Assembly: GCA_963754875.1 (NCBI GenBank)
Contig: CAVWHO010000010.1
Span: 256,001 to 320,000, forward strand
Source of the DNA: Nitrospirota bacterium
GTDB lineage: Bacteria > Nitrospirota > UBA9217
DNA: 64,000 bases
Direction of reading: 5' to 3'
In this document: positions 1 through 64,000 of the stretch, in pieces
Numbering within the stretch: position 1 is the first letter of the stretch
How the letters are laid out: every line of letters starts with the position of its first letter
The notes under the pieces: generated by a model
Seen by the model: only the letters and a program-made list of their open reading frames with translations
The model's database searches: none
What the model was told of the DNA's origin: nothing
Made by a program: the position numbers and the translations under genes

Positions 1-959
1 TACGCATCCGCATCGACCGCGACAAAGCGGCGAACCTGGGCGTCAGCGCAGCGTCCATCGGCGGTACGGTGAACACGATGATCGGCGGGGAGATCGTCGG
101 CAAGTACAAGGATGAAAAAGAAGGGGAGCGGTACGACATCGTTGCGCGCCTGATCCCTTCCGAACGGGACCGCCCGGACGACATTGAAACCCTCTGGGTC
201 CGTTCTTCGACGGGTGAACTGGTGCGGTTGCAGGACGTGTCGACGGCCAAGACCGGGGAAGGGCCGACAGTCATCATGCACTACAACCGTCAGCGGGCCG
301 CGACCCTTTACGCCGGCACGGACAAGACATTGCCCATGGGCCAGGCCATGAACGAGTTGAACGCCATTGTCAAGAAAAACGTGACGCCCGACATCTCCAC
401 GCGCTACGTGGGCATGGCCGACGCCATGCTGGACGCATTCAAGAACATCGCCTTCGCGCTTGTGATCGCCGTCATCATGGTCTACATGATCCTGGCGTCC
501 CAGTTCGAGAGCTTCGTCCATCCCTTTACGATCATGTTCTCGCTGCCTGTAAGTCTTATCGGCGCCATGGGCCTCCTGTTGCTCACCGGAGAGCGCGTCC
601 AGATCTTCAGCCTCATCGGTGTGATCATGCTCATGGGCCTGGTGACCAAGAACGCGATCCTCCTCATTGACTATACCATCACGCTCAGGAAGCGCGGGAT
701 GACCCGCGAGGAGGCCCTCTTGCAGGCAGGGCCGGTGCGACTCCGTCCTATCGTCATGACCACGGCTGCCATGGTCTTCGGCATGCTTCCTACGGCCTTG
801 AAGATCGGGGAAGGCGCCGAATCCAGAGCCCCCATGGCAATTGCCGTCATCGGCGGACTGATCACTTCTACGCTGCTCACCCTCGTGGTGATCCCAGTCG
901 TTTATACGCTCGTTGATGATTTGGAAAATTCCTTCCGGAAGAGAAAGGCGGCGTCATAA
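1..959 (+). CDS. RND efflux transporter permease (AcrB/AcrD/AcrF family), C-terminal part; 5' end outside window
   Basis: RND C-terminal motifs: LASQFESFVHPFTIMFSLP, GLVTKNAILLIDY, RLRPIVMTT, PMAIAVIGGLITSTLLTLVVIPVVY. Confidence 0.95.
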   Translation, partial: RIRIDRDKAANLGVSAASIGGTVNTMIGGEIVGKYKDEKEGERYDIVARLIPSERDRPDDIETLWVRSSTGELVRLQDVSTAKTGEGPTVIMHYNRQRAATLYAGTDKTLPMGQAMNELNAIVKKNVTPDISTRYVGMADAMLDAFKNIAFALVIAVIMVYMILASQFESFVHPFTIMFSLPVSLIGAMGLLLLTGERVQIFSLIGVIMLMGLVTKNAILLIDYTITLRKRGMTREEALLQAGPVRLRPIVMTTAAMVFGMLPTALKIGEGAESRAPMAIAVIGGLITSTLLTLVVIPVVYTLVDDLENSFRKRKAAS

Positions 960-981
960 GCGCTATTACGTGAATCTCACC

Positions 982-1800
982 ATGCTTAAACTTGGCCATA
1001 TCCTTTACTCAAACTGTTTCCCCCCCCATGCGGGAATTGTGCTGCAGAAGGTCGCTTTTCCCTTCAAACTGGTGGAAGGCATCCCTACGCAATTGAACCG
1101 GCTGCTTGCTGAAGGTACGATTGATGTGTCGCCGTCATCATCCATTGAGTACGCGGTTAACAGGGGGCGCTACCTACTGCTGCCTGATCTGTCAATCACC
1201 TCAAAAAATCACGTTATGAGCATTCTCCTGGAGAGCAAGGTCCCTATAGAAGAGCTGGGCAAGAAGGTTGTTGCGTTGACTACGGCGTCGGCCACATCGG
1301 TCGTACTGCTTCGCATTCTCCTGGAAATTCAGTACGGCGTGAACCCGGAATATCTGCTCTATGAGCAGGGCGTTGAAGACCCCTCAGAACGGATCGACGC
1401 AATGCTAACGATCGGTGACTTGGCAATTCAGAGGGCCGCTGCCTCAAGCTTTCCCCACTGCTATGATCTTGGGGAACTCTGGCACGCATTTACCGGCCTG
1501 CCCTTTGTATTTGCGCTCTGGCAGGTAAACGATCGAAAAAAAATACACAACGATCTTGCGCGGTTGTATGATATTATTATGGAGTCAAGAGCGTACGGGC
1601 TTGCCCACCTCCAGGAACTGGCCGAAAATAACTCGGCGCGGTTTAACATCCCGGCTGCGGTACTCTTAAAGTATTGGAATTTGTTCAGCTACAGTTTCGG
1701 CGAAGAGGAAAAAAAAGGGCTCCTGACCTATTACGGCTATGCAGCTGAAATTGGGGCAATCGAAGCCGTGACGGAACTACGTTTCTGGTCGCGGGACTGA
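982..1800 (+). CDS. mqnA: Chorismate dehydratase, futalosine menaquinone pathway (MqnA/MqnD family)
   Basis: N-terminal KLGHILYSNCFP, PTQLNRLL, SSIEY, SATSVVLLRIL, IGDLA, DLGELWHAFTGLPFVFALW; ATG at 982 preferred over the ORF start at 913. Confidence 0.85.
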   Translation: MLKLGHILYSNCFPPHAGIVLQKVAFPFKLVEGIPTQLNRLLAEGTIDVSPSSSIEYAVNRGRYLLLPDLSITSKNHVMSILLESKVPIEELGKKVVALTTASATSVVLLRILLEIQYGVNPEYLLYEQGVEDPSERIDAMLTIGDLAIQRAAASSFPHCYDLGELWHAFTGLPFVFALWQVNDRKKIHNDLARLYDIIMESRAYGLAHLQELAENNSARFNIPAAVLLKYWNLFSYSFGEEEKKGLLTYYGYAAEIGAIEAVTELRFWSRD

Positions 1801-1823
1801 ACAAAAAACTGGAGCAGACACTC

Positions 1824-2810
1824 ATGTCGGTCTCTCATATGCATTCGCAGTCACACGATCATGAGCACGGCGAGGGCCATGGCCATGCTCACGGCCACGA
1901 GAAACTCCGTGCGGCTGCAGGCGGCCAGCGGGATCTCTTGATCGCGTTATCGATCACGGTACTCATGATGATCGTCGAGGTGGTCGGCGGTCTCTTATCG
2001 AACAGTCTGGCACTGTTGTCCGATGCAGGTCATATGTTTACCGACAACCTCGCCTTGCTGCTTTCCTTTTTTGCAATGAAGTTCGCCACCCTGCCGGCGA
2101 CGGAAAAAAAGACCTTCGGTTTTTATCGTCTTGAGATTCTTGCCGCCTTGCTGAACGGCATTGTGCTCGTCCTTATATCGCTCTACATCATGTACCAAGC
2201 CTACTTGCGGATGGTTCACCCGCAGCCGGTGGAAGGACAGCTGATGCTGGTCATAGCGATCATCGGGCTGGTCGCGAACGTGGCTGGCGCTTTTTTCCTC
2301 TTCAAACACAGCCACGCCAGCCTGAATATCAGGGGAGCGTACCTGCATATCGTGGGAGACGCTCTTGCGTCGATCGGCGTCGTGATCGGCGGTGTCATCA
2401 TCATCTATTTCGGCTGGTACCTGATCGACCCGATCCTGAGCATCATCATATCCCTGATCATCATTTACGGGTCCTGGTCTCTGGTCAAGGAGTCGGTCAA
2501 TATTCTCCTGGAGTCGGTGCCGTCCCATATCGACATCGACACGGTAAGCGCCGAGATAGCGCAAGTGAAGGGCGTCCGTGAGGCATACCATATCCACATC
2601 TGGGCCATAACCTCCGGTGTTTATTCCATGAGCGCACACGTGCTGATCGACGACCAGCTGGTCAGCGGGTGCAGGAACATTATTGACGAAATCCGGGAAA
2701 TACTGTCGAAAAAATTCAACATCCGCCACAGCACCATCCAGCTTGAATGCGACCGGTGTGACATGAGCCCCGTGTGCAGTCTCCCGAATGATGTTCGGAA
2801 AGAACAATGA
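1824..2810 (+). CDS. Cation diffusion facilitator (CzcD/ZitB-like Zn/Co/Cd exporter) with His-rich N-terminus
   Basis: SLALLSDAGHMFTD, TFGFYRLEILAAL, NIRGAYLHIVGD, HIHIWAI, HSTIQLE. Confidence 0.93.
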   Translation: MSVSHMHSQSHDHEHGEGHGHAHGHEKLRAAAGGQRDLLIALSITVLMMIVEVVGGLLSNSLALLSDAGHMFTDNLALLLSFFAMKFATLPATEKKTFGFYRLEILAALLNGIVLVLISLYIMYQAYLRMVHPQPVEGQLMLVIAIIGLVANVAGAFFLFKHSHASLNIRGAYLHIVGDALASIGVVIGGVIIIYFGWYLIDPILSIIISLIIIYGSWSLVKESVNILLESVPSHIDIDTVSAEIAQVKGVREAYHIHIWAITSGVYSMSAHVLIDDQLVSGCRNIIDEIREILSKKFNIRHSTIQLECDRCDMSPVCSLPNDVRKEQ

Positions 2811-2840
2811 TGCAATTATTTGACTGGATCGAAAGGGACG

Positions 2841-3425
2841 ATGAAACACTTAGGGCGTAAGATCTTTCATCTTCTGGGCGGCTTGGGACTTTTGTCGCTC
2901 TATTTTATTTTCAGTAGGACCACGGCCTTTGCAGCCTATGGTGTGCTTATCGTAATCGTCCTCACGATCGAGATCATCCGGCTCAATTTCCCGGCCTTGA
3001 ACACTTATATCTATACCCGTTTAGGCGGTGTTATTCGCGCAAATGAAAAGCAGAAGATGAGCGGCACGGTGCCCTATATTCTCGGCGTCGGCTTGTCACT
3101 CTACGCCTATTCGACGCCGGTGGCCGCGGCTGCAATTTGTTTTCTCGCATTCGGCGATGTCGCTGCTACGACGATTGGTGAGCGCTACGGGAAGACCAAG
3201 ATCGGGAGCAAAAGTCTTGAAGGCACGGCTGCCTTCATAATTGCGTCGCTCGTTGTCGGCTTCTTTTTACCCGTCGTTGGACTGAAGCTTGCGTCATGGG
3301 TGATGGTCCTCGGCGCCCTTGCTGCAGCCTGTATCGAATTGCTCCCGCTTTCCCTGAACGATAATCTCATGATCCCTATCCTGTCCGGCGCGGTTATGGA
3401 ATTAGCCGCGACTTGGGCCCGCTGA
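2841..3425 (+). CDS. CTP-dependent polyprenol/phytol/diacylglycerol kinase family membrane protein (SEC59/VTE5/DGK1-like)
   Basis: RKIFH, LAFGDVAATTIG, KSLEGTAAF, NDNLMIP motifs; very hydrophobic. Confidence 0.8.
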   Translation: MKHLGRKIFHLLGGLGLLSLYFIFSRTTAFAAYGVLIVIVLTIEIIRLNFPALNTYIYTRLGGVIRANEKQKMSGTVPYILGVGLSLYAYSTPVAAAAICFLAFGDVAATTIGERYGKTKIGSKSLEGTAAFIIASLVVGFFLPVVGLKLASWVMVLGALAAACIELLPLSLNDNLMIPILSGAVMELAATWAR

Positions 3426-3495
3426 CCGGGTTTGAATCTGCTCCCGGTTATCGCACCGATGGCCGGCAGTACGTTGGGAGAAATAAGGTTTAGTT

Positions 3496-4794
3496 ATGCG
3501 TGTTCTTGCAGTCATATGCCTGCTGTTGATAAGTATGCTGTCTCCTGCCTTGGCCGGGACAACGCTCACGCTTCATGAATGCATCGACAATGCACTTGCC
3601 AACCATCCGTCCATCCGTGCTGCCCGGGAAGCCTGGAACGCGGGGCAGGGAAGAGTGTTACAAGCTGCGTCGCCCTATCTGCCCCAGGTTACCGCGAGCA
3701 CGGGGTACTCTGAAAATCGAGCGCTGGGAGGCGCCTTCGGCGAAACTATCACGAAGACCTATACAACCACGCTGTCCGTCAACCAAGTGTTATATGATTT
3801 CGGCAGAACAGGCAATGCCCTTGACTCAGCGCGATTCGGAACACAATCGGCTGAGATGGACGTTGACCGGGTTGTGCAGGAAGTGGTCCTGAATGTGAAA
3901 AAGACATATTTTGCCCTGCTTCAAGCTAAAAAACTGGTTAGTGTTGCCCAGAAGACGCTTGGGCAGACCGAAAGTCACTTAAAACAGGCCGAAGCTTTTT
4001 TTCGCGCCGGTTCCAAACCAAGGTTCGACGTGACCCGGGCCGAGGTTGACGTGAACAACGCGAGGCTCGGACTGATCAATGCGGACAATTCCGTACGATT
4101 GAATACGATAGCCCTCTACAACGCAATGGGCCTCGATCCGGCGCGTGACGTCGATATCGAAGACGTCCTTTCCCAGCCCGTAGCCTTCCCGTCGCTCGAC
4201 CAGGCCCAGACGCAGGCGCTGAAAAACAGACCGGAAATGTTGAAAACGGGATCTGACATCGATGCCGCACGGTCCCAAGTCAAGTCAGCACAAGCGAGTT
4301 ATCTCCCGACGCTTTCAGCCAATGGGGCCTACAGCTGGGCGCATGGGACCACGCAGCTCGGTTCCTTCAACGGGATTCCTCTCGAAGGCGATGTTCAGGA
4401 CAGTTGGAACGCCGGCGTAATGCTTTCGATGCCGCTCTTTGAAGGCGGGCTGACGAAGGGCCGCGTGAGCGAGGCACGAGCGAACGAACATTCGCTTGAA
4501 GCCCAGCGAGACACGCTAAGGCAAACCATCCTCCTCGAAGTCAACCAGGCTTATGCAGATCTGGAAAGCGGTACGGCCCGGATTGCCGTGATGGAGAGCT
4601 CTCTCAAAAGCGCACAGGAAAGCCTGGACCTGGCCGAGGGCAGATACCGGGCCGGCGTGGGCCCTTCTATCGAGGTGACTGACGCGCAAGTCGCCGCCGC
4701 GAAGGCAGAGACCGATTATGTGCAGGCCCTCTATGACTATCAGCTCGCGGCGGCGAGGCTTGCGAAGGCCATAGGAGCGGGATTGGAGCAGTAA
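3496..4794 (+). CDS. TolC family outer-membrane efflux protein
   Basis: Signal peptide; repeated OEP helices, YLPQV/YLPTL, LYDFG, RYRAGVG. Confidence 0.93.
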   Translation: MRVLAVICLLLISMLSPALAGTTLTLHECIDNALANHPSIRAAREAWNAGQGRVLQAASPYLPQVTASTGYSENRALGGAFGETITKTYTTTLSVNQVLYDFGRTGNALDSARFGTQSAEMDVDRVVQEVVLNVKKTYFALLQAKKLVSVAQKTLGQTESHLKQAEAFFRAGSKPRFDVTRAEVDVNNARLGLINADNSVRLNTIALYNAMGLDPARDVDIEDVLSQPVAFPSLDQAQTQALKNRPEMLKTGSDIDAARSQVKSAQASYLPTLSANGAYSWAHGTTQLGSFNGIPLEGDVQDSWNAGVMLSMPLFEGGLTKGRVSEARANEHSLEAQRDTLRQTILLEVNQAYADLESGTARIAVMESSLKSAQESLDLAEGRYRAGVGPSIEVTDAQVAAAKAETDYVQALYDYQLAAARLAKAIGAGLEQ

Positions 4795-4895
4795 TGCCGT
4801 ACTCAATTCAAAGTGAGAATTCGGAGTAGTCCATTCGGTTAAAAATCGCTTTTAAAAAATCTTTTCCGTCGTGGCCCCTTTCGTGAGGAGACTCT

Positions 4896-5354
4896 ATGCC
4901 AGTCAAAGAGGTTGTTTTTACCGTAAAGCTGCCTATCAAAAGCGTATGGTCATTCATGAACGATCGCCCCGAAGTGGGCTGTTTGTTCCCAGGCTGCTTA
5001 GGCGTCAAGATCCTGAACGAGCTTGATTCGGTCTGGACGATCAGAATGTCGCTGGGGCCCTTTACGCGGACCATCGAGATGTATGCTCACACGACGGAAA
5101 TGATTGAAAACCAAAGGCTGGCATGGACCGCAACGCATGAACACCTTATCACGTCGGGAGTCACCGCCTTCCGCAAGATAACAGAGGACGAAACCGAAGT
5201 AACGTACCACCTGGAGGGGCATATTACGGGACACTTCAGTTTTCTCCAGGAAATCGTTGTTGCAGAAAAATTGGGCGAGGTGACAAGGGCCTTCATGAAA
5301 AATATCAAAGAACGGCTTGAATACAGTGCTGACAAGGATCCGAAGGGATCATGA
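4896..5354 (+). CDS. CoxG/SRPBCC (START-fold) family protein
   Basis: VWSFMNDRPEVGCLFPGC resembles the CoxG N-terminus (VW.fl.dp..l..ciPG); GAGGAG RBS upstream. Confidence 0.7.
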   Translation: MPVKEVVFTVKLPIKSVWSFMNDRPEVGCLFPGCLGVKILNELDSVWTIRMSLGPFTRTIEMYAHTTEMIENQRLAWTATHEHLITSGVTAFRKITEDETEVTYHLEGHITGHFSFLQEIVVAEKLGEVTRAFMKNIKERLEYSADKDPKGS

Positions 5355-5355
5355 T

Positions 5356-6453
5356 ATGGCTATAGGGTCCGCGATTCTCAAAAGCAAAATAACCTGGGTT
5401 GTCGCAGCCATTGTTGTCGCGCTAGCAATCGCCGTGGTAGGCGGAAAAAAGCCGGTCATGGTCAGGATAGCTGAACTCAAACCGGGCGAACTCCGCGTCA
5501 TTGTGAACGCAACGACAACGTCCACCGTAAAATCGGAGACCGAGGTCGCTCTCTCGGCGCAACGGACAGGCAGGGTGGTCAAACTTCCGGTGAAGGAAGG
5601 GGACACGGTCAAAGCAGGAGCGCTGATCGCGCAGCTCGACCTTACCGAAGAATCGGTGCAGTCCGAAAGCGTGCTCGGTCAGAGCAAGGCTACGTACCAG
5701 GAAGCGGACAAAAATCTCAGGCGCATGCAGGACCTTTTCGACAAGGGCATGATCGCTCAACAGGACCTCGATGCCGTTAAGCGCGCCTACGAGGTCGCGA
5801 AGACCCAGTACGAGGCTGCCCAGGAAGACGACCGGGTAAAGAAGGACTATTCCGTTATCAGAGCGCCCTTCGACGGCGTGATTTCTAAGAAATACACCGA
5901 GGTAGGGGAGCTCTTAATGCCGGGAAAACAAATCGTTACGATCGTCAATCCCAACCTCATTTACGTTCTCGCAACGATCGACGAGGTTGACGTGGGCAGG
6001 CTCCGTATTGGCCAGCCGGTCACGATCACCGTGGATGCCTTTCCCGGAGAAAAATTTCAGGGGACCATTAAGCGTATTTCACCGATCGTGAGCGGCGGCA
6101 AACTAGAAACCCGCACTGCCGACGTATGGATATACTTCAACGAGAAACAGCCGAAGATCAAGCCGGGAATGTCGGCAGACGTAGAAATCCTCGTCGCGAC
6201 CCTGGAGAACGTGCTTTCCCTTCCTTCTCAGGCAGTCATCGAACGGGAAGGGAAAAAGCAAGTCTTTGTTGTCGATGGGAGCCCGCTCAAACCCGGCTCC
6301 CAAGCCACAGTAAAACTTCAGCCCGTTGAAATCGGCGAGACTAACTGGAGCTATACTCAGATAACCAGCGGTCTCAAGGCCGGTGATTACGTCATTACGA
6401 CGCCGGAAGCGGCGGGACTGAAAAACAGCGTCAAGGTGAAGGTGGAGCAATAA
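5356..6453 (+). CDS. Periplasmic adaptor (membrane fusion protein, MacA-like)
   Basis: N-terminal TM anchor, GRVVKLPVKEGDTVKAG, IRAPFDGVI, IKPGMSADVEI. Confidence 0.92.
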   Translation: MAIGSAILKSKITWVVAAIVVALAIAVVGGKKPVMVRIAELKPGELRVIVNATTTSTVKSETEVALSAQRTGRVVKLPVKEGDTVKAGALIAQLDLTEESVQSESVLGQSKATYQEADKNLRRMQDLFDKGMIAQQDLDAVKRAYEVAKTQYEAAQEDDRVKKDYSVIRAPFDGVISKKYTEVGELLMPGKQIVTIVNPNLIYVLATIDEVDVGRLRIGQPVTITVDAFPGEKFQGTIKRISPIVSGGKLETRTADVWIYFNEKQPKIKPGMSADVEILVATLENVLSLPSQAVIEREGKKQVFVVDGSPLKPGSQATVKLQPVEIGETNWSYTQITSGLKAGDYVITTPEAAGLKNSVKVKVEQ

Positions 6454-6456
6454 CGT

Positions 6457-6539
6457 AGTTCAGAGTACAAAGTTCAGAGTTCAGGGTTTTGAAGCCTTGC
6501 TCGTCTTGACTAAGAACTTTGAACTCTGGAACTTTGAAC
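6457..6539. repeat. Intergenic heptamer array with inverted copies (AGTTCAG-type ... CTTTGAA/CTCTGGA-type)
   Basis: agttcag agtacaa agttcag agttcag ggttttg, short spacer, then aactttg aactctg gaactttg aac. Confidence 0.75.
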
Positions 6540-6550
6540 GATTTTCCCTC

Positions 6551-7228
6551 ATGATCGACCTTTCCAACATCACAAAAACTTACCGTATGGGCGATTTGGA
6601 TATCACCGTCCTCGCCGGCATCTCCCTGAGCGTCAAGCCGGGTGAACTCATCGCAATCATGGGGCCGTCGGGCTCGGGGAAATCGACACTCATGAACATC
6701 GTCGGCTGCCTCGACAGACCAACAAGCGGGGTCTATCGTTTCGAAGATCGCGAGATCAGTACCTTATCCGATGATGAGCTTGCGTCAGTCCGCAACGTCA
6801 AAATCGGGTTTGTATTCCAAACTTTTAATCTGCTGCCGCGGTTCTCGGCCCTGAAAAACGTCGAGGTCCCGCTTATTTACAGCGGGGTGCCCGCCCGTGT
6901 ACGGAGAGAACGGGCTGTGCCGCTGCTCGAACAGGTTGGGCTCGCCGATCGCATGTATCACAAGCCCACGGAGCTTTCAGGCGGGCAGCAGCAGCGCGTC
7001 GCCATTGCCCGCGCGCTCGTGAATAACCCACCGCTCCTGCTCGCTGATGAACCTACGGGCAATCTGGACAGCCGTTCGGGAGAGGAAATCCTGAACATTC
7101 TGACGGGGCTCAATAAACGGGGAGTCACGATCATCATCGTCACCCACGACTCGAACGTGGCGGCCCGGTGCAAAAGGAACATTCATCTGAAAGACGGGCA
7201 GATCTTAGACGACCAGGTGATCTCATGA
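6551..7228 (+). CDS. ABC transporter ATP-binding protein (LolD/MacB-type)
   Basis: Walker [36 protein letters not shown]. Confidence 0.96.
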
Positions 7229-8433
7229 ATTTCCTCGAAACATTCCGGGTGTCCTTTGAAGCGATCCTGTCCAACAAGGTCCGCTCAGGCCTCACCATGC
7301 TTGGCGTCATCATCGGCGTCATGGCTGTGATCCTGCTGGTTTCCATCGGAGAGGGCGCACGGGTCTACATCACGAAGGAACTCACAGGCCTCGGTACGAA
7401 CCTCCTCATTATCACGCCGGGCAAGACGAGTGCCAGCGGCGGATTCCACCCGCCGTCGGCAGGCACGGTCCGCAAGTTGACCTACGACGATTCTCAGGCC
7501 CTCAGGCGCCGAGCCTGGCTGTTGACCGATGCAGTGCCGCTCGTGCTCGGGACCGGAAGGATCAAGTACACGAACCTCGGCCGCGATGTCATGATCATCG
7601 GCGTCACGCCCGAATTCCAGCGGGTGAGAAATCTTTTCGTCGATTCCGGAAGCTACGTGACCCAGGGCGACGTGGATTCCAAGTTCAAGGTCGTCGTGCT
7701 CGGGACAAAAGTAAAAGAAGAGCTCTTCGGGGACCAGAACGCGCTTGGCAAGGTCGTCATGCTTTCCGACGTCCGGTACCGCGTCATAGGCGTGATGCGG
7801 AAGAAGGGGACCAGCCTCGGCATGGACGTGGACGACGTCGTGTATGTACCGGTCACGAGCGGGCAAGAGCTGTTCGATACGGACGCACTGTTTGAGATCA
7901 TCGCCTCAACGCCCCGGGCCGAAGATACGGACCGAGCCATTGCCCAGATAAAGGACATCCTTATCAGACGCCATGCCCATAGAGAGGACTTTACGATCCA
8001 GACCCAGGGGGCCATGCTGGATACGATGAACACGATCCTGGGCGTCTTGACCGCGGTGCTCGGCGGCATTGCTGGTATCTCGCTATTGGTCGGCGGCATC
8101 GGCATCATGAACATCATGCTGGTCTCGGTGCGGGAACGGACGCGGGAGATCGGCATCCGTAAGGCCTTGGGCGCGCGGAACAGGGACATCATGGCGCAAT
8201 TCATGATCGAGGCCATGACCTTATCCGGAGCAGGCGGCGTGATCGGCATACTCATCGGCGTCGGCCTGGCGCTGCTCATCCCGATGTTCATCGATGTCCT
8301 GCCTACGAGCGTCTCGCTCTGGTCCATTGCGATGGCCTTCATTTTTTCCGGGGCGGTAGGAGTCTTTTTTGGCGTGTACCCCGCGCGCAAGGCGGCCTTG
8401 CAGGACCCGATACAGGCACTCAGATATGAGTGA
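7225..8433 (+). CDS. ABC transporter permease (MacB/FtsX-type)
   Basis: RSGLTMLGVIIGV, GGIGIMNIMLVSVRERTREIGIRKALGA, C-terminal DPIQALRYE; ATGA overlap with the ATPase gene. Confidence 0.96.
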   Translation: MNFLETFRVSFEAILSNKVRSGLTMLGVIIGVMAVILLVSIGEGARVYITKELTGLGTNLLIITPGKTSASGGFHPPSAGTVRKLTYDDSQALRRRAWLLTDAVPLVLGTGRIKYTNLGRDVMIIGVTPEFQRVRNLFVDSGSYVTQGDVDSKFKVVVLGTKVKEELFGDQNALGKVVMLSDVRYRVIGVMRKKGTSLGMDVDDVVYVPVTSGQELFDTDALFEIIASTPRAEDTDRAIAQIKDILIRRHAHREDFTIQTQGAMLDTMNTILGVLTAVLGGIAGISLLVGGIGIMNIMLVSVRERTREIGIRKALGARNRDIMAQFMIEAMTLSGAGGVIGILIGVGLALLIPMFIDVLPTSVSLWSIAMAFIFSGAVGVFFGVYPARKAALQDPIQALRYE

Positions 8434-8491
8434 TAAAGTTTATTGATTGAAGCACTCCTCAGCAAACCGCCGGCTAGCAAGTTTTTAACTC

Positions 8492-8515
8492 TCCCCTCTC
8501 TCTGATGGGAGGGGA
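8492..8515. repeat. GC-rich palindromic hairpin (REP-like or terminator)
   Basis: tcccctctc-tctgat-gggagggga downstream of the permease. Confidence 0.45.
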
Positions 8516-8624
8516 CCAAGGGGTCGGATCCAAGCTATGGGAAATTTCAAGCTAACAGGAAAAATAAAAAAAGCTGCAGCAAAGCGCTAATGTAGAGAAT
8601 GGTATAGATTCATGAGGTAAGGCA

Positions 8625-9726
8625 GTGAAAGAAACCAGGTATTCCATTTTTGATGACGGCAGAGTAGTTTTTCGTTACAACAACATTGGACGTGAAACCC
8701 CTTTCGAAGTTGAGATCCACTGTCCGCTCAAGAGCAGGATGCACGAAAAACACGACGAGATAATGGAGCAACACCGTCGATGGGCGCGCAGCTTTAAGAT
8801 CCCGCCGAGTGATGACAGTTATCAGCGATACTGTGATACCCGCCTTGACCTGCTTGCCTCATTTCAGCTCTACGATCTGCCGATCGAGGCAGCGGTCATT
8901 CACGGCCATCTCATGACGTGGTTTTTCGTTTTTGACGATATTATGGATATCGATCATGGACTGGAGGGTGAAGGCCGGACCTATACGTCCAAGTTATGCA
9001 AAAGACACCTGGAGATTCTCGGACGACGTTGGCCCGGATGACGGCGACCCTGGCGTCATTCACGCCTTTTACGATTTTCTGCAAAAAGTCAGGGTGCTCA
9101 GCGGCGAGCGATTTGCGTTCTGGTATGAACGCATGAAGCACCATCTCCGGGAGTACGTCCTCGGCGCATACTGGGAGAGCTTGATCGGCCCTACCACGGG
9201 CGTGAATACCAACACGGCGATGTATCTTCAGGTCAGGCACATGGCGGTTGGTGTCTCGCCCTGCCTTGATCTGATGGCAATGGCAGCAGGGATACCGGGA
9301 AGGCCGCTTGCAGACAACTTCTTTATCCAACGACTTGAGAGACTGGCGATCAACTACAGCATCTGGGTCAACGACCTCGCGGGTCTGGGACGCGATATGA
9401 AGCGTGGCCTCGGCAATGTCGTTTTTACGCTGCAGCGGGACCATGCACTGACGTTGGAGGAAGCGACCCGGATGCTGGCTCGACTGTGCGATGAGGAACT
9501 TAATGCGTTCCTGCAGGTCGAGAGTCAATTGCCGATGCTGCTCGGGAATGACTATGAGAAGGATAAAAAGATCTATGACGCGTATATCGATGTTCTGAAA
9601 CGATGGATGCGCGGGCTTCTGGACTGGTCTGCTCGGAGCGAGCGGTATCAGCGGCTGGATGTGAATATGGCACTGCAGGATCATGCCTCGATACGGCGCG
9701 CCTCACATAAATATTTCGCTGATTAG
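8625..9726 (+). CDS. Class I terpene synthase (terpene cyclase), split by a +1 frameshift near 9021
   Basis: ORF 8625-9041 carries WFFVFDDIMD (DDxxD). ORF 8932-9726 carries YLQVRHMAVG, WVNDLAGLGRD (NSE-like) and WSARSERY (WxxxxxRY). Deleting one G of GG at 9021-9022 fuses them (HLEIL-DDVGPDD). Confidence 0.82.
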
Positions 9727-9919
9727 CCTGCATCCTCCGTGGGATAGTACTATTTCCTTTTCACGGTGTTAGATTACAATAGGATTTTACCGTCTCTGAT
9801 CATAATGGCCTTGCAGTTTGAGCCGGCGCAAATGCCGGAGAACACCATCGAGAATGGGACAAGTGACCGGATTGGAGGCACTTGGGTAAATGTTACGGGA
9901 ACGAGGAATATGCCGACAC

Positions 9920-11024
9920 ATGAGACAGGAAAGCACAGCACCCAAAAAGGTGATTCGGGAGATCAGGATCAACCCTATCGTGCCGACCGAGTCGGTGCTG
10001 GTAGCAACGGCGCGCAGCATGCGCCCGAAAAAGGAAGAGCCGCCCGCGCCTCATGACGCGCGTCCGCACGTCGAGACCTGTCCTTTTTGCAGAGGCAACG
10101 AGGATAAAACGCCCTCGCCGATCGCCGTCATTCCCAAAGAAGGGGATTGGCAGATCAGGATCGTGGAGAATATGTATCCGGTCCTGGGTGACGACAGCGA
10201 GAACCCGAACTTCGCGTTCGGATTGCAGCAGGCGATCAACGGATACGGCCGGCATGAAGTCATCATCGACAATCCCTCGCACGGCATCCGGATCCATGAA
10301 ATGACCGACAGCCATCTTGCGATGCTTCTGACCGCCTACCGTAACCGGATGGAACAGCTGTATCATTCCAATGACCGGCTCAAATATGTTCTTGTGTTCA
10401 AGAACTTCGGTCCGGCCGCGGGCGCCAGCATCGGCCATACTCATAGCCAGATCATTGCCATGCCGGTCGTGCCGCGCAATGTCCAGGCGGAGGTCCGGCA
10501 TAGTACGCTCTTTTACGGAAAAACGCACCAATGCATCTTCTGCAATTTGATCGATGAGGCGCTCACCTTCGAAGCGACTCTCTACGACCGGGAATCGGGA
10601 GAACTGAGGCGCAAGATCAATGTCGGGCAGTTCGTGATCGAAAAGAGCAGGAAGTTCATCGCCGTCAAGCCGTTCGCAAGCCGGTATGAGTGGGAAGTCC
10701 ATATCCTGCCGCTTATGCATTCCGCTGATTTTCTCTCTTCAATCTGCCGACGATCTCGCGGACCTGGCCCTGCTTTTCAAAAGGACCATGGCCAGGTTGA
10801 ACGTCTTGTTGGGCGGAGTGCAGTATAATTTCTTTATCCATTCTCTGCCGCATGGAGCAGAGTACGCAGGAAGCACACCGGCCTTCCATTGGCACATCGA
10901 GATCTGCCCGAGAACAAGCATCCCGACAGGGTTCGAAATGGGATCGGGCCTGTCGGTAAATACAATCGCCCCTGAAGACGCAGCCGAGCGCCTGAGGAGC
11001 GTAACGTTGGAAAGTCAAGCGTGA
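9920..11024 (+). CDS. galT: Galactose-1-phosphate uridylyltransferase (GalT/HIT family), frameshifted near 10740
   Basis: CPFC zinc motif, GRHEVIID, FKNFGPAAGASIGHTHSQI (HxH active site); C-terminal FHWHIEICPR...GFEMGSG...PEDAAERLR is in another frame. Start uncertain (RBS-linked ATG at 9910 is out of frame). Confidence 0.88.
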
Positions 11025-11043
11025 TGCATTAAAAAAAAGTAAT

Positions 11044-11117
11044 CACCACGGAGGCACGGAGAAAAAACTTTCTTAAATTAGTCGGTTTACTCTGTGTACT
11101 CCGTGACTCTGCGGTTA
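11044..11117. repeat. Intergenic 9-nt-periodic inverted repeat (CACGGAG-type)
   Basis: caccacggaggcacggag ... ctctgtgtactccgtgactctgcggtt. Confidence 0.65.
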
Positions 11118-11175
11118 AATCTGACTCTTTACAAGATCAACAGGCTTGTGATTCTGATTGGAGGCTGATTAATCT

Positions 11176-12174
11176 ATGTCCTATCTCCTTAAACCTTTAA
11201 AAGTGCGTGCAATGAACCTGGCCAACCGGCTGGTAATGCCGCCGATGGCTACCGCAAAGGCCGAGCCTGACGGAAAAGTAAGTCAGGCGCTTCTCGACTA
11301 CTACGAAGAAAAATCCCGCGGCGGCTATATTTCGCTGATCATCATCGAGCACAGCTACATAACCCCGGAAGGGAAGGCTAGCAACAATCAGCTTTCCGTT
11401 TCCGATGACGCGGTGATCCCGGGTCTCGTCAAATTAGCGGAGGTCATTCACCGGAACGGTTCAAAAGCAGCAATGCAGATCAACCACGCTGGAAGCGCAG
11501 CTCTCAAAGAGGTCATTGGGACGACGCCCTTGGCCCCTTCGGCAACAGCGAACCCGCGGCGCGGCGACATGCCCCGCGAGATGACTCTGAATGAGATCAA
11601 CGATATGGTGATTGCCTTTAAAGATGCCGGCCGCAGGGTAAGGGATGCAGGCTTTGACGCCGTGGAAATACACTCTGCACACGGTTATCTTCTCAACCAG
11701 TTTTTGTCTCCCCTGACAAACAAGCGGACAGACGAATACGGTGGAGATATTTCCAATCGCATTCGCATTCATTTGCAGGTGATCCACGCGGTGCGCAGCG
11801 CAGTAGGGCCGGATTTTCCCATTCAGCTCCGGTTGGGGGCTTCGGATTATACAGATGGCGGAACGACAATTGAAGACAGCAAGATTGCCAGCCGGGCCTT
11901 TGAAAAGGCAGGCGTGGATGTCATCCACATTTCCGGCGGGTTTGTCGGGTATACTCCTCCCGGCCTCATTGGGCAAGGTTATTTTGCCCCCCTCAGCGAG
12001 GCCATCAAGCGCACGGTTTCCATTCCCGTGATCCTTACCGGCGGGATTATCGAAGGAGAAGCTGCAGAGAAATTCCTGACGGAGGAGAAAGCAGACCTGA
12101 TCGGCGTAGGAAGAGCCATCCTGCAAGACAGCACATGGGCGGAACGAGCAATTGAAAAACTTCGATCAAAGTAG
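11176..12174 (+). CDS. NADH:flavin oxidoreductase (Old Yellow Enzyme family)
   Basis: NRLVMPPM, QINHAG, AGFDAVEIHSAHGYLLNQFLSPLTNKRTDEYGG, ADLIGVGRA. Confidence 0.95.
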   Translation: MSYLLKPLKVRAMNLANRLVMPPMATAKAEPDGKVSQALLDYYEEKSRGGYISLIIIEHSYITPEGKASNNQLSVSDDAVIPGLVKLAEVIHRNGSKAAMQINHAGSAALKEVIGTTPLAPSATANPRRGDMPREMTLNEINDMVIAFKDAGRRVRDAGFDAVEIHSAHGYLLNQFLSPLTNKRTDEYGGDISNRIRIHLQVIHAVRSAVGPDFPIQLRLGASDYTDGGTTIEDSKIASRAFEKAGVDVIHISGGFVGYTPPGLIGQGYFAPLSEAIKRTVSIPVILTGGIIEGEAAEKFLTEEKADLIGVGRAILQDSTWAERAIEKLRSK

Positions 12175-12239
12175 AATTCAATGATCCAAGCGGCTGCATT
12201 AGTGGAACGCACATAGTTACATTAGAATGTCATCATGCC

Positions 12240-12707
12240 TTAATACCGGCTACCGCCTTGTCTTTTCCCGGTCCAAAGAGGGACGCCTTTATCATCACGG
12301 AGCCTCAAGACTTCGTCACCCTTTCTTACCTGGCCGGCAAGAAGCGCCGGACGGCCGTCGAGCAAAATTCTTACCCCTACAACTTCCACACTGTCTCCCT
12401 CGTTGATCCTGACATTCTGCAGATCAACATAAATGTGAGGACCGAGATAGACAAGCAGGGGTTCACTGTCGGTTTGGAGTTCCAAGCCGACGCCCGTCAT
12501 CTTTCCGTTCCTGGATTCGAAGTCTTTTACCGCGATGACTTGGCCACGCACGGACTCTGCCTGAGTGGGATCATAATTCCCTCGTTCCTCACCCCGTGAT
12601 CCTCCTCTTCCTCCCATGCGACCAAAACCCTGCTGTGCGGACAATGTCACTGTAACGAGAGCGACAAACGCGAATGCAACCAGACCGGCAACAACGTATC
12701 TCATCAT
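12240..12707 (-). CDS. Exported hypothetical protein with probable OB-fold domain
   Basis: Signal peptide, Gly-rich linker, then YDP...V.G.V...VYLGP..Y...EGDSVEVVG...LRLRDDKGVPLW, a conserved-looking domain. Confidence 0.65.
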   Translation of the reverse strand: MMRYVVAGLVAFAFVALVTVTLSAQQGFGRMGGRGGSRGEERGNYDPTQAESVRGQVIAVKDFESRNGKMTGVGLELQTDSEPLLVYLGPHIYVDLQNVRINEGDSVEVVGVRILLDGRPALLAGQVRKGDEVLRLRDDKGVPLWTGKRQGGSRY

Positions 12708-13111
12708 ATAATACCCTCCGCAATTATCACGCGATCAAAAGTCATGGTGGTTTCCTTAGTGTTTCTAACGGGCATATCGAACCTAACAAGATTTTAGAAA
12801 AAGCGCTGCGTGAGAAGCAAGCAAAGCGTTCCGGTTTGTCGGTTAACCGCGTGGCCATGATATTTTGATGTCTGACATATCAATGCCTTTGCGCTTGGCA
12901 AGTTTATACTCCGTCGCTCCTCGACTACATGAGAGACAGCGACTGAAACTGATTCGGGCAACGTTCTTGCGATTTGCTGCTGCAAACCTGCGTGCGCAAA
13001 AGAATGCGGCGTGGGCCGCCAACATGGTGACGCCATACTTCCAGCAATTCCACATTTCAGTATTGTCAATTTTTGTCAGCGTGTTCATCTCTATTTGTAA
13101 TCTCCTTCATA

Positions 13112-13460
13112 TTACTCATACCTGAGCGCATCGATCGGATTGAGGAGCGATGCCTTATAAGCCAGATAAAAACCAAAAAAAATCCCCATAAATCCTGAAA
13201 AACAAAAAGCCAATAGAATGGAAAGGACCGAAACCACGGTCGGCCAGCCCGAGAAACAATACTGGCAGTAATTTGTGATTCCCGGTTCAACTTAACAAAA
13301 AGTTCCATGATCTCGGCGCTCGTTTTCGTATCGAGATTGCCCGTAGGTTCGTCGGCCAGAATGATGGGCGCTTCGTTCACGAGTGCCAGGGCAATGGCCA
13401 CCCGCTGCTGCTGGCCGCCGGAAAGCTGGTTGGGATTTCACGCACCTCAATTTAGGACAT
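13112..13460 (-). pseudogene. Collapsed remnant of an ABC ATPase plus MacB permease
   Basis: Minus strand reads ATG TCC TAA ATT GAG GTG CGT GAA (M-S-stop-IEVRE), jumps to [35 protein letters not shown], then in another frame to the permease C-terminus GWPTVVS...[24 protein letters not shown]. Confidence 0.88.
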
Positions 13461-13462
13461 TG

Positions 13463-14638
13463 TTAAAACATCCTTGGCCCGGCCTGCGTTGACGGTCCTT
13501 TTTCTTTACGTAATACTTCCACGATCAACGCCTGTCCTTCACGCAGATTTCCAGACACCACTTCCGTGTAGGTCCCATCGGTGATACCCGGCGTCATTGG
13601 AGTGCGTTTGGGCCTTCCATTCTCGAGGACCCAAACAACCGGTTTTTTCACTTCTGCTGCCCCGGCAGTTCCCGCGCTTGAAGACCGTTCAGGGAACCGA
13701 AACCGCAGTGCGGCATTCGTGATTCTGAGAACATCATTACTCATTGAAACGATGATGTTTACGTTGGCAGTCATCCCAGGCATAAGTTTAAGATCACGAT
13801 TGTTGACTTGTATCACGACGTCGTAGGTGACCACGTTCTGGACGGTGATAGGGGCCTGTCGAATCTGCCAAACTTTTCCCTTGAAGGTGTTGTCAGAATA
13901 AGCATCCACTGCAAATTCAACATTTTGTCCCACTTTAACGACCCCGACATCGGACTCCGCAACATTCGTGTCGATCTGCATTTTCGTCAGATCTTCCGCA
14001 ATCGTGAACAGGGTGGGGGTCTGAAAACTGGCGGCAACGGTCTGGCCAACATCTACGTTTCTCGATATCACAATGCCATTTACGGGAGAAACGATCTTCG
14101 TGTGGTCCAGATTCGTTTTGTCGTATTCAAGCGCGGCCTTTGCCTGTTCCACAGCCGCCTTAGATACGCCTATTTGCGCCTGTGCGGACAGGTAATTGGT
14201 CTCTGCCGTGTCCAGGTCACTTTGCGCAATAAGGTGCTTTGCGAGGAGTTCTTTATTACGTTCGAACGTCCGTTTCGTGTCGATGAGAGCAGCATTCGAT
14301 TTATCAAGATTCGCCTGGGCAGCAAGCAGATTCGCCTGTGACTGCTGTACCTGAGCCTCGAACGTTGCCGGGTCGATCCGGGCAATGATCTGTCCTTTTT
14401 TGACCCGGGAGTTGAAGTCCACGTATAAAAGTTTGATTGTCCCTGACACCTGTGTGCCGACTTGAACCGTTGTGACTGCGTTGACCGTGCCTGTTGCCGT
14501 CACAGTTTGTTGGATATCGCCTTTGGATACGGGCTCCGTCCTGAATGCGGCGGCTCCGCTCTTTCGGCCCAATACAATGATGCCAATAGCGAAGATGGCC
14601 AGAATGATGGCCGAGGTGATTATTATCTTTCTTCTCAT
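13463..14638 (-). CDS. Periplasmic adaptor (MacA-like)
   Basis: [53 protein letters not shown]; start taken at MRRKIIIT. Confidence 0.93.
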
Positions 14639-14648
14639 ACGTTCCTTT

Positions 14649-16040
14649 TTACCGCGCACCCATTGCCTTTTCGATGCTGGCCTGGGCGGTCTTGTAATTA
14701 GCCAGGGCTGTGGTATAGCTGGCCTGGGCCGTGACATAGGTGGCAAACGCATCGGAGACTTCGATCGGGCTTCCCACACCCGCTGCGTACCGGCCGTTCG
14801 CCAGGTCCAGGTTTTCCTTGGCCTGCTTAGAGGCTAGTTCTACAGTTGCGATGCTGGCCTCCGCTGCCTGCAGGTTAAGGTAAGCCTGCCTGACGTCGAG
14901 CAGTATCTGCTGACGTAAAGATTCTTCATTGGCTCTCAGGGTGTAGAGACTTGATTTGGCCTCTGCTACCTGCTGCTGCGTCAGGAAACCGCTGAACAGG
15001 GGAACGGTCAGCACCACCCCGGCATTCCAGCCGTGCTCCATCGAGGAGGTTGTTTCGCCTATCCAGTTGTAGTTTGCGACTCCCGATAAACTCGGGTAAT
15101 AATTTGAACGCGCGAAACTGACATTTTCATCTGCTGCCTGCCTTTTCGCGATGGTCGACTTGAGATCGGGCCTGTTTTCAAAGGCGCGCGCCGTCGCCTC
15201 CTCCAGAGTGATCGCATATTTTTGGAATGAGAGGTTGTCCTCAATCGTGTATTCGGGCGGATCAGGCGTCCCCATAGCGTTGTTCAGGGTAACCCAGGCT
15301 ATCTTGAGCGCATTCTCGGCATTGATGAGGCTGAGCTGCGCGTTGCTCAGATCGACTTCCGCCTTGATAACATCGATCTTCGCATTCGTGCCGACCGCAT
15401 AAAACCCTTTTGCCTGGTCCAGGTGGAGTTGAAACTGTTTTATGACGTCTGCGGCCACATCACGATTCCGCTTGGCCTGCAAAACACCGTAATAGGCCTG
15501 CTTCACGCTCAGAATTATCGTATCCTGCGTTGTATTCAGATCTGAGCGGGCGGACACGAGATTATACTTCGAAATATCGACTTGTGACGATGTCCTCCCG
15601 AAGTCCAGGATGTTCTGGTTGAGCGATACGCTGCCCGTGTACTGCTCGTAAGTGCTCGTTGACGTCGCAAATGACACCGGCTGGATCCTGTCGTATGCTG
15701 CCGATGCGCTCAGCTGCGGATAATAGGAGGAGCGCGCCTCGCCGACCCTGCTCCGGGAAACATCCACACCATACATCGCAGCAAGGATGCTCGGGTTTCT
15801 CCTGAGCGCTGTGTCGATGCATTCGCTCAGCGTGAGCATCGTGACGGTCGGTGCGCTTTGCACGGTCGGGGTCCCCTGGCTCGACGGCTGGACCTGTACA
15901 GTCAGAGATTGGCCTGTTGGCGTGGATTCTTCAGCGCAAAGAGGTGTTGGAATACCGGCCAGCATCAAAAGGCACATCGAGCAGGCTAGGACAATCCCGG
16001 TAAAATCGTGACGCGCCTCTGAGCTAATCTTCTCTGACAT
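14649..16040 (-). CDS. TolC family outer-membrane protein
   Basis: OEP repeats, YYPQL/YYPSL, ILDFG, RYAAGVG; start uncertain (16040 or 16070). Confidence 0.92.
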   Translation of the reverse strand: MSEKISSEARHDFTGIVLACSMCLLMLAGIPTPLCAEESTPTGQSLTVQVQPSSQGTPTVQSAPTVTMLTLSECIDTALRRNPSILAAMYGVDVSRSRVGEARSSYYPQLSASAAYDRIQPVSFATSTSTYEQYTGSVSLNQNILDFGRTSSQVDISKYNLVSARSDLNTTQDTIILSVKQAYYGVLQAKRNRDVAADVIKQFQLHLDQAKGFYAVGTNAKIDVIKAEVDLSNAQLSLINAENALKIAWVTLNNAMGTPDPPEYTIEDNLSFQKYAITLEEATARAFENRPDLKSTIAKRQAADENVSFARSNYYPSLSGVANYNWIGETTSSMEHGWNAGVVLTVPLFSGFLTQQQVAEAKSSLYTLRANEESLRQQILLDVRQAYLNLQAAEASIATVELASKQAKENLDLANGRYAAGVGSPIEVSDAFATYVTAQASYTTALANYKTAQASIEKAMGAR

Positions 16041-16589
16041 CCCTCGTCCCTTGTTTCTTCTCATATTCATATGGATCTATTCGCTCTTCCTTCAAAAACG
16101 GTCTGAAGCCTGGCCTGCAATTGATGCTCATCACCCATGAAACGTGTTACGTTGCCGTCGCTAATGGCTGTCTCGTGACAGGAAACAACGGAGTCAGTCG
16201 CAAATGAGGTTGAGTATTCTCGTGAAACATTCATTTCTGTCAAAATGCGAGTTGCGCCGGCAGTACTGCGGTTACAGGTACACATTAAATTAGAACTCCT
16301 TCTTGCGATGATTTACTGGCACAGACTTATTTCAGAGAGAAAATTCCCGGATTACCGGTATAAGCATCGTGTTTTTTGTAAGTAAGTTCGCATACTTTGA
16401 CACGGATGTTGAGAAAAGGTTTAAGCATTGCAGTCTTTTCCAGAAGAAATCAGCAAAGGTAGGAAAAATTTTCCGATAAGACTTTAATAGGGAAATTGCT
16501 GCCGCTTTGACGATTGCGAAGTGTCGAATGCCGTTTTCTAAGGGCCCGTTTTATTACGATTCTTCATGCGATGATTTCTTGCAAGCCCC

Positions 16590-16604
16590 TGGTATGGAAA
16601 TTGC
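16590..16604 (+). promoter_or_regulatory. Sigma-54 (-24/-12) promoter
   Basis: TGGTAT-GGAAA-TTGC matches TGGCAC-N5-TTGC with exact GG-N10-GC spacing, about 60 nt before the ATG at 16664. Confidence 0.7.
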
Positions 16605-16663
16605 TCGTGAGAATATCAGCGTTTTAAAGGTTGATTGCTGATTAAGGAAAGGAGGTGAACATT

Positions 16664-17029
16664 ATGTCTATACAGCCTGTCAGTAGCAGCACAAACAATC
16701 CATATGTAAGTAATCTCGCCAATGATTTCCAAACCCTTCAAAATGACGTTCAGGCTTTCGAGAACTCTCAGAGTTCAGGGAAATCGGATCAGGTCAGTCT
16801 TTCTCAAGATGCTTTAAACAAAGCAATGACCCAGGTCCAGAATGACATCGCCAGTCTCTCCCAGGGGACGCAAAGCACTCAGGGCCATCGCCACCATCAC
16901 CATCATCACGGGATGAATGCAGCAGACAGCAGCGCCAGTCCCGCAGCAACGGGCCTCTCTGCGACCGCAAGCAACAGCTATGGCCCGCAATCTCAAAACA
17001 GCGCGAGCACGATTAACCTTACCGCGTAA
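16664..17029 (+). CDS. Small Ser/Gln-rich protein with poly-His tract
   Basis: Strong RBS AAGGAGGT; MSIQPVSS start, DQVSLSQDA, HRHHHHHH, C-terminal INLTA; own promoter and terminator. Confidence 0.8.
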   Translation: MSIQPVSSSTNNPYVSNLANDFQTLQNDVQAFENSQSSGKSDQVSLSQDALNKAMTQVQNDIASLSQGTQSTQGHRHHHHHHGMNAADSSASPAATGLSATASNSYGPQSQNSASTINLTA

Positions 17030-17052
17030 TTTGCTCATGATGCAAAGCTGGA

Positions 17053-17090
17053 GGCGGAGGGGCTTTCACGGCCCTCCGCTTTGTTGTTTG
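17053..17090 (+). terminator. Intrinsic terminator
   Basis: gcggaggg...ccctccgc stem followed by tttgttgttt. Confidence 0.7.
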
Positions 17091-17236
17091 ATTCAGGTCC
17101 AGACTTTGTCGTCTTAAAAGACAAGGAAGTTATGATACAGAAAGGTGCGCACATTAAATTTAAAAAAAAACGAAAAGACACTTTTCTTATGGGGCACGAA
17201 GTAAACTGTCTTTGTTTGATACGGTGTCTGTGACAT

Positions 17237-18745
17237 TTACTCAGCATTCCACCACCCTCCGCCGAGTGCAACAAATAAAGCGGCCGTATCCTGATAACGC
17301 TGGGCCAGCGCCTGGAGATAACCGATCTTCGCCTGCTGGTACTGGCCGTCTACGACAAGGACCTGAACATAGTTAGCCGTGCCGGCCTGGTAATTCGCTT
17401 GAATCATTCGCAGCGCTTCCTCCGCCGCACTCTGCGCACGTGACTGGGCATACACTAATTCTGCGTCATGTTCCAGCGCTCGCAGGGTATCTGCAACCTG
17501 GGCAAAGGCGCTGAGAACGGTCTGCCGGTAATTTGCCGCAGAGAGCTGATAGGCATCGAGTGCGGACTGTCGTCCGAACCACAACGTTCCGCCGCGGAAC
17601 AGAGGGGCGCTGACGTTTGCACCGAGGTCCCAGAAACTGCTGTTCCCCTTAAAGAGGTTGCTCGGAGTATTGCTTCCGACGCCGTAGGAGCCGTTCAACG
17701 TAAAGCTGGGGAATAATGCCGCAGTGGCAACTCCGATTTCAGCGCTGGCACTGTGGAGCTGTGCCTCAGCCGCAAGAATATCGGGACGCTGGCGAACGAA
17801 CTTCGAGGGAAGGGATATCGGCAGCTCCGCAGGCAGCGTCAGGTCCGCCAATGCGATCTGCTGAGGAGTCCACTCCGCCGGCATGCGGCCTACCAGGGTT
17901 GCAAGCAAGTGCTCGGTCTGGCTTATTTTCTGCCGGAGCGGGGGAAGCGTTGCTTCAAGAGAAGCAAGCTGGCTCTGGAGACTAAGTACGTTCACGTACG
18001 GGACCGTACCCGCCCGGGCCTGCGCCTCGGTAAGTTTTACCTGCTCCCGTTGCAGATCTAGCAGGTGCTCCGTGGCATTGATCTGTTCCTGGTAGCCCGC
18101 CTCCGCTATCATCGCGTTCACCACGTTGCCGGACAGGGTTATATAGGTGGCCGAAATCACTGCTTGCTGAAAATCCACCTGGGCGCCGAGACTTTCTACG
18201 GCGCGGCGTTCTCCCCCGAAAATGTCGAGAGCATAGCTGACCGTAGCCGAAAGGGTGAACAGGTTAAAGATGGAGCTGGGACTCGCTCCTCCCGTGAGGG
18301 CCGGAGAGGTTTTTTGGCGAGAAGCTTCCAAGCCGGCATTCAATTGGGGATAAAACACACCATAGCCTGCGCGGAGGATGTCCTGGCTTTGGCGCAGACT
18401 GGCCTGCGCAGCCTGCAGGTTCTGGTTATTCGCGATGGCTTCTTTTACCATTGCGTCGAGCTTGGGAGAATTAAACAGCCGCCACCAGTCCGCAGCTATC
18501 TCGGCACCCTGTGTAAAGCGCTGCGCCTTGCCATCCACAGGTATCGTTGCGGTCGGCGTTGCCCCCGTGGTGTAGCCCTCAATCGACGGCGGTTTGGGAC
18601 GCTCGAAATTCGGCCCCACAGCGCAGCCGAGCATGAAGCACAGCGATACGGCGCAGATCCACTTGCGTGCCGGCATTACTGCTGTCATGCTGTTGATCTT
18701 TGCTGTTTTCGAGCTGCCTGTCGGCTTTTGTTGATATAATGGCAT
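17237..18745 (-). CDS. NodT/OprM family outer-membrane efflux lipoprotein
   Basis: Lipobox MLGC-AVGPNF, WWRLFNSPKL, RQRPDILAAEAQLH, ALGGGWW; start uncertain. Confidence 0.93.
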   Translation of the reverse strand: MPLYQQKPTGSSKTAKINSMTAVMPARKWICAVSLCFMLGCAVGPNFERPKPPSIEGYTTGATPTATIPVDGKAQRFTQGAEIAADWWRLFNSPKLDAMVKEAIANNQNLQAAQASLRQSQDILRAGYGVFYPQLNAGLEASRQKTSPALTGGASPSSIFNLFTLSATVSYALDIFGGERRAVESLGAQVDFQQAVISATYITLSGNVVNAMIAEAGYQEQINATEHLLDLQREQVKLTEAQARAGTVPYVNVLSLQSQLASLEATLPPLRQKISQTEHLLATLVGRMPAEWTPQQIALADLTLPAELPISLPSKFVRQRPDILAAEAQLHSASAEIGVATAALFPSFTLNGSYGVGSNTPSNLFKGNSSFWDLGANVSAPLFRGGTLWFGRQSALDAYQLSAANYRQTVLSAFAQVADTLRALEHDAELVYAQSRAQSAAEEALRMIQANYQAGTANYVQVLVVDGQYQQAKIGYLQALAQRYQDTAALFVALGGGWWNAE

Positions 18746-18773
18746 TGACTTATCTCTGAAAATGTTTTCGCGG

Positions 18774-19736
18774 TCACTGCTGAGTGCCGGTACTTCTTGT
18801 TTTCTGGCCCGTTTCTCCGATGTAAACATCTACCAGTTGACCGGGATAGATATCAATATTTTTCGGCCTCTCAAACCTGAATATGACCGGCAATACTCGC
18901 ACGTCGACCCTTTCAGCCCTTTGGTTCGATAACTCAATTTTGGGCGACACGTAGGGCTGTAGCCGGACATATTCCAGAGGAATGCTGATATCGGTGCCTC
19001 TGATGTGCATCGTTGCATTCATGTGCGACGTTTCGGGCAATCTATGTATAAGGATTTCGTCGATGTAACATCTGACCCCGACATATGCTTGCGATCCACC
19101 CATGACCAGAACAGGGCAGAATCCCTGCGTATAGGTGTCATAAGTGCCTTGCGCCGATATGTAGCTGCCGACTGCAGTATTGATCGACAGGATGGTGCCG
19201 TCCGCCGGCGCCCTGATGGTATACTTGGACAGCAATGTTTGCGCGAGTTCATGCTGCTTCCGCATTACTTCCACGTTTGCCCTTGCCACGTTCACGGCGT
19301 TTTGCGCGTTGTCCAGGTCGTTCTTGCTCACGGACCTCGAATCGATGTCGTATGATTGTCTTTGTTTGTCCAATTGATCCTGAGCGCTCTTGAGGCTTGC
19401 GCTCGCGAGCTCCACCTGGGCCATCTGCTGCTCGCACGTCGCCCTCTGAACCGAATCATCGATCAGGATCAGCGTGGCCCCCTTTTTGACGGCTTTCCCC
19501 TCGCTCACGAGGATGTGCGCGATCGTGCCTGGGACCTCAGGATAAATATTGATGTTCGCGCCGCTTGTTTGAAAGCTTTCAACGATCCCTTCGGCATAGA
19601 TGCCGTTTGCATAGGGATTGGAAGCCGGCTTAAACGCAGGGGGCTGGGGCTTTTTCTCAATGCCGAATATATATGCGCTCACCAGGCCGATTACCAGCCC
19701 GACAAATGCGAGAATGAATATAATCTTATTCCTCAC
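18774..19736 (-). CDS. HlyD-family periplasmic adaptor
   Basis: TM anchor, IRAPADGTIL, ERVDVRVLPVIFRF, IYPGQLVDVYI. Confidence 0.9.
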   Translation of the reverse strand: MRNKIIFILAFVGLVIGLVSAYIFGIEKKPQPPAFKPASNPYANGIYAEGIVESFQTSGANINIYPEVPGTIAHILVSEGKAVKKGATLILIDDSVQRATCEQQMAQVELASASLKSAQDQLDKQRQSYDIDSRSVSKNDLDNAQNAVNVARANVEVMRKQHELAQTLLSKYTIRAPADGTILSINTAVGSYISAQGTYDTYTQGFCPVLVMGGSQAYVGVRCYIDEILIHRLPETSHMNATMHIRGTDISIPLEYVRLQPYVSPKIELSNQRAERVDVRVLPVIFRFERPKNIDIYPGQLVDVYIGETGQKTRSTGTQQ

Positions 19737-20430
19737 GTGCTTCTCCTTTTTCGATGCCGATGACCTTCCCGTCCTCCATTTTCATTATCCTGTCCGCGTA
19801 TTCGAATATCCTGCTGTCGTGAGTAACGATGATGATGCATCGCTTCTCGTTCAGGATGTTTCTCCTGATGAAATCCACAATCTTTCTCCCGGTGTCCCCG
19901 TCCAGAGAAGCGGTCGGCTCGTCGAATATCATGATATCGGGACTGCTGGCGATGGCCCTTGCAATAGCCACCCGTTGCTGCTCCCCGCCGGAGAGTTTGA
20001 CCGGCGGGAGAGGCGCGCGACTCTTTATCCCCACGATGTCAAGACACTCCATGGCCTCATCCAAGGCTTTATTCCAGTCATGCCTTTTCAGAATAAGAGG
20101 GATGGCGACGTTTTCAACTGTTGTCAGCCTGGGGAAAAGGTGGTAATCCTGAAACACGAATCCAACCGTGTTTAATCTGAAATCAGCGAGCTCGTTGCTT
20201 GTCATGTTCCAGATATCCTTGTCCTCGACCTGCACCGAGCCCGAATTCGGCCTGAGAATTCCCGAGATAAGGCTTAACAAGGTTGTTTTACCGCTCCCAG
20301 AGGGGCCCTCAATATAAAACATTTCCCCAAGGTTAGCCTCGAAACTGATGTTGTTGACGGCAACTGTTTTTGTTTCTCCTTCTCCGAACCATTTGACCAG
20401 TTCGTAGGCCTTTACCGCAACTGTAGCCAT
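19726..20430 (-). CDS. ABC transporter ATP-binding protein (DevA-like)
   Basis: [32 protein letters not shown]. Confidence 0.95.
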   Translation of the reverse strand: MATVAVKAYELVKWFGEGETKTVAVNNISFEANLGEMFYIEGPSGSGKTTLLSLISGILRPNSGSVQVEDKDIWNMTSNELADFRLNTVGFVFQDYHLFPRLTTVENVAIPLILKRHDWNKALDEAMECLDIVGIKSRAPLPPVKLSGGEQQRVAIARAIASSPDIMIFDEPTASLDGDTGRKIVDFIRRNILNEKRCIIIVTHDSRIFEYADRIMKMEDGKVIGIEKGEAREE

Positions 20431-20431
20431 A

Positions 20432-21568
20432 TTATCCTCTGAAAATGTCGAACGGCTCTATTTTGAGCACTTTTCTGACGCCGATATAACTTGAAATGCC
20501 GGCAATGATCAAAACCATGCCAAAGGCGAAGCCGAGATTCCAGTAGGTTATTCTGGCTGCGTAAGTGGCCAGTCTGAGTCTTGCGGACAGGATCATGAGG
20601 GCGGCGAGACCGACACCCAGGCCATAGCCTGTAAGCGCCGCAAATGTCGCCTGGAACAGGATCATATAGACCAGTTCCTTCCCTTTTATACCGATCGCTT
20701 TTAATGCGCCGAATTTTTCCAGGTTCTCCAGGATGAAGGTGTAAAACGTCTGGCCTGAAATAGAGAGGCCGACAATAAAACTTACCACCGTCATGATGAG
20801 CACATTCATGCCCATGCCCGTCTGGTATTTGTAAAAATTGGAAGTTTTCTGGATAAATTCCTCTTTCGTCAGCGCCACATATCCGAGCTTCCCTACCTGC
20901 TGCTTGATATACGGCACCGCGCCGCTGTTCTTGGGATCGATGAGAATATATGCTGCGGTGAATCTCATGGAAGGTATATAGGTGGTGGCTCTCCGATATG
21001 TGGTGTAGAGGGTCGGCACTCCAAACAAACCGCTGGACACGACTTTTGCAATACCGACGATGACTCCCCGGTGATCGTTTATTTCAAATTCGGTTCCGAC
21101 CTTTGGATTTTCGAGTTTGTAAAATTCCGCATCCTTAACTACGATAAAAGCATTTTCTGCATAGATATCATCAATCTCCCCCTCGATGAGCTCGGGCCTG
21201 CCGTACAGGCTGGAATCATCCAAGCCGAGGACCGTCACCGCCTGATACGCTCCGCTGCGTAGCTTCACGAGCGCCATGCCGTAATAGAGGGGTACTGCGT
21301 ATTTGACACCATTAATGCTCCGTACCGCAGACAATACATAATCCGGCATGGGGATGCTGTTCGCCGGGGTATTGACCGCTGGGTCCATCACCCAGAGCTG
21401 GGCACCTACATTGAGGACAGTGGCGGATGACCGGTGCAGCATACCGGCGAACATCGAGGTCATCTGGATCATCAAAAAGACCGCGAAGGTAATGCCGACG
21501 AGCAAGGCGGCGAATTTACCTTTGTCATTCACCAGCAGCTTATAAGCGATTTTGAGGATCCCTTTCAC
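20432..21568 (-). CDS. ABC transporter permease (DevC/FtsX-like)
   Basis: GTG start VKGILKIAYKLLVNDKGKF, GITFAVFL, EKFGALKAIG, KIEPFDIFRG. Confidence 0.9.
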   Translation of the reverse strand: MKGILKIAYKLLVNDKGKFAALLVGITFAVFLMIQMTSMFAGMLHRSSATVLNVGAQLWVMDPAVNTPANSIPMPDYVLSAVRSINGVKYAVPLYYGMALVKLRSGAYQAVTVLGLDDSSLYGRPELIEGEIDDIYAENAFIVVKDAEFYKLENPKVGTEFEINDHRGVIVGIAKVVSSGLFGVPTLYTTYRRATTYIPSMRFTAAYILIDPKNSGAVPYIKQQVGKLGYVALTKEEFIQKTSNFYKYQTGMGMNVLIMTVVSFIVGLSISGQTFYTFILENLEKFGALKAIGIKGKELVYMILFQATFAALTGYGLGVGLAALMILSARLRLATYAARITYWNLGFAFGMVLIIAGISSYIGVRKVLKIEPFDIFRG

Positions 21569-21952
21569 AGCTGTTCTCCATTTACTGCAGCGCAGCGACG
21601 TGAGCGGAGGCGATGGTCTGTTATGAGAAGACTCTCTAACAAATCTTAGCACACCATTCGTTTTTTTGTTTGAACTTGATGCGTAACTCGTCTTTTGCAT
21701 TCTTTTCCGGTCGCAAAGTCGGTATAGTTGCATAAAAAAACGACATCAATTTGATATTCTTAGGCGACATTATCGATTTGTTGTTCATCGTAGATCAACC
21801 TGAGAAAAGTTGTCTCTAACTGCGACTTAATGTAGGGTAACAATTAAACCTTTAGTGAAATCCAGTGTCACAATTGCATCGGACGATCGAAAAACAGACA
21901 GCAGTTTCGCGCCGCAGTAATAATCGTTACCTACGGGAAAGGAGAAGTAAAA

Positions 21953-22510
21953 ATGAAGAATTTGAGCAAATCGCAAAAGTACGGTCTTTCTATTATTGTT
22001 GTCCTGGTGAGCTTGACGTTGTTGGCTTCAATACAGGCTTTCGCATTCGAGGCACAGAAGCCTGGTGATGGTGGCAGGGACGCAGACCATCCCCGCTGTT
22101 GTGATCGGGCCATGTCATGCCATGGGGCCGGAAAATGGCAAGCGGGAATGCACCATCATAAGCAGCATCGCATATGGTCTGCTCTTAAGAAACTCGATCT
22201 CACAGATGGCCAAAAATCTGCGTTTCAGGAGATCAGGATGTCAATGAAGAAGGACATGATTAGAAAACGCGCAGATCTCAAAATCGCACAAATGGAACTT
22301 CACGAACAGCTCCACAAGGACACCGTGGACATGAATGTTGTCGAATCGCAGGTTAAAAAAATCGAGGGTTTAAAAGCCGCGATGATACTTAATGCAATAA
22401 AGTCACGGGAAGAAATTAAATCTAAGTTGACGCCTGACCAGCGGAAACATTTAGTTGATCTCATACAAGATTCACACCAATCTCCTGATCGCCTTCACCA
22501 GGAAGGGTAG
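21953..22510 (+). CDS. Spy/CpxP-family periplasmic protein (His/Cys-rich linker)
   Basis: Signal peptide, two LTxxQ motifs (LDLTDGQK, LTPDQR); AAGGAG RBS. Confidence 0.85.
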   Translation: MKNLSKSQKYGLSIIVVLVSLTLLASIQAFAFEAQKPGDGGRDADHPRCCDRAMSCHGAGKWQAGMHHHKQHRIWSALKKLDLTDGQKSAFQEIRMSMKKDMIRKRADLKIAQMELHEQLHKDTVDMNVVESQVKKIEGLKAAMILNAIKSREEIKSKLTPDQRKHLVDLIQDSHQSPDRLHQEG

Positions 22511-22544
22511 ACCGGAATTTATCAAGCTGAGAAGCAGGCATCTA

Positions 22545-22593
22545 TTGGGCACGAGTCTCTGCTCTTGCATGAGAATCGTGCCCAACTTTTTTT
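22545..22593 (+). terminator. Intrinsic terminator
   Basis: ttgggcacga...tcgtgcccaa stem followed by T7. Confidence 0.75.
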
Positions 22594-23110
22594 AAGTCCT
22601 TTCGCTGCATCCCTGTCAGGTTATTTTGCTACAATTACAGTACTATCGCTAAATCGTTCCTGTTGAACAGCATCATCATCGCGCTCCCGCGTCAATTCAG
22701 CCCCAAAATCCAACTCTCTATTGATACAGTAATCAGCTGCAGGTCAATTTTCAAGCAGATAGAATCAACTCTTGCCGCATCATTCTTCTAAAGAGAATCA
22801 TTCCAGTGCGTTGTAGTCAATTCTCGGATGACAGTATGTCGAATCACTGATTGTCGGACGTTGACGCTAATAGCAAAATGGGTTAAGATGAAACGTTGCA
22901 GAAGCCCAAAGGAGAACAATGCAAAATTGAAGCCCTCATTAAATAATTCATCCAGAAACGGTAATTGCAGTGCAGCAAACTAACGCAAGGCAGAGAGATT
23001 TCTATACGGTGGTTAGTATCGGACTGTCGAGCGCCATTTGAGTAGAATTATTGCAATGCAGAACGTCTCTTATATGTGATTTACGTTGACAGAGGAAAGA
23101 AAGGCATGAC

Positions 23111-23512
23111 ATGAATTGGAAAAACACAAAGCTTCAGAGATACTTATACTTCACCAGTGCAGTCATTCTGCTTGCCGGTTTGGGCAGTGCCATCATGATT
23201 TATCGGGCAGCTGTGAATGACCCGGACGGCAAATCGGGTTATGAAATCGTCGGTGGATTTGTATATTCGTCTACGGGTGAAAATACCAAGAAGTACGTAC
23301 ATGATTTGCAAGTCTATGGCGGAAATGCAGCTGTGCTTTTAGACGAGTTCACGCGCTGGTTTGATGGATTATGGCGAGGTGAATCACTCGCGTTCACCGT
23401 TGCCTGGATGACAATTATTCTCTCTCTCGGGATTTTTTTGATTGCTAAGAAATTGCCAATCCTCTGGCATTCCAGCGCCCACAGTGAAAACACGGAGGAT
23501 GGGACCAAGTGA
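23111..23512 (+). CDS. Hypothetical membrane protein (2 TM)
   Basis: Two hydrophobic segments flanking a soluble loop (KKYVHDLQVYGG). Confidence 0.65.
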   Translation: MNWKNTKLQRYLYFTSAVILLAGLGSAIMIYRAAVNDPDGKSGYEIVGGFVYSSTGENTKKYVHDLQVYGGNAAVLLDEFTRWFDGLWRGESLAFTVAWMTIILSLGIFLIAKKLPILWHSSAHSENTEDGTK

Positions 23513-23537
23513 AGTAGACAGACCGGGCCGCAACCGG

Positions 23538-24026
23538 CTAAAACTTGTCCGCTTCAGCCTCCAGCACGGCAACAGGGATCAAGTATTTTCCGTTCTCCAT
23601 CCTGCCTTCTATCTTTATGGGAAAACAACTTCCCAGACCCTTTTTGAGATTATACACGGAAAACTTCATATCGCAGTGCCGGCACACGATGGAGCCATCG
23701 TCACAGCGATACCCCTGCTTGTGCGAATAGCAGCTTGCGCAGGCGTCGAGGAACGAGTTGACTCTGCCCTGGATATTGAGCACAAAGTAATTGATGTTTT
23801 TACCCTGGAAGTGATAGGTGTAGAATGTAGGGACTCCGGGCTCAAGATTCGTTGTATCGATGATGATGTTCTGACCCTTTTGTGCGGCGGGGGGATAAGA
23901 TGGGGAGCGCGTGCAGGAAACGGCAACCAGAATGATACCTGCAATCGTCAGCAGGGTCGAGAACGACATCACACGCAACAAAACGCCTGCGGTTCTGTAC
24001 CTGAGTGGTAAGTCACAAGTTGTCAT
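23538..24026 (-). CDS. DUF2318 family Fe-S-containing (FtrD-like) protein
   Basis: FLDACASCY...GY...IVCRHC...GSCFPIKI cysteine pattern. Confidence 0.82.
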   Translation of the reverse strand: MTTCDLPLRYRTAGVLLRVMSFSTLLTIAGIILVAVSCTRSPSYPPAAQKGQNIIIDTTNLEPGVPTFYTYHFQGKNINYFVLNIQGRVNSFLDACASCYSHKQGYRCDDGSIVCRHCDMKFSVYNLKKGLGSCFPIKIEGRMENGKYLIPVAVLEAEADKF

Positions 24027-24191
24027 ATGTTTATGATAAATTCTTTAATATATCTCTGTCAAGATCATTTGACGGAAGGCTGCAACCAATCCGGTCTGGA
24101 GGGAATAATTCCGTCCGACCGGCATGTACGCCCCGTTGGCGCTTCACGAAAGAATGACGGAAACAGTTTGAGAGCTTATATCTTCACGGTC

Positions 24192-25202
24192 TTAATAGTA
24201 TCCTTTCAGCGTAAAACTCAAGAACAGGATAGGCCAGGTAACAATAAGTGTAAACAGAATGATCAGCACGATTGACAGAACTGCCCATTTTTTCTGGGCC
24301 GTTAGAATGATGTCATGCAGTGATGGTATGTTTTTAAACGGCTCAACCAGGCCGGTACTGATTCCGAAGAATACGCCTCCGAAGAGCGTGATGTATAACG
24401 GATAACCAATAAAGTGATATCCTGACTGCAGAATGTCAAAAGGGCAATGGTGGGTCGGTATCTCATAAAAATAGAGAGAAATAAATGAAATAATTGCTGT
24501 AATAGATACGATGAAAAGCGAGAACGACACTACCGGAAAGACATACCGCAATATCCTGTTGTGATACCGTAATGTCAATGCGGCATTTACCAAGAAAAGA
24601 ATAATTGTGCTGTAAAACAGAGCCATAACCGGTTTGATGGGGAGGGAGGAAAGACCGCCTGCTACGCCGCTCCCGTTCTCGCTGAACAGAGCCCCACAGC
24701 AGGATGTTATGATATCAGGCTGCAGCCCCCTGAAATATTTCAGCTGAAAATACGCGTCGAGGAGGACGATGGGTGCTATAGGCAAAACCATCGCGTACTT
24801 GATTTTGACGAGCGGGTAGTCATCGGCTTTCTGATCGATGTAATTAATCGCAATCCAGATCGCTGAGGAAAATAAGATGATGATTTTTGTAAAGAGCACG
24901 TACCAACCGACAGGGTTAGCATTGAGAGAACCCGTCGCGCACATCGCGCCGATGAATAGACGGTGAATGTCGTCAACGGTATAGACGAAGAGGAGAGAAG
25001 AGAAAATTTCGAAGCCGAAGACATAATTCATAATGGTTGAAATCAGGTATGTTTTCCTTTCAAGGGCGAGCTGTGCAGAGGAACTGCTGCTGATGTTCCA
25101 CTTTGTTATGATCAATACCCCGAGAAAGGAAGCATAGATCATCATCGATGCGACAATAAACGAGCCCGCAATTAGGGAAAGGATTCCTGGGTGAAGTATC
25201 AC
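24192..25202 (-). CDS. Polytopic membrane protein with Cys/His motifs
   Basis: About 8 TM segments; GAMCATG, TSCCG, HHCPF; overlaps the ATPase stop. Confidence 0.8.
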   Translation of the reverse strand: MILHPGILSLIAGSFIVASMMIYASFLGVLIITKWNISSSSSAQLALERKTYLISTIMNYVFGFEIFSSLLFVYTVDDIHRLFIGAMCATGSLNANPVGWYVLFTKIIILFSSAIWIAINYIDQKADDYPLVKIKYAMVLPIAPIVLLDAYFQLKYFRGLQPDIITSCCGALFSENGSGVAGGLSSLPIKPVMALFYSTIILFLVNAALTLRYHNRILRYVFPVVSFSLFIVSITAIISFISLYFYEIPTHHCPFDILQSGYHFIGYPLYITLFGGVFFGISTGLVEPFKNIPSLHDIILTAQKKWAVLSIVLIILFTLIVTWPILFLSFTLKGYY

Positions 25203-25885
25203 TGCACAACCACCTCTTTTACGATGCCGTCCCTCATCTCCACAATCTTATTGATAAACGTCTTTTCATAGACGATAGGATCATGAGAAGCAATAATGAT
25301 CGTTTTGCCCTCCCGGTTTAATTGCAGCATGATATGGATAAGGGTTTCAGAAAGCTTCGTGTCAAGATGCGCTGTCGGTTCATCGGCAAGGATGGCTTCC
25401 GGGTCGTTAATTAAAGCTCTGGCGATCGCGACGCGCTGCTGTTCTCCGCCGGAAAGCCGCTGAATTTTGAAGTCTTTTTTATGAAGGATATTCAACTTGT
25501 CGAGAAGGCCTTCCGCACGTTTACTTATATCGGAGATCGACCTCTCTGTTGGATAGAGCGGTAGCATTACATTTTCAAGGACGGTTACGCCCTTGATAAG
25601 GTTGAATTGCTGAAATATAAAACCGAACTCTTTGCGGCGTATCTTTGTAAGAAATCGTTCGGGAAGTTTTGCAACATCCCTGCCATTGATAATAATCCCA
25701 CCCTCTGTGGGGCGTGACATGCACCCCAGAAGGCTTAAGAGGGATGTCTTGCCAGATCCACTCGGCCCCTTTAGCACAACGATTTCGCCTTTATTGATTT
25801 CTATTGAAATATCCGATATCGCCTTTATCTCGTCCGGCATCCCCGGATTGTACACTTTCATGACGTGCTCGGTCTTAATCAGCAT
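25199..25885 (-). CDS. ABC transporter ATP-binding protein (LolD-like)
   Basis: [33 protein letters not shown]. Confidence 0.95.
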   Translation of the reverse strand: MLIKTEHVMKVYNPGMPDEIKAISDISIEINKGEIVVLKGPSGSGKTSLLSLLGCMSRPTEGGIIINGRDVAKLPERFLTKIRRKEFGFIFQQFNLIKGVTVLENVMLPLYPTERSISDISKRAEGLLDKLNILHKKDFKIQRLSGGEQQRVAIARALINDPEAILADEPTAHLDTKLSETLIHIMLQLNREGKTIIIASHDPIVYEKTFINKIVEMRDGIVKEVVVQ

Positions 25886-25986
25886 AGCAACGAGACCTCT
25901 TTTGTGATATGGCTATGGTTCCTCGATCTCTTATTCATCTATACTATACCTTCGTTGATACAGGCCTTCAGGGTCCTCGCAGCGTT

Positions 25987-27144
25987 TCAACCCCTCATGA
26001 CAACGTCCGGATCGGTGATGGCTGATTTCCAGGAGGGAATAATCGTACTCGCAACATAGGGGACGACGGTCAGAAAAAACAGTGTGAACACCTGATACAT
26101 GTCGAGGTACGGGATCAACCTGAACGAGGGGAATAGTACCGACCAGCCTTTCAACGCAGGCGCCAGAAGAAATGCACCAAGATAGAAAACGTGAACATAC
26201 GCTACGAGCAAACCCGTCAAAAATGATGCCAGCGAGAGGATGATGCCTTCCCAGAATTTTAATTCGAGAATATCCGATGTTTCCCATCCGAGGGCCTTCA
26301 GAATTCCTATCTCCTGTTTTTCTTCTGCGCTGAGCCCCGTTGCTTTATCCCACGCGAGAATGCAGAAGGCTATGATCGACCCAAAGAACATCGTAAGAAC
26401 CATTCCGCTCCTCCAATTGAATACAGTGTCATATGTCCTGATAATTTCACTTTTCATGATAGGGCGTGTGTCGGGCAGCATTTGCTTGATTTTGCGGGAG
26501 ATGGTAGCCGTTTCCGATGTATTATTAATCTGCACCACGATATCTGTTGCTGCGTTCGATGGCATTCCAAAGAGGCGCACGATATCCTCTTTTCTGATAA
26601 GAATAAGGTCATTGGTGAGCATATTCGACTCGGACGTGAATACACCGACTATCTGGAAGATTCTCCACGTGCCGTCGTTATTGGTGAGAACGATATCTCC
26701 CCCTATATCCGACAACTTCATATCGGCAACGCCTCTTCCTACGGTGCATTCCCCGTTGTGCAAAGGCATTCGCCCGTTCAGTAAGGTGAGTCCGTCAATA
26801 TGGTTGTCAATGCCGATTATCGTATAATTTCCCCGCGTGATAGTGTCATAATAATAGCCCCAATATCTCGGGACAATCCCGCGGATACCCGGAATATCTT
26901 TGATCCGGCGTATATACTCGGTCGGGATGAGGTCGTGCCTTCCCCCTGATACTTTTTGAATGATTAACTCCGGCGTCCCGTCGAGAACATGGAAAGCCTC
27001 TGTTTTGAAGGCTTGTGTAAGGAAAAGGATGGAAGCAATAACCGAAACAACGAGGCTGAAGATTACCACCAGCGAGAGGTTTTTGTATCTTCTCCTGAGG
27101 AGAGAGGACAGGGTGTATTCGAGTATTTTGCTATGCCGTCCCAT
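25987..27144 (-). CDS. ABC transporter permease (FtsX/MacB-type)
   Basis: 1+3 TM layout, EIGILKALGW, C-terminal PSWKSAITDP. Confidence 0.9.
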   Translation of the reverse strand: MGRHSKILEYTLSSLLRRRYKNLSLVVIFSLVVSVIASILFLTQAFKTEAFHVLDGTPELIIQKVSGGRHDLIPTEYIRRIKDIPGIRGIVPRYWGYYYDTITRGNYTIIGIDNHIDGLTLLNGRMPLHNGECTVGRGVADMKLSDIGGDIVLTNNDGTWRIFQIVGVFTSESNMLTNDLILIRKEDIVRLFGMPSNAATDIVVQINNTSETATISRKIKQMLPDTRPIMKSEIIRTYDTVFNWRSGMVLTMFFGSIIAFCILAWDKATGLSAEEKQEIGILKALGWETSDILELKFWEGIILSLASFLTGLLVAYVHVFYLGAFLLAPALKGWSVLFPSFRLIPYLDMYQVFTLFFLTVVPYVASTIIPSWKSAITDPDVVMRG

Positions 27145-27235
27145 GATTTTATTCTTTCTCTATGGATCAATTTACGTCCAGGGCCGAAAGATTGATATTG
27201 TCAAACCATCCCGGACTGAAACGTCGCCTTTGCCG

Positions 27236-27556
27236 TCATCGATGGACTTTATTGCCTGCGCGGATCTCCGTCCGTTCATTCAGGTTTCCCGGAGCAATAA
27301 TAGAGCCAGCTGGAAAGTGGTCAATCGAGGAAGGGAAGTCTTGAAACGGTGAAAACAAGTCAGCCTGTGAAGGGTTCCTCGTATAGCGAGCTTCGGTCCA
27401 GACGGAAAAGTCCGTCAGCATGAGCTTCTTTACGATATCCTGCTTTGCCCGCACTTCCTCCTGTCTCGATCTTATGGTTGCCCGGCCCGAAACATACAAA
27501 AGCAAAAGTACAGCGATTTCCGCAATAATAAAGCTTATGAATACTTTGTGTTTCAT
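27236..27556 (-). CDS. Small membrane-anchored hypothetical protein
   Basis: N-terminal TM, LTDFSVWTEARYTRNPS...FQDFPSSIDHFPAGS; co-oriented within the operon. Confidence 0.7.
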   Translation of the reverse strand: MKHKVFISFIIAEIAVLLLLYVSGRATIRSRQEEVRAKQDIVKKLMLTDFSVWTEARYTRNPSQADLFSPFQDFPSSIDHFPAGSIIAPGNLNERTEIRAGNKVHR

Positions 27557-27608
27557 AACCTCAAACGTCCTGCATGATCCCGGCCCAGCGACCGTTTGCT
27601 GAAGAGCA

Positions 27609-28082
27609 TTAGGGGATGTCCAGAGCGGTGATTTCGTTAAATTGAAGCATTTTCTTTCCTCCGTGATCGCGCATGAAGGTCAGCGCCTCGCGTTTGCCTT
27701 TTACAGGGACGAGTTCTTTTCCCATCGGCCCCATCACATCGCTGCCCCGTATGAAGTAAACATCCTTTGCATCCATCATGTTCGTCGTATAATACTCGGT
27801 AATGTATGTCCCCGATATGTCTTTGACAGTTTTAGTATTGTTGTATCGAGATATATTGAAATAGTATTTGAGCAGATCCTTCGGACCGTCAAACACTGCA
27901 TAGGTCCCGTCCTGAAACACAATTTCCGCGGTCCATGACGGATACAGTGAAACGAACATCCCGCATACAGGGCACTTGTCTCCGGGTTTCGGCTTTATAG
28001 GCTCTCCTGCATACGATAAACCGGAAATCAGAACCGGACTCATAAGGACGAAAAACCATAACAAAAAGTTCCTCTGGGCCAA
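27609..28082 (-). CDS. NosL family protein
   Basis: Signal peptide, KCPVCGMFV, FDGPKDL, GSDVMGPMG, F..DHGGK. Confidence 0.88.
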   Translation of the reverse strand: MAQRNFLLWFFVLMSPVLISGLSYAGEPIKPKPGDKCPVCGMFVSLYPSWTAEIVFQDGTYAVFDGPKDLLKYYFNISRYNNTKTVKDISGTYITEYYTTNMMDAKDVYFIRGSDVMGPMGKELVPVKGKREALTFMRDHGGKKMLQFNEITALDIP

Positions 28083-28094
28083 TGGAGTGCTCCT

Positions 28095-28235
28095 TCATTC
28101 CTCTATCTGATGTAGTAACGCCTCAGTGAACGACAGTATTCTTCCGCCATGCTTTTTTTGAAATGTCACTGCGTCGATCTTGCGACGGAAGGCGATTCTG
28201 CTCGTATAGCTCATGACCCCGGGGATATCGCTTCC
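28095..28235 (-). pseudogene. C-terminal remnant of a third NosL-family gene
   Basis: GSDIPGVMS...IAF...DAVTFQKKHGGRILSFTEAL matches the C-termini of both neighbours; no CxxCGM N-terminal half or signal peptide upstream. Confidence 0.7.
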
Positions 28236-28367
28236 CTTGTGGGGCACACTCGACCGACCCAGACGCGCTATCTGCAAAGTTCACTCAAGAAATATTCGGC
28301 ATGTCCCTTACCAGATCGATGCGGATGGACCACACAAACCCAATTACCTATGACAAACGGTTGACGG

Positions 28368-28847
28368 CTAATGAAGTTCGCCGGACGCATCGTCCCGCGC
28401 GGCAGCGAGACACTCTTTCCAGGACGCGATCGTCCCGCCGTATTCCCCGATGAATGCGTCTGCAGCGGCCTTTGTCTGGAAGGCCCACTTGGGCCGTTGT
28501 GTCATCACGCCGCGTTTTCCGCCTCCCATGACCCAGACTGCTTGTTCCGCGTCGATGAGCATTCTGGTGTCGCGGTCCGCTACGAAGATTGACTTCACCG
28601 CTCGCCCCCGGTTCACATTCAATTCCAAGACCGCGCAGTGCAGGCTGCAGACGCCTACGACGGTCCCGTCTGCGTATTGGAGCAGCATCCGGCTGTACCC
28701 GTAGGCTTTTCTGTCCATACCGCAGTAGGCGCAGTCACGGTGCTCGTCGATATCGGCTTGGGCCATGGCGGACACCGCGGCAATGCAGAACGTAAGCACG
28801 ACGAACATCGCCGTAGCAGCTGATCGTTTCTTTATCACAGAAGTCAC
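28368..28847 (-). CDS. NosL family protein
   Basis: Signal peptide, CAYCGMDR, CSLHC, GVMT...AF...ADAFIGEYGG. Confidence 0.88.
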   Translation of the reverse strand: MTSVIKKRSAATAMFVVLTFCIAAVSAMAQADIDEHRDCAYCGMDRKAYGYSRMLLQYADGTVVGVCSLHCAVLELNVNRGRAVKSIFVADRDTRMLIDAEQAVWVMGGGKRGVMTQRPKWAFQTKAAADAFIGEYGGTIASWKECLAAARDDASGELH

Positions 28848-28872
28848 TCCTCGTGGTGAATGGCTGTTGCCG

Positions 28873-29433
28873 TTACGGCAATCCGGCGAGAACGGATTGC
28901 AGCCGGACGCCGTCTTTATAATCCTCGTTCATCTGGACAACACCGTTGCTGTCTATGACTATCGTGCTGCCCATCGTGGCATGGTACAGGTTCAGCACGG
29001 TCTGCTGCGTATCAGCCAGTACCGTAAATCCCGAGCCGGCAAAGCCGTTCGAGATTTCCGCATTCCCTGCTTCGGCAGCGCTGGCCGAAACATAATCGAT
29101 TGCGAAAAACCGAACGGCCGGGAAACGGGGGATCACGACGTCCCGCATATTGCTCATATGGGTGTCGCAGGTAGGACACCACATCGTGAAATACAGGACC
29201 GTCCCTTGCACCCCGGCGGTCGCGACAACGGAAGAGAGTGTGACGTTGTTTCCCAGGGTGTCGGACAGCGTGAAGTCCGGGGCGAATTGGCAAACATCGG
29301 GTCCCGGGATGCCGCACTGGACAAGAGGACGCTTGTCAGCGCCCGACGGGTAGAGATCATCCAGCATATTGCCGCATCCGGCAAGAAAGGCCGGCACGAG
29401 CAGCAGTGACACAAGCATTCTAGCGGAAACCAT
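28873..29433 (-). CDS. Thioredoxin-fold (AhpC/TSA, redoxin) lipoprotein
   Basis: Lipobox LAGC, APDFTLSD, YFTMWCPTC. Confidence 0.85.
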   Translation of the reverse strand: MVSARMLVSLLLVPAFLAGCGNMLDDLYPSGADKRPLVQCGIPGPDVCQFAPDFTLSDTLGNNVTLSSVVATAGVQGTVLYFTMWCPTCDTHMSNMRDVVIPRFPAVRFFAIDYVSASAAEAGNAEISNGFAGSGFTVLADTQQTVLNLYHATMGSTIVIDSNGVVQMNEDYKDGVRLQSVLAGLP

Positions 29434-30406
29434 AGCTGACTCCTACGGTATAGATATCGGTCGTTGGAAAGTTTTCTCCCCACCCGTTTTGACGAATTGC
29501 GTGGCTCCACGAACCACGCACGATCCAGTCACTATCCGTGCTTGAATAGGCAATGCCCCCTCCGACGGCGTTTTTTTGAAAACCGCTGTTTGGCTCCCGC
29601 TGGCCGGCAATGGTAGCATCCTCTTCCTGCAGAGAAGAAAACGATGCGGTTCCGGTCAGGGTGTCTCCGGCCGTCCCGATATAATAAATATAACTCAGGG
29701 ACACCGATGCGGACGTGCGATTCCCCAGTTTTTTCCGGTAGGGTTCCACGTAATTGCCGTATTCCCTGTTTACCAACCGATCGATGTACGTGCCATAGCT
29801 AAGAGCGAGAGAAGCGCTCCAGGGATGGAGTGTTTTCGAAATGAGAACATTCCCGTCCAGGCGGTAGAATCCTCTGCCTGTCACATCAAAACTGCTGCCG
29901 ACGTCGTCGTAGGGGGAGATGCCCGTCGGCACGAGCAAAGAAGGTCCGATCGTGACAGAAGGGACCAGGTCTTTCGGCTCGCGAATTTTCCATGCAGAGT
30001 TGTCGTCGAGGGCTTCGTACCAGAGATTCAACGACGTGTCGCCCAAACCTTTTGTACGGGAGGAAAGACCCGAGTAAGTATTGTCGTTCCAAACATAGGG
30101 GACGACGACGCTAGCCTGCCAGCGCGGGGCCAGACGCCGCGCATACCCGAAGTTCAGCCGCTCCTGGCGCAAATCAGATCCTTCGGGATCATGGGTGTAC
30201 GTTCCATGCTCGTTCCAAAAACCGTCATATTTTTCAAAATCAAAAGACATATCAACCATGGATTGATAGAACTTCGGCAGCACCAGTGTCGTTCCTCCTC
30301 CGCCGCCGCAGCACGAGCCGGCAAAGGCCGGCGGAGAAAAGAGGCAAGCGGCCCCCGCAAAGAGGGCCGCTATGATGACTGCACGTGATTGCCGTATGAT
30401 GTTCAC
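29420..30406 (-). CDS. Putative outer-membrane beta-barrel protein with N-terminal CC motif
   Basis: Signal peptide AFA, mature N-terminus GSCCGGGGG, GLGD, PTG...TGRG, amphipathic strands, near-terminal aromatic (SYGF). Confidence 0.7.
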   Translation of the reverse strand: MNIIRQSRAVIIAALFAGAACLFSPPAFAGSCCGGGGGTTLVLPKFYQSMVDMSFDFEKYDGFWNEHGTYTHDPEGSDLRQERLNFGYARRLAPRWQASVVVPYVWNDNTYSGLSSRTKGLGDTSLNLWYEALDDNSAWKIREPKDLVPSVTIGPSLLVPTGISPYDDVGSSFDVTGRGFYRLDGNVLISKTLHPWSASLALSYGTYIDRLVNREYGNYVEPYRKKLGNRTSASVSLSYIYYIGTAGDTLTGTASFSSLQEEDATIAGQREPNSGFQKNAVGGGIAYSSTDSDWIVRGSWSHAIRQNGWGENFPTTDIYTVGVSYGFR

Positions 30407-30418
30407 TCGTTCACCGCG

Positions 30419-31303
30419 TCAATGGGAAGTCACGACGAATGTCTGATACGCGTTCGTGCCGGATGCGGCAGCGCCGTTCGTGGTCTTGTCCTGGCCGTTG
30501 ACCTGGAGTTTCACGTAAATGGTGTGCGTTCCAGCCGTCGCAAGGTCTGTTATCCCGGCGAGGGACCAGTGGCCGTTGCCGTTGTCGGTGCCAGAAACGA
30601 CATTCGATGCGAAGGTATTGTCTGCCGATGCCTGGACAGATATCGAAGTTACTGAAACCGTCCCCGTGGCATCACTCAACAGGGCGCCGGAAGATACCGG
30701 TACGAAGTTCATGCTCATGTCTTCGCCGTGCGAGATGTAAAGCATGAATGTCGGAGAAACAGCGCTGACCGGTCCGTCGCAGAACAGATAATATTTATTG
30801 TACTGAGTGCCCGACATACTGCTGACGATATCGTCGGGGCCGTACAACAACGCGCGGACTGTGTCGTTGCCCATTGCCATGTTTACGTCGGGCGTGAATG
30901 TCGTCGTTTCTCCGTTCACCGTTACCGCCATGTCCCACGTTCCCATGGTCGGGCCGGAAGCCATGAGATAATAGACGGTGCAATCGTACCTCCCGGGAGT
31001 ACCGGACTCCGCAACGCTGCCGATGGGCGTCGAGTGCATATCGCCATTCGTCATATGCATCGTGAGCGCAAGGGCAGGGGACAGACCGGTCGCGGGGCTG
31101 CCGTCGCTCTGTTTCGTGATATTGAGCTGAAATACGGTCTTTCCCTGGACAGGGGCATTCATGCCCGTGCCGGGGAGATATTGGACTTTATACGCGTTCA
31201 CGGTGTTGTTGTCAGATGATGATGACGACGTGCCGCAACCGGCGGCGGAAAAAACCGCAAGGCCGGCAATCACAAACACCAGCATTTTTTGTATCACTTG
31301 CAT
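30419..31303 (-). CDS. Lipoprotein with YtkA/FixH-like Ig domain, Met/His-rich
   Basis: Lipobox AAGC, MHMTNGDMHSTP, GRY...YYLMASG...GTW; AAGGAGG RBS. Confidence 0.7.
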   Translation of the reverse strand: MQVIQKMLVFVIAGLAVFSAAGCGTSSSSSDNNTVNAYKVQYLPGTGMNAPVQGKTVFQLNITKQSDGSPATGLSPALALTMHMTNGDMHSTPIGSVAESGTPGRYDCTVYYLMASGPTMGTWDMAVTVNGETTTFTPDVNMAMGNDTVRALLYGPDDIVSSMSGTQYNKYYLFCDGPVSAVSPTFMLYISHGEDMSMNFVPVSSGALLSDATGTVSVTSISVQASADNTFASNVVSGTDNGNGHWSLAGITDLATAGTHTIYVKLQVNGQDKTTNGAAASGTNAYQTFVVTSH

Positions 31304-31339
31304 GGAGACTCCTCCTTGAATATTCAATATCGGTTATGG

Positions 31340-31831
31340 CTATGGTCGCTTCAGCAGCTCTTTTATTTCTTTTTCGTATATTGGGACGAATTCTTTGCCG
31401 AATCCCCGGTGAACGTATTGGATGATCCCGTCTCGTCCCACGATGACGCCCGTTGGCAGACCGGTCACGCGATAGGCTTCATTCACATCGCCTTTGTCGA
31501 GGAGGATCGGAAAGCTTACCGGGACTTTGTGCAGGAAGGCTTCAACGTCCTTTTGGGAATCGTCTACGCTGATGCCGATGACCTGAAAGCCGTCCTTGAC
31601 GAATTTTTTGTGCAACCCCTCAAGCGCGGGCAGTTCATCCCTGCAGGGAATGCACCAGGGCGCCCAGAAGTCCAGGAACACGACTGTTCCCTTGAACTGG
31701 TCGAGCGTCACAGTGTTGCCGTTCACGTTTGGAAGACGGAATGCCGGCGCTGCTGATCCTATCTGTCCCGGATAAGAAACAACCGGGAACAGGATTAACA
31801 GGCTGAATATGACAATAGTAGTTTTTATCAT
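31340..31831 (-). CDS. TlpA-family disulfide reductase
   Basis: APAFRL, FLDFWAPWCIPCRDELPAL, GISVD, GLPT. Confidence 0.92.
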   Translation of the reverse strand: MIKTTIVIFSLLILFPVVSYPGQIGSAAPAFRLPNVNGNTVTLDQFKGTVVFLDFWAPWCIPCRDELPALEGLHKKFVKDGFQVIGISVDDSQKDVEAFLHKVPVSFPILLDKGDVNEAYRVTGLPTGVIVGRDGIIQYVHRGFGKEFVPIYEKEIKELLKRP

Positions 31832-32095
31832 CCTTCTATTTCCACAAGGGTATTTCAGGCCAGCGGCAACCACCCTCGCCCGTCTGCCTTCAAAATAACG
31901 TTATTTTTTGCAGATGGCGGCTATCAATCGGTCTGGTCGATGGATAGGGTGGCTATTTCCGAAGTGGAGCCAAGCTTAAAAGAGGAGGTCGGCTATGACT
32001 GCCCGGCCTCGGAGATGCCGTGTACAGGCGTACACAAGTATGTGTGCGTACCTGTTGCGGAGCACAAGCTGACAGACTTCGGTTAGGAATGCAGA

Positions 32096-32380
32096 TCAGA
32101 CTTTCGGAGGACGTTCGTCTTGAAAGGCAATGAAGAAAGGTTTGAAACGAGGATTTACCAGTTCAGCAAAAGCGTTCTGGGGCAATGGGAGAGGCCGGCA
32201 CGGGCATTCGCTCATGCAGGGCATGTCACCGCTCGTCGAAAGGGCCGGCGTTGATGAGTGGCAGACGTCAAGAATTCCAATCGCACTGTGGCCATCGTGC
32301 AAAAACGTCATCGGCAACGAAGGAGGACCGACAATGCTGAGCGCGATTGCCAGGAGAACGATGACTGCTTGCCATCTCAT
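32096..32380 (-). CDS. Small exported DUF2946-like (CutF/CruR-type) protein ending in RPP
   Basis: Signal peptide, LDVCH, CMSECPC, Pro-rich linker, C-terminal ERPPKV; first gene of the cluster. Confidence 0.7.
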   Translation of the reverse strand: MRWQAVIVLLAIALSIVGPPSLPMTFLHDGHSAIGILDVCHSSTPALSTSGDMPCMSECPCRPLPLPQNAFAELVNPRFKPFFIAFQDERPPKV

Positions 32381-32386
32381 AGAGAC

Positions 32387-32415
32387 ACTATAATAATATT
32401 AAACAGGGCTGTCAA
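32387..32415 (-). promoter_or_regulatory. Sigma-70 promoter, apparently giving a leaderless mRNA
   Basis: Minus strand TTGACA-17 nt-TATAGT, then 6 nt, then the ATG at 32380; no SD sequence. Confidence 0.75.
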
Positions 32416-32615
32416 TATAAAATTAACATTGTGGCCTTTGTTTTCGTTAAAGCATTGATTTTCCATTCGCCGAATGTGTAAAACAGTAGCTCCCCGGAAG
32501 GCCGGTGAGGTATTTCCTCCGAAAGGTGGGGACTACGGACAAGACAGCCCCTCCGTAATTTGCGCAACTGCCGACGGATCATGAGTACGGAGCCAGCCCG
32601 GATCGGTGCCGCCCC

Positions 32616-33548
32616 TCAAGGAAAAATCGGCTTCCCGATGCTCTTCGGGAAAAGATCATCGATGAAGAGGTGAAATAATGCGAACAACCCTGTGCCCGCT
32701 CCTGACCGCGAGTTCATGGGAATCTCGGCGGCGAGGCCCAGTTCTGTATATTTGCCGATCCAGGCGATCCCCGGGTTGACCGTTGAGGTCGTCTGGTTTT
32801 TACAGTCTGTGTTCAGGCAGGTCTCATTGGGAAATTCTACGACCGCGACCATCCTGTTGAGCGGCGTGCCTAGCCCTACGTCTTTCACTGCCGACTGGAG
32901 ATACATCAGACTGTATTGGACTGTGAATGACCAGGTGAGTGAAGTCGGATTGTCGATATTGTCGGTTGTCTTTTCCGTGGGGAAGTTTTCGCCAACGACC
33001 CCGGTGATCGCGAAAGGCCTCAGATAGCCGACCGATGCCGGCAGATCACCGAATCCTTTTCCAAAATAGAGCGCAGGGGATATGGTCGAAAACGTGTCGG
33101 CACCGATCTTGCGGGAACCAGTGTGGCCGATCTCATCGGACACACCCACGGAAAGAATGGTCTCGTGTTCCGCGTTTGTGTAGAATTGATATTTCAGATT
33201 TACTCCGAGATTTCCGAAACCGCTCTCCGTGCCATCCCCATCCGTGTGCAGGCTCTGGTAGGATTCATCTATTTCGATCCCGAAGGAGGGTGTGATGCGT
33301 TTGGAATATCCTAAATCCAGCGACGAAGTCTGTATCTGCGGACCGCCCCCATCATCATTTATCTTTATGGTGTTATAGAGCGCAGAAAATTCGTCAGAAA
33401 TGAACGGATCATCGACGGCAAAGGTTGTGGGGAAAAACCGCTGACCGGCTACTCCATGGGCGAACGAGGTTGCCGGTAGTGCAATGAGGAACATAATTAT
33501 TGTTGTGCAGACTAAGTAAGGCAGCAAATCCCTTGTAATCGTTTTCAC
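32616..33548 (-). CDS. Putative outer-membrane beta-barrel protein with mature N-terminal His
   Basis: Signal peptide SFA then HGVAGQRFFPTTFAVDDP, GFGNL..LKYQF, YFGKGFGDLP; GTG start. Confidence 0.7.
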   Translation of the reverse strand: MKTITRDLLPYLVCTTIIMFLIALPATSFAHGVAGQRFFPTTFAVDDPFISDEFSALYNTIKINDDGGGPQIQTSSLDLGYSKRITPSFGIEIDESYQSLHTDGDGTESGFGNLGVNLKYQFYTNAEHETILSVGVSDEIGHTGSRKIGADTFSTISPALYFGKGFGDLPASVGYLRPFAITGVVGENFPTEKTTDNIDNPTSLTWSFTVQYSLMYLQSAVKDVGLGTPLNRMVAVVEFPNETCLNTDCKNQTTSTVNPGIAWIGKYTELGLAAEIPMNSRSGAGTGLFALFHLFIDDLFPKSIGKPIFP

Positions 33549-33909
33549 GGCATCCCCCTTCATAAAAGAGCATAACATAAAACCAACGTATTACAAGCAG
33601 GCGACGAGATAAATGTTATCACCGTTTTTGCCAGATTAACAAACACGACCCGACGTAATGCTATAAACTTTTGCTCACTCTATGGTGAGTTGAAGCCAGA
33701 AAATTGGAGTGGATAAAAAACCGAACAATCAACTGCTTAATCTATTTGTTCTATGGAGCGACAATTTTTCTACGTACCCTTAAAATACCCTTATCGGGCG
33801 ATTGCCACTGACCTGAAAATTAATTAGTATCTCTCCACAATGGATATTGGGATCTATGCCGGCTCAACCGTAAAAGTTTAATCCCACCAGCAGCAATAGA
33901 GGTGCAGCT

Positions 33910-34404
33910 ATGAACAGGGAACATATCCCGATTAGAATGATACCGTTTCCAAGCTTCAATGCCAGCGGCATGCCCCTAGCGTCAGATTCAGGATCCTATG
34001 ACGCCTATCTGACTGTTGCCGATGTTGAACAGGTTACCGGATTGACAGGGGTAAAGCAAGTTCAATTTAATCCCCTCCAGTTCCTCGGGAGCGACTTGAA
34101 TTTCGTCGCCAACGATGGAAGCAAGATCCTCAGTGTCGAGTTTTCGAACGTCCGTCATTACAACACGTACAAGGTGTTCGTGCCGAAAAACATTAAGATA
34201 CTTCTTCACGAAATCGGAGACGAAGCATTTGTCGGTCCTGACATCGAGAACCGGATGCCCTATCTGCTTGTGTTTCGTCAAGGGAACTACGCCATTTCAC
34301 TGACTGCAGCCACTACCTGCGATGCTAAAAAAAATATGCTGACCCTCGAGCAGCTCATCAGTATTGGAAAGATCATTGCAACAAGGCTTGCAAACGCGGC
34401 ATAG
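33910..34404 (+). CDS. Hypothetical protein
   Basis: 164-aa ORF with GAGG RBS and globular composition (LTVADVEQVTG, IGDEAFVG). Confidence 0.6.
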   Translation: MNREHIPIRMIPFPSFNASGMPLASDSGSYDAYLTVADVEQVTGLTGVKQVQFNPLQFLGSDLNFVANDGSKILSVEFSNVRHYNTYKVFVPKNIKILLHEIGDEAFVGPDIENRMPYLLVFRQGNYAISLTAATTCDAKKNMLTLEQLISIGKIIATRLANAA

Positions 34405-34495
34405 TCTCCTTCTCAAACAAGAAGACCCATTCATGAACCAGGGAACAGTCTGCCGCCCATTTCCCCCTCCGAGTTGCCCCGGGAAGTCGTTCCTC

Positions 34496-35167
34496 TCATC
34501 GTTTTCTCTTGTCGATCGCCTTTTTTGCGTAGGGGTAAACTGTTTCTGTGACTATTCGGTATCCCTGTGCCGTCGGGTGAATCCCGTCGGCCTGGTTGAG
34601 GGACGGGTCACCTGCGAGGCCTGCAAGAAAAAAGGGGACCAGAAGCAGATTATATTTCTTTGCCACTGCGGGATAGTTGGCGTAGAATGCATCGGTATAC
34701 CTGTGCCCCAAATTTGTGACCATGCGCATGCCTGCAAGTATCACGACAACATTGTTCTCTTTCAGAATGCGAACAATTTCGTCGATATTCTTTCTGGTAA
34801 TGCGCGGGTCGATGCCCCGAAGACCGTCATTGGCGCCGGTTTCAAGAATGACGATATCGGGTTTGAGTTTCAGCACCCAGCGGACACGCGAGAGGGCGCC
34901 GCTGCTCGTTTCCCCGCTGATGCCCGCGTTGATGACCCGCCAGTTATATCCCGTGGACCTGAGCTTCTTCTCAAGCCGGGCGGGATAAGCGTTATCTTCA
35001 TCGACGCCCAAACCCGCAGTAAGACTATCGCCTACGGCGACAATCGTGCCTTCAAAAGCAGGCTGTGGAGGGTGTACCGCGGGAGTTGGTTCGTTGTGCC
35101 GTTCACATCCGATAAGAAAGAGCAAAAGAAGAATCAATGCCGTTAACCGCAGTATCAAACCATTCAT
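34496..35167 (-). CDS. tesA: Arylesterase/acyl-CoA thioesterase I (SGNH/GDSL), lipoprotein
   Basis: GDSLTAG, NAGISGETS, GANDGLRG, DGIHP; lipobox LIGC. Confidence 0.92.
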   Translation of the reverse strand: MNGLILRLTALILLLLFLIGCERHNEPTPAVHPPQPAFEGTIVAVGDSLTAGLGVDEDNAYPARLEKKLRSTGYNWRVINAGISGETSSGALSRVRWVLKLKPDIVILETGANDGLRGIDPRITRKNIDEIVRILKENNVVVILAGMRMVTNLGHRYTDAFYANYPAVAKKYNLLLVPFFLAGLAGDPSLNQADGIHPTAQGYRIVTETVYPYAKKAIDKRKR

Positions 35168-35255
35168 AATTTACCCCATTTCAACATGCAACTACTAACT
35201 GATGTCTACAGCCCTACTGTGTATAACCGTGTTCATGTAGGGTCGTCCTGGCGTA

Positions 35256-37875
35256 TCACTCCTCAGTCTGTTCCCGAAGGAACGCTGCCGGCCTTTGCCG
35301 TATGATTGAGAGGGAGGCCGCGAGACCGACAACAATTACGAGACCGGTCGTTGCGAGGACCATCACGGTACTTATGCCAGCCAAGACATTGTAGGATACG
35401 TCGAGAGCGTGCCTACAGACAAGCCAACTTACCGCCTGGGAGAGAACGAGCGCGATGAGGCCGCTTGCGAGCCCGATAAGCAGGCTTTCCACGGCAAAGA
35501 CGGACAGGACGAATCGGCCCCGGGCACCCAGGATCGTGAAATAGACAGCTTCCTGGATGCGCGTATAGCGTGTGGCGAACACGGAGCTTATAATGATAAG
35601 AATGCCGGCGACGACGCTGAAGAGCGTGAAGAAGCGGACGATCAGCGTGAGCCGTTCCATGACCCGGGCGAATACTCTCACGGTCTCCGTCACGTCGATG
35701 ACGCTCACGTTCGGGAAACGGGAAACAATACGATTTTGTAGCGGGGCAATCTGTTTTTTACCCACGCGCACGGCGGTGAAGACCGTCTGGGGAGCGTCCT
35801 TGAGTACCCGATCGGGGAAAACGAAGTAAAAGTAGGGCTGGAGTGCAGCGTGTGTCCTGGTCCTTATGCTCGAAATCCTGGCCTCGATCGGGACCCCCTG
35901 GATGTTGAACGTGATCCGGTCGCCGATTTTCATATCTCGCATGTTCAGCACTGTGTCAAGGACCGACACCTGCGCCTCCGTCCAGTCATTACGAAAAAGC
36001 TTTTTTCCTGCGACGATCCGTTCGTCTTCCAGCAGACCTTCCCGATAGGTCAGATTGAACTCTCGTGCCAGGTTATCACCTCGTTTTTGCCGCTCCGCGT
36101 CCCGGTCGATCGGCTCGTTGTTCACTGCCGTGATGGTCCCCCGGACAACAGGGTAGTATGTGGCCGGGATCGCCAGGAATCGGCTGAATGCGTTCTGCTG
36201 GTCCGGCTGGATATCGATGAAGAACAGGTTGGGGGCATCGGGGGGGTAAGACCGGACGAAAGTCGCGTCGAGGTTCTTCTCCACAAGGGTGATTGAGAAA
36301 ATGACCGCCAATGAAGCGGTAAGAGTGACGATGATCGACCTCGTCGCGTTCCCGGGACGGAACAGTCCTTTTAAAGCCTGCCGCAGTATAAGGTCCTTTG
36401 TTTGCAGCATTGTCGCCAAACGGAGAATTGCCTCGGAGCAGATGACGGAGATGAGTACGAGAAGACCGACTCCGATGACAAAGTACAGTCCTGTTTTTAT
36501 CTCGCGTATCCGCCAGAGGACCATGGCAATGAAAAAGATAATGCTTGCGCCGCCGGTGAGCCATGTTGCGCGGCTCTTGGCCTGCCGCTGGTCTTCCTTG
36601 CCGAAAATGGACCGTGGTTTGATCTCTTTGAGACGGTAAAGAGGGAGCAGGGTGAACAGAATCACCACGAGAGAACCGATTATGAGACCTTCCGCCACAG
36701 CTCCCCGGGGTATGGTCATTTCCACGTTGGCGGGAATGAGCCCGCGAAAGATGTACGGGAGAATTTTTTCAAGAAAAAAACTCGCGGCGAGTCCGAGGAG
36801 CGTCCCGACGGAGCCGAGGACTGCCACGATAATGAAATAATGAGTGATGATAAAACGGCTGCTGGACCCCACTGCTTTCATGATGGCGATGGTCCGCTCC
36901 TGTTCCTTCAGAAAAGCGGTAAGAGAGCTCTGGATGCCTATCCCGGCGAGGAGCAGCGTAAATATCCCTATGAGGTTGAGAAAAAAAAGGAAATTGTCGA
37001 AGAAACGTTTCACTCCGGAATCGGCTGTCCGAAAGGTTTCTACACGTTCACGATCCTTGTTTGATGCGGCCCGGAGTTGATCGGTAATCCGGTCCAGCTC
37101 CGTCTCATGCAGGACTTTAATGAGGATGGTGTAATTCACCCTGCTTCCCTTTCCCACAAGGTCAAGAGAGGGGATGTCAGCTGTGGAAATGAAGGTCCGC
37201 GGGCCAAGGGCAAAGAAATTTACCGGCCGGTCAGGCTCCTGGAGCACGACGTCACGGATGGTAAGGCGGGCGCTTCCAACCCTGAGACTGTCGCCAAGTT
37301 TGAGGTGGAGGCGGTCGAGAAGTGACTGTTCAACAACGATGTTGCCCCGGGTCAGCATGTTCCCGAAGGGCGCCCCGGAGGCGAGCTCCAGAGTGCCGTA
37401 GAAAGGGTAGCCGGGGTCCACCACCTTGATCCCGGACAGGAGGGATTCTTGATTTTCATAGGCAGCGGCTGTCTGAGGCGTTCCTGCGCTCCGTCCCTCG
37501 GCGGTTTCCTGAAGCGCTTGCCCGTTTGACCTTGTTGTTTTCCCCTTTTTTCCCCCGGGATACGGCCCTCCTCGCATTCCTGTCAGTCTGCACAACCGAG
37601 TAGAATTCGTAGACGCGCGCGCTTTCTATTGCTTTTCGCTTTTCCAGAGAGTCGAGCTCGTCGAGAAGACCCGATGAGAACGGGGCATGCGAATGGATAA
37701 TAATATCGGCGGCATGGAGGGCCCGGGCATCATGGAGAAAAGACGTGTGTACACTCCTGCTGAACCCGCCCAGAGACACCAGCGTTATCATGGACAAGAT
37801 AACGCAGAGGACCAAGACGGCTGACTGGTGCATTGATCCGGCGATTTGGCGGCGAATAAAATGAATATTAAGCAT
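35256..37875 (-). CDS. YbbP-like double-FtsX ABC permease, frameshifted near 37530-37560
   Basis: N-terminus in ORF 37456-37875, remainder (KVVDPGYPFYG, PNLFFIDIQPDQ, REFNLTY) in ORF 35256-37595; the break falls near a G5-A6-G4-A4 homopolymer cluster. Confidence 0.85.
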
Positions 37876-38548
37876 GGGCGACGTCCGTGTTGATTATCCC
37901 ATCACGGAGGGTGACGACCCGGTCGGCTTTTGCGGCGATTTCCTGGTTATGCGTGACCAGGACTAGGGTGGTCTTCCGTTCGCGGTGGAGCTCAAGAAGC
38001 AAATTCAGGACGGCCCTGCCATTTACCGAGTCGAGGTTGCCAGTCGGCTCATCTGCAAAGATGATCCGCGGATCGTTGACCAGGGCGCGGCAGATGGCGC
38101 AGCGCTGCTTTTCGCCGCCCGACAGCTGATGGGGAAAACTGGCTGCACGTTCGATAAGTCCGACACGGGTGAGCAGGGCCTCCGCCTTCTCACGGGCGCG
38201 GAGATCTCTCCGCAGTTCAGCGGGGAACATGACGTTTTCCAGGGTCGTCAGGGAGGGGACCAGGTGAAACGATTGGAAAACGAAACCAAAGGTGGTATTT
38301 CTGAGCGGAGCGAGCTCGTCTTCATGAAGATTGGTGATGTCCCTTCCTTCGATCAGGACACGGCCCTGGTCGGTCGTGTCAAGCCCCGAGAGAATCGACA
38401 GAAGTGTTGATTTCCCACTGCCGCTTTCACCTTCCACAACAAGAAATTCACCTCGGGCGACTGAAAGCGAAACATCGTCGAGAACCGTGATTCTCCGGTT
38501 GCCGATTGTGTAGGTCTTGGAAATATTGTTCACTTCGAGGATAGACAT
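37868..38548 (-). CDS. YbbA-like ABC ATP-binding protein
   Basis: [34 protein letters not shown]; adjacent to ybbP-like and tesA genes. Confidence 0.93.
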   Translation of the reverse strand: MSILEVNNISKTYTIGNRRITVLDDVSLSVARGEFLVVEGESGSGKSTLLSILSGLDTTDQGRVLIEGRDITNLHEDELAPLRNTTFGFVFQSFHLVPSLTTLENVMFPAELRRDLRAREKAEALLTRVGLIERAASFPHQLSGGEKQRCAICRALVNDPRIIFADEPTGNLDSVNGRAVLNLLLELHRERKTTLVLVTHNQEIAAKADRVVTLRDGIINTDVAHA

Positions 38549-38796
38549 GAATGCTCCGTGTAGAGAAAAAGTGTCCGCGTTGGAAGGGCTCGGGTGTTCC
38601 TGCACCATTCTGGTAAATAGTAACATCCCTGAAGAAGGTAGTCAATTCCCGGATATGAGCAGGCAGTACAACTCCACGGCAAATTACCGCTGCAATTGAC
38701 TTCATAAGGGATTACAGGTAGAATAAAGACCGTAAAGACCATGAACAAACCATACTGAAATTTACCGGGAAAACCCTCTTCCGAACAGGTCCGCCA

Positions 38797-39486
38797 ATGA
38801 AAAAGGTACTGCTGACGAATGATATAAAAAAACTCTTTACCGACCAAGGCAACTTTCTTGATCGTTCGGACATTAAGGTATTAACTGCGGCCACGAACGC
38901 CGAGTTACTGAAGATCCACCGGGAGAAAAAGGTAGATCTCATTGTTACCCAGTTGGAGGCGCCGGGGATCAAGAGCGAAAAAGTCTTTGACATCATCAGA
39001 GAGAACGAGGAACTGCGAAAAGTTTCCGTCATTATAATCTGCAATGATACTCTCGCGCACCGTGAGCGCTGCAAGCTGTGCCGTCCTAATGCGGTTTTTA
39101 GCATACCTGTTGATTTGCCCTTACTTTTCATAAAAATGCAGCAACTTCTCGATATTGCGCCGAGAAAGCACTATCGGGCCGCTCTCGCAGTCGGTATCCA
39201 AGGCAAATTCAAGGACCGGCCGCTTCCGTTTTGGACAGAAAATATCAGTGCCAGCGGCATGCTGATCAAGGCCGAGGAGCCCCTGTCAAAAGGCGATGGG
39301 ATTTTTTTCTCATTCTTTCTGCCTGACGGGACGCATGTCAGCGGATATGGGGAAATTACCCGCGTCAATCTTCCAGGAACGGAAGAAGGTACTTATCTTG
39401 ACGGGATCAAGTTTACCACCATAGACCCGGGGATTCGGTCAGCTATAGAAGCTGTTGTAAAGAAGAAAATACGGACATTGTCCTGA
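38797..39486 (+). CDS. Pseudo-receiver domain plus PilZ domain protein
   Basis: CheY-like N-terminus (DLIVTQLEAP, Gln at the phospho-Asp position); PilZ RKHYR and NISASG motifs. Confidence 0.82.
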   Translation: MKKVLLTNDIKKLFTDQGNFLDRSDIKVLTAATNAELLKIHREKKVDLIVTQLEAPGIKSEKVFDIIRENEELRKVSVIIICNDTLAHRERCKLCRPNAVFSIPVDLPLLFIKMQQLLDIAPRKHYRAALAVGIQGKFKDRPLPFWTENISASGMLIKAEEPLSKGDGIFFSFFLPDGTHVSGYGEITRVNLPGTEEGTYLDGIKFTTIDPGIRSAIEAVVKKKIRTLS

Positions 39487-39752
39487 TCCTGAGAGTGAAA
39501 TCGGTTTACAAAGTTTGCTATTATCGGCAGAGAGGAGACTGGTGGGCAACTTTCTGCTGCCGATTGGGACCGAACGGTACGGGAGTTGCCCTCAAGAGAT
39601 TATTAAGAAGTGCGATAGATTTTCTGAAATGGTTGATAATGCGTGAACAACAAGAAGTAAACCTGTTTTTGGTGTTGGCTGGAAATAGGGTAATGTGGCT
39701 GCCCTGCGGCACCTGATCATAAATAGGCGCAGGCATAAAAACAAGAGATAAA

Positions 39753-39781
39753 GCCTTGGGACTAAACTCAGGGCCTTTTTT
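39753..39781 (+). terminator. Intrinsic terminator-like hairpin
   Basis: gccttggg-actaaa-ctcagggc followed by cttttttt-like T run. Confidence 0.6.
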
Positions 39782-39885
39782 ATGCGCGTAAAATGTAAAA
39801 ATTAACCAGATACTTAAGTAGGATTGTGAACACAATATTATGCAGTAGTCTTTGGAGTACCCAGCTTAGAAGCTGAATAAGAAGC

Positions 39886-39914
39886 TTGACAGATGTGACG
39901 TAAGAGATTATCCT
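39886..39914 (+). promoter_or_regulatory. Sigma-70 promoter candidate upstream of the methyltransferase
   Basis: TTGACA-17 nt-TATCCT, immediately followed by the inverted repeat atccaa...ttggat (39915-39945). Confidence 0.6.
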
Positions 39915-40313
39915 ATCCAAAAAATGAAACCAATTTTTATTGGATTCTATCTCGAATTTGCACCCTCCTTCCTAAGACAGATTTCATTGAACTGAATTTT
40001 ATTTTAGCCTCGAAAACAGACGAATCGACTGACTGCGAGGCTGCTACAAAACAATGAAGTGCTTCGCAGGCATGCTAACCCGCTCCGCTTAGCATCGGGA
40101 AGAATATTTTACACGAGCATTTTTATTCATGAGCAAATATTTGATCTGATGGCGTACCCGGCATCCGAACAGCTTGACTGCATCCCAGGTTGCCGAACCG
40201 AAATTCATCTGTTGACTGATGCAACAAGTAGCTCACGGCGGGAGGGAGGCACAGCATACTTAAAGCCCAGGGATAGTCGACGCCGGACAGAATAATTCAC
40301 AAGGAGGATAATC

Positions 40314-41366
40314 ATGGAGAATCTAGGGACCTATCGAGGGGAAGAGGTTAAACGTGGCATCGGGTTTGTTGAGGAAAGAGCAAACCGGTATACCGCACTT
40401 CTTTACGCAAAAACAGAGCAATACCTCAAAGAGCTGAGAGATTTTGAAGTGAGATGTTCTCAGCCAGGGGCGGACGGGGAGAAACTGCTTGAAGAGATGA
40501 CAGCCCTGAATGAGTCGATGCTGCAAGCCTGTGCACAATTTGAACATGACGTGAACGATACATTTATCATTAAATCAGCACAGGTCGATTTCCGGGAAAA
40601 AACAAATCCTATCCTGTCCAAAAGCTATTGCATCAACCGGGCCAGGGTATGGCCTCAAGGTCATCAGGGAGATTACAATACCTTGGAAATTGCGTACAAG
40701 AATTCACCAATGTCCGACGGCATAGGATATTACCTGGACAAGTACGCGTTCAAGACGACAATTGCAGTCGCCGTGAGAGAACGGATCGTGACCCTGCGGG
40801 AACTTCTGAGAAAAGAGCTTATCAACAGGCGCGGGCAGAAAGTCCTCGACGTGGCCTGTGGTTCCTGCCGAGAGGTCTTCGAATTGGCACCCGAGATCAA
40901 AGCATCAGGTGCCAAGTTCACTTGTGTTGATTTGGACGCCGATGCCCTGGATTTCGCCCTTGATCGTTTCGCGCTTGCAGGCCTTTCGGAAGATTACGTG
41001 GAATTGCGCAAATACAACGCTCTCAGGATATTCGACTACGAGACAGCGGTCACGGAATTCGGAATGCAGGACATTATCTACAGCGTCGGCTATTTTGATT
41101 ATCTCCCCGACGATTTCCTCGTGAGATTGTTGAGTTCACTGTATAAGATGCTCACGCCTGGTGGAAAACTCATTGCAGCCTTCAAAGACGTCAATCGTTA
41201 CCGTCCGCAATTTTACCACTGGATCGTCAATTGGGACGGGTTCCTGCAGCGCGCCGAGGCCGATTTCGAAAGATTGCTTCAAATCGCCAAAATCCCCGGC
41301 AGTGCTATATCGATGTCCCGCGTCGATTCGGGGGCAGTTATCTTCTACTCTATCACGAAAGAGTGA
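40314..41366 (+). CDS. Class I SAM-dependent methyltransferase, PhcB-like (fatty acid methyl ester signal synthase family)
   Basis: RARVWPQGHQGDYNTLEIAY (compare the R...kP.GY.GDy motif of PhcB-like proteins), AVRER, VLDVACGSCRE, DIIYSVGYFDYL, LTPGG; AAGGAGG RBS. Confidence 0.78.
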   Translation: MENLGTYRGEEVKRGIGFVEERANRYTALLYAKTEQYLKELRDFEVRCSQPGADGEKLLEEMTALNESMLQACAQFEHDVNDTFIIKSAQVDFREKTNPILSKSYCINRARVWPQGHQGDYNTLEIAYKNSPMSDGIGYYLDKYAFKTTIAVAVRERIVTLRELLRKELINRRGQKVLDVACGSCREVFELAPEIKASGAKFTCVDLDADALDFALDRFALAGLSEDYVELRKYNALRIFDYETAVTEFGMQDIIYSVGYFDYLPDDFLVRLLSSLYKMLTPGGKLIAAFKDVNRYRPQFYHWIVNWDGFLQRAEADFERLLQIAKIPGSAISMSRVDSGAVIFYSITKE

Positions 41367-41448
41367 TTTGCTGTGTGGTGGAAATACCTGATGGCACGAT
41401 GAACGCAGGGAAGGGCATGCTCCCTTGAGCAAGCAGCAAGGTTTTGCC

Positions 41449-41477
41449 TTGTAAAGGCTGGGGAACCGTGTTATAAA
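41449..41477 (+). promoter_or_regulatory. Sigma-70 promoter candidate (extended -10) for the fab/PKS operon
   Basis: TTGTAA-17 nt-TATAAA with TGn immediately before the -10. Confidence 0.55.
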
Positions 41478-41515
41478 TGTCACGTTAGACCATCCACTCA
41501 TTTCGGGAGCAGGGC

Positions 41516-42268
41516 CTGAGACAGAATTCGCTCTTTAATAGGGTCGCGCTCGTCACGGGCGGGACGAGGGGTATCGGCCGGGCCATAGTCCTTGCTGTCT
41601 GTGGCGAGGGTGCTGATTGCGCATTTACGTTTACCAAAGACCATGCGGCAGCAGACTCCCTCGTTGAAGAAATCATTCGAATGGGCAGAAAGGCACTGCC
41701 CTTTCAACTTGATGCGCGGGATTTTGACGGCGCTAAAACGCTCGTTGACGAGGTGAAGAAACAGTTCGGAAGGCTCGATATCCTCGTCAACAACGCGGGA
41801 ATAACAAAGGACAAGTCCCTCATGATGATGAACAAGGAGGACTGGTCCGAAGTAATAGACATTAATCTTACCGGCGTTTTTAACACTGCACGAGCCTGTA
41901 TCATCACCTTTCTCAAACAAAAAAGCGGGAACATCGTGAACATGTCATCAGTCAGCGGCATACACCCGCTCCCCGGCCAGGTCAACTACGCGGCGGCAAA
42001 GGCAGGCGTGATCGGCTTTACCAAATCGCTGGCCAAGGAAGTGGCTCCCTATAACATCAGGGTCAATGCCGTTGCTCCCGGCTTTATCAACACGGAGATG
42101 ACGGCAACGCTCAGCGAAAAAAACAGGGAAAGATTTTTGAACATGATACCGCTCCACAGATTCGGGTCCTCCGATGAAGTGGCGAAGGCAGTACTTTTTT
42201 TGCTCAGTGACGAATCCCGGTACATAACCGGGCAGGTACTGCAGCTCGATGGGGGGTTGGGGATTTAA
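41516..42268 (+). CDS. fabG: 3-oxoacyl-ACP reductase (SDR), probable CTG start
   Basis: In-frame VALVTGGTRGIG upstream of the ORF-track ATG; NNAG, YAAAK, NAVAPGFI. The only start-like codon after the stop at 41486-41488 is CTG at 41516, preceded by GGGAG. Confidence 0.88.
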   Translation: MRQNSLFNRVALVTGGTRGIGRAIVLAVCGEGADCAFTFTKDHAAADSLVEEIIRMGRKALPFQLDARDFDGAKTLVDEVKKQFGRLDILVNNAGITKDKSLMMMNKEDWSEVIDINLTGVFNTARACIITFLKQKSGNIVNMSSVSGIHPLPGQVNYAAAKAGVIGFTKSLAKEVAPYNIRVNAVAPGFINTEMTATLSEKNRERFLNMIPLHRFGSSDEVAKAVLFLLSDESRYITGQVLQLDGGLGI

Positions 42269-42275
42269 TCCAGTA

Positions 42276-43508
42276 ATGAGCCGAAGAATAGTAATTACCG
42301 GCATCGGAGTTCTCTCGCCTATTGCGATCGGCAGAGAAGCATACTGGGAAGGATTGCGCCAGGGCAAAACGGGATTTCGCCCGGTGACTCTCTTTGACAC
42401 TGCACCTTTTCGTGTCCACCTCGCAGGAGAGGTCCCTGATTTTGATGCGGTTTCATTCCTCGGCAAGAAAGGCCTGCGGGACCTCGACAGGAGCACAAAA
42501 TTGGTATGCTCTGCCGCCAAACTCGCCATAGAGGACAGTAACCTTGAGATAACCGAGGCGAGTACCCACACCACGGGGGTCACCATCGGAACGACGTTTG
42601 GGAGTCTCCACAGCATCTCACAGTTCGACCGCTCGGGCCTCATCGAAGGGCCGCGGTCAGTCAATCCCTCGCATTTCCCGAACACCGTGATTAACTCTCC
42701 TGCCAGCCAGGTGTCCATCCGGTTTAAGATAAAAGGGTTCAACACCACCATTTCAACGGGTTTCTGCGCCAGCCTCGACGCCGTCTCTTATGCCACGGAC
42801 TTCATACGGCTAAACAGGGCCGACGTTGTCCTTGCCGGCGGGGTTGAAGAATTGTGCGAGGAAACCTTCATGGGATTTCATAACCTCGGTTATCTGTCGG
42901 GTGGAGACGGCTCGGAGCCCCGCTGTTGTCCCTTCGACGCCCGAAGGAACGGAACCATTTTGTCCGAAGGAGCGGCCATTCTGGTCCTAGAGGATGAGGA
43001 ACATGCGGTGAAAAGAGGCGCGACAATTCTCGCAAGCGTTCTGGGGTACGGCAATGCCTTTGATCCTTCGGCAGACAGCTCCTTCGATCATGCAGGACAA
43101 GGGTTAAAAAATGCCAGTACTCAAGCCTTGAAAGATTCCTCTCTCAATCCGAAAGACATAGACTATATCTGCGGCTGCTCCAATTCAACGAAGGGGCTGG
43201 ACAGAATGGAGACAAGGACCATAAAGGAACTTTTCGGCGAACATGCCTTCAAAATACCTGTCAGTTCAATAAAGTCCATGGTTGGAGAATGCTATTCGGC
43301 TTCCGGCGCGCTATCGCTCGCTGCAGCAGTAGGCGCGCTCCGTAACGCATTCATCCCACCCACAGTAAATTATCATGAACGGGATCCTGAGTGCGATCTC
43401 GATTATGTCCCCGGCAAGGCACGGCAAAAGCAGATAGAGAATGTACTTGTAATTGCAGCAGACCCATACGGCCAGAATACCGCCATCGTACTAGGTCGAC
43501 ACGCCTAG
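42276..43508 (+). CDS. Non-catalytic ketosynthase-like subunit (chain-length-factor type)
   Basis: Full FabF fold but STGFCAS, YICGCSNST and KSMVGEC replace STACAAG, YISAHGTGT and KSMLGH; the Cys-His-His triad is lost. Confidence 0.85.
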   Translation: MSRRIVITGIGVLSPIAIGREAYWEGLRQGKTGFRPVTLFDTAPFRVHLAGEVPDFDAVSFLGKKGLRDLDRSTKLVCSAAKLAIEDSNLEITEASTHTTGVTIGTTFGSLHSISQFDRSGLIEGPRSVNPSHFPNTVINSPASQVSIRFKIKGFNTTISTGFCASLDAVSYATDFIRLNRADVVLAGGVEELCEETFMGFHNLGYLSGGDGSEPRCCPFDARRNGTILSEGAAILVLEDEEHAVKRGATILASVLGYGNAFDPSADSSFDHAGQGLKNASTQALKDSSLNPKDIDYICGCSNSTKGLDRMETRTIKELFGEHAFKIPVSSIKSMVGECYSASGALSLAAAVGALRNAFIPPTVNYHERDPECDLDYVPGKARQKQIENVLVIAADPYGQNTAIVLGRHA

Positions 43509-43575
43509 CACGCAGTGCATGCAGCAAGAAGTCTGACTTTTTTTGCACTCTGCACATGCCGAGATCAGGTGAACG

Positions 43576-44016
43576 ATGCAGCTTGACTTTGAAGAGATAC
43601 AGAAACTCATACCTCAGCGATTTCCCTTCATCATGGTCGACAGGGTCCTTGAGGTCGAACCGGGGAAACACGCAATTGCCGTGAAGAATATTTCAGGCAA
43701 TGATATGGTTTTTCTCGGCCATTTTCCGGAAAAGGCCATCATGCCCGGCGCACTCATCCTCGAGGCAATGGCGCAGACCGCCATCATTCTATTTGCGACA
43801 GACAGAAAAAACGAGAACGCTGACAAAAAACCGCTGTATTACTTCGGGTCGGTCAAGGCGCGATTTCTCCACCCTGCGGTACCCGGTGACCAGTTAAAGA
43901 TTAAGGTCGTAAATGTTAAATTCCTGCCGAATGGTGCCTATGTGTCGGGCGAGGCATTTGTCGACGATAAAAAAATAGCCGAGGCGGAATTGGTATTCAG
44001 CATAAAGAATGAATAA
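43576..44016 (+). CDS. fabZ: 3-hydroxyacyl-ACP dehydratase
   Basis: LIPQRFPFIMVDRV, FLGHFP, MPGALILEAMAQ, PGDQL. Confidence 0.93.
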   Translation: MQLDFEEIQKLIPQRFPFIMVDRVLEVEPGKHAIAVKNISGNDMVFLGHFPEKAIMPGALILEAMAQTAIILFATDRKNENADKKPLYYFGSVKARFLHPAVPGDQLKIKVVNVKFLPNGAYVSGEAFVDDKKIAEAELVFSIKNE

Positions 44017-45226
44017 GAGAGTCGTCATAACAGGCTTGGGAGTCATATCTTCCATTGGTATCGGCAAAGACGCATTCTGGGACAGTCTGCTTCAGGGAAA
44101 GTCCGGCATAAGCCCTGTTACTGCCTTTGATACGACAAGCCATTTTACCCATAATGGAGGTGAGATAAAAAATTTTCATCCTGAAGAGTTCATCCTGAAG
44201 AAGCGGTTAAAGTTTATGAACCGTGCTACGCAAATGGTATTGGCTTCAACAAAACTTGCTTTGGAAGATGCAACATTAACTCGTGAACAACTAGTGGGCT
44301 ATCGGGTTGGAGTTTCTCAAGGAACAACAATGGGTGCAATCCATGCGATAGAAGAAATTGATCAAAGGCTTGTTAAGTCTGAGACGGTAGATAGGGAATT
44401 ATTATGTCAGTTGCCTACGCATACGGTACCCTCAGCAATTGCTCGTGAACTGTCATTGTATGGTCCTAATGTTATGTTTTCCACAGCGTGTGCTGCTGGC
44501 AATTATTCTATCGCTTACGCCTATGATCTAATCAGACTGAATAGAGCAGATATGGCGATTGCTGGAGCGTCGGATCCGTTTTCCCGAATCGAATTTACGG
44601 GTTTCAACCAGTTTTCGGCGGTCGCTCCTGAGAAATGTCAGCCTTTTGATAAAAACAGGAAGGGTATGATCTTGGCTGAAGGGGCTGGCACGCTTATACT
44701 AGAATCTCTAGAAAACGCCTTAAATAGAAAAGCCAACATTTATGCTGAAATTGGAGGCTATGGCCTTAGTTGCGATGCTCATCATATGACAAATGCTTCT
44801 ATCGAAGGAATTGCGGAGTGTATGCGAAAGGCATTACGGGAGGCAAAGATTTCCGTGGATCAAGTGGACTATATCAGCGCCCACGGTACGGGAACACGAG
44901 CAAATGATCGCGCAGAATGTGCGGCCATTAAAGAGGTCTTTGGGACACGGTATAGAGGAATTCCTATTAGTTCCATCAAGTCTATGCTCGGCCATACCAT
45001 GGGTGCAGCTTCTGCTTTAGAGGCAATTGCTTGTGCCCTTGCCGTAACCAATAATGTAATACCTCCGACGATAAATTTTGAGACGATAGACCCTGAATGC
45101 GACATTGATTGTGTGCCGAATCAAGCAAGAAAACACACTGTTAATATAGCCTTAAATAATTCATATGCTTTTGGTGGCAATAATGCTTGCCTGGTCTTAA
45201 AAAAAATAGCGGCTAAGGAGGATTAA
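44009..45226 (+). CDS. fabF: Beta-ketoacyl-ACP synthase II-like, catalytically intact
   Basis: STACAAG, AHGTGT, KSMLGHT, NSYAFGGNNA. Confidence 0.92.
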   Translation: MNKRVVITGLGVISSIGIGKDAFWDSLLQGKSGISPVTAFDTTSHFTHNGGEIKNFHPEEFILKKRLKFMNRATQMVLASTKLALEDATLTREQLVGYRVGVSQGTTMGAIHAIEEIDQRLVKSETVDRELLCQLPTHTVPSAIARELSLYGPNVMFSTACAAGNYSIAYAYDLIRLNRADMAIAGASDPFSRIEFTGFNQFSAVAPEKCQPFDKNRKGMILAEGAGTLILESLENALNRKANIYAEIGGYGLSCDAHHMTNASIEGIAECMRKALREAKISVDQVDYISAHGTGTRANDRAECAAIKEVFGTRYRGIPISSIKSMLGHTMGAASALEAIACALAVTNNVIPPTINFETIDPECDIDCVPNQARKHTVNIALNNSYAFGGNNACLVLKKIAAKED

Positions 45227-45234
45227 TTATAACA

Positions 45235-45474
45235 ATGCCAGAAAATGTGGAAAAAGAAATAGCTTCGATAATCTCAGAGGTATCAGGACTTGATCCAGAA
45301 GAGATCACACCTGAAAAAAATTTTTTTAAAGATCTTGAAATCGACTCTATAAAAGCTATCGAGATTACCGTGGCAATTGAGAAAAAATTTAAAATATCAG
45401 TAAGAGATGAAGACGTCCCTAAAATAACAACCGTTAAAGAGGCCGTAGAACTCGTAAATAAATTAGTAAACTAG
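45235..45474 (+). CDS. Acyl carrier protein
   Basis: Acidic 79 aa, DLEIDSIKAIEI (phosphopantetheine Ser), IEKKFKI; AAGGAGG RBS. Confidence 0.93.
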   Translation: MPENVEKEIASIISEVSGLDPEEITPEKNFFKDLEIDSIKAIEITVAIEKKFKISVRDEDVPKITTVKEAVELVNKLVN

Positions 45475-45487
45475 GGAAGTATCTCGC

Positions 45488-46925
45488 ATGCTAAAGACTA
45501 ATAAAGATGCTTATGATGCGGTGATCATCGGGGCTGGAATCAGCGGCCTAGTATGTGCCTGCTACCTTGCAAAGGGTGGCATGAAAATTCTTCTCGTAGA
45601 ACAACATCATAAAACGGGAGGGTACTGTACTTCCTTTAAAAGAAAAAATTATAATTTCGATGCCGCGGCCCATTCTTTTGGCAGCTACCGTGAGGGCGGC
45701 ATAATGAGAAAGATTTTGAGAGACTTGGAGGTGGACAAGAAACTCGGCATCCGGCGATATGATCCTTCAGATATTATTCTTGCGCCTGGTTATAAAATCA
45801 GTTTCTGGGCTGACAATCGCAAAACAATAAGTGAATTACAGGTGGCATTTCCTCATGAGGCTGCTGGAATAAGCAGTTTTTTTCATTTTTTACAGAGGTT
45901 CAGGTCCTTTTCAAATGGCGACCTTGCGAAACAAAACTTTCAAAGATCTTTTAGATCAGTATATTACAGACGACCGGTTAAAAGCGATTCTTTCGTTTCC
46001 CATATTAGGAAATGGTGGCTTGCCATCGTCACTGATTTCAGCCTTTACGGCTACAATATTGTACACCGAGTTTTATCTTGATGGTGGATATTATCCTGAG
46101 GGTGGTATGCAAGCGTTACCGGATGCTCTTGCAACCAGGTTTAAGGAACTTGGTGGCGAGTTAAGGCTCTCATGCCCTGCAAAAAAAATTAAAGTTGAGT
46201 ACAATAAAACTGTTAGTGTGGTTGTTGGCGATGGTGAAGTCGTATCTACCAGATACGTAATATCTTGTTGCGACGCACGACAAACGTTTTTGAAGCTTGT
46301 GTCTTCTACAGCCTTGAATAATGATTTTTCGCGTACCATTCGAAAATTGCAGCCTTCTCCATCGTTTTTTATTGCCTATCTCGGCACCGATGGCTCCCCC
46401 CTGCCTTCATTGGAGCCTGGAGCCAGTGTATGGGTCATGCCAGATTATAAGATTGAAGCATTGTATGGTTCGTATATTAAGAAGAACGCTGTTGATAGTG
46501 CATCGGCCTTTATGCTTCGCGTCCCTCCTGATAATAGAAGTCTGCAGGCGTTTATCATTGCGCCCTATAAGAGCAAGCAATATTGGCGCAATAATAAACG
46601 TGAAGTCCTGGAGAACTTTGTTGCGAGAATCGACAGAATTTTCCCGGGTTTGTCCCCTCATATTCAGTACCGGGAAGCGGCTACGCCTTACACACTATAC
46701 CGATACACCTTAAACTATGAGGGTGCAGCGTATGGGTGGGCAAGTATGCCTTCGCAGTTGTTCAGTCGAGGTTTAATGCAGACGACGCCCATTGAAAATT
46801 TATACTTAGCTGGCCACTGGACTACGCAGACGCAGGGGATTTCCGGTGCAGCTTATATAGGGAATGAAACAGCAAAGTTGGTTCTTAAAAAAGCGAAATC
46901 CCAGAGGGTTGTCGTACCTGTTTAA
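45488..46925 (+). CDS. FAD-dependent oxidoreductase, phytoene desaturase-like family, frameshifted near 45880-45910
   Basis: IIGAGISGL...EQH...GGYC in ORF 45488-46081; YYPEGGMQAL, ATPYT..RYTLN..GAAYG, NLYLAGHWT in ORF 45915-46925; the break is near T7/T6 runs. Confidence 0.88.
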
Positions 46926-46937
46926 TATAAGAACTTT

Positions 46938-49091
46938 ATGGATAAAAAAAAGCTTTACATAGAAGAGAAGTTCAGCGAACTGTCAAAATTCTGGCTTGGC
47001 ACGGTCCTTCTAATCGGCTCTGGACTTTTTTTGTTGCTAGGTGTTATGGATTATATAAGTACGCCAGAAAATTTTAGCAAGTTTATCATGTACAGACTTT
47101 TCGTCTCCATCTCCCTTGTCATATTGCATTTCTTCTCCAAAAAAATTTCCAATAGAAGACATTTCCTCATCATTTTTTCATTGGCAGTCATAATCTCTGC
47201 ATTCAGTATCGAACTCATGATACTCGACTTCGGCGGTCATCAATCTCCTTATTATGTGGGGCTGATTATTTTAGTTGTTTGCGTTTTTCTGATCCCGATT
47301 GATCTTGCTTTCTCATTATGGGGAATCAGCCTGATATATTTTATATATTTAGTACCTACTGTACTTTTCGACCATATAATCCATTATCGCGTTTTTTTTA
47401 CTTCCAATGCCTTCATGCTCTCATTCTTTGTCATAGCCGCCATTTGGCGCTATTGGAATCAGAGAAGTATTATCAACGAATTGTCGCTTCAGTACGATCT
47501 TGAGCAGCAGAATAAAAAACTCGAAAGCTACTCCGTCCAGCTCAAAGCCATGGTCGAAGACAGGACAAAAGAACTGGTCAAGTCTGAACAGTGGCACCGG
47601 TCTCTTGTTGACAATGCAACTGACGGGATCGTCGTCCTCGACAGAAACGGCATGATCATCAATGTAAATGATAAGGCCTGTGAAATGCACGGATTTACCC
47701 ATGAAGCGCTGGTTGGCACCCACGTCAAGCTTCTTGAATCAGACAGCAAGAAAGAAGAGATGGCCGAAAGAATGAACCGCATCCTGAATGGCGAGAGCCA
47801 GGTCTTCGAATCCGTGCACAACAAAAAAGATGGAACGCCTTTGTATCTTGAGATCAGTTCTACGGCGATCACCATCGGCGATGAGCTGTTCATTCAGTCC
47901 TTTTACCGTGATATTACTGAAAAGAAAAAACTCCAAGAATATCTTTTCCAATCCCAAAAAATGGATTCGATCGGCGTTCTCGCCGGCGGCATTGCCCACG
48001 ACTTCAACAATATCCTGACGGCAATTCTCGGTCATGCGTCAATCATGCGCCGCAGTGTCTTGGAGGACAAGGCCATGCACAGCCTGAACGTGATCGAAGA
48101 TGCCTCGCGTAGGGCGGGGAGGATGATCTCAAAGCTTCTCGGCTTCGCGCGCAAGAGCAACTATGAATTCGTGCCGCTCGATCTGAACGATATCGTCTAC
48201 GAGACGGTGAAGCTTCTCGAAAAGGTCATTGACGCGAAGATCAGCATCAGTGTTGACCTCGACAACCGCCTTCCGTCCATCCAGGGAGATATGAACCATA
48301 TCGAACAGGTCGTTATGAACCTCATTGTCAACGCCCGCGACGCCATGCCGAACGGCGGCCGCATCGTCATCAAGACGACAGCGGTAGAAATCGTCAAGGG
48401 CATGCCTGACGTGCCGCCTTACGTCCTGCCCGGAACGTATGTTCTGCTGAGCCTGACAGATACGGGTACGGGCATGTCCAAAGACGTCTTGGGCAAGATC
48501 TTCGAGCCGTTTTATACGACGAAGGAACGCGGAAAAGGCACAGGCCTCGGCCTGTCTATGGTCTATGGGACCATTAAGGAACACAAGGGATACATTACGG
48601 TACAGAGTGAACTGGGCATGGGAACCGTCTTTACCATCTATCTTCCCGCCTCAATAGCCGCCGTTCGAACGGAAGTGAAGAGACCGGAAACTTCTGTCAG
48701 CGGGCATGAAACAGTACTGATCGTCGACGATGAGCATGATATCTTGGGAGCGATGCAGGAGACCCTCTCGAGCCGTGGTTACAGAGTGTTTGCGGTCAAC
48801 GATCCAAGTTCGGCTATCGACCTAGTAAAAAAGATGCCGCACGAAATAGACCTGGTGATAACGGACATCGTCATGCCCCGGTTAAACGGCAAAGAGCTTA
48901 TCAGCCAGATAAAAACGATCAACGCCGACGTCAAGGTCCTTGCCATCTCCGGGTATACAAAATATGTCTCGCAGACAGATGAGATCGGGGAGATCAACGG
49001 ATTTCTGCAGAAGCCCTTCGAGTCATACTACCTGCTGTCCGTGGTACGACGCATTCTCGATGCTCGACCCAATGATTTGGTCAAGACGTGA
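46938..49091 (+). CDS. Hybrid sensor histidine kinase (multi-TM input, PAS, HisKA, HATPase, REC)
   Basis: About 5-6 TM with GGHQSPYYVGL; AGGIAHDFNNIL, NLIVNARDAM, GKGTGLGL; receiver LVITDIVMP...KPF. Confidence 0.95.
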   Translation: MDKKKLYIEEKFSELSKFWLGTVLLIGSGLFLLLGVMDYISTPENFSKFIMYRLFVSISLVILHFFSKKISNRRHFLIIFSLAVIISAFSIELMILDFGGHQSPYYVGLIILVVCVFLIPIDLAFSLWGISLIYFIYLVPTVLFDHIIHYRVFFTSNAFMLSFFVIAAIWRYWNQRSIINELSLQYDLEQQNKKLESYSVQLKAMVEDRTKELVKSEQWHRSLVDNATDGIVVLDRNGMIINVNDKACEMHGFTHEALVGTHVKLLESDSKKEEMAERMNRILNGESQVFESVHNKKDGTPLYLEISSTAITIGDELFIQSFYRDITEKKKLQEYLFQSQKMDSIGVLAGGIAHDFNNILTAILGHASIMRRSVLEDKAMHSLNVIEDASRRAGRMISKLLGFARKSNYEFVPLDLNDIVYETVKLLEKVIDAKISISVDLDNRLPSIQGDMNHIEQVVMNLIVNARDAMPNGGRIVIKTTAVEIVKGMPDVPPYVLPGTYVLLSLTDTGTGMSKDVLGKIFEPFYTTKERGKGTGLGLSMVYGTIKEHKGYITVQSELGMGTVFTIYLPASIAAVRTEVKRPETSVSGHETVLIVDDEHDILGAMQETLSSRGYRVFAVNDPSSAIDLVKKMPHEIDLVITDIVMPRLNGKELISQIKTINADVKVLAISGYTKYVSQTDEIGEINGFLQKPFESYYLLSVVRRILDARPNDLVKT

Positions 49092-49333
49092 CAGCCGTGT
49101 TTCCCGAAAAGTGTGTGTTTTATAGGTGCAGATTTGCGGTGTGTGGATTGGATGAATTGGGGTCATCGTCGGCCGAGATCGCACTCATGTGCGCGTGAGT
49201 ACGGCCGTCATTGCTCGTGCGTGCGGTCAAGTGAGAGGGACAGGAATTAATGAAAAGTCCATTTCAGACACAATGTACCGCCTGTTTCTTTCTATTTGGA
49301 GAATTCGGTCAGAAACCCGTAAATTATGAAAAG

Positions 49334-49353
49334 TAGTGCCGCTGACCGGAATC
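49334..49353 (-). repeat. Short degenerate copy of the tRNA-Leu 3' end (att-like scar)
   Basis: tagtgccgctgaccggaatc, 18/20 identical to 52112-52131. Confidence 0.75.
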
Positions 49354-49482
49354 TCACTCGATTTGCTTCCCGATGAGGCCTGCCCCCTAAGGTGCTCCCC
49401 CGAAGCATGGGGTATCTTTCACCCTATTCTCCCCGTTGTTCAACCCCGCTCAGCAGAGAACAAGTAGGCAAGGAGGAATTAA

Positions 49483-49522
49483 TAGTGCCGCTGACCGGGA
49501 TCGAACCGGCAGGACAGTTGCC
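49483..49522 (-). repeat. 40-bp copy of the tRNA-Leu 3' half (att-like site)
   Basis: 37/40 identical to 52112-52151, same orientation. Confidence 0.9.
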
Positions 49523-49650
49523 GGTGATGAAATAGATGAAAACGGTGCACTCGCCCTGCATAACCCTGTGCAGATGGATATCGGATAAAAAGTTTTTGCG
49601 ATAGCGGTGTCCGCTCTTCGGCGTATTCCGAAGGGACAAGGAGGTAAGTC

Positions 49651-52026
49651 GTGACAAAAGAACAGTATGTCGATGAGCGTTACACTGCCCAACTCCACTA
49701 CTGGGCAACGCTCGGCCTCGGGGTGGGCTCTCTCATCGTCCTCATGCTTGTTCCTCTCGACTATGCGACCGTTCCGGCTCAATTCCGCTCATTTTTGGTA
49801 TACCGTCTCGTCGCCGCAAGCATCCTTTTTTTGCTGTATCTGGTCAACAGAAAAAGAGTAAATAGTGGTCTGCAGAACAGCTCCATAGTCACAGCAGGCG
49901 CAGTGGTCGCCGCCATGGTGGCCGCTATGGTCCACGACTTCCACGGTCATGAGTCGCCCTATTACGCTGGGTTCATCCTCGATGCCATATACGTCGCCGC
50001 TATCGTCCCGACATCATTCGGAGTAAACGTGCTCGCCGCGCTGCTCGTCTACTTCATTTACCTAGCGCCCATCCTTGCATACGACACGATCACGAACAAG
50101 CCATACTTCATGTCGGCGAATATCCTGATGCTTGCCTCATTTGCATCGCTGCTCCTGCTCCAGTATCTTAGGGGCAAGCAGACCCTGAAACAGTTCGATC
50201 TCGAATATGAGCTGCGCGCGAGCGAAGAGGAACTGCTTTATTTCCAAATGGCTGTGGCCAGCGCCACAGATGCAATAGGTATATCTACGCCTGATGGAAG
50301 GCATTATTATCAAAATGAGGCTTTTACTAATTTGTTCGGGTCATCGGTTAGTAAAGTAGCCGGTGCTTCAGAGCCACCGGCAACCATATACGCCGATGAA
50401 AAAGTGGGAAGGAAGATTTATGACATAATTATGAAAGGTGGTTCGTTCGCCGGCGAAGTGCAAATGTTCGATAAGAATAATGACCTAAAGGATATTTATG
50501 TTCGGGCATATTCTATTAAAAATAAAGAAGATAAAGTTGTCGGCCTAGTCGATATGCACACCGACATCACCGAGCAACGGCAGGCTGAGAAAAGACTCAG
50601 AAAGAGCGAAAGTCAATTACGCGAGTCCCAGAAGGTCGCCAAGCTGGGGAATTGGGATCTCGATCTTGTTTTGCAGAAACTTGAATGGTCGGATCAGACG
50701 TTCAGACTGTTCGATAAAAACCAAAAGGAGTTTGTGCCGTCCTTTAATGAGTTTACCCGGTTAGTGCATCCAAACGATCTTGATACGATGATGACCAATT
50801 TTGATAATGTGCTGAACAGCGACTCTCCTCACTACCATACGGTTGTCCGGATCATCAACGACTCTGGTCGCGAGTGGGTAATGGAAGCCCTTGGCGTTGT
50901 CAGGCGAGATACTTCCGGTAAGGCCCTCAGTATCTTTGGTACCGCTCAGGACATCACCGAACGTAAGCATGCCGAGAAGAAAATTCGACAGAGCGAGCAG
51001 TTCATCCGCAACATCCTCGACACAGTGGACGAAGGATTCATTGTCATTGACACTAATTATCGCATCCTGATAGCCAACAAGGCATACTGCAGCCAGGTGG
51101 GCGGTTGCGTTGAGAATATTATCGGACATCACTGCTATGAGATATCGCACAAAAAATGCCGGCCCTGTTATGAAGAGGGCGAGAACTGCGCGACACACCA
51201 GGCAATTGAAACGGGCAAGCCTCATTCCGCATTTCACTATTACAAAGACGCCAATGGAAATATTCTTTATGTAGAGACCAAGGCCTTCCCTATCAAAGAT
51301 GCATCCGGAACCGTAACCTCTGTCATTGAGACGATCAACAATATCACCGAAAAGCACCTTCTGGAAGAGGAAAAGAGACACCAGCAGGAGAAAGAGAAGA
51401 TCCTCATGGACATTCATGACGGGATCGGCGGCATAACGACCAATATCAGCCTGCTGTCCGAGGTGGCCCGGAAGGCGCAGTCCCCGGAAGACGTCAACAG
51501 GGCGCTCGCCACCATCGCGAACCTGTCGCGGGAGGGTTTGGGTGAGATAAGAAGCCTCATGCACAGCCTTGACAGTAAGGACCTGAGCTGGCATGCTTGC
51601 GTCGCGGAATTGAGAAACCAGGGCATGTCGATCGTCAAGGCCCACAAGATATCCTTTGACATGACTTCACAAATTGATGACGTCAGCGGCGAGCCCGGAA
51701 GCATTTTATATTTGAACCTATTCAGGATTTACCGTGAAGCCCTCACCAATATCGTAAAGCATTCTCAGGCAACCAAAGTCGTCGTCAGTTTCCGGGTCTG
51801 CATGGAGGACCTGACTTTGACCGTGCAGGACAACGGCCGGGGACGGGATCGTTCTGCCACCCTGAACCGAGGCAGGGGGTTGACCAATATGAAAAACCGG
51901 GCAAATGAGATCGGGGGGGCAGTCACTGTCTCGACGGATGAGGGGACGTGCGTCTGTGTCACGGTTCCACTCCTCATGAAATCCCCAACCAGCCCGATTG
52001 AATTTTCGAAAAAGGTTCTCGAATAA
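49651..52026 (+). CDS. Sensor histidine kinase (multi-TM input, 3 PAS, HisKA_3, HATPase)
   Basis: TM domain with HGHESPYYAGF; PAS ends DITEQR/DITERK/NITEK; MDIHDGIGG, REALTNIVKHS, DNGRG, GRGLTNM; GTG start with AAGGAGG RBS. Confidence 0.93.
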   Translation: MTKEQYVDERYTAQLHYWATLGLGVGSLIVLMLVPLDYATVPAQFRSFLVYRLVAASILFLLYLVNRKRVNSGLQNSSIVTAGAVVAAMVAAMVHDFHGHESPYYAGFILDAIYVAAIVPTSFGVNVLAALLVYFIYLAPILAYDTITNKPYFMSANILMLASFASLLLLQYLRGKQTLKQFDLEYELRASEEELLYFQMAVASATDAIGISTPDGRHYYQNEAFTNLFGSSVSKVAGASEPPATIYADEKVGRKIYDIIMKGGSFAGEVQMFDKNNDLKDIYVRAYSIKNKEDKVVGLVDMHTDITEQRQAEKRLRKSESQLRESQKVAKLGNWDLDLVLQKLEWSDQTFRLFDKNQKEFVPSFNEFTRLVHPNDLDTMMTNFDNVLNSDSPHYHTVVRIINDSGREWVMEALGVVRRDTSGKALSIFGTAQDITERKHAEKKIRQSEQFIRNILDTVDEGFIVIDTNYRILIANKAYCSQVGGCVENIIGHHCYEISHKKCRPCYEEGENCATHQAIETGKPHSAFHYYKDANGNILYVETKAFPIKDASGTVTSVIETINNITEKHLLEEEKRHQQEKEKILMDIHDGIGGITTNISLLSEVARKAQSPEDVNRALATIANLSREGLGEIRSLMHSLDSKDLSWHACVAELRNQGMSIVKAHKISFDMTSQIDDVSGEPGSILYLNLFRIYREALTNIVKHSQATKVVVSFRVCMEDLTLTVQDNGRGRDRSATLNRGRGLTNMKNRANEIGGAVTVSTDEGTCVCVTVPLLMKSPTSPIEFSKKVLE

Positions 52027-52111
52027 GGATCAAGTCCTTACTTTTTTACTACGTTTTGAAAATAGAATTGATTTTTACTGATGAGAAAAATGCGGTAAAT
52101 TACTGATTTTG

Positions 52112-52200
52112 TGGTGCCGCTGACCGGGATCGAACCGGTACGACAGTTGCCCGTCGAGAGATTTTAAGTCTCTTGCGTCTGCCAATTCCGCCACAGCGGC
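52112..52200 (-). tRNA. tRNA-Leu (anticodon UAA)
   Basis: Reverse complement GCCGCTG...AGAGA-CTTAAAA-TCTCT, long variable arm, GGTTCGATCC, CAGCGGC-A-CCA. Confidence 0.97.
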
Positions 52201-52382
52201 ATGGGTGAAGGAAATTTCGTTGTCTTGAATATTATAGAATCACCCCGATTTGTCAAGAAAAATATGGGAAACTCAAATGAGATGAGGCGGGTTGGTTGGC
52301 AAGGTTTGGTGTATCGATATGGTCAATCAGGGAGGAGCGAAGGGGCGGTTTCCCGCCCCCTGCTCGTGTATCACCGTTGAAG

Positions 52383-52565
52383 CTATTCCAGGGATATTGC
52401 CGTCACCGGGCAGCTGTCCACTGACTGCTGGCAATCGCATGTATCACAGGCATTCGGGTTTGTGACCCATGCCTTGTCATCCCTGAGCTCGAACACTTTG
52501 GGGCAGAGTTCAGAACAGAGCCCGCAACCGATGCAGAGATCCATATCAACTTTTGGGGTGGCCAT
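52383..52565 (-). CDS. Small monocluster ferredoxin
   Basis: CIGCGLCSELCP ... CPVTAI; AAGGAG RBS. Confidence 0.92.
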   Translation of the reverse strand: MATPKVDMDLCIGCGLCSELCPKVFELRDDKAWVTNPNACDTCDCQQSVDSCPVTAISLE

Positions 52566-52671
52566 GATTACTCCTTTCTCATAACATAGATGATTTCTTG
52601 AAAATTGGAAACCTTTCTACTTTCTTTACTGACACTCTATCATAAGTCGGATGGTGCCTCCATGATTTATG

Positions 52672-53697
52672 TCATACCTTCCCGTCATGAACGTCCCCCA
52701 GCATATCCAGTACCGCGTCCGTGACCTCTTTCACCGATATGCTGTTCATACAGTCAAGATGGACAGCATTCGAGCACGTATTGCTTCTACAGGGAACACA
52801 AGGGATGTTTTTGGCTTGAATGACCCGATGGCCGATTCCCACCGGCCCCGTACGGTCCGGGTCGACGGAGCCGAACAGGCCCAGAACGCGGGTACCGACA
52901 GCGGTGGCGAGGTGCAGCGGCCCCGTATCTCCACTGACCAAGAGATCGCACTTCCTCAAAACAGCGCCAAGCTCGAGCAATGTCGTCTTTCCCGCAAGCA
53001 CCAGCGGCTTTGCCTTTCTGGCGGCATTGGCGATTGATTCTGCGAGGGCTGCATCCTCCTTTCCCCCGATGATTACGATCTTTGCTGAGATCTTTTCCGC
53101 CAGGGTATCAGCGAGCGCAGAGAATTGATGAGCGCTCCATTGCTTCACGGGATTGCTCGCGCCGGGGTTAAGGGCAATAACGATGCCTGTCGTATGTCCT
53201 TCGCGCAAAAAAAGGTCATCGGCAAATTTATCGTCGTCCTTGCCCGTATAGAGTTCCAAGGTGCGATTTTGTTCATGAATCCCAAGAGGCGCGATGGTCT
53301 CCAGGTAATTGTCGAGGACGTGGACGCCCTGCTTCCGCGACTTGTGATACACCAATACGCGGCAGGGGAGGGCGGCCGACGCGAGAACCCATGTTTTCAG
53401 GTTGCTTCGCTGAAAATGGATTACAAGATCGATTTTTTTGCTGTGCAGGGTCTTCCAAAGTTTCAGGAGCGAGGCGAGGGACCGGTGCTCTTCCCGCTTA
53501 TCAAACACAATGACTTCGTTCACATGGGGATTATGCTGAAACAGCGTTGCGGTGGCGTATGTGCCTACCAGGAGGGCAATACGGACACCGGGATATTTGG
53601 TTGAAAGCGCCCGGATAACCGGAGTGAGTTCGAGCAGATCACCGATGGCGCCGGGTTTAATGATGAGGATGTTCGATATCGCATGCTCTTTATTCAT
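52672..53697 (-). CDS. Glycosyltransferase family 9 (LPS heptosyltransferase-like)
   Basis: ILIIKPGAIGDL, NPGAS..KQW, SGDTGPLHLA, LFGS..P..TGP. Confidence 0.92.
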   Translation of the reverse strand: MNKEHAISNILIIKPGAIGDLLELTPVIRALSTKYPGVRIALLVGTYATATLFQHNPHVNEVIVFDKREEHRSLASLLKLWKTLHSKKIDLVIHFQRSNLKTWVLASAALPCRVLVYHKSRKQGVHVLDNYLETIAPLGIHEQNRTLELYTGKDDDKFADDLFLREGHTTGIVIALNPGASNPVKQWSAHQFSALADTLAEKISAKIVIIGGKEDAALAESIANAARKAKPLVLAGKTTLLELGAVLRKCDLLVSGDTGPLHLATAVGTRVLGLFGSVDPDRTGPVGIGHRVIQAKNIPCVPCRSNTCSNAVHLDCMNSISVKEVTDAVLDMLGDVHDGKV

Positions 53698-53898
53698 ACG
53701 CAATTGGGCCGCTTTGATAAAACAAGCAGGTGGCATAATAATATAATTCCCGGACCTCTGCAAGGCAAAATGTATTGCCGCAATCTGAGCGCGGAATGAT
53801 GCTTTACAATAAAAGTCTTTACAAATGAACGGGTTTCAAATATTATATCCCCGTCCGTGGGGAGATATTTAGTGCTTCATGGACATGAACGGAGCACT

Positions 53899-54693
53899 AT
53901 GAAGCGAGTCTCGTTGATTTTCTGTGCATTGCTGGTTGTGGCGCAAACGTCAGGGGCCGAGCCTACCCGCCCGGTGCTGCACGATAATGTAAAGACCGTA
54001 AACCATGCTTTCTCTGCGGGAGAAAAGCTGACTTACAGCGTCAGCTGGTCCACTGTCATAGAAGCCGGCATCGCCGTCCTGGAGGTGAAGGAGGGAAACG
54101 AGGTCGAAGGCAAACCGACATACGATCTCCTTTCGAATACGAGGTCTGTCGGCGTCCTCGATCTGGTCTATCCTGTGCGGGATACGGTTGAGAGTGTTAT
54201 CGATGCGCATGAACTGTACAGCCTGTCGTTTCGCCTTCAGGAAAGTCACGGGAAAAAGACGCGGCAGCGGACCATGGACTATGATCGCGCCAAAGGCACG
54301 GTCCGCGTTTCCGTAAATAACGGCACACCGGCAATATACGCCGTGCCGGACCGTATTCAGGATGCGCTTTCTTCGCTCTACTACGTCCGCACGCGGGATG
54401 ATTTTGTCATCGGGAAGGCGATCGTTGTGGACGTTCACGACGGCGACAAAACCTATGCCGTCGAAGTGCACGTGATGGGCAGGGAACATATCAAGACGCC
54501 CGCAGGAGAGTTCGATACCATCAAAGTCAAGACCTATCCGAAATACGAAGGCGTATTCATGCACAAGGGCGAGATCTACATGTGGCTTACCGATGATGCG
54601 CGAAAAATACCCGTGCTTATGAAGAGCGAGATAGCCATAGGCTCCATCGTGGCCACGCTCGTTGATATACAAGAAAGAAAGGACCAGCCATGA
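53899..54693 (+). CDS. DUF3108 family exported protein
   Basis: GEKLTYSVSW, QDALSSLYYVR, E.IKTPAGEFDTIKV, WLTDDARKIPV. Confidence 0.82.
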   Translation: MKRVSLIFCALLVVAQTSGAEPTRPVLHDNVKTVNHAFSAGEKLTYSVSWSTVIEAGIAVLEVKEGNEVEGKPTYDLLSNTRSVGVLDLVYPVRDTVESVIDAHELYSLSFRLQESHGKKTRQRTMDYDRAKGTVRVSVNNGTPAIYAVPDRIQDALSSLYYVRTRDDFVIGKAIVVDVHDGDKTYAVEVHVMGREHIKTPAGEFDTIKVKTYPKYEGVFMHKGEIYMWLTDDARKIPVLMKSEIAIGSIVATLVDIQERKDQP

Positions 54694-55684
54694 TTTCAAA
54701 AACGGAAAACAAACGGTTTAACAGCGTCATCGACCGTTTTCCGTCCACCCGCATTCTCGTCGTCGGTGACATCGTGCTCGACCATTATATCTGGGGAAAA
54801 GTCTCCCGCATATCGCCCGAAGCGCCGGTCCCCGTCGTGAACGTGACCAAGGAAAGCCTGCTTCTGGGCGGTGCAACGAACGTTGTGCAGAACATCCATG
54901 CGCTCGGCGGTTCGGTAAGCGTGTGCGGCGTGATCGGCACGGATGATGCGGGGAGGCAACTCCAGCGCCTGCTCCGTTCCCAAAAAATTACCACCGACGG
55001 CCTCATTATGGAACCAACCAGGCCGACGACAATCAAGACCCGCATCATCGCGCATAGTCAGCAAGTCGTACGCTTCGACCGCGAGACAAAAGACCGCATC
55101 GGAAAAGACACACACCGGAATGTATTCGAGTTTGTCAAACGCCGGATAGCGGAGGGTCTCGACGCAATCGTACTGTCCGATTATTGCAAGGGCGTCGTCA
55201 CCAGGGAACTCGTGAAGGACATCGTCCGGCTGGCAAAGAAAAACCGGGTGATCGTGTCCGTGGACCCGAAAGTGAGCCACTTCGGCATGTACAGCGGCGC
55301 CACGATCCTGACGCCGAATGCCAACGAAGCCGCGATCGGCTCCAAGATCGAGATCCAGGATGACCAATCTCTCCTTAGGGCGGGAACCCTCCTGCTTAAA
55401 AACCTCAGATGCGCCGCCGTATTGATCACCCGCGGTGAGCAGGGGATGAGCCTTTTTGAACAGGGGGAAAGGTCACCCACATTCCGACCGTCGCCCGTGA
55501 AGTATTTGATGTGACCGGTGCAGGCGATACGGTCATCAGCGCCCTTACGCTTGCAATGGCGGCCGGCGCCAGCATGCTGGATGCGGCCAGGATTTCGAAT
55601 TATGCGGCCGGCATCGTTGTCGGGATCGTCGGCACAGCAACGGTAACACCTGAAGAATTGAAAGAAAGAATAACTCATAGCTGA
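54690..55684 (+). CDS. rfaE1: D-glycero-beta-D-manno-heptose-7-phosphate kinase, frameshifted near 55465
   Basis: [36 protein letters not shown]; the PfkB signature [11 protein letters not shown] continues in another frame after a G5-A3 run, to TGA at 55682-55684. Confidence 0.92.
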
Positions 55685-55757
55685 TAGTTAGGCCCGCGCA
55701 TTGGCTTTACTCGTTTTTTTTGTATCCTGTACTCTCCCTGGTTCCAAGGAGCATTTC

Positions 55758-56640
<883 letters not shown>

Positions 56641-56651
<11 letters not shown>

Positions 56652-57207
56652 GTTTGAAAAAGTCGAAATTCCGGGACCCGTACTCATTCGTCCCCGGATA
56701 TTCGACGACGGCCGCGGTTTTTTCCTCGAATTGTACAAACATTCGGACTTCGTAAACGCGGGGATTACGCAGCACCTCGTCCAGGACAATTTATCGAAGT
56801 CATCGCAAGGTGTGCTTCGGGGGCTCCATTATCAGAAGAATCCCAGGGCCCAGGGGAAAATGGTCTTGTGCATCAAAGGCAGGATCTTCGACGTCGCCGT
56901 GGACATTCGCAAGGGCTCGCCGCATTTCGGGAAATGGGTGGGTGCGGAACTTACTGAAGAGAACCGGCACCTGTTCTATGTGCCGCCCGGCTTTGCCCAT
57001 GGGTTTCAGGTCCTGAGCGACACGGCAGAAGTGATGTACAAGTGCACGGAAGAGTATTCACCCTCCGATGAACGGGGGATCATCTGGGACGATCCGGACA
57101 TTGCCATTGCCTGGCCGCTGCCCCAACCGGTCCTGTCGGACAAGGACAAGATCAATCCCCGGTTACGCGATGCAGACAACAATTTCGAGTATTCTCCTTC
57201 ATTATGA
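56641..57207 (+). CDS. rfbC: dTDP-4-dehydrorhamnose 3,5-epimerase
   Basis: [30 protein letters not shown]. Confidence 0.96.
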
Positions 57208-58061
57208 AATATCTCGTTACGGGAAAAAACGGACAGCTCGCCCGGGAATTTATTCGTACGTTCGAAGAGCAAGCGATCGATTTCATCGCTCCTGATGAAG
57301 CCCATCTCGACATCACCGCTTTCGAAAAGGTAAAAGCCGTAGTGGGCGAGTACCGGCCTGATGTCATCATCAACTGCGCTGCTTATAATCTTGTTGACAA
57401 AGCCGAGCAGGAAAAAAGCGCGGCAAATGCGGTAAACGCAGCAGGTCCGCATAACCTGGCGCAGGCCGCGAACGCACAAAAGGCCGTGCTCGTGCATTTC
57501 GGTTCCGACTACGTTTTCGATGGCGCGAAAGAGAATGGGTTATATTCCGAGGACGATGCCGTCAACCCGCTGAACGAATACGGGAAGAGCAAGCTTGCCG
57601 GCGAACAGCATGTTCTGGAAACGAACGACCGGTCTTTGGTCCTGAGACTGAGTTGGGTCTTCGGCCCGGGGAAACAGAATTTTCTCTTCAAGCTCCGCGA
57701 GTGGACCAGGAACAGCGAATATCTCAAGATCGCCTGCGATGAGTTTTCAGTGCCGACCTCGACCGCCACTGTTGTCGACTTGACGATGAAGGCTCTCGCG
57801 CAAGGAGTAAACGGACGTTACCACCTGACGAACAGCGGCTACTGTTCCCGGTACGAGTGGGCCAGGGTGGCGCTCAGCCGCATGGGCATCAGGAAATTCA
57901 TCAGGCCGGTGTCCATGGATTCGTTCAACCTTCCCGCGAAAAGACCGAAGTTCTCGGCCATGAGCAACAGCAGGATCGCGAGCACCCTGAACATACCGAT
58001 TCCCTCATGGGAAGAAGCGGTCGAATCATTCCTGGGAAAAGGCGGATTAATTGGTGAGTAA
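57204..58061 (+). CDS. rfbD: dTDP-4-dehydrorhamnose reductase
   Basis: [34 protein letters not shown]. Confidence 0.95.
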
Positions 58062-59193
58062 TGTGAATACGCGGGGAGCAGAAAGTCTCAATCTCCGGTC
58101 GGCGAATATCCTGGTGACGGGCGGCGCGGGGTTTATCGGTTCGAATTTCGTCAGGCATATATTTGAGAAAACCGACTTCAAAGGGACAGTCGTTAATTAT
58201 GACAAACTGACCTATGCCGGCAACCTTGCAAACCTGAGGGATATCGAAAGTAAATTCGGCGGCAGGAGCTATTTTTTCGAGCGTGGCGATATTAACGATT
58301 TCGAAAATATCGGAAACGTTTTTAAAAAATACAGCATTAACGTTGTTGTCCACTTTGCAGCTGAGAGCCATGTGGACCGCTCGATTTTCGGGCCAAAGGA
58401 TTTTATTGAGACGAACGTCAACGGGACCTTCAGCATGCTCGAGACGTCACGTCAGGCCTGGTCGAATCGCAAAGACGTGCGGTTTCATCACATCAGCACG
58501 GACGAGGTCTACGGATCGCTCGGCGACAGGGGCTTTTTTTACGAGACGACCCCTTACGACCCCCGGAGTCCTTATTCGGCGTCAAAGGCCGGATCGGACC
58601 ATCTGGTAAGGGCATATTTTCATACCTATGGATTGCCGGTCACCGTCTCGAACTGCTCGAACAATTACGGTCCTTATCATTTTCCCGAAAAGCTGATTCC
58701 GCTGATGATATTGAACGCCGTCGAAGGAAAACCGCTTCCTGTCTATGGAGACGGCAAAAACGTGCGCGACTGGCTTTATGTCGGGGACCACTGCGAGGCG
58801 ATCTGGCAAATACTGGAAAAAGGCAGGACAGGGGAGACCTATAATATCGGCGGAGAATGCGAAAAGCAGAACATCGAAGTCGTAAAAACGATCTGCGACC
58901 TGTTGGAAAAACTCTATCCCCTGAAGGACAACAAAGGCATTCAAAATGCAAAGCTCAAAATTCAAGACTATGGCGAACTCATCACATTCGTGGGCGATCG
59001 GCCGGGGCATGACCGCCGGTATGCCATCAACTGCGACAAGATCAAAAAAGAACTGGGCTGGAAACAGCAGCATAGTTTCGAGGACGGCCTGAAAAGCACG
59101 ATAGAATGGTACCTGGAAAATACCGCCTGGATTGACAATATCAGGAGCGGCGGCTATTCGAAATGGATTGATAAGAACTACGGCGGAAGATAG
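58051..59193 (+). CDS. rfbB: dTDP-glucose 4,6-dehydratase
   Basis: [47 protein letters not shown]; start uncertain. Confidence 0.96.
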
Positions 59194-59296
59194 CAAAGCG
59201 CAGAGAGCCGAGGACATAGCGCAGAGAGTAAAAGCTAGACTCCATGCCCTATGCTCTATGCTCTATGCTTCTACGCCATGCCCTATGCGCTCTGCT
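59191..59296. repeat. Intergenic heptamer array with inverted copies (GCA[T/G]AG[A/C] ... CTATGC[T/C])
   Basis: gcaaagcgcagagagc...catagcgcagagag, then ccatgccctatgctctatgctctatgc...ccatgccctatgcgctctgc. Confidence 0.8.
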
Positions 59297-59321
59297 TAAC
59301 TCTTAACATGCGAGGAGGATT

Positions 59322-60656
59322 ATGCGAATATCAGTAATCGGAACCGGCTATGTCGGACTGGTGACCGGCACCTGTCTTGCCGAAAGCGGCAACGACGTCA
59401 TCTGCATGGATGTCGATTCGAAAAAGATCGGGATGCTCAACTCCGGGAAGGTACCTATTTACGAACCGGGACTCGAGGAACTTATCAAACGCAATGTGGA
59501 ACATGGGAGATTGACTTTCACCACGGATATGGTCAATGCCGTGCGGACCTCTGAATTGATTTTTATCGCCGTAGGCACCCCGCCGGGAGAGGACGGATCA
59601 GCAGACCTCAAGTACGTTATCAGCGCTGCCAGGGAAATCGGCAGGCATATGAACGGTTATAAGATCATCATCAACAAGAGCACGGTACCGGTAGGGACCG
59701 GCGACAAGGTCAGGGCGGCGATTGCCTCTCAAACGAAGCGTAAATTCGATGTGGTCTCCAATCCGGAGTTCCTGAAAGAAGGGGCTGCCGTGGAAGATTT
59801 CATGAAACCGGACCGCGTCGTTATCGGCGCCAACAGCGCCAAAGCAAAGGAAATCATGCTGGACCTTTACGCACCTTTTGTCCGCAAAGGGGACCGGATC
59901 CTCATAATGGACATCAAAAGCGCTGAAATGACCAAGTATGCATCCAATGCGATGCTGGCAACCAAAATATCGTTCATCAACGAAATGGCGAATATTTGCG
60001 CCGGCCTCGGCGCCGACATCGACAGCGTGCGCCGCGGCATGGGATATGACAGGCGCATCGGTTTCGAGTTCCTCTTTCCCGGCGTAGGATACGGGGGCTC
60101 TTGCTTTCCGAAAGACGTAAAAGCCCTTGCCCAGACTGCGCAGGACATCAACGTCGATGCACAGCTGCTCAGATCCGTAGAGGCGGTGAATGAACGTCAA
60201 AAAAGCCTTCTCTCCGGCATGATCCTGCGTCATTTCTCCGGTTCGGCAGGACAAAAGAGCGTGAAGTCCAAAAAACCGCTGACCGGGAAAACAATTGCGG
60301 TCTGGGGCCTGTCGTTCAAACCGAAGACCGATGACATGCGCGAAGCTCCTTCGGTAGTCATAATCAACAACTTGCTCCGCGCCGGAGCAGCGGTCAACGC
60401 TCACGATCCCGTTGCCATGAACGAGGCGCGCAAGATCTTCAAGAACAGGATCAACTACATGGAACAAGATTATGACGCTCTCCGAGGGGCTGATGCTCTG
60501 GCCGTTGTGACCGAGTGGAGCGAATTTCGGAACCCCGATTTCAAGAAGATAAAAAAACTGATGAAAAAACCGGTCATTTTCGACGGCAGGAATATATACA
60601 CCAGGGAAGAGCTGCTGAAAGCCGGGTTTACGTATTACGGTATCGGAAGAAGATAA
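59322..60656 (+). CDS. ugd: UDP-glucose 6-dehydrogenase
   Basis: [47 protein letters not shown]. Confidence 0.96.
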
Positions 60657-60995
60657 GATATGGAGCGAGCCGACCATGTCGGCGTAAAGACGTTAAGGCG
60701 TAAAGCTTAAAGAACGGCAACACGGTTGCCTTGGTCCAAGAGATATGGAGCAAGCCGACCATGTCGGCGTAAAGACGTTAAGACGTAAAGCTTAAAGAAC
60801 GGCAACGCGGTTGCCTTGGTCCAAGAGATATGGAGCAAGCCGACCGTGTCGGCGTAAAGACGTTAAGGCGTAAAGCTTAAAGAACGGCAACGCGGTTGCC
60901 TTGGTCCAGAAGATATGGAGCAAGCCGACCGTGTCGGCGTAAAGACGTTAAGACGTAAAGCTTGAAGAACGGCAACGCGGTTGCCTTGGTCCAAA
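60656..60995. repeat. Tandem repeat, 4 x 85 bp, each unit with two palindromic hairpins
   Basis: Units start at 60656, 60741, 60826 and 60911; each has GCCGAC-N3-GTCGGC and GGCAAC-N3-GTTGCC; two extra CCTTGGTCC copies trail to about 61024. Confidence 0.95.
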
Positions 60996-61042
60996 AACGC
61001 CTTGGTCCAAAGTTCCCTTGGTCCGAAAATTGAGGAGAAAGA

Positions 61043-61975
61043 ATGAGAATACTCGTAACCGGCGGCGCCGGATTTCTGGGATCACACCTCTGCGAGCGGC
61101 TGTTGGCAGCAGGAAATGAGGTGCTCTGTCTCGATAATTTTTTTACCGGCAGAAAAAAGAACGTGCAGCACCTGCTGAACAAGCCTTATTTCGAGCTAAT
61201 CCGCCACGATGTGACCCTGCCGGTCCTGCTCGAAGTGGACAGGATCTATCATCTGGCTTGTCCTGCATCCCCTATTCATTATCAGTACAATGCCATTAAG
61301 ACCATCAAAGCCAATGTGCTGGGGACGATCAATATGCTCGGCATGGCAAAACGGGTAAAGGCGAGGATCCTCTTCGCCTCCACCTCGGAGGTGTACGGCG
61401 ACCCCACGGTGCATCCCCAAAAGGAGGACTATTGGGGCAACGTGAACACCATCGGGATCAGGAGCTGCTACGACGAGGGCAAGCGCGTGGCAGAGACCCT
61501 GATGATGGACTACCACCGACAGAACAAGGTCGACATCAAGATCGTCCGCATATTCAATACCTACGGTCCACGCATGCTGCCCGATGACGGACGTGTCGTG
61601 AGCAACTTCATTATCCAGGCGCTCAAAGGCGAGGACATCACGGTCTACGGAAAAGGATCCCAGACGCGTTCATTCTGTTTTGTTGACGATCTTGTCGAAG
61701 GTATGATCCGCATGATGGACAGCGAGAACTTTACCGGACCGGTGAACCTCGGGAATCCGGAAGAATACACGATCCTCGAGTTCGCCCAGAAAATTATCTC
61801 TATGACGGGATCGAAATCGAAAATATCGTATAAGCCCCTTCCGTCCGATGACCCCCAGCAGCGCCAGCCCGATATAACGCTTGCAGGCCAAAAACTGGGA
61901 TGGAAACCCGTCGTTTCCGTGACGGATGGACTGAAGAGAACCATAGACTATTTTGAGAAAGAACTGGCGTCGTAA
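61043..61975 (+). CDS. UDP-glucuronate decarboxylase (UDP-xylose synthase family SDR)
   Basis: [56 protein letters not shown]. Confidence 0.95.
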
Positions 61976-62031
61976 AGGCAGGGCGCATGGGGCAGAGGGC
62001 ATGGTGAAAAACCCCATGCTCCATGCCGCTT
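61976..62031. repeat. Short heptamer array with inverted copies (GCATGG-type)
   Basis: ggcagggcgcatggggcagagggcatgg ... ccatgctccatgcc. Confidence 0.65.
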
Positions 62032-62042
62032 TAAACAGGACA

Positions 62043-62816
62043 ATGAAAAATAATCAAAACCGCATCGTTGCCCTTATCCCCGCCCGTTACGGGTCCACCC
62101 GTTTTCCCGGCAAATCACTTGTCTCAATAAAGGGAAAACCCATGATCCAATGGGTTTACGAGCGCACGCGGCTCTCGCGCCTCATCAATCGCGTTGTCGT
62201 TGCCACCGACGATGAGCGGATTATGCAAGCCGTCACGGCCTTCGGCGGAGAAGTTGTCATGACTTCGTCATCCCACCGGACCGGAACGGACCGTATCGCC
62301 GAGGTCGCGCGGAAGCTGGACTGCGACATCGTGGTCAATGTGCAGGGAGACGAACCGTTGATCCAGCCTGAGATGATAGATGAGGCGGTCCGACCGCTCG
62401 TTGACGATGCTTCCATCCCCATGGGCACGCTTTGCAAAAAAATCGAACGCCGTGATGAGGCCTTCGATACGAACGTGGTCAAGGTGGTCTTTGATCAAAA
62501 CAACTTTGCACTGTATTTTTCCCGCGCGCCGATCCCCTGGGACCGGGACCACTGGTCAGGCAAAGAACCGCTCACGGAGATGGTTTTGGCAGGCACGATG
62601 TACAAGCACATAGGGTTGTATGTCTATCGCCGTGAGTTCCTCCTGACTTATGCAGCATTGCCGCAAACCTCGCACGAAACATCGGAAAAGCTTGAGCAGC
62701 TCCGCGCGCTCGATCATGGACACAAAATAAAAGTTGTGGTTACTCCATACGAGTCCTTTGGTGTTGACATCCCCGATGATTTGGGTAAAATACTGAAACA
62801 TCTTGAAGAATGTTGA
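62043..62816 (+). CDS. kdsB: 3-deoxy-manno-octulosonate cytidylyltransferase (CMP-Kdo synthetase)
   Basis: [47 protein letters not shown]. Confidence 0.96.
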
Positions 62817-62824
62817 GGGCGGCC

Positions 62825-64000
62825 ATGGAAATGAAAAAGAAGGAAACAAAGTACATTTTTGTCACAGGCGGCGTGGTTTCGTCGCTCGGGAAAGGCCTTG
62901 CCGCGGCATCTATCGGCGCGCTCCTTGAATCACGGGGCCTCAAAGTGACGTTTCTGAAGCTCGACCCCTACATCAACGTGGACCCGGGGACCATGAGCCC
63001 GTTTCAGCATGGCGAAGTTTACGTGACCGACGACGGCGCCGAGACGGACCTGGACCTCGGGCACTACGAGCGTTACACGAACGTTACCACGGCCCAGAAG
63101 AACAATTTTACGTCCGGAAGGATCTATAACAACGTCATCACGAAAGAACGGCGCGGCGACTACCTCGGCGGCACGGTGCAGGTCGTGCCGCACATCACCG
63201 ACGAGATCAAGCGCGCAATCACCGATCTCGCTGACGACGAAGACGTCGTGATCGTGGAAATCGGCGGCACCATCGGCGACATTGAGAGCTTGCCGTTCCT
63301 TGAGGCCATCCGACAGCTTCGGTACAGCCTTGGCAGGCATAACGTGCTTTATGTTCATCTTACCCTCGTGCCCTTCATCAAAGCGGCCGATGAGCTCAAA
63401 ACCAAACCCACACAGCACAGCGTCAAAGAGCTTCTCTCCATCGGAATCCAGCCGGATATCCTCGTGTGCAGAAGCGACCGGAATATTCCGAAAGATATGA
63501 AGCGTAAGATCGCGTTGTTCTGCAACGTGGACGAGAACGCGGTCATCACGGCTCAGGACGTTGATACTATTTATGAAGTGCCCATTTGTCTGCACGAAGA
63601 GGGGATCGATGACCGCATCGCTGAATTGCTGGATTTGAAGGTTTCGAAAATCGATCTCAAACCGTGGGAAAAGATCATTGAACGCGTCAAACATCCTTCG
63701 AAGAACGTCACCATCGCCCTTGTCGGTAAATATATCGACCTCAAAGAAGCGTATAAGAGCCTCTGCGAAGCGCTCACGCACGGCGGTATTGCCAATGACA
63801 CGAGGGTGAACATCTGCTGGGCGGACTCTGAAGACATAGAGAGCAGGGGAACCGAGGCCATGCTCAAAGGCATGGACGGTATTCTGGTTCCCGGCGGGTT
63901 CGGCATACGTGGGGTAGAAGGGAAAATCGCGGCTGTCAAGTATGCCCGGGAAAACAAGATCCCGTACTTCGGCATCTGCCTCGGCATGCAGTGCGCCGTC
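62825..64000 (+). CDS. pyrG: CTP synthase, 3' end outside window (absent from the ORF track)
   Basis: Translated by hand: [51 protein letters not shown]. Confidence 0.97.

What the first reader, a model, noticed from the sequence alone, without database searches (positions are those of the whole stretch)
40314..52026. Candidate lipid-signal (quorum-sensing) system: PhcB-like methyltransferase, dedicated type II FAS/PKS cassette and membrane sensor kinases
Seen: co-oriented methyltransferase, fabG, dead KS, fabZ, active KS, ACP and FAD oxidoreductase, followed 12 nt later by a hybrid kinase, then a second kinase with a homologous membrane input domain. Known: Ralstonia PhcB methylates 3-hydroxy acyl chains to make diffusible methyl-ester signals sensed by the adjacent kinase PhcS, drawing on primary fatty acid synthesis. 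Inference: here the methyltransferase has its own chain-building machinery and a tailoring oxidoreductase, so the product may be a specialised unsaturated or modified fatty acid methyl ester autoinducer read by the co-encoded receptors. No thioesterase, acyltransferase or ligase is present, so methylation is the obvious release step. I do not know of a characterised system with this architecture.
Basis: partly seen in the sequence, partly recalled or inferred. Interest (0 to 1): 0.88.

Follow-up and report, generated by a model that had tools for sequence, protein, structure and literature searches.

The report
Swappable PhcB/PhcS-like lipid signal locus
In this Nitrospirota bacterium, distant relatives of the Ralstonia quorum-sensing enzyme and its membrane receptor flank a small fatty-acid-building cassette related to the anammox "ladderane" genes, and the tailoring enzyme and the receptor's sensing half differ together between close relatives, so the locus likely makes and detects its own strain-specific lipid signal.

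Summary
The gene order is real. The methyltransferase is a distant PhcB relative (profile match 97.7%), and the kinase's six-helix input domain is homologous to PhcS-type receptors (78 and 64 bits; shuffles 16 or less). In 42 of 45 related loci that show what lies downstream, the kinase follows: 30 with the cassette between, 12 directly. The cassette entered once into an older methyltransferase-kinase pair. Its ketosynthase pair and dehydratase are closest to anammox Cluster I structures. Against the nearest relative, flanks are 85-91% identical, but a 3.3-kb low-GC tract (ketosynthase, ACP, flavoenzyme, sensor domain) drops to 37-84% and ends inside the kinase gene, as in agr specificity groups. 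Best reading: a quorum-sensing locus making an unsaturated fatty-acid methyl ester in several types (0.7); no product or receptor activity is shown. Corrections: the second kinase sits on a tRNA-Leu islet and is not part of the conserved unit; methylation probably follows release rather than causing it; the frameshift is probably an assembly error. I found no paper describing this; the scan's own notes reported the same system on other genomes.

The parts
40314..41366 (+). PhcB-family SAM methyltransferase (350 aa, lacks the N-terminal extension of PhcB); predicted signal synthase
   Evidence: JGI names close homologues '3-hydroxypalmitic acid methyl ester biosynthesis protein'; 27% over 205 aa to the Paraburkholderia phcB-like gene; profile-profile 97.7%, 222 columns; best hit of the PhcB profile in this genome, E 1.6e-10
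41449..41477 (+). sigma70-like promoter candidate (TTGTAA-17-TATAAA) ahead of the cassette
   Evidence: Seen in sequence; same pattern in L050, L056, L059 by a loose pattern search; not listed by the promoter scanner; untested
41516..42268 (+). FabG ketoreductase with a CTG start codon; optional (missing from many loci)
42276..43508 (+). Catalytically dead ketosynthase, chain-length-factor type
   Evidence: Triad lost; best PDB hit 9S5H chain C 405 bits against 268 next; tunnel residues Phe/Thr/Val kept in 39 of 39 rows
43576..44016 (+). FabZ dehydratase of the anammox type (Ile in the acyl tunnel)
   Evidence: Best PDB hits 8AYD, 7QV0, 8AYB, identified as amxFabZ in PMC10139942; Ile70 in 33 of 33 rows
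44009..45226 (+). Active ketosynthase (Cys161, His292, His329)
   Evidence: Best PDB hit 9S5H chain B 484 bits against 344 next; triad in 33 of 33 rows
45235..45474 (+). Dedicated acyl carrier protein
   Evidence: PP-binding; near 7QV0_D, 9S5I_E, 7AUF and mycobacterial AcpM, no clear single best
45488..46925 (+). CrtI/CrtISO-like FAD oxidoreductase, one frameshift at 45877-45891 (probably an assembly error); variable tailoring gene
   Evidence: intact 464-478 aa in relatives; an intact relative is 37% identical to the anammox-type enzyme
46938..49091 (+). Hybrid histidine kinase: PhcS-like six-helix input domain (residues 1-195), PAS, HisKA, HATPase, receiver; predicted receptor
44170..47520 (.). 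Low-GC (0.42 against 0.51) variable tract: most of the KS, ACP, oxidoreductase and the kinase's membrane domain; right end inside the kinase gene
49485..49525 (.). 41-nt copy of the tRNA-Leu 3' end (att-like); a second 20-nt copy lies at 49334-49353
49651..52026 (+). Second kinase (PhcS-like input domain of another allele group, three PAS, HisKA_3); passenger of a tRNA-Leu islet, not part of the conserved unit; possible listener for another signal type
   Evidence: Input domain groups with L039, not with the first kinase (99/93); PAS block 76% to an unlinked G001 protein; not at this place in relatives
52112..52200 (-). tRNA-Leu(TAA), other end of the islet

Best explanation
This is a conserved Nitrospirota locus in which a PhcB-family methyltransferase and a PhcS-like membrane kinase flank an anammox-Cluster-I-type acyl synthase, and it likely works as a quorum-sensing system whose signal would be a medium-chain unsaturated fatty-acid methyl ester made in several strain-specific types. 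Shown: homology of both ends to PhcB and PhcS, their constant linkage, a single insertion of the cassette into an older methyltransferase-kinase pair, and joint exchange of the tailoring enzyme with the kinase's membrane domain. Inferred mechanism: the KS and dead KS form a heterodimer that primes itself from malonyl-ACP, as the anammox pair does; FabG and the Ile-gated FabZ reduce and dehydrate short intermediates; with no enoyl reductase in the cassette the early double bonds stay, and the last, longer intermediate may keep its 3-hydroxyl, giving roughly a C8-C14 (3-hydroxy)enoic or polyenoic acid. The flavoenzyme (in other alleles a cyclopropane-synthase-like methyltransferase or a B12 radical SAM enzyme) would reduce, isomerise or methylate double bonds and so set the signal type. 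An unlinked hydrolase, or the methyltransferase itself, would free the acid; methylation makes it neutral and diffusible. The ester would bind in the six-helix domain and switch the hybrid kinase's phosphorelay, whose targets are unknown. Malonyl transfer and ACP priming would come from primary metabolism.
For: PhcB homology. PhcS homology: the only plasmid-database hit of the input domain is the kinase of a Paraburkholderia methyltransferase-kinase-regulator-regulator operon; a Nitrospirota-only profile scores it 77.9 bits and a protein named PhcS 63.9 bits, 400 shuffles at most 15.9, unrelated proteins of the own genome at most 8.9. Fold: six helices, pLDDT 93, best matches ImcA and adenylyl-cyclase membrane domains, Z 15-16, the design that PMC4821796 links to the lipid-signal receptors CqsS and LqsS. 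Linkage: 42 of 45 informative loci; 23 of 23 genomes with the dead KS also hold both other genes; 14 of 14 metagenome loci long enough end in the sensor. History: cassette methyltransferases are one clade (99) nested among cassette-free pairs. Exchange: identity to G001 is 85-91% in the flanks, 37% in the sensor domain and 90% in the PAS domain of the same protein; sensor distances follow the oxidoreductase (rho 0.56, partial 0.62, p 0.0005), not PAS (0.04) or the methyltransferase (-0.08); AU tests reject the flank grouping for oxidoreductase and sensor (p 2e-5, 5e-6); L036/L037 and L068/L069 show the same drop together with a change of tailoring gene. Orphan receptors of the family occur: three more strong copies in this genome.
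Against: No product, expression or kinase assay; no RNA run was available to test. PhcB identity is only 27%, and I could compare only Paraburkholderia, Cupriavidus and Janthinobacterium proteins, not Ralstonia's own. Family members also occur without a PhcS-like neighbour (Rhizobium plasmid L109, Enterobacter PKS L108), so membership does not prove signalling. No PhcR/PhcQ-like regulator lies in the operon. Oxidoreductase and sensor are neighbours, so one recombination tract moves both without any co-adaptation; PAS also correlates with the oxidoreductase (partial 0.42); related loci are not independent. Two loci (L077, L091) have the cassette and no adjacent sensor. The top fold match, ImcA, is described in an iron-response paper (listing only), so the fold gives no ligand. 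Even for Ralstonia, loss of phcS alone does not abolish quorum phenotypes (PMC13532016). The release step is unexplained, and this copy's oxidoreductase is frameshifted as assembled.
Confidence: 0.7

Rival explanations
1. The cassette makes a specialised membrane or protective lipid (as proposed for anammox Cluster I), the methyltransferase caps it, and the kinase monitors that lipid inside the cell's own membrane. It would be self-sensing or homeostasis, not cell-to-cell signalling.
For: KS pair, FabZ and flavoenzyme are the closest relatives of the proposed ladderane enzymes; three loci even carry a B12 radical SAM gene. Sensor-enzyme co-exchange is also expected if the sensor reads the cell's own product.
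Against: A methyl ester cannot be attached to glycerol, and no acyltransferase is in the locus. Twelve loci have only methyltransferase plus kinase, and that state looks ancestral. Many alleles among close relatives and orphan receptors of other alleles fit group recognition better than homeostasis.
Confidence: 0.15
2. The cassette makes a secreted bioactive polyene or antibiotic-like ester, and the kinase is a pathway-specific regulator or self-protection sensor; density sensing is not its role.
For: KS/CLF + KR + DH + ACP without enoyl reductase is the layout of highly reducing type II PKS; the second-best PDB hit of the active KS is 6KXD, the ishigamide KS according to the preprint. Antagonistic compounds also diversify with matched sensors (general knowledge).
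Against: No exporter or resistance gene is conserved beside the cassette in the loci listed. Both flanking genes are homologues of a known signal synthase and receptor.
Confidence: 0.1
3. The kinase and the cassette are linked only by position: the variable tract is a recombination hot spot, and the kinase senses something unrelated to the cassette's product.
For: The loci attract insertions (small toxin-antitoxin-like and transposase-like genes in L080-L082; tRNA islet here). Adjacent genes hitchhike.
Against: The tract ends at the junction of membrane domain and cytoplasmic part; three close pairs (window/L031, L036/L037, L068/L069) show the sensor diverged while PAS is 90-93% identical; the methyltransferase-sensor pairing is shared with Betaproteobacteria.
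Confidence: 0.05

Closest known systems
phcBSRQ quorum sensing of Ralstonia and Cupriavidus (signals methyl 3-hydroxymyristate or -palmitate)
   Same: PhcB-family methyltransferase upstream of a kinase with a homologous six-helix input domain; in 12 related loci the two genes are direct neighbours, as phcB and phcS are.
   Different: About 27% identity; no N-terminal extension; a dedicated KS/CLF cassette with tailoring enzymes lies between the two; the kinase is a PAS-containing hybrid; no phcR or phcQ. In Ralstonia signal type follows PhcB and PhcS trees (PMC7694676); here the sensor follows the tailoring enzyme, not the methyltransferase. PMC5995829 found the phc system intact only in Cupriavidus and Ralstonia within its data.
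Anammox Cluster I (kustE3603-3608: amxACP, amxFabZ, amxFabF2, amxFabFmut, phytoene-dehydrogenase-like enzyme, B12 radical SAM), proposed for ladderanes
   Same: KS 56%, dead KS 46%, FabZ 49%, oxidoreductase 37% to an anammox-type metagenome locus; best PDB hits are the anammox FabZ and, by inference, the anammox KS heterodimer; FabZ Ile gate and dead-KS tunnel residues kept.
   Different: Other gene order; no radical SAM gene here (present in 3 related loci at 28%); added methyltransferase, FabG and sensor kinase; three anammox-type loci read in full have no PhcB-like or PhcS-like neighbour. Both papers call that cluster unique to ladderane producers.
Staphylococcal agr specificity groups
   Same: A hypervariable tract that covers the signal-making genes and the 5' sensing part of the receptor kinase between conserved flanks (PMC3673130; here).
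   Different: agr uses a ribosomal peptide; no sequence homology. Analogy only.
Highly reducing type II PKS (ishigamide type)
   Same: KS/CLF, KR, DH, ACP, no enoyl reductase; 6KXD is the second-best KS hit.
   Different: No amide-forming ligase (recalled feature of that pathway); methyltransferase and sensor instead.
CqsA/CqsS and LqsA/LqsS lipid-signal systems
   Same: Synthase beside a six-helix membrane kinase; the model matches the adenylyl-cyclase membrane fold that PMC4821796 clusters with CqsS.
   Different: Their synthase is a PLP enzyme (recalled); sequence relation to CqsS was not tested.

Membership tests
phcBSRQ quorum-sensing system | PhcB-family methyltransferase | tested here: met
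   Distant but reciprocal. Reference set = Paraburkholderia, Cupriavidus, Janthinobacterium proteins (Arg22 as in GMI1000 PhcB; JGI/NCBI names), not Ralstonia's own.
phcBSRQ quorum-sensing system | Adjacent kinase with PhcS-type membrane input domain | tested here: met
   77.9 and 63.9 bits against shuffles of at most 15.9; both show weak MASE8 matches below the cut-off.
phcBSRQ quorum-sensing system | phcR and phcQ regulators in the operon | tested here: not met
   The kinase carries its own receiver; no regulator genes follow.
phcBSRQ quorum-sensing system | Full-length PhcB architecture with about 110-aa N-terminal extension | tested here: not met
   350 aa against 463-468 aa; alignment covers PhcB residues 201-439 only.
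phcBSRQ quorum-sensing system | PhcA-type LysR output regulator | not tested
   No search run.
phcBSRQ quorum-sensing system | Diffusible 3-hydroxy fatty-acid methyl ester that switches the kinase | not testable with these tools
   Needs chemistry and a reporter.
Anammox Cluster I | FabF2/FabFmut pair with dead triad and tunnel residues Phe135, Thr138, Val139 | tested here: met
   residues from the preprint. That 9S5H is the preprint's structure is my inference: its main text does not give the code, but the three residues fall in place at an offset of one.
Anammox Cluster I | amxFabZ signature (Ile69, hydrophobic 115, Ser/Thr96) | tested here: inconclusive
   Ile 33 of 33, Leu at 115 in 33 of 33, but position 96 is mostly Leu or Phe, Ser in 1 of 33; the genome's housekeeping FabZ has Gly and Arg.
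Anammox Cluster I | B12 radical SAM gene and order ACP-FabZ-FabF2-FabFmut-PDH-rSAM | tested here: not met
   Absent here, order differs; a B12-type radical SAM gene sits in L051, L064, L080.
Anammox Cluster I | Ladderane product | not testable with these tools
   Not shown for anammox either (PMC10139942).
Highly reducing type II PKS | KS/CLF heterodimer genes, KR, DH and ACP without enoyl reductase | tested here: met
   heterodimer formation itself not tested.
agr-like specificity locus (works-like only) | Variable tract covering synthesis genes and the receptor's sensing half, with discordant trees | tested here: met

The most novel reading that the evidence does not exclude
PhcB/PhcS-type signalling is widespread in uncultured Nitrospirota and has recruited the 'ladderane' Cluster I core as a modular signal factory, with swappable tailoring enzymes (flavoenzyme, cyclopropane-type methyltransferase, B12 radical SAM) each matched to its own receptor domain: a small-molecule counterpart of agr groups. 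Other metagenome lineages join the same core to different release enzymes and seven-helix kinases, so signalling may be the usual role of this KS/CLF family, and anammox Cluster I either a repurposed offshoot or not the ladderane pathway at all.
Probability: 0.3. Interest if true: 0.93.

Novelty: new variant of a known kind. Interest (0 to 1): 0.78.

Why it matters
It would extend methyl-ester quorum sensing far beyond Betaproteobacteria, into a family of uncultured Nitrospirota where 25 of 36 sampled genomes hold the methyltransferase, and show that a lipid signal can have agr-like specificity groups with matched enzyme-receptor alleles. It also contradicts the published premise that the Cluster I enzymes are unique to ladderane producers. 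These simpler relatives, with and without the flavoenzyme or the B12 radical SAM gene, give a direct way to learn what that core makes, a question open for anammox because there is no genetic access.

Tried and rejected
No solved structure close to the methyltransferase: best sequence hit E 0.004; fold searches give only generic class I enzymes, SgvM and 3OCJ at Z 22. Foldseek found no match under E 0.001 for the sensor domain. The ESM Atlas gave only unnamed methyltransferase clusters. The upstream receiver-PilZ gene is near the locus in 2 of 69 related loci, and the GDSL hydrolase and ABC permease in none: rejected as parts. The PhcB N-terminal extension did not match the PilZ extensions of Nitrospirota-type homologues (probability 0.1%). 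An Asn after the YYAG motif marks 9 of 11 cassette-free sensors and 1 of 27 cassette sensors, but these form about one clade, so it is a single event. The promoter and terminator scan gave no excess over shuffles. No tRNA was found in 22 related loci, so the islet is local. Pfam PF12147 search of the own genome found nothing. No complex prediction was run: the KS pair would pass by likeness to 9S5H. Literature: 10 searches; 'PhcB + Nitrospir + quorum sensing' gave one unrelated preprint, and 'ladderane, ketosynthase, heterodimer, anammox, FabF' gave two papers, neither of which contains 'Nitrospir'. Subscription papers (for example the primary PhcB biochemistry) are outside the library, and supplements were not read.
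Full report
OBSERVATION. The window lies on contig C10 of G000; NCBI names of close homologues place it in Nitrospirota. Small corrections: fabG is whole and starts at a CTG at 41516; the dead KS starts at 42276 and has Phe, Cys and Glu in place of the triad; the oxidoreductase frameshift lies in T7/T6 runs at 45877-45891. Relatives mostly have this gene intact, and 12 of 92 testable genes in the assembly are split across frames, so an assembly error is the likeliest cause. No reads were available to decide.

THE METHYLTRANSFERASE IS PhcB-LIKE. JGI labels several close homologues as the 3-hydroxypalmitate methyl ester enzyme. To test this I needed real phc genes. A search of the plasmid collection with the kinase's membrane domain returned one record, a Paraburkholderia graminis operon of methyltransferase, kinase and two regulators. 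Its methyltransferase has Arg22, the residue mutated in GMI1000 PhcB and described as conserved in Paraburkholderia (PMC6989110, passages), and it is 65-70% identical to Cupriavidus and Janthinobacterium proteins. The PhcQ and PhcS positions named in that paper did not match by number. The window protein aligns with it at 27% over 205 residues; the two family profiles match at 97.7% over 222 columns; and the PhcB profile's best hit in the whole genome is this gene (E 1.6e-10, next 0.008). The family also occurs without a PhcS-like neighbour, in Rhizobium and at the end of an Enterobacter PKS.

THE SENSOR IS PhcS-LIKE. A profile built from 38 Nitrospirota-type input domains scores the Paraburkholderia kinase 77.9 bits and a Janthinobacterium protein named PhcS 63.9 bits over the whole domain; 400 shuffles reach 15.9 at most, and the genome's other proteins 8.9 at most apart from the four family members and one weak copy. 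The model has six helices with short loops (pLDDT 93) and matches ImcA (Z 16.3, rmsd 3.6, 199 aligned) and adenylyl-cyclase membrane domains (Z 15.4 and 14.9). PMC4821796 (passages) links that design to CqsS and LqsS, receptors of lipophilic signals. A fold does not name a ligand.

LINKAGE. I gathered 69 loci around methyltransferase matches (eight weak Lachnospiraceae hits and one short locus left out), 61 after removing partial matches and duplicates. Of these, 42 have the sensor downstream (30 with the cassette between, 12 directly), 3 show the cassette without it (L077, L091, and L080, where the cassette runs to the edge of the stretch), and 16 end too soon. Anchoring on the dead KS avoids bias toward the methyltransferase: it is found in 23 of 151 phylum genomes, and all 23 also hold the methyltransferase and the sensor. 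Among 80 metagenome loci with a dead-KS motif (scan cut at its limit), 36 are of this type by KS score; 28 show the methyltransferase and 14 the sensor, and none with room lacks either. These genomes are kin, so the counts show conservation, not independent events. In the methyltransferase tree the 43 cassette-linked rows form one clade (SH-aLRT 99) nested among the cassette-free pairs (quick tree, distant root): the pair is older, the cassette an insertion. The sensor tree rooted on PhcS nests the cassette-free rows instead, but on a very long branch and in a domain that is exchanged.

THE CASSETTE. The dead KS, the active KS and FabZ have their best PDB matches, by wide margins, in 9S5H chains C and B and in 8AYD/7QV0/8AYB. 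The FabZ entries are anammox enzymes (PMC10139942, passages and one section). I infer that 9S5H is the anammox heterodimer of bioRxiv 10.64898/2026.05.19.726425 (parts 1, 3, 4, 5 of 6 read; code not in its main text; supplements not seen). That preprint reports a KS/chain-length-factor dimer that makes acetoacetyl-ACP from malonyl-ACP, reacts best with a C8 probe and has tunnels fitting C12 or C16; amxFabZ prefers chains up to C6-C8. The tunnel residues of the dead subunit are kept in 39 of 39 rows and the FabZ Ile gate in 33 of 33; FabZ position 96 differs. Both papers call the cluster unique to ladderane producers; three anammox-type loci read in full have a B12 radical SAM gene and no PhcB-like or PhcS-like neighbour.

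THE VARIABLE TRACT. Against G001 the parts are: methyltransferase 85%, FabG 91, dead KS 91, FabZ 91, KS 77, ACP 84, oxidoreductase 45-60, sensor domain 37, PAS 90, kinase core 86, receiver 85. DNA identity falls at about 44170 and returns sharply at about 47520, inside the kinase gene just after the sixth helix; the tract has 42% GC against 51%. Over 16 complete loci, sensor distances follow the oxidoreductase (rho 0.56; partial 0.62, p 0.0005) and not the PAS domain of the same protein (0.04) or the methyltransferase (-0.08). The window and G001 are sisters in the flanks but are rejected as sisters for oxidoreductase and sensor (AU p 1.9e-5, 5.2e-6), where G001 joins L069; that second grouping was named after seeing the data. 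Of 21 close pairs, 19 have sensor identity of 37-63% and 2 have 87-92%. In L036/L037 and L068/L069 the drop comes with loss or replacement of the tailoring gene. This is the layout of agr groups (PMC3673130, passage). Adjacent genes can hitchhike, and PAS shows some correlation with the oxidoreductase too (0.42), so co-adaptation is inferred, not shown. The exchange was noted earlier by the scan on another genome (e1-931762) and is tested here on this one.

THE SECOND KINASE. It lies between tRNA-Leu and a 41-nt copy of that gene's 3' end. Its input domain groups with another allele (L039; 99/93), and its PAS block is 76% identical to an unlinked G001 protein. It is a chimeric passenger and may listen for another group's signal; that is a guess.

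MECHANISM. Shown: homologies, linkage, history, exchange. Inferred: self-priming KS/CLF dimer; early dehydration without enoyl reduction; a medium-chain unsaturated, possibly 3-hydroxy acid; allele-specific tailoring; release by an unlinked hydrolase or an unknown side activity; methylation; binding in the six-helix domain; phosphorelay to unknown targets. Confidence in signalling 0.7; rivals are self-sensing of a membrane lipid (0.15), a bioactive polyene with its own regulator (0.1) and mere linkage (0.05).

NOVELTY. It works like phcB-phcS but is not a member of phcBSRQ (no phcR or phcQ, other architecture), and it shares the core of anammox Cluster I without being that cluster. Ten literature searches found no description; subscription papers are not covered. 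Other papers seen as passages: PMC13220807, PMC2864759, PMC13532016, PMC7694676, PMC5995829; PMC10904736 as a listing only. The scan's notes e1-4939032 and e1-2401246 reached the same Phc-like reading on other genomes (seen after my own tests); they are not independent evidence. Verdict: new variant of a known kind, interest 0.78.

Noticed in passing
window 41516-41518: fabG starts at CTG behind a Shine-Dalgarno-like GGAG; of 23 fabG 5' ends printed, most have a weak start (CTG, TTG or GTG) at this codon and 2 have ATG there, which suggests deliberately low ketoreductase levels.
   Followed up: partly
window 49334-52200: tRNA-Leu islet without integrase, carrying only the chimeric second kinase; a second, shorter att-like copy suggests an earlier insertion.
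   Followed up: yes
window 38797-39486: Receiver-PilZ protein with intact RxxxR and NxSxxG motifs; database homologues of the methyltransferase carry PilZ or receiver-PilZ fusions, hinting at c-di-GMP control, but the gene is not conserved beside the locus.
   Followed up: partly
window 34496-38626: GDSL hydrolase with ABC permease and ATPase; a candidate for the missing hydrolysis step, but not near the locus in relatives.
   Followed up: partly
G000 C3:5044-6969, C19:78062-81358, C22:99156-99887: Two strong and one weak further copy of the PhcS-like input domain without a methyltransferase beside them; the C3 copy lies 1.5 kb from a gene that looks like a hot-dog thioesterase (by eye).
   Followed up: partly
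L108:9631-12768 (NZ_CP134637.1, Enterobacter plasmid): A modular PKS ends in KS-ACP-PhcB-like methyltransferase with no thioesterase match: the family may cap chains at the end of assembly lines.
   Followed up: partly
L110:6476-10851 (NZ_CP024936.1): A phcBSRQ-like operon on a conjugative Paraburkholderia graminis plasmid.
   Followed up: yes
L118, L119, L122, L133, L161: Metagenome loci of other lineages join the same KS/dead-KS core to membrane kinases (HisKA_7TM-GAF type in four of the five); L118 includes a PhcB-like methyltransferase, L122 and L161 a thioester-reductase-like gene, L119 a reductase.
   Followed up: partly
L053, L060, L068, L083, L086, L088; L051, L064, L080: Alternative tailoring genes inside the cassette: a cyclopropane-synthase-like methyltransferase (six loci; four scanned) or a B12-type radical SAM enzyme (three loci).
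   Followed up: yes
G000 C8:145-12377 and C10:2600-15600: Two other type II acyl clusters elsewhere in the genome (KS genes, CrtI-like or radical SAM genes, transport and transferase genes); seen as ORF lists only.
   Followed up: no
G000 whole assembly: 12 of 92 genes with close homologues are split across frames, including a fabF on C20: indel errors are common in this assembly.
   Followed up: yes
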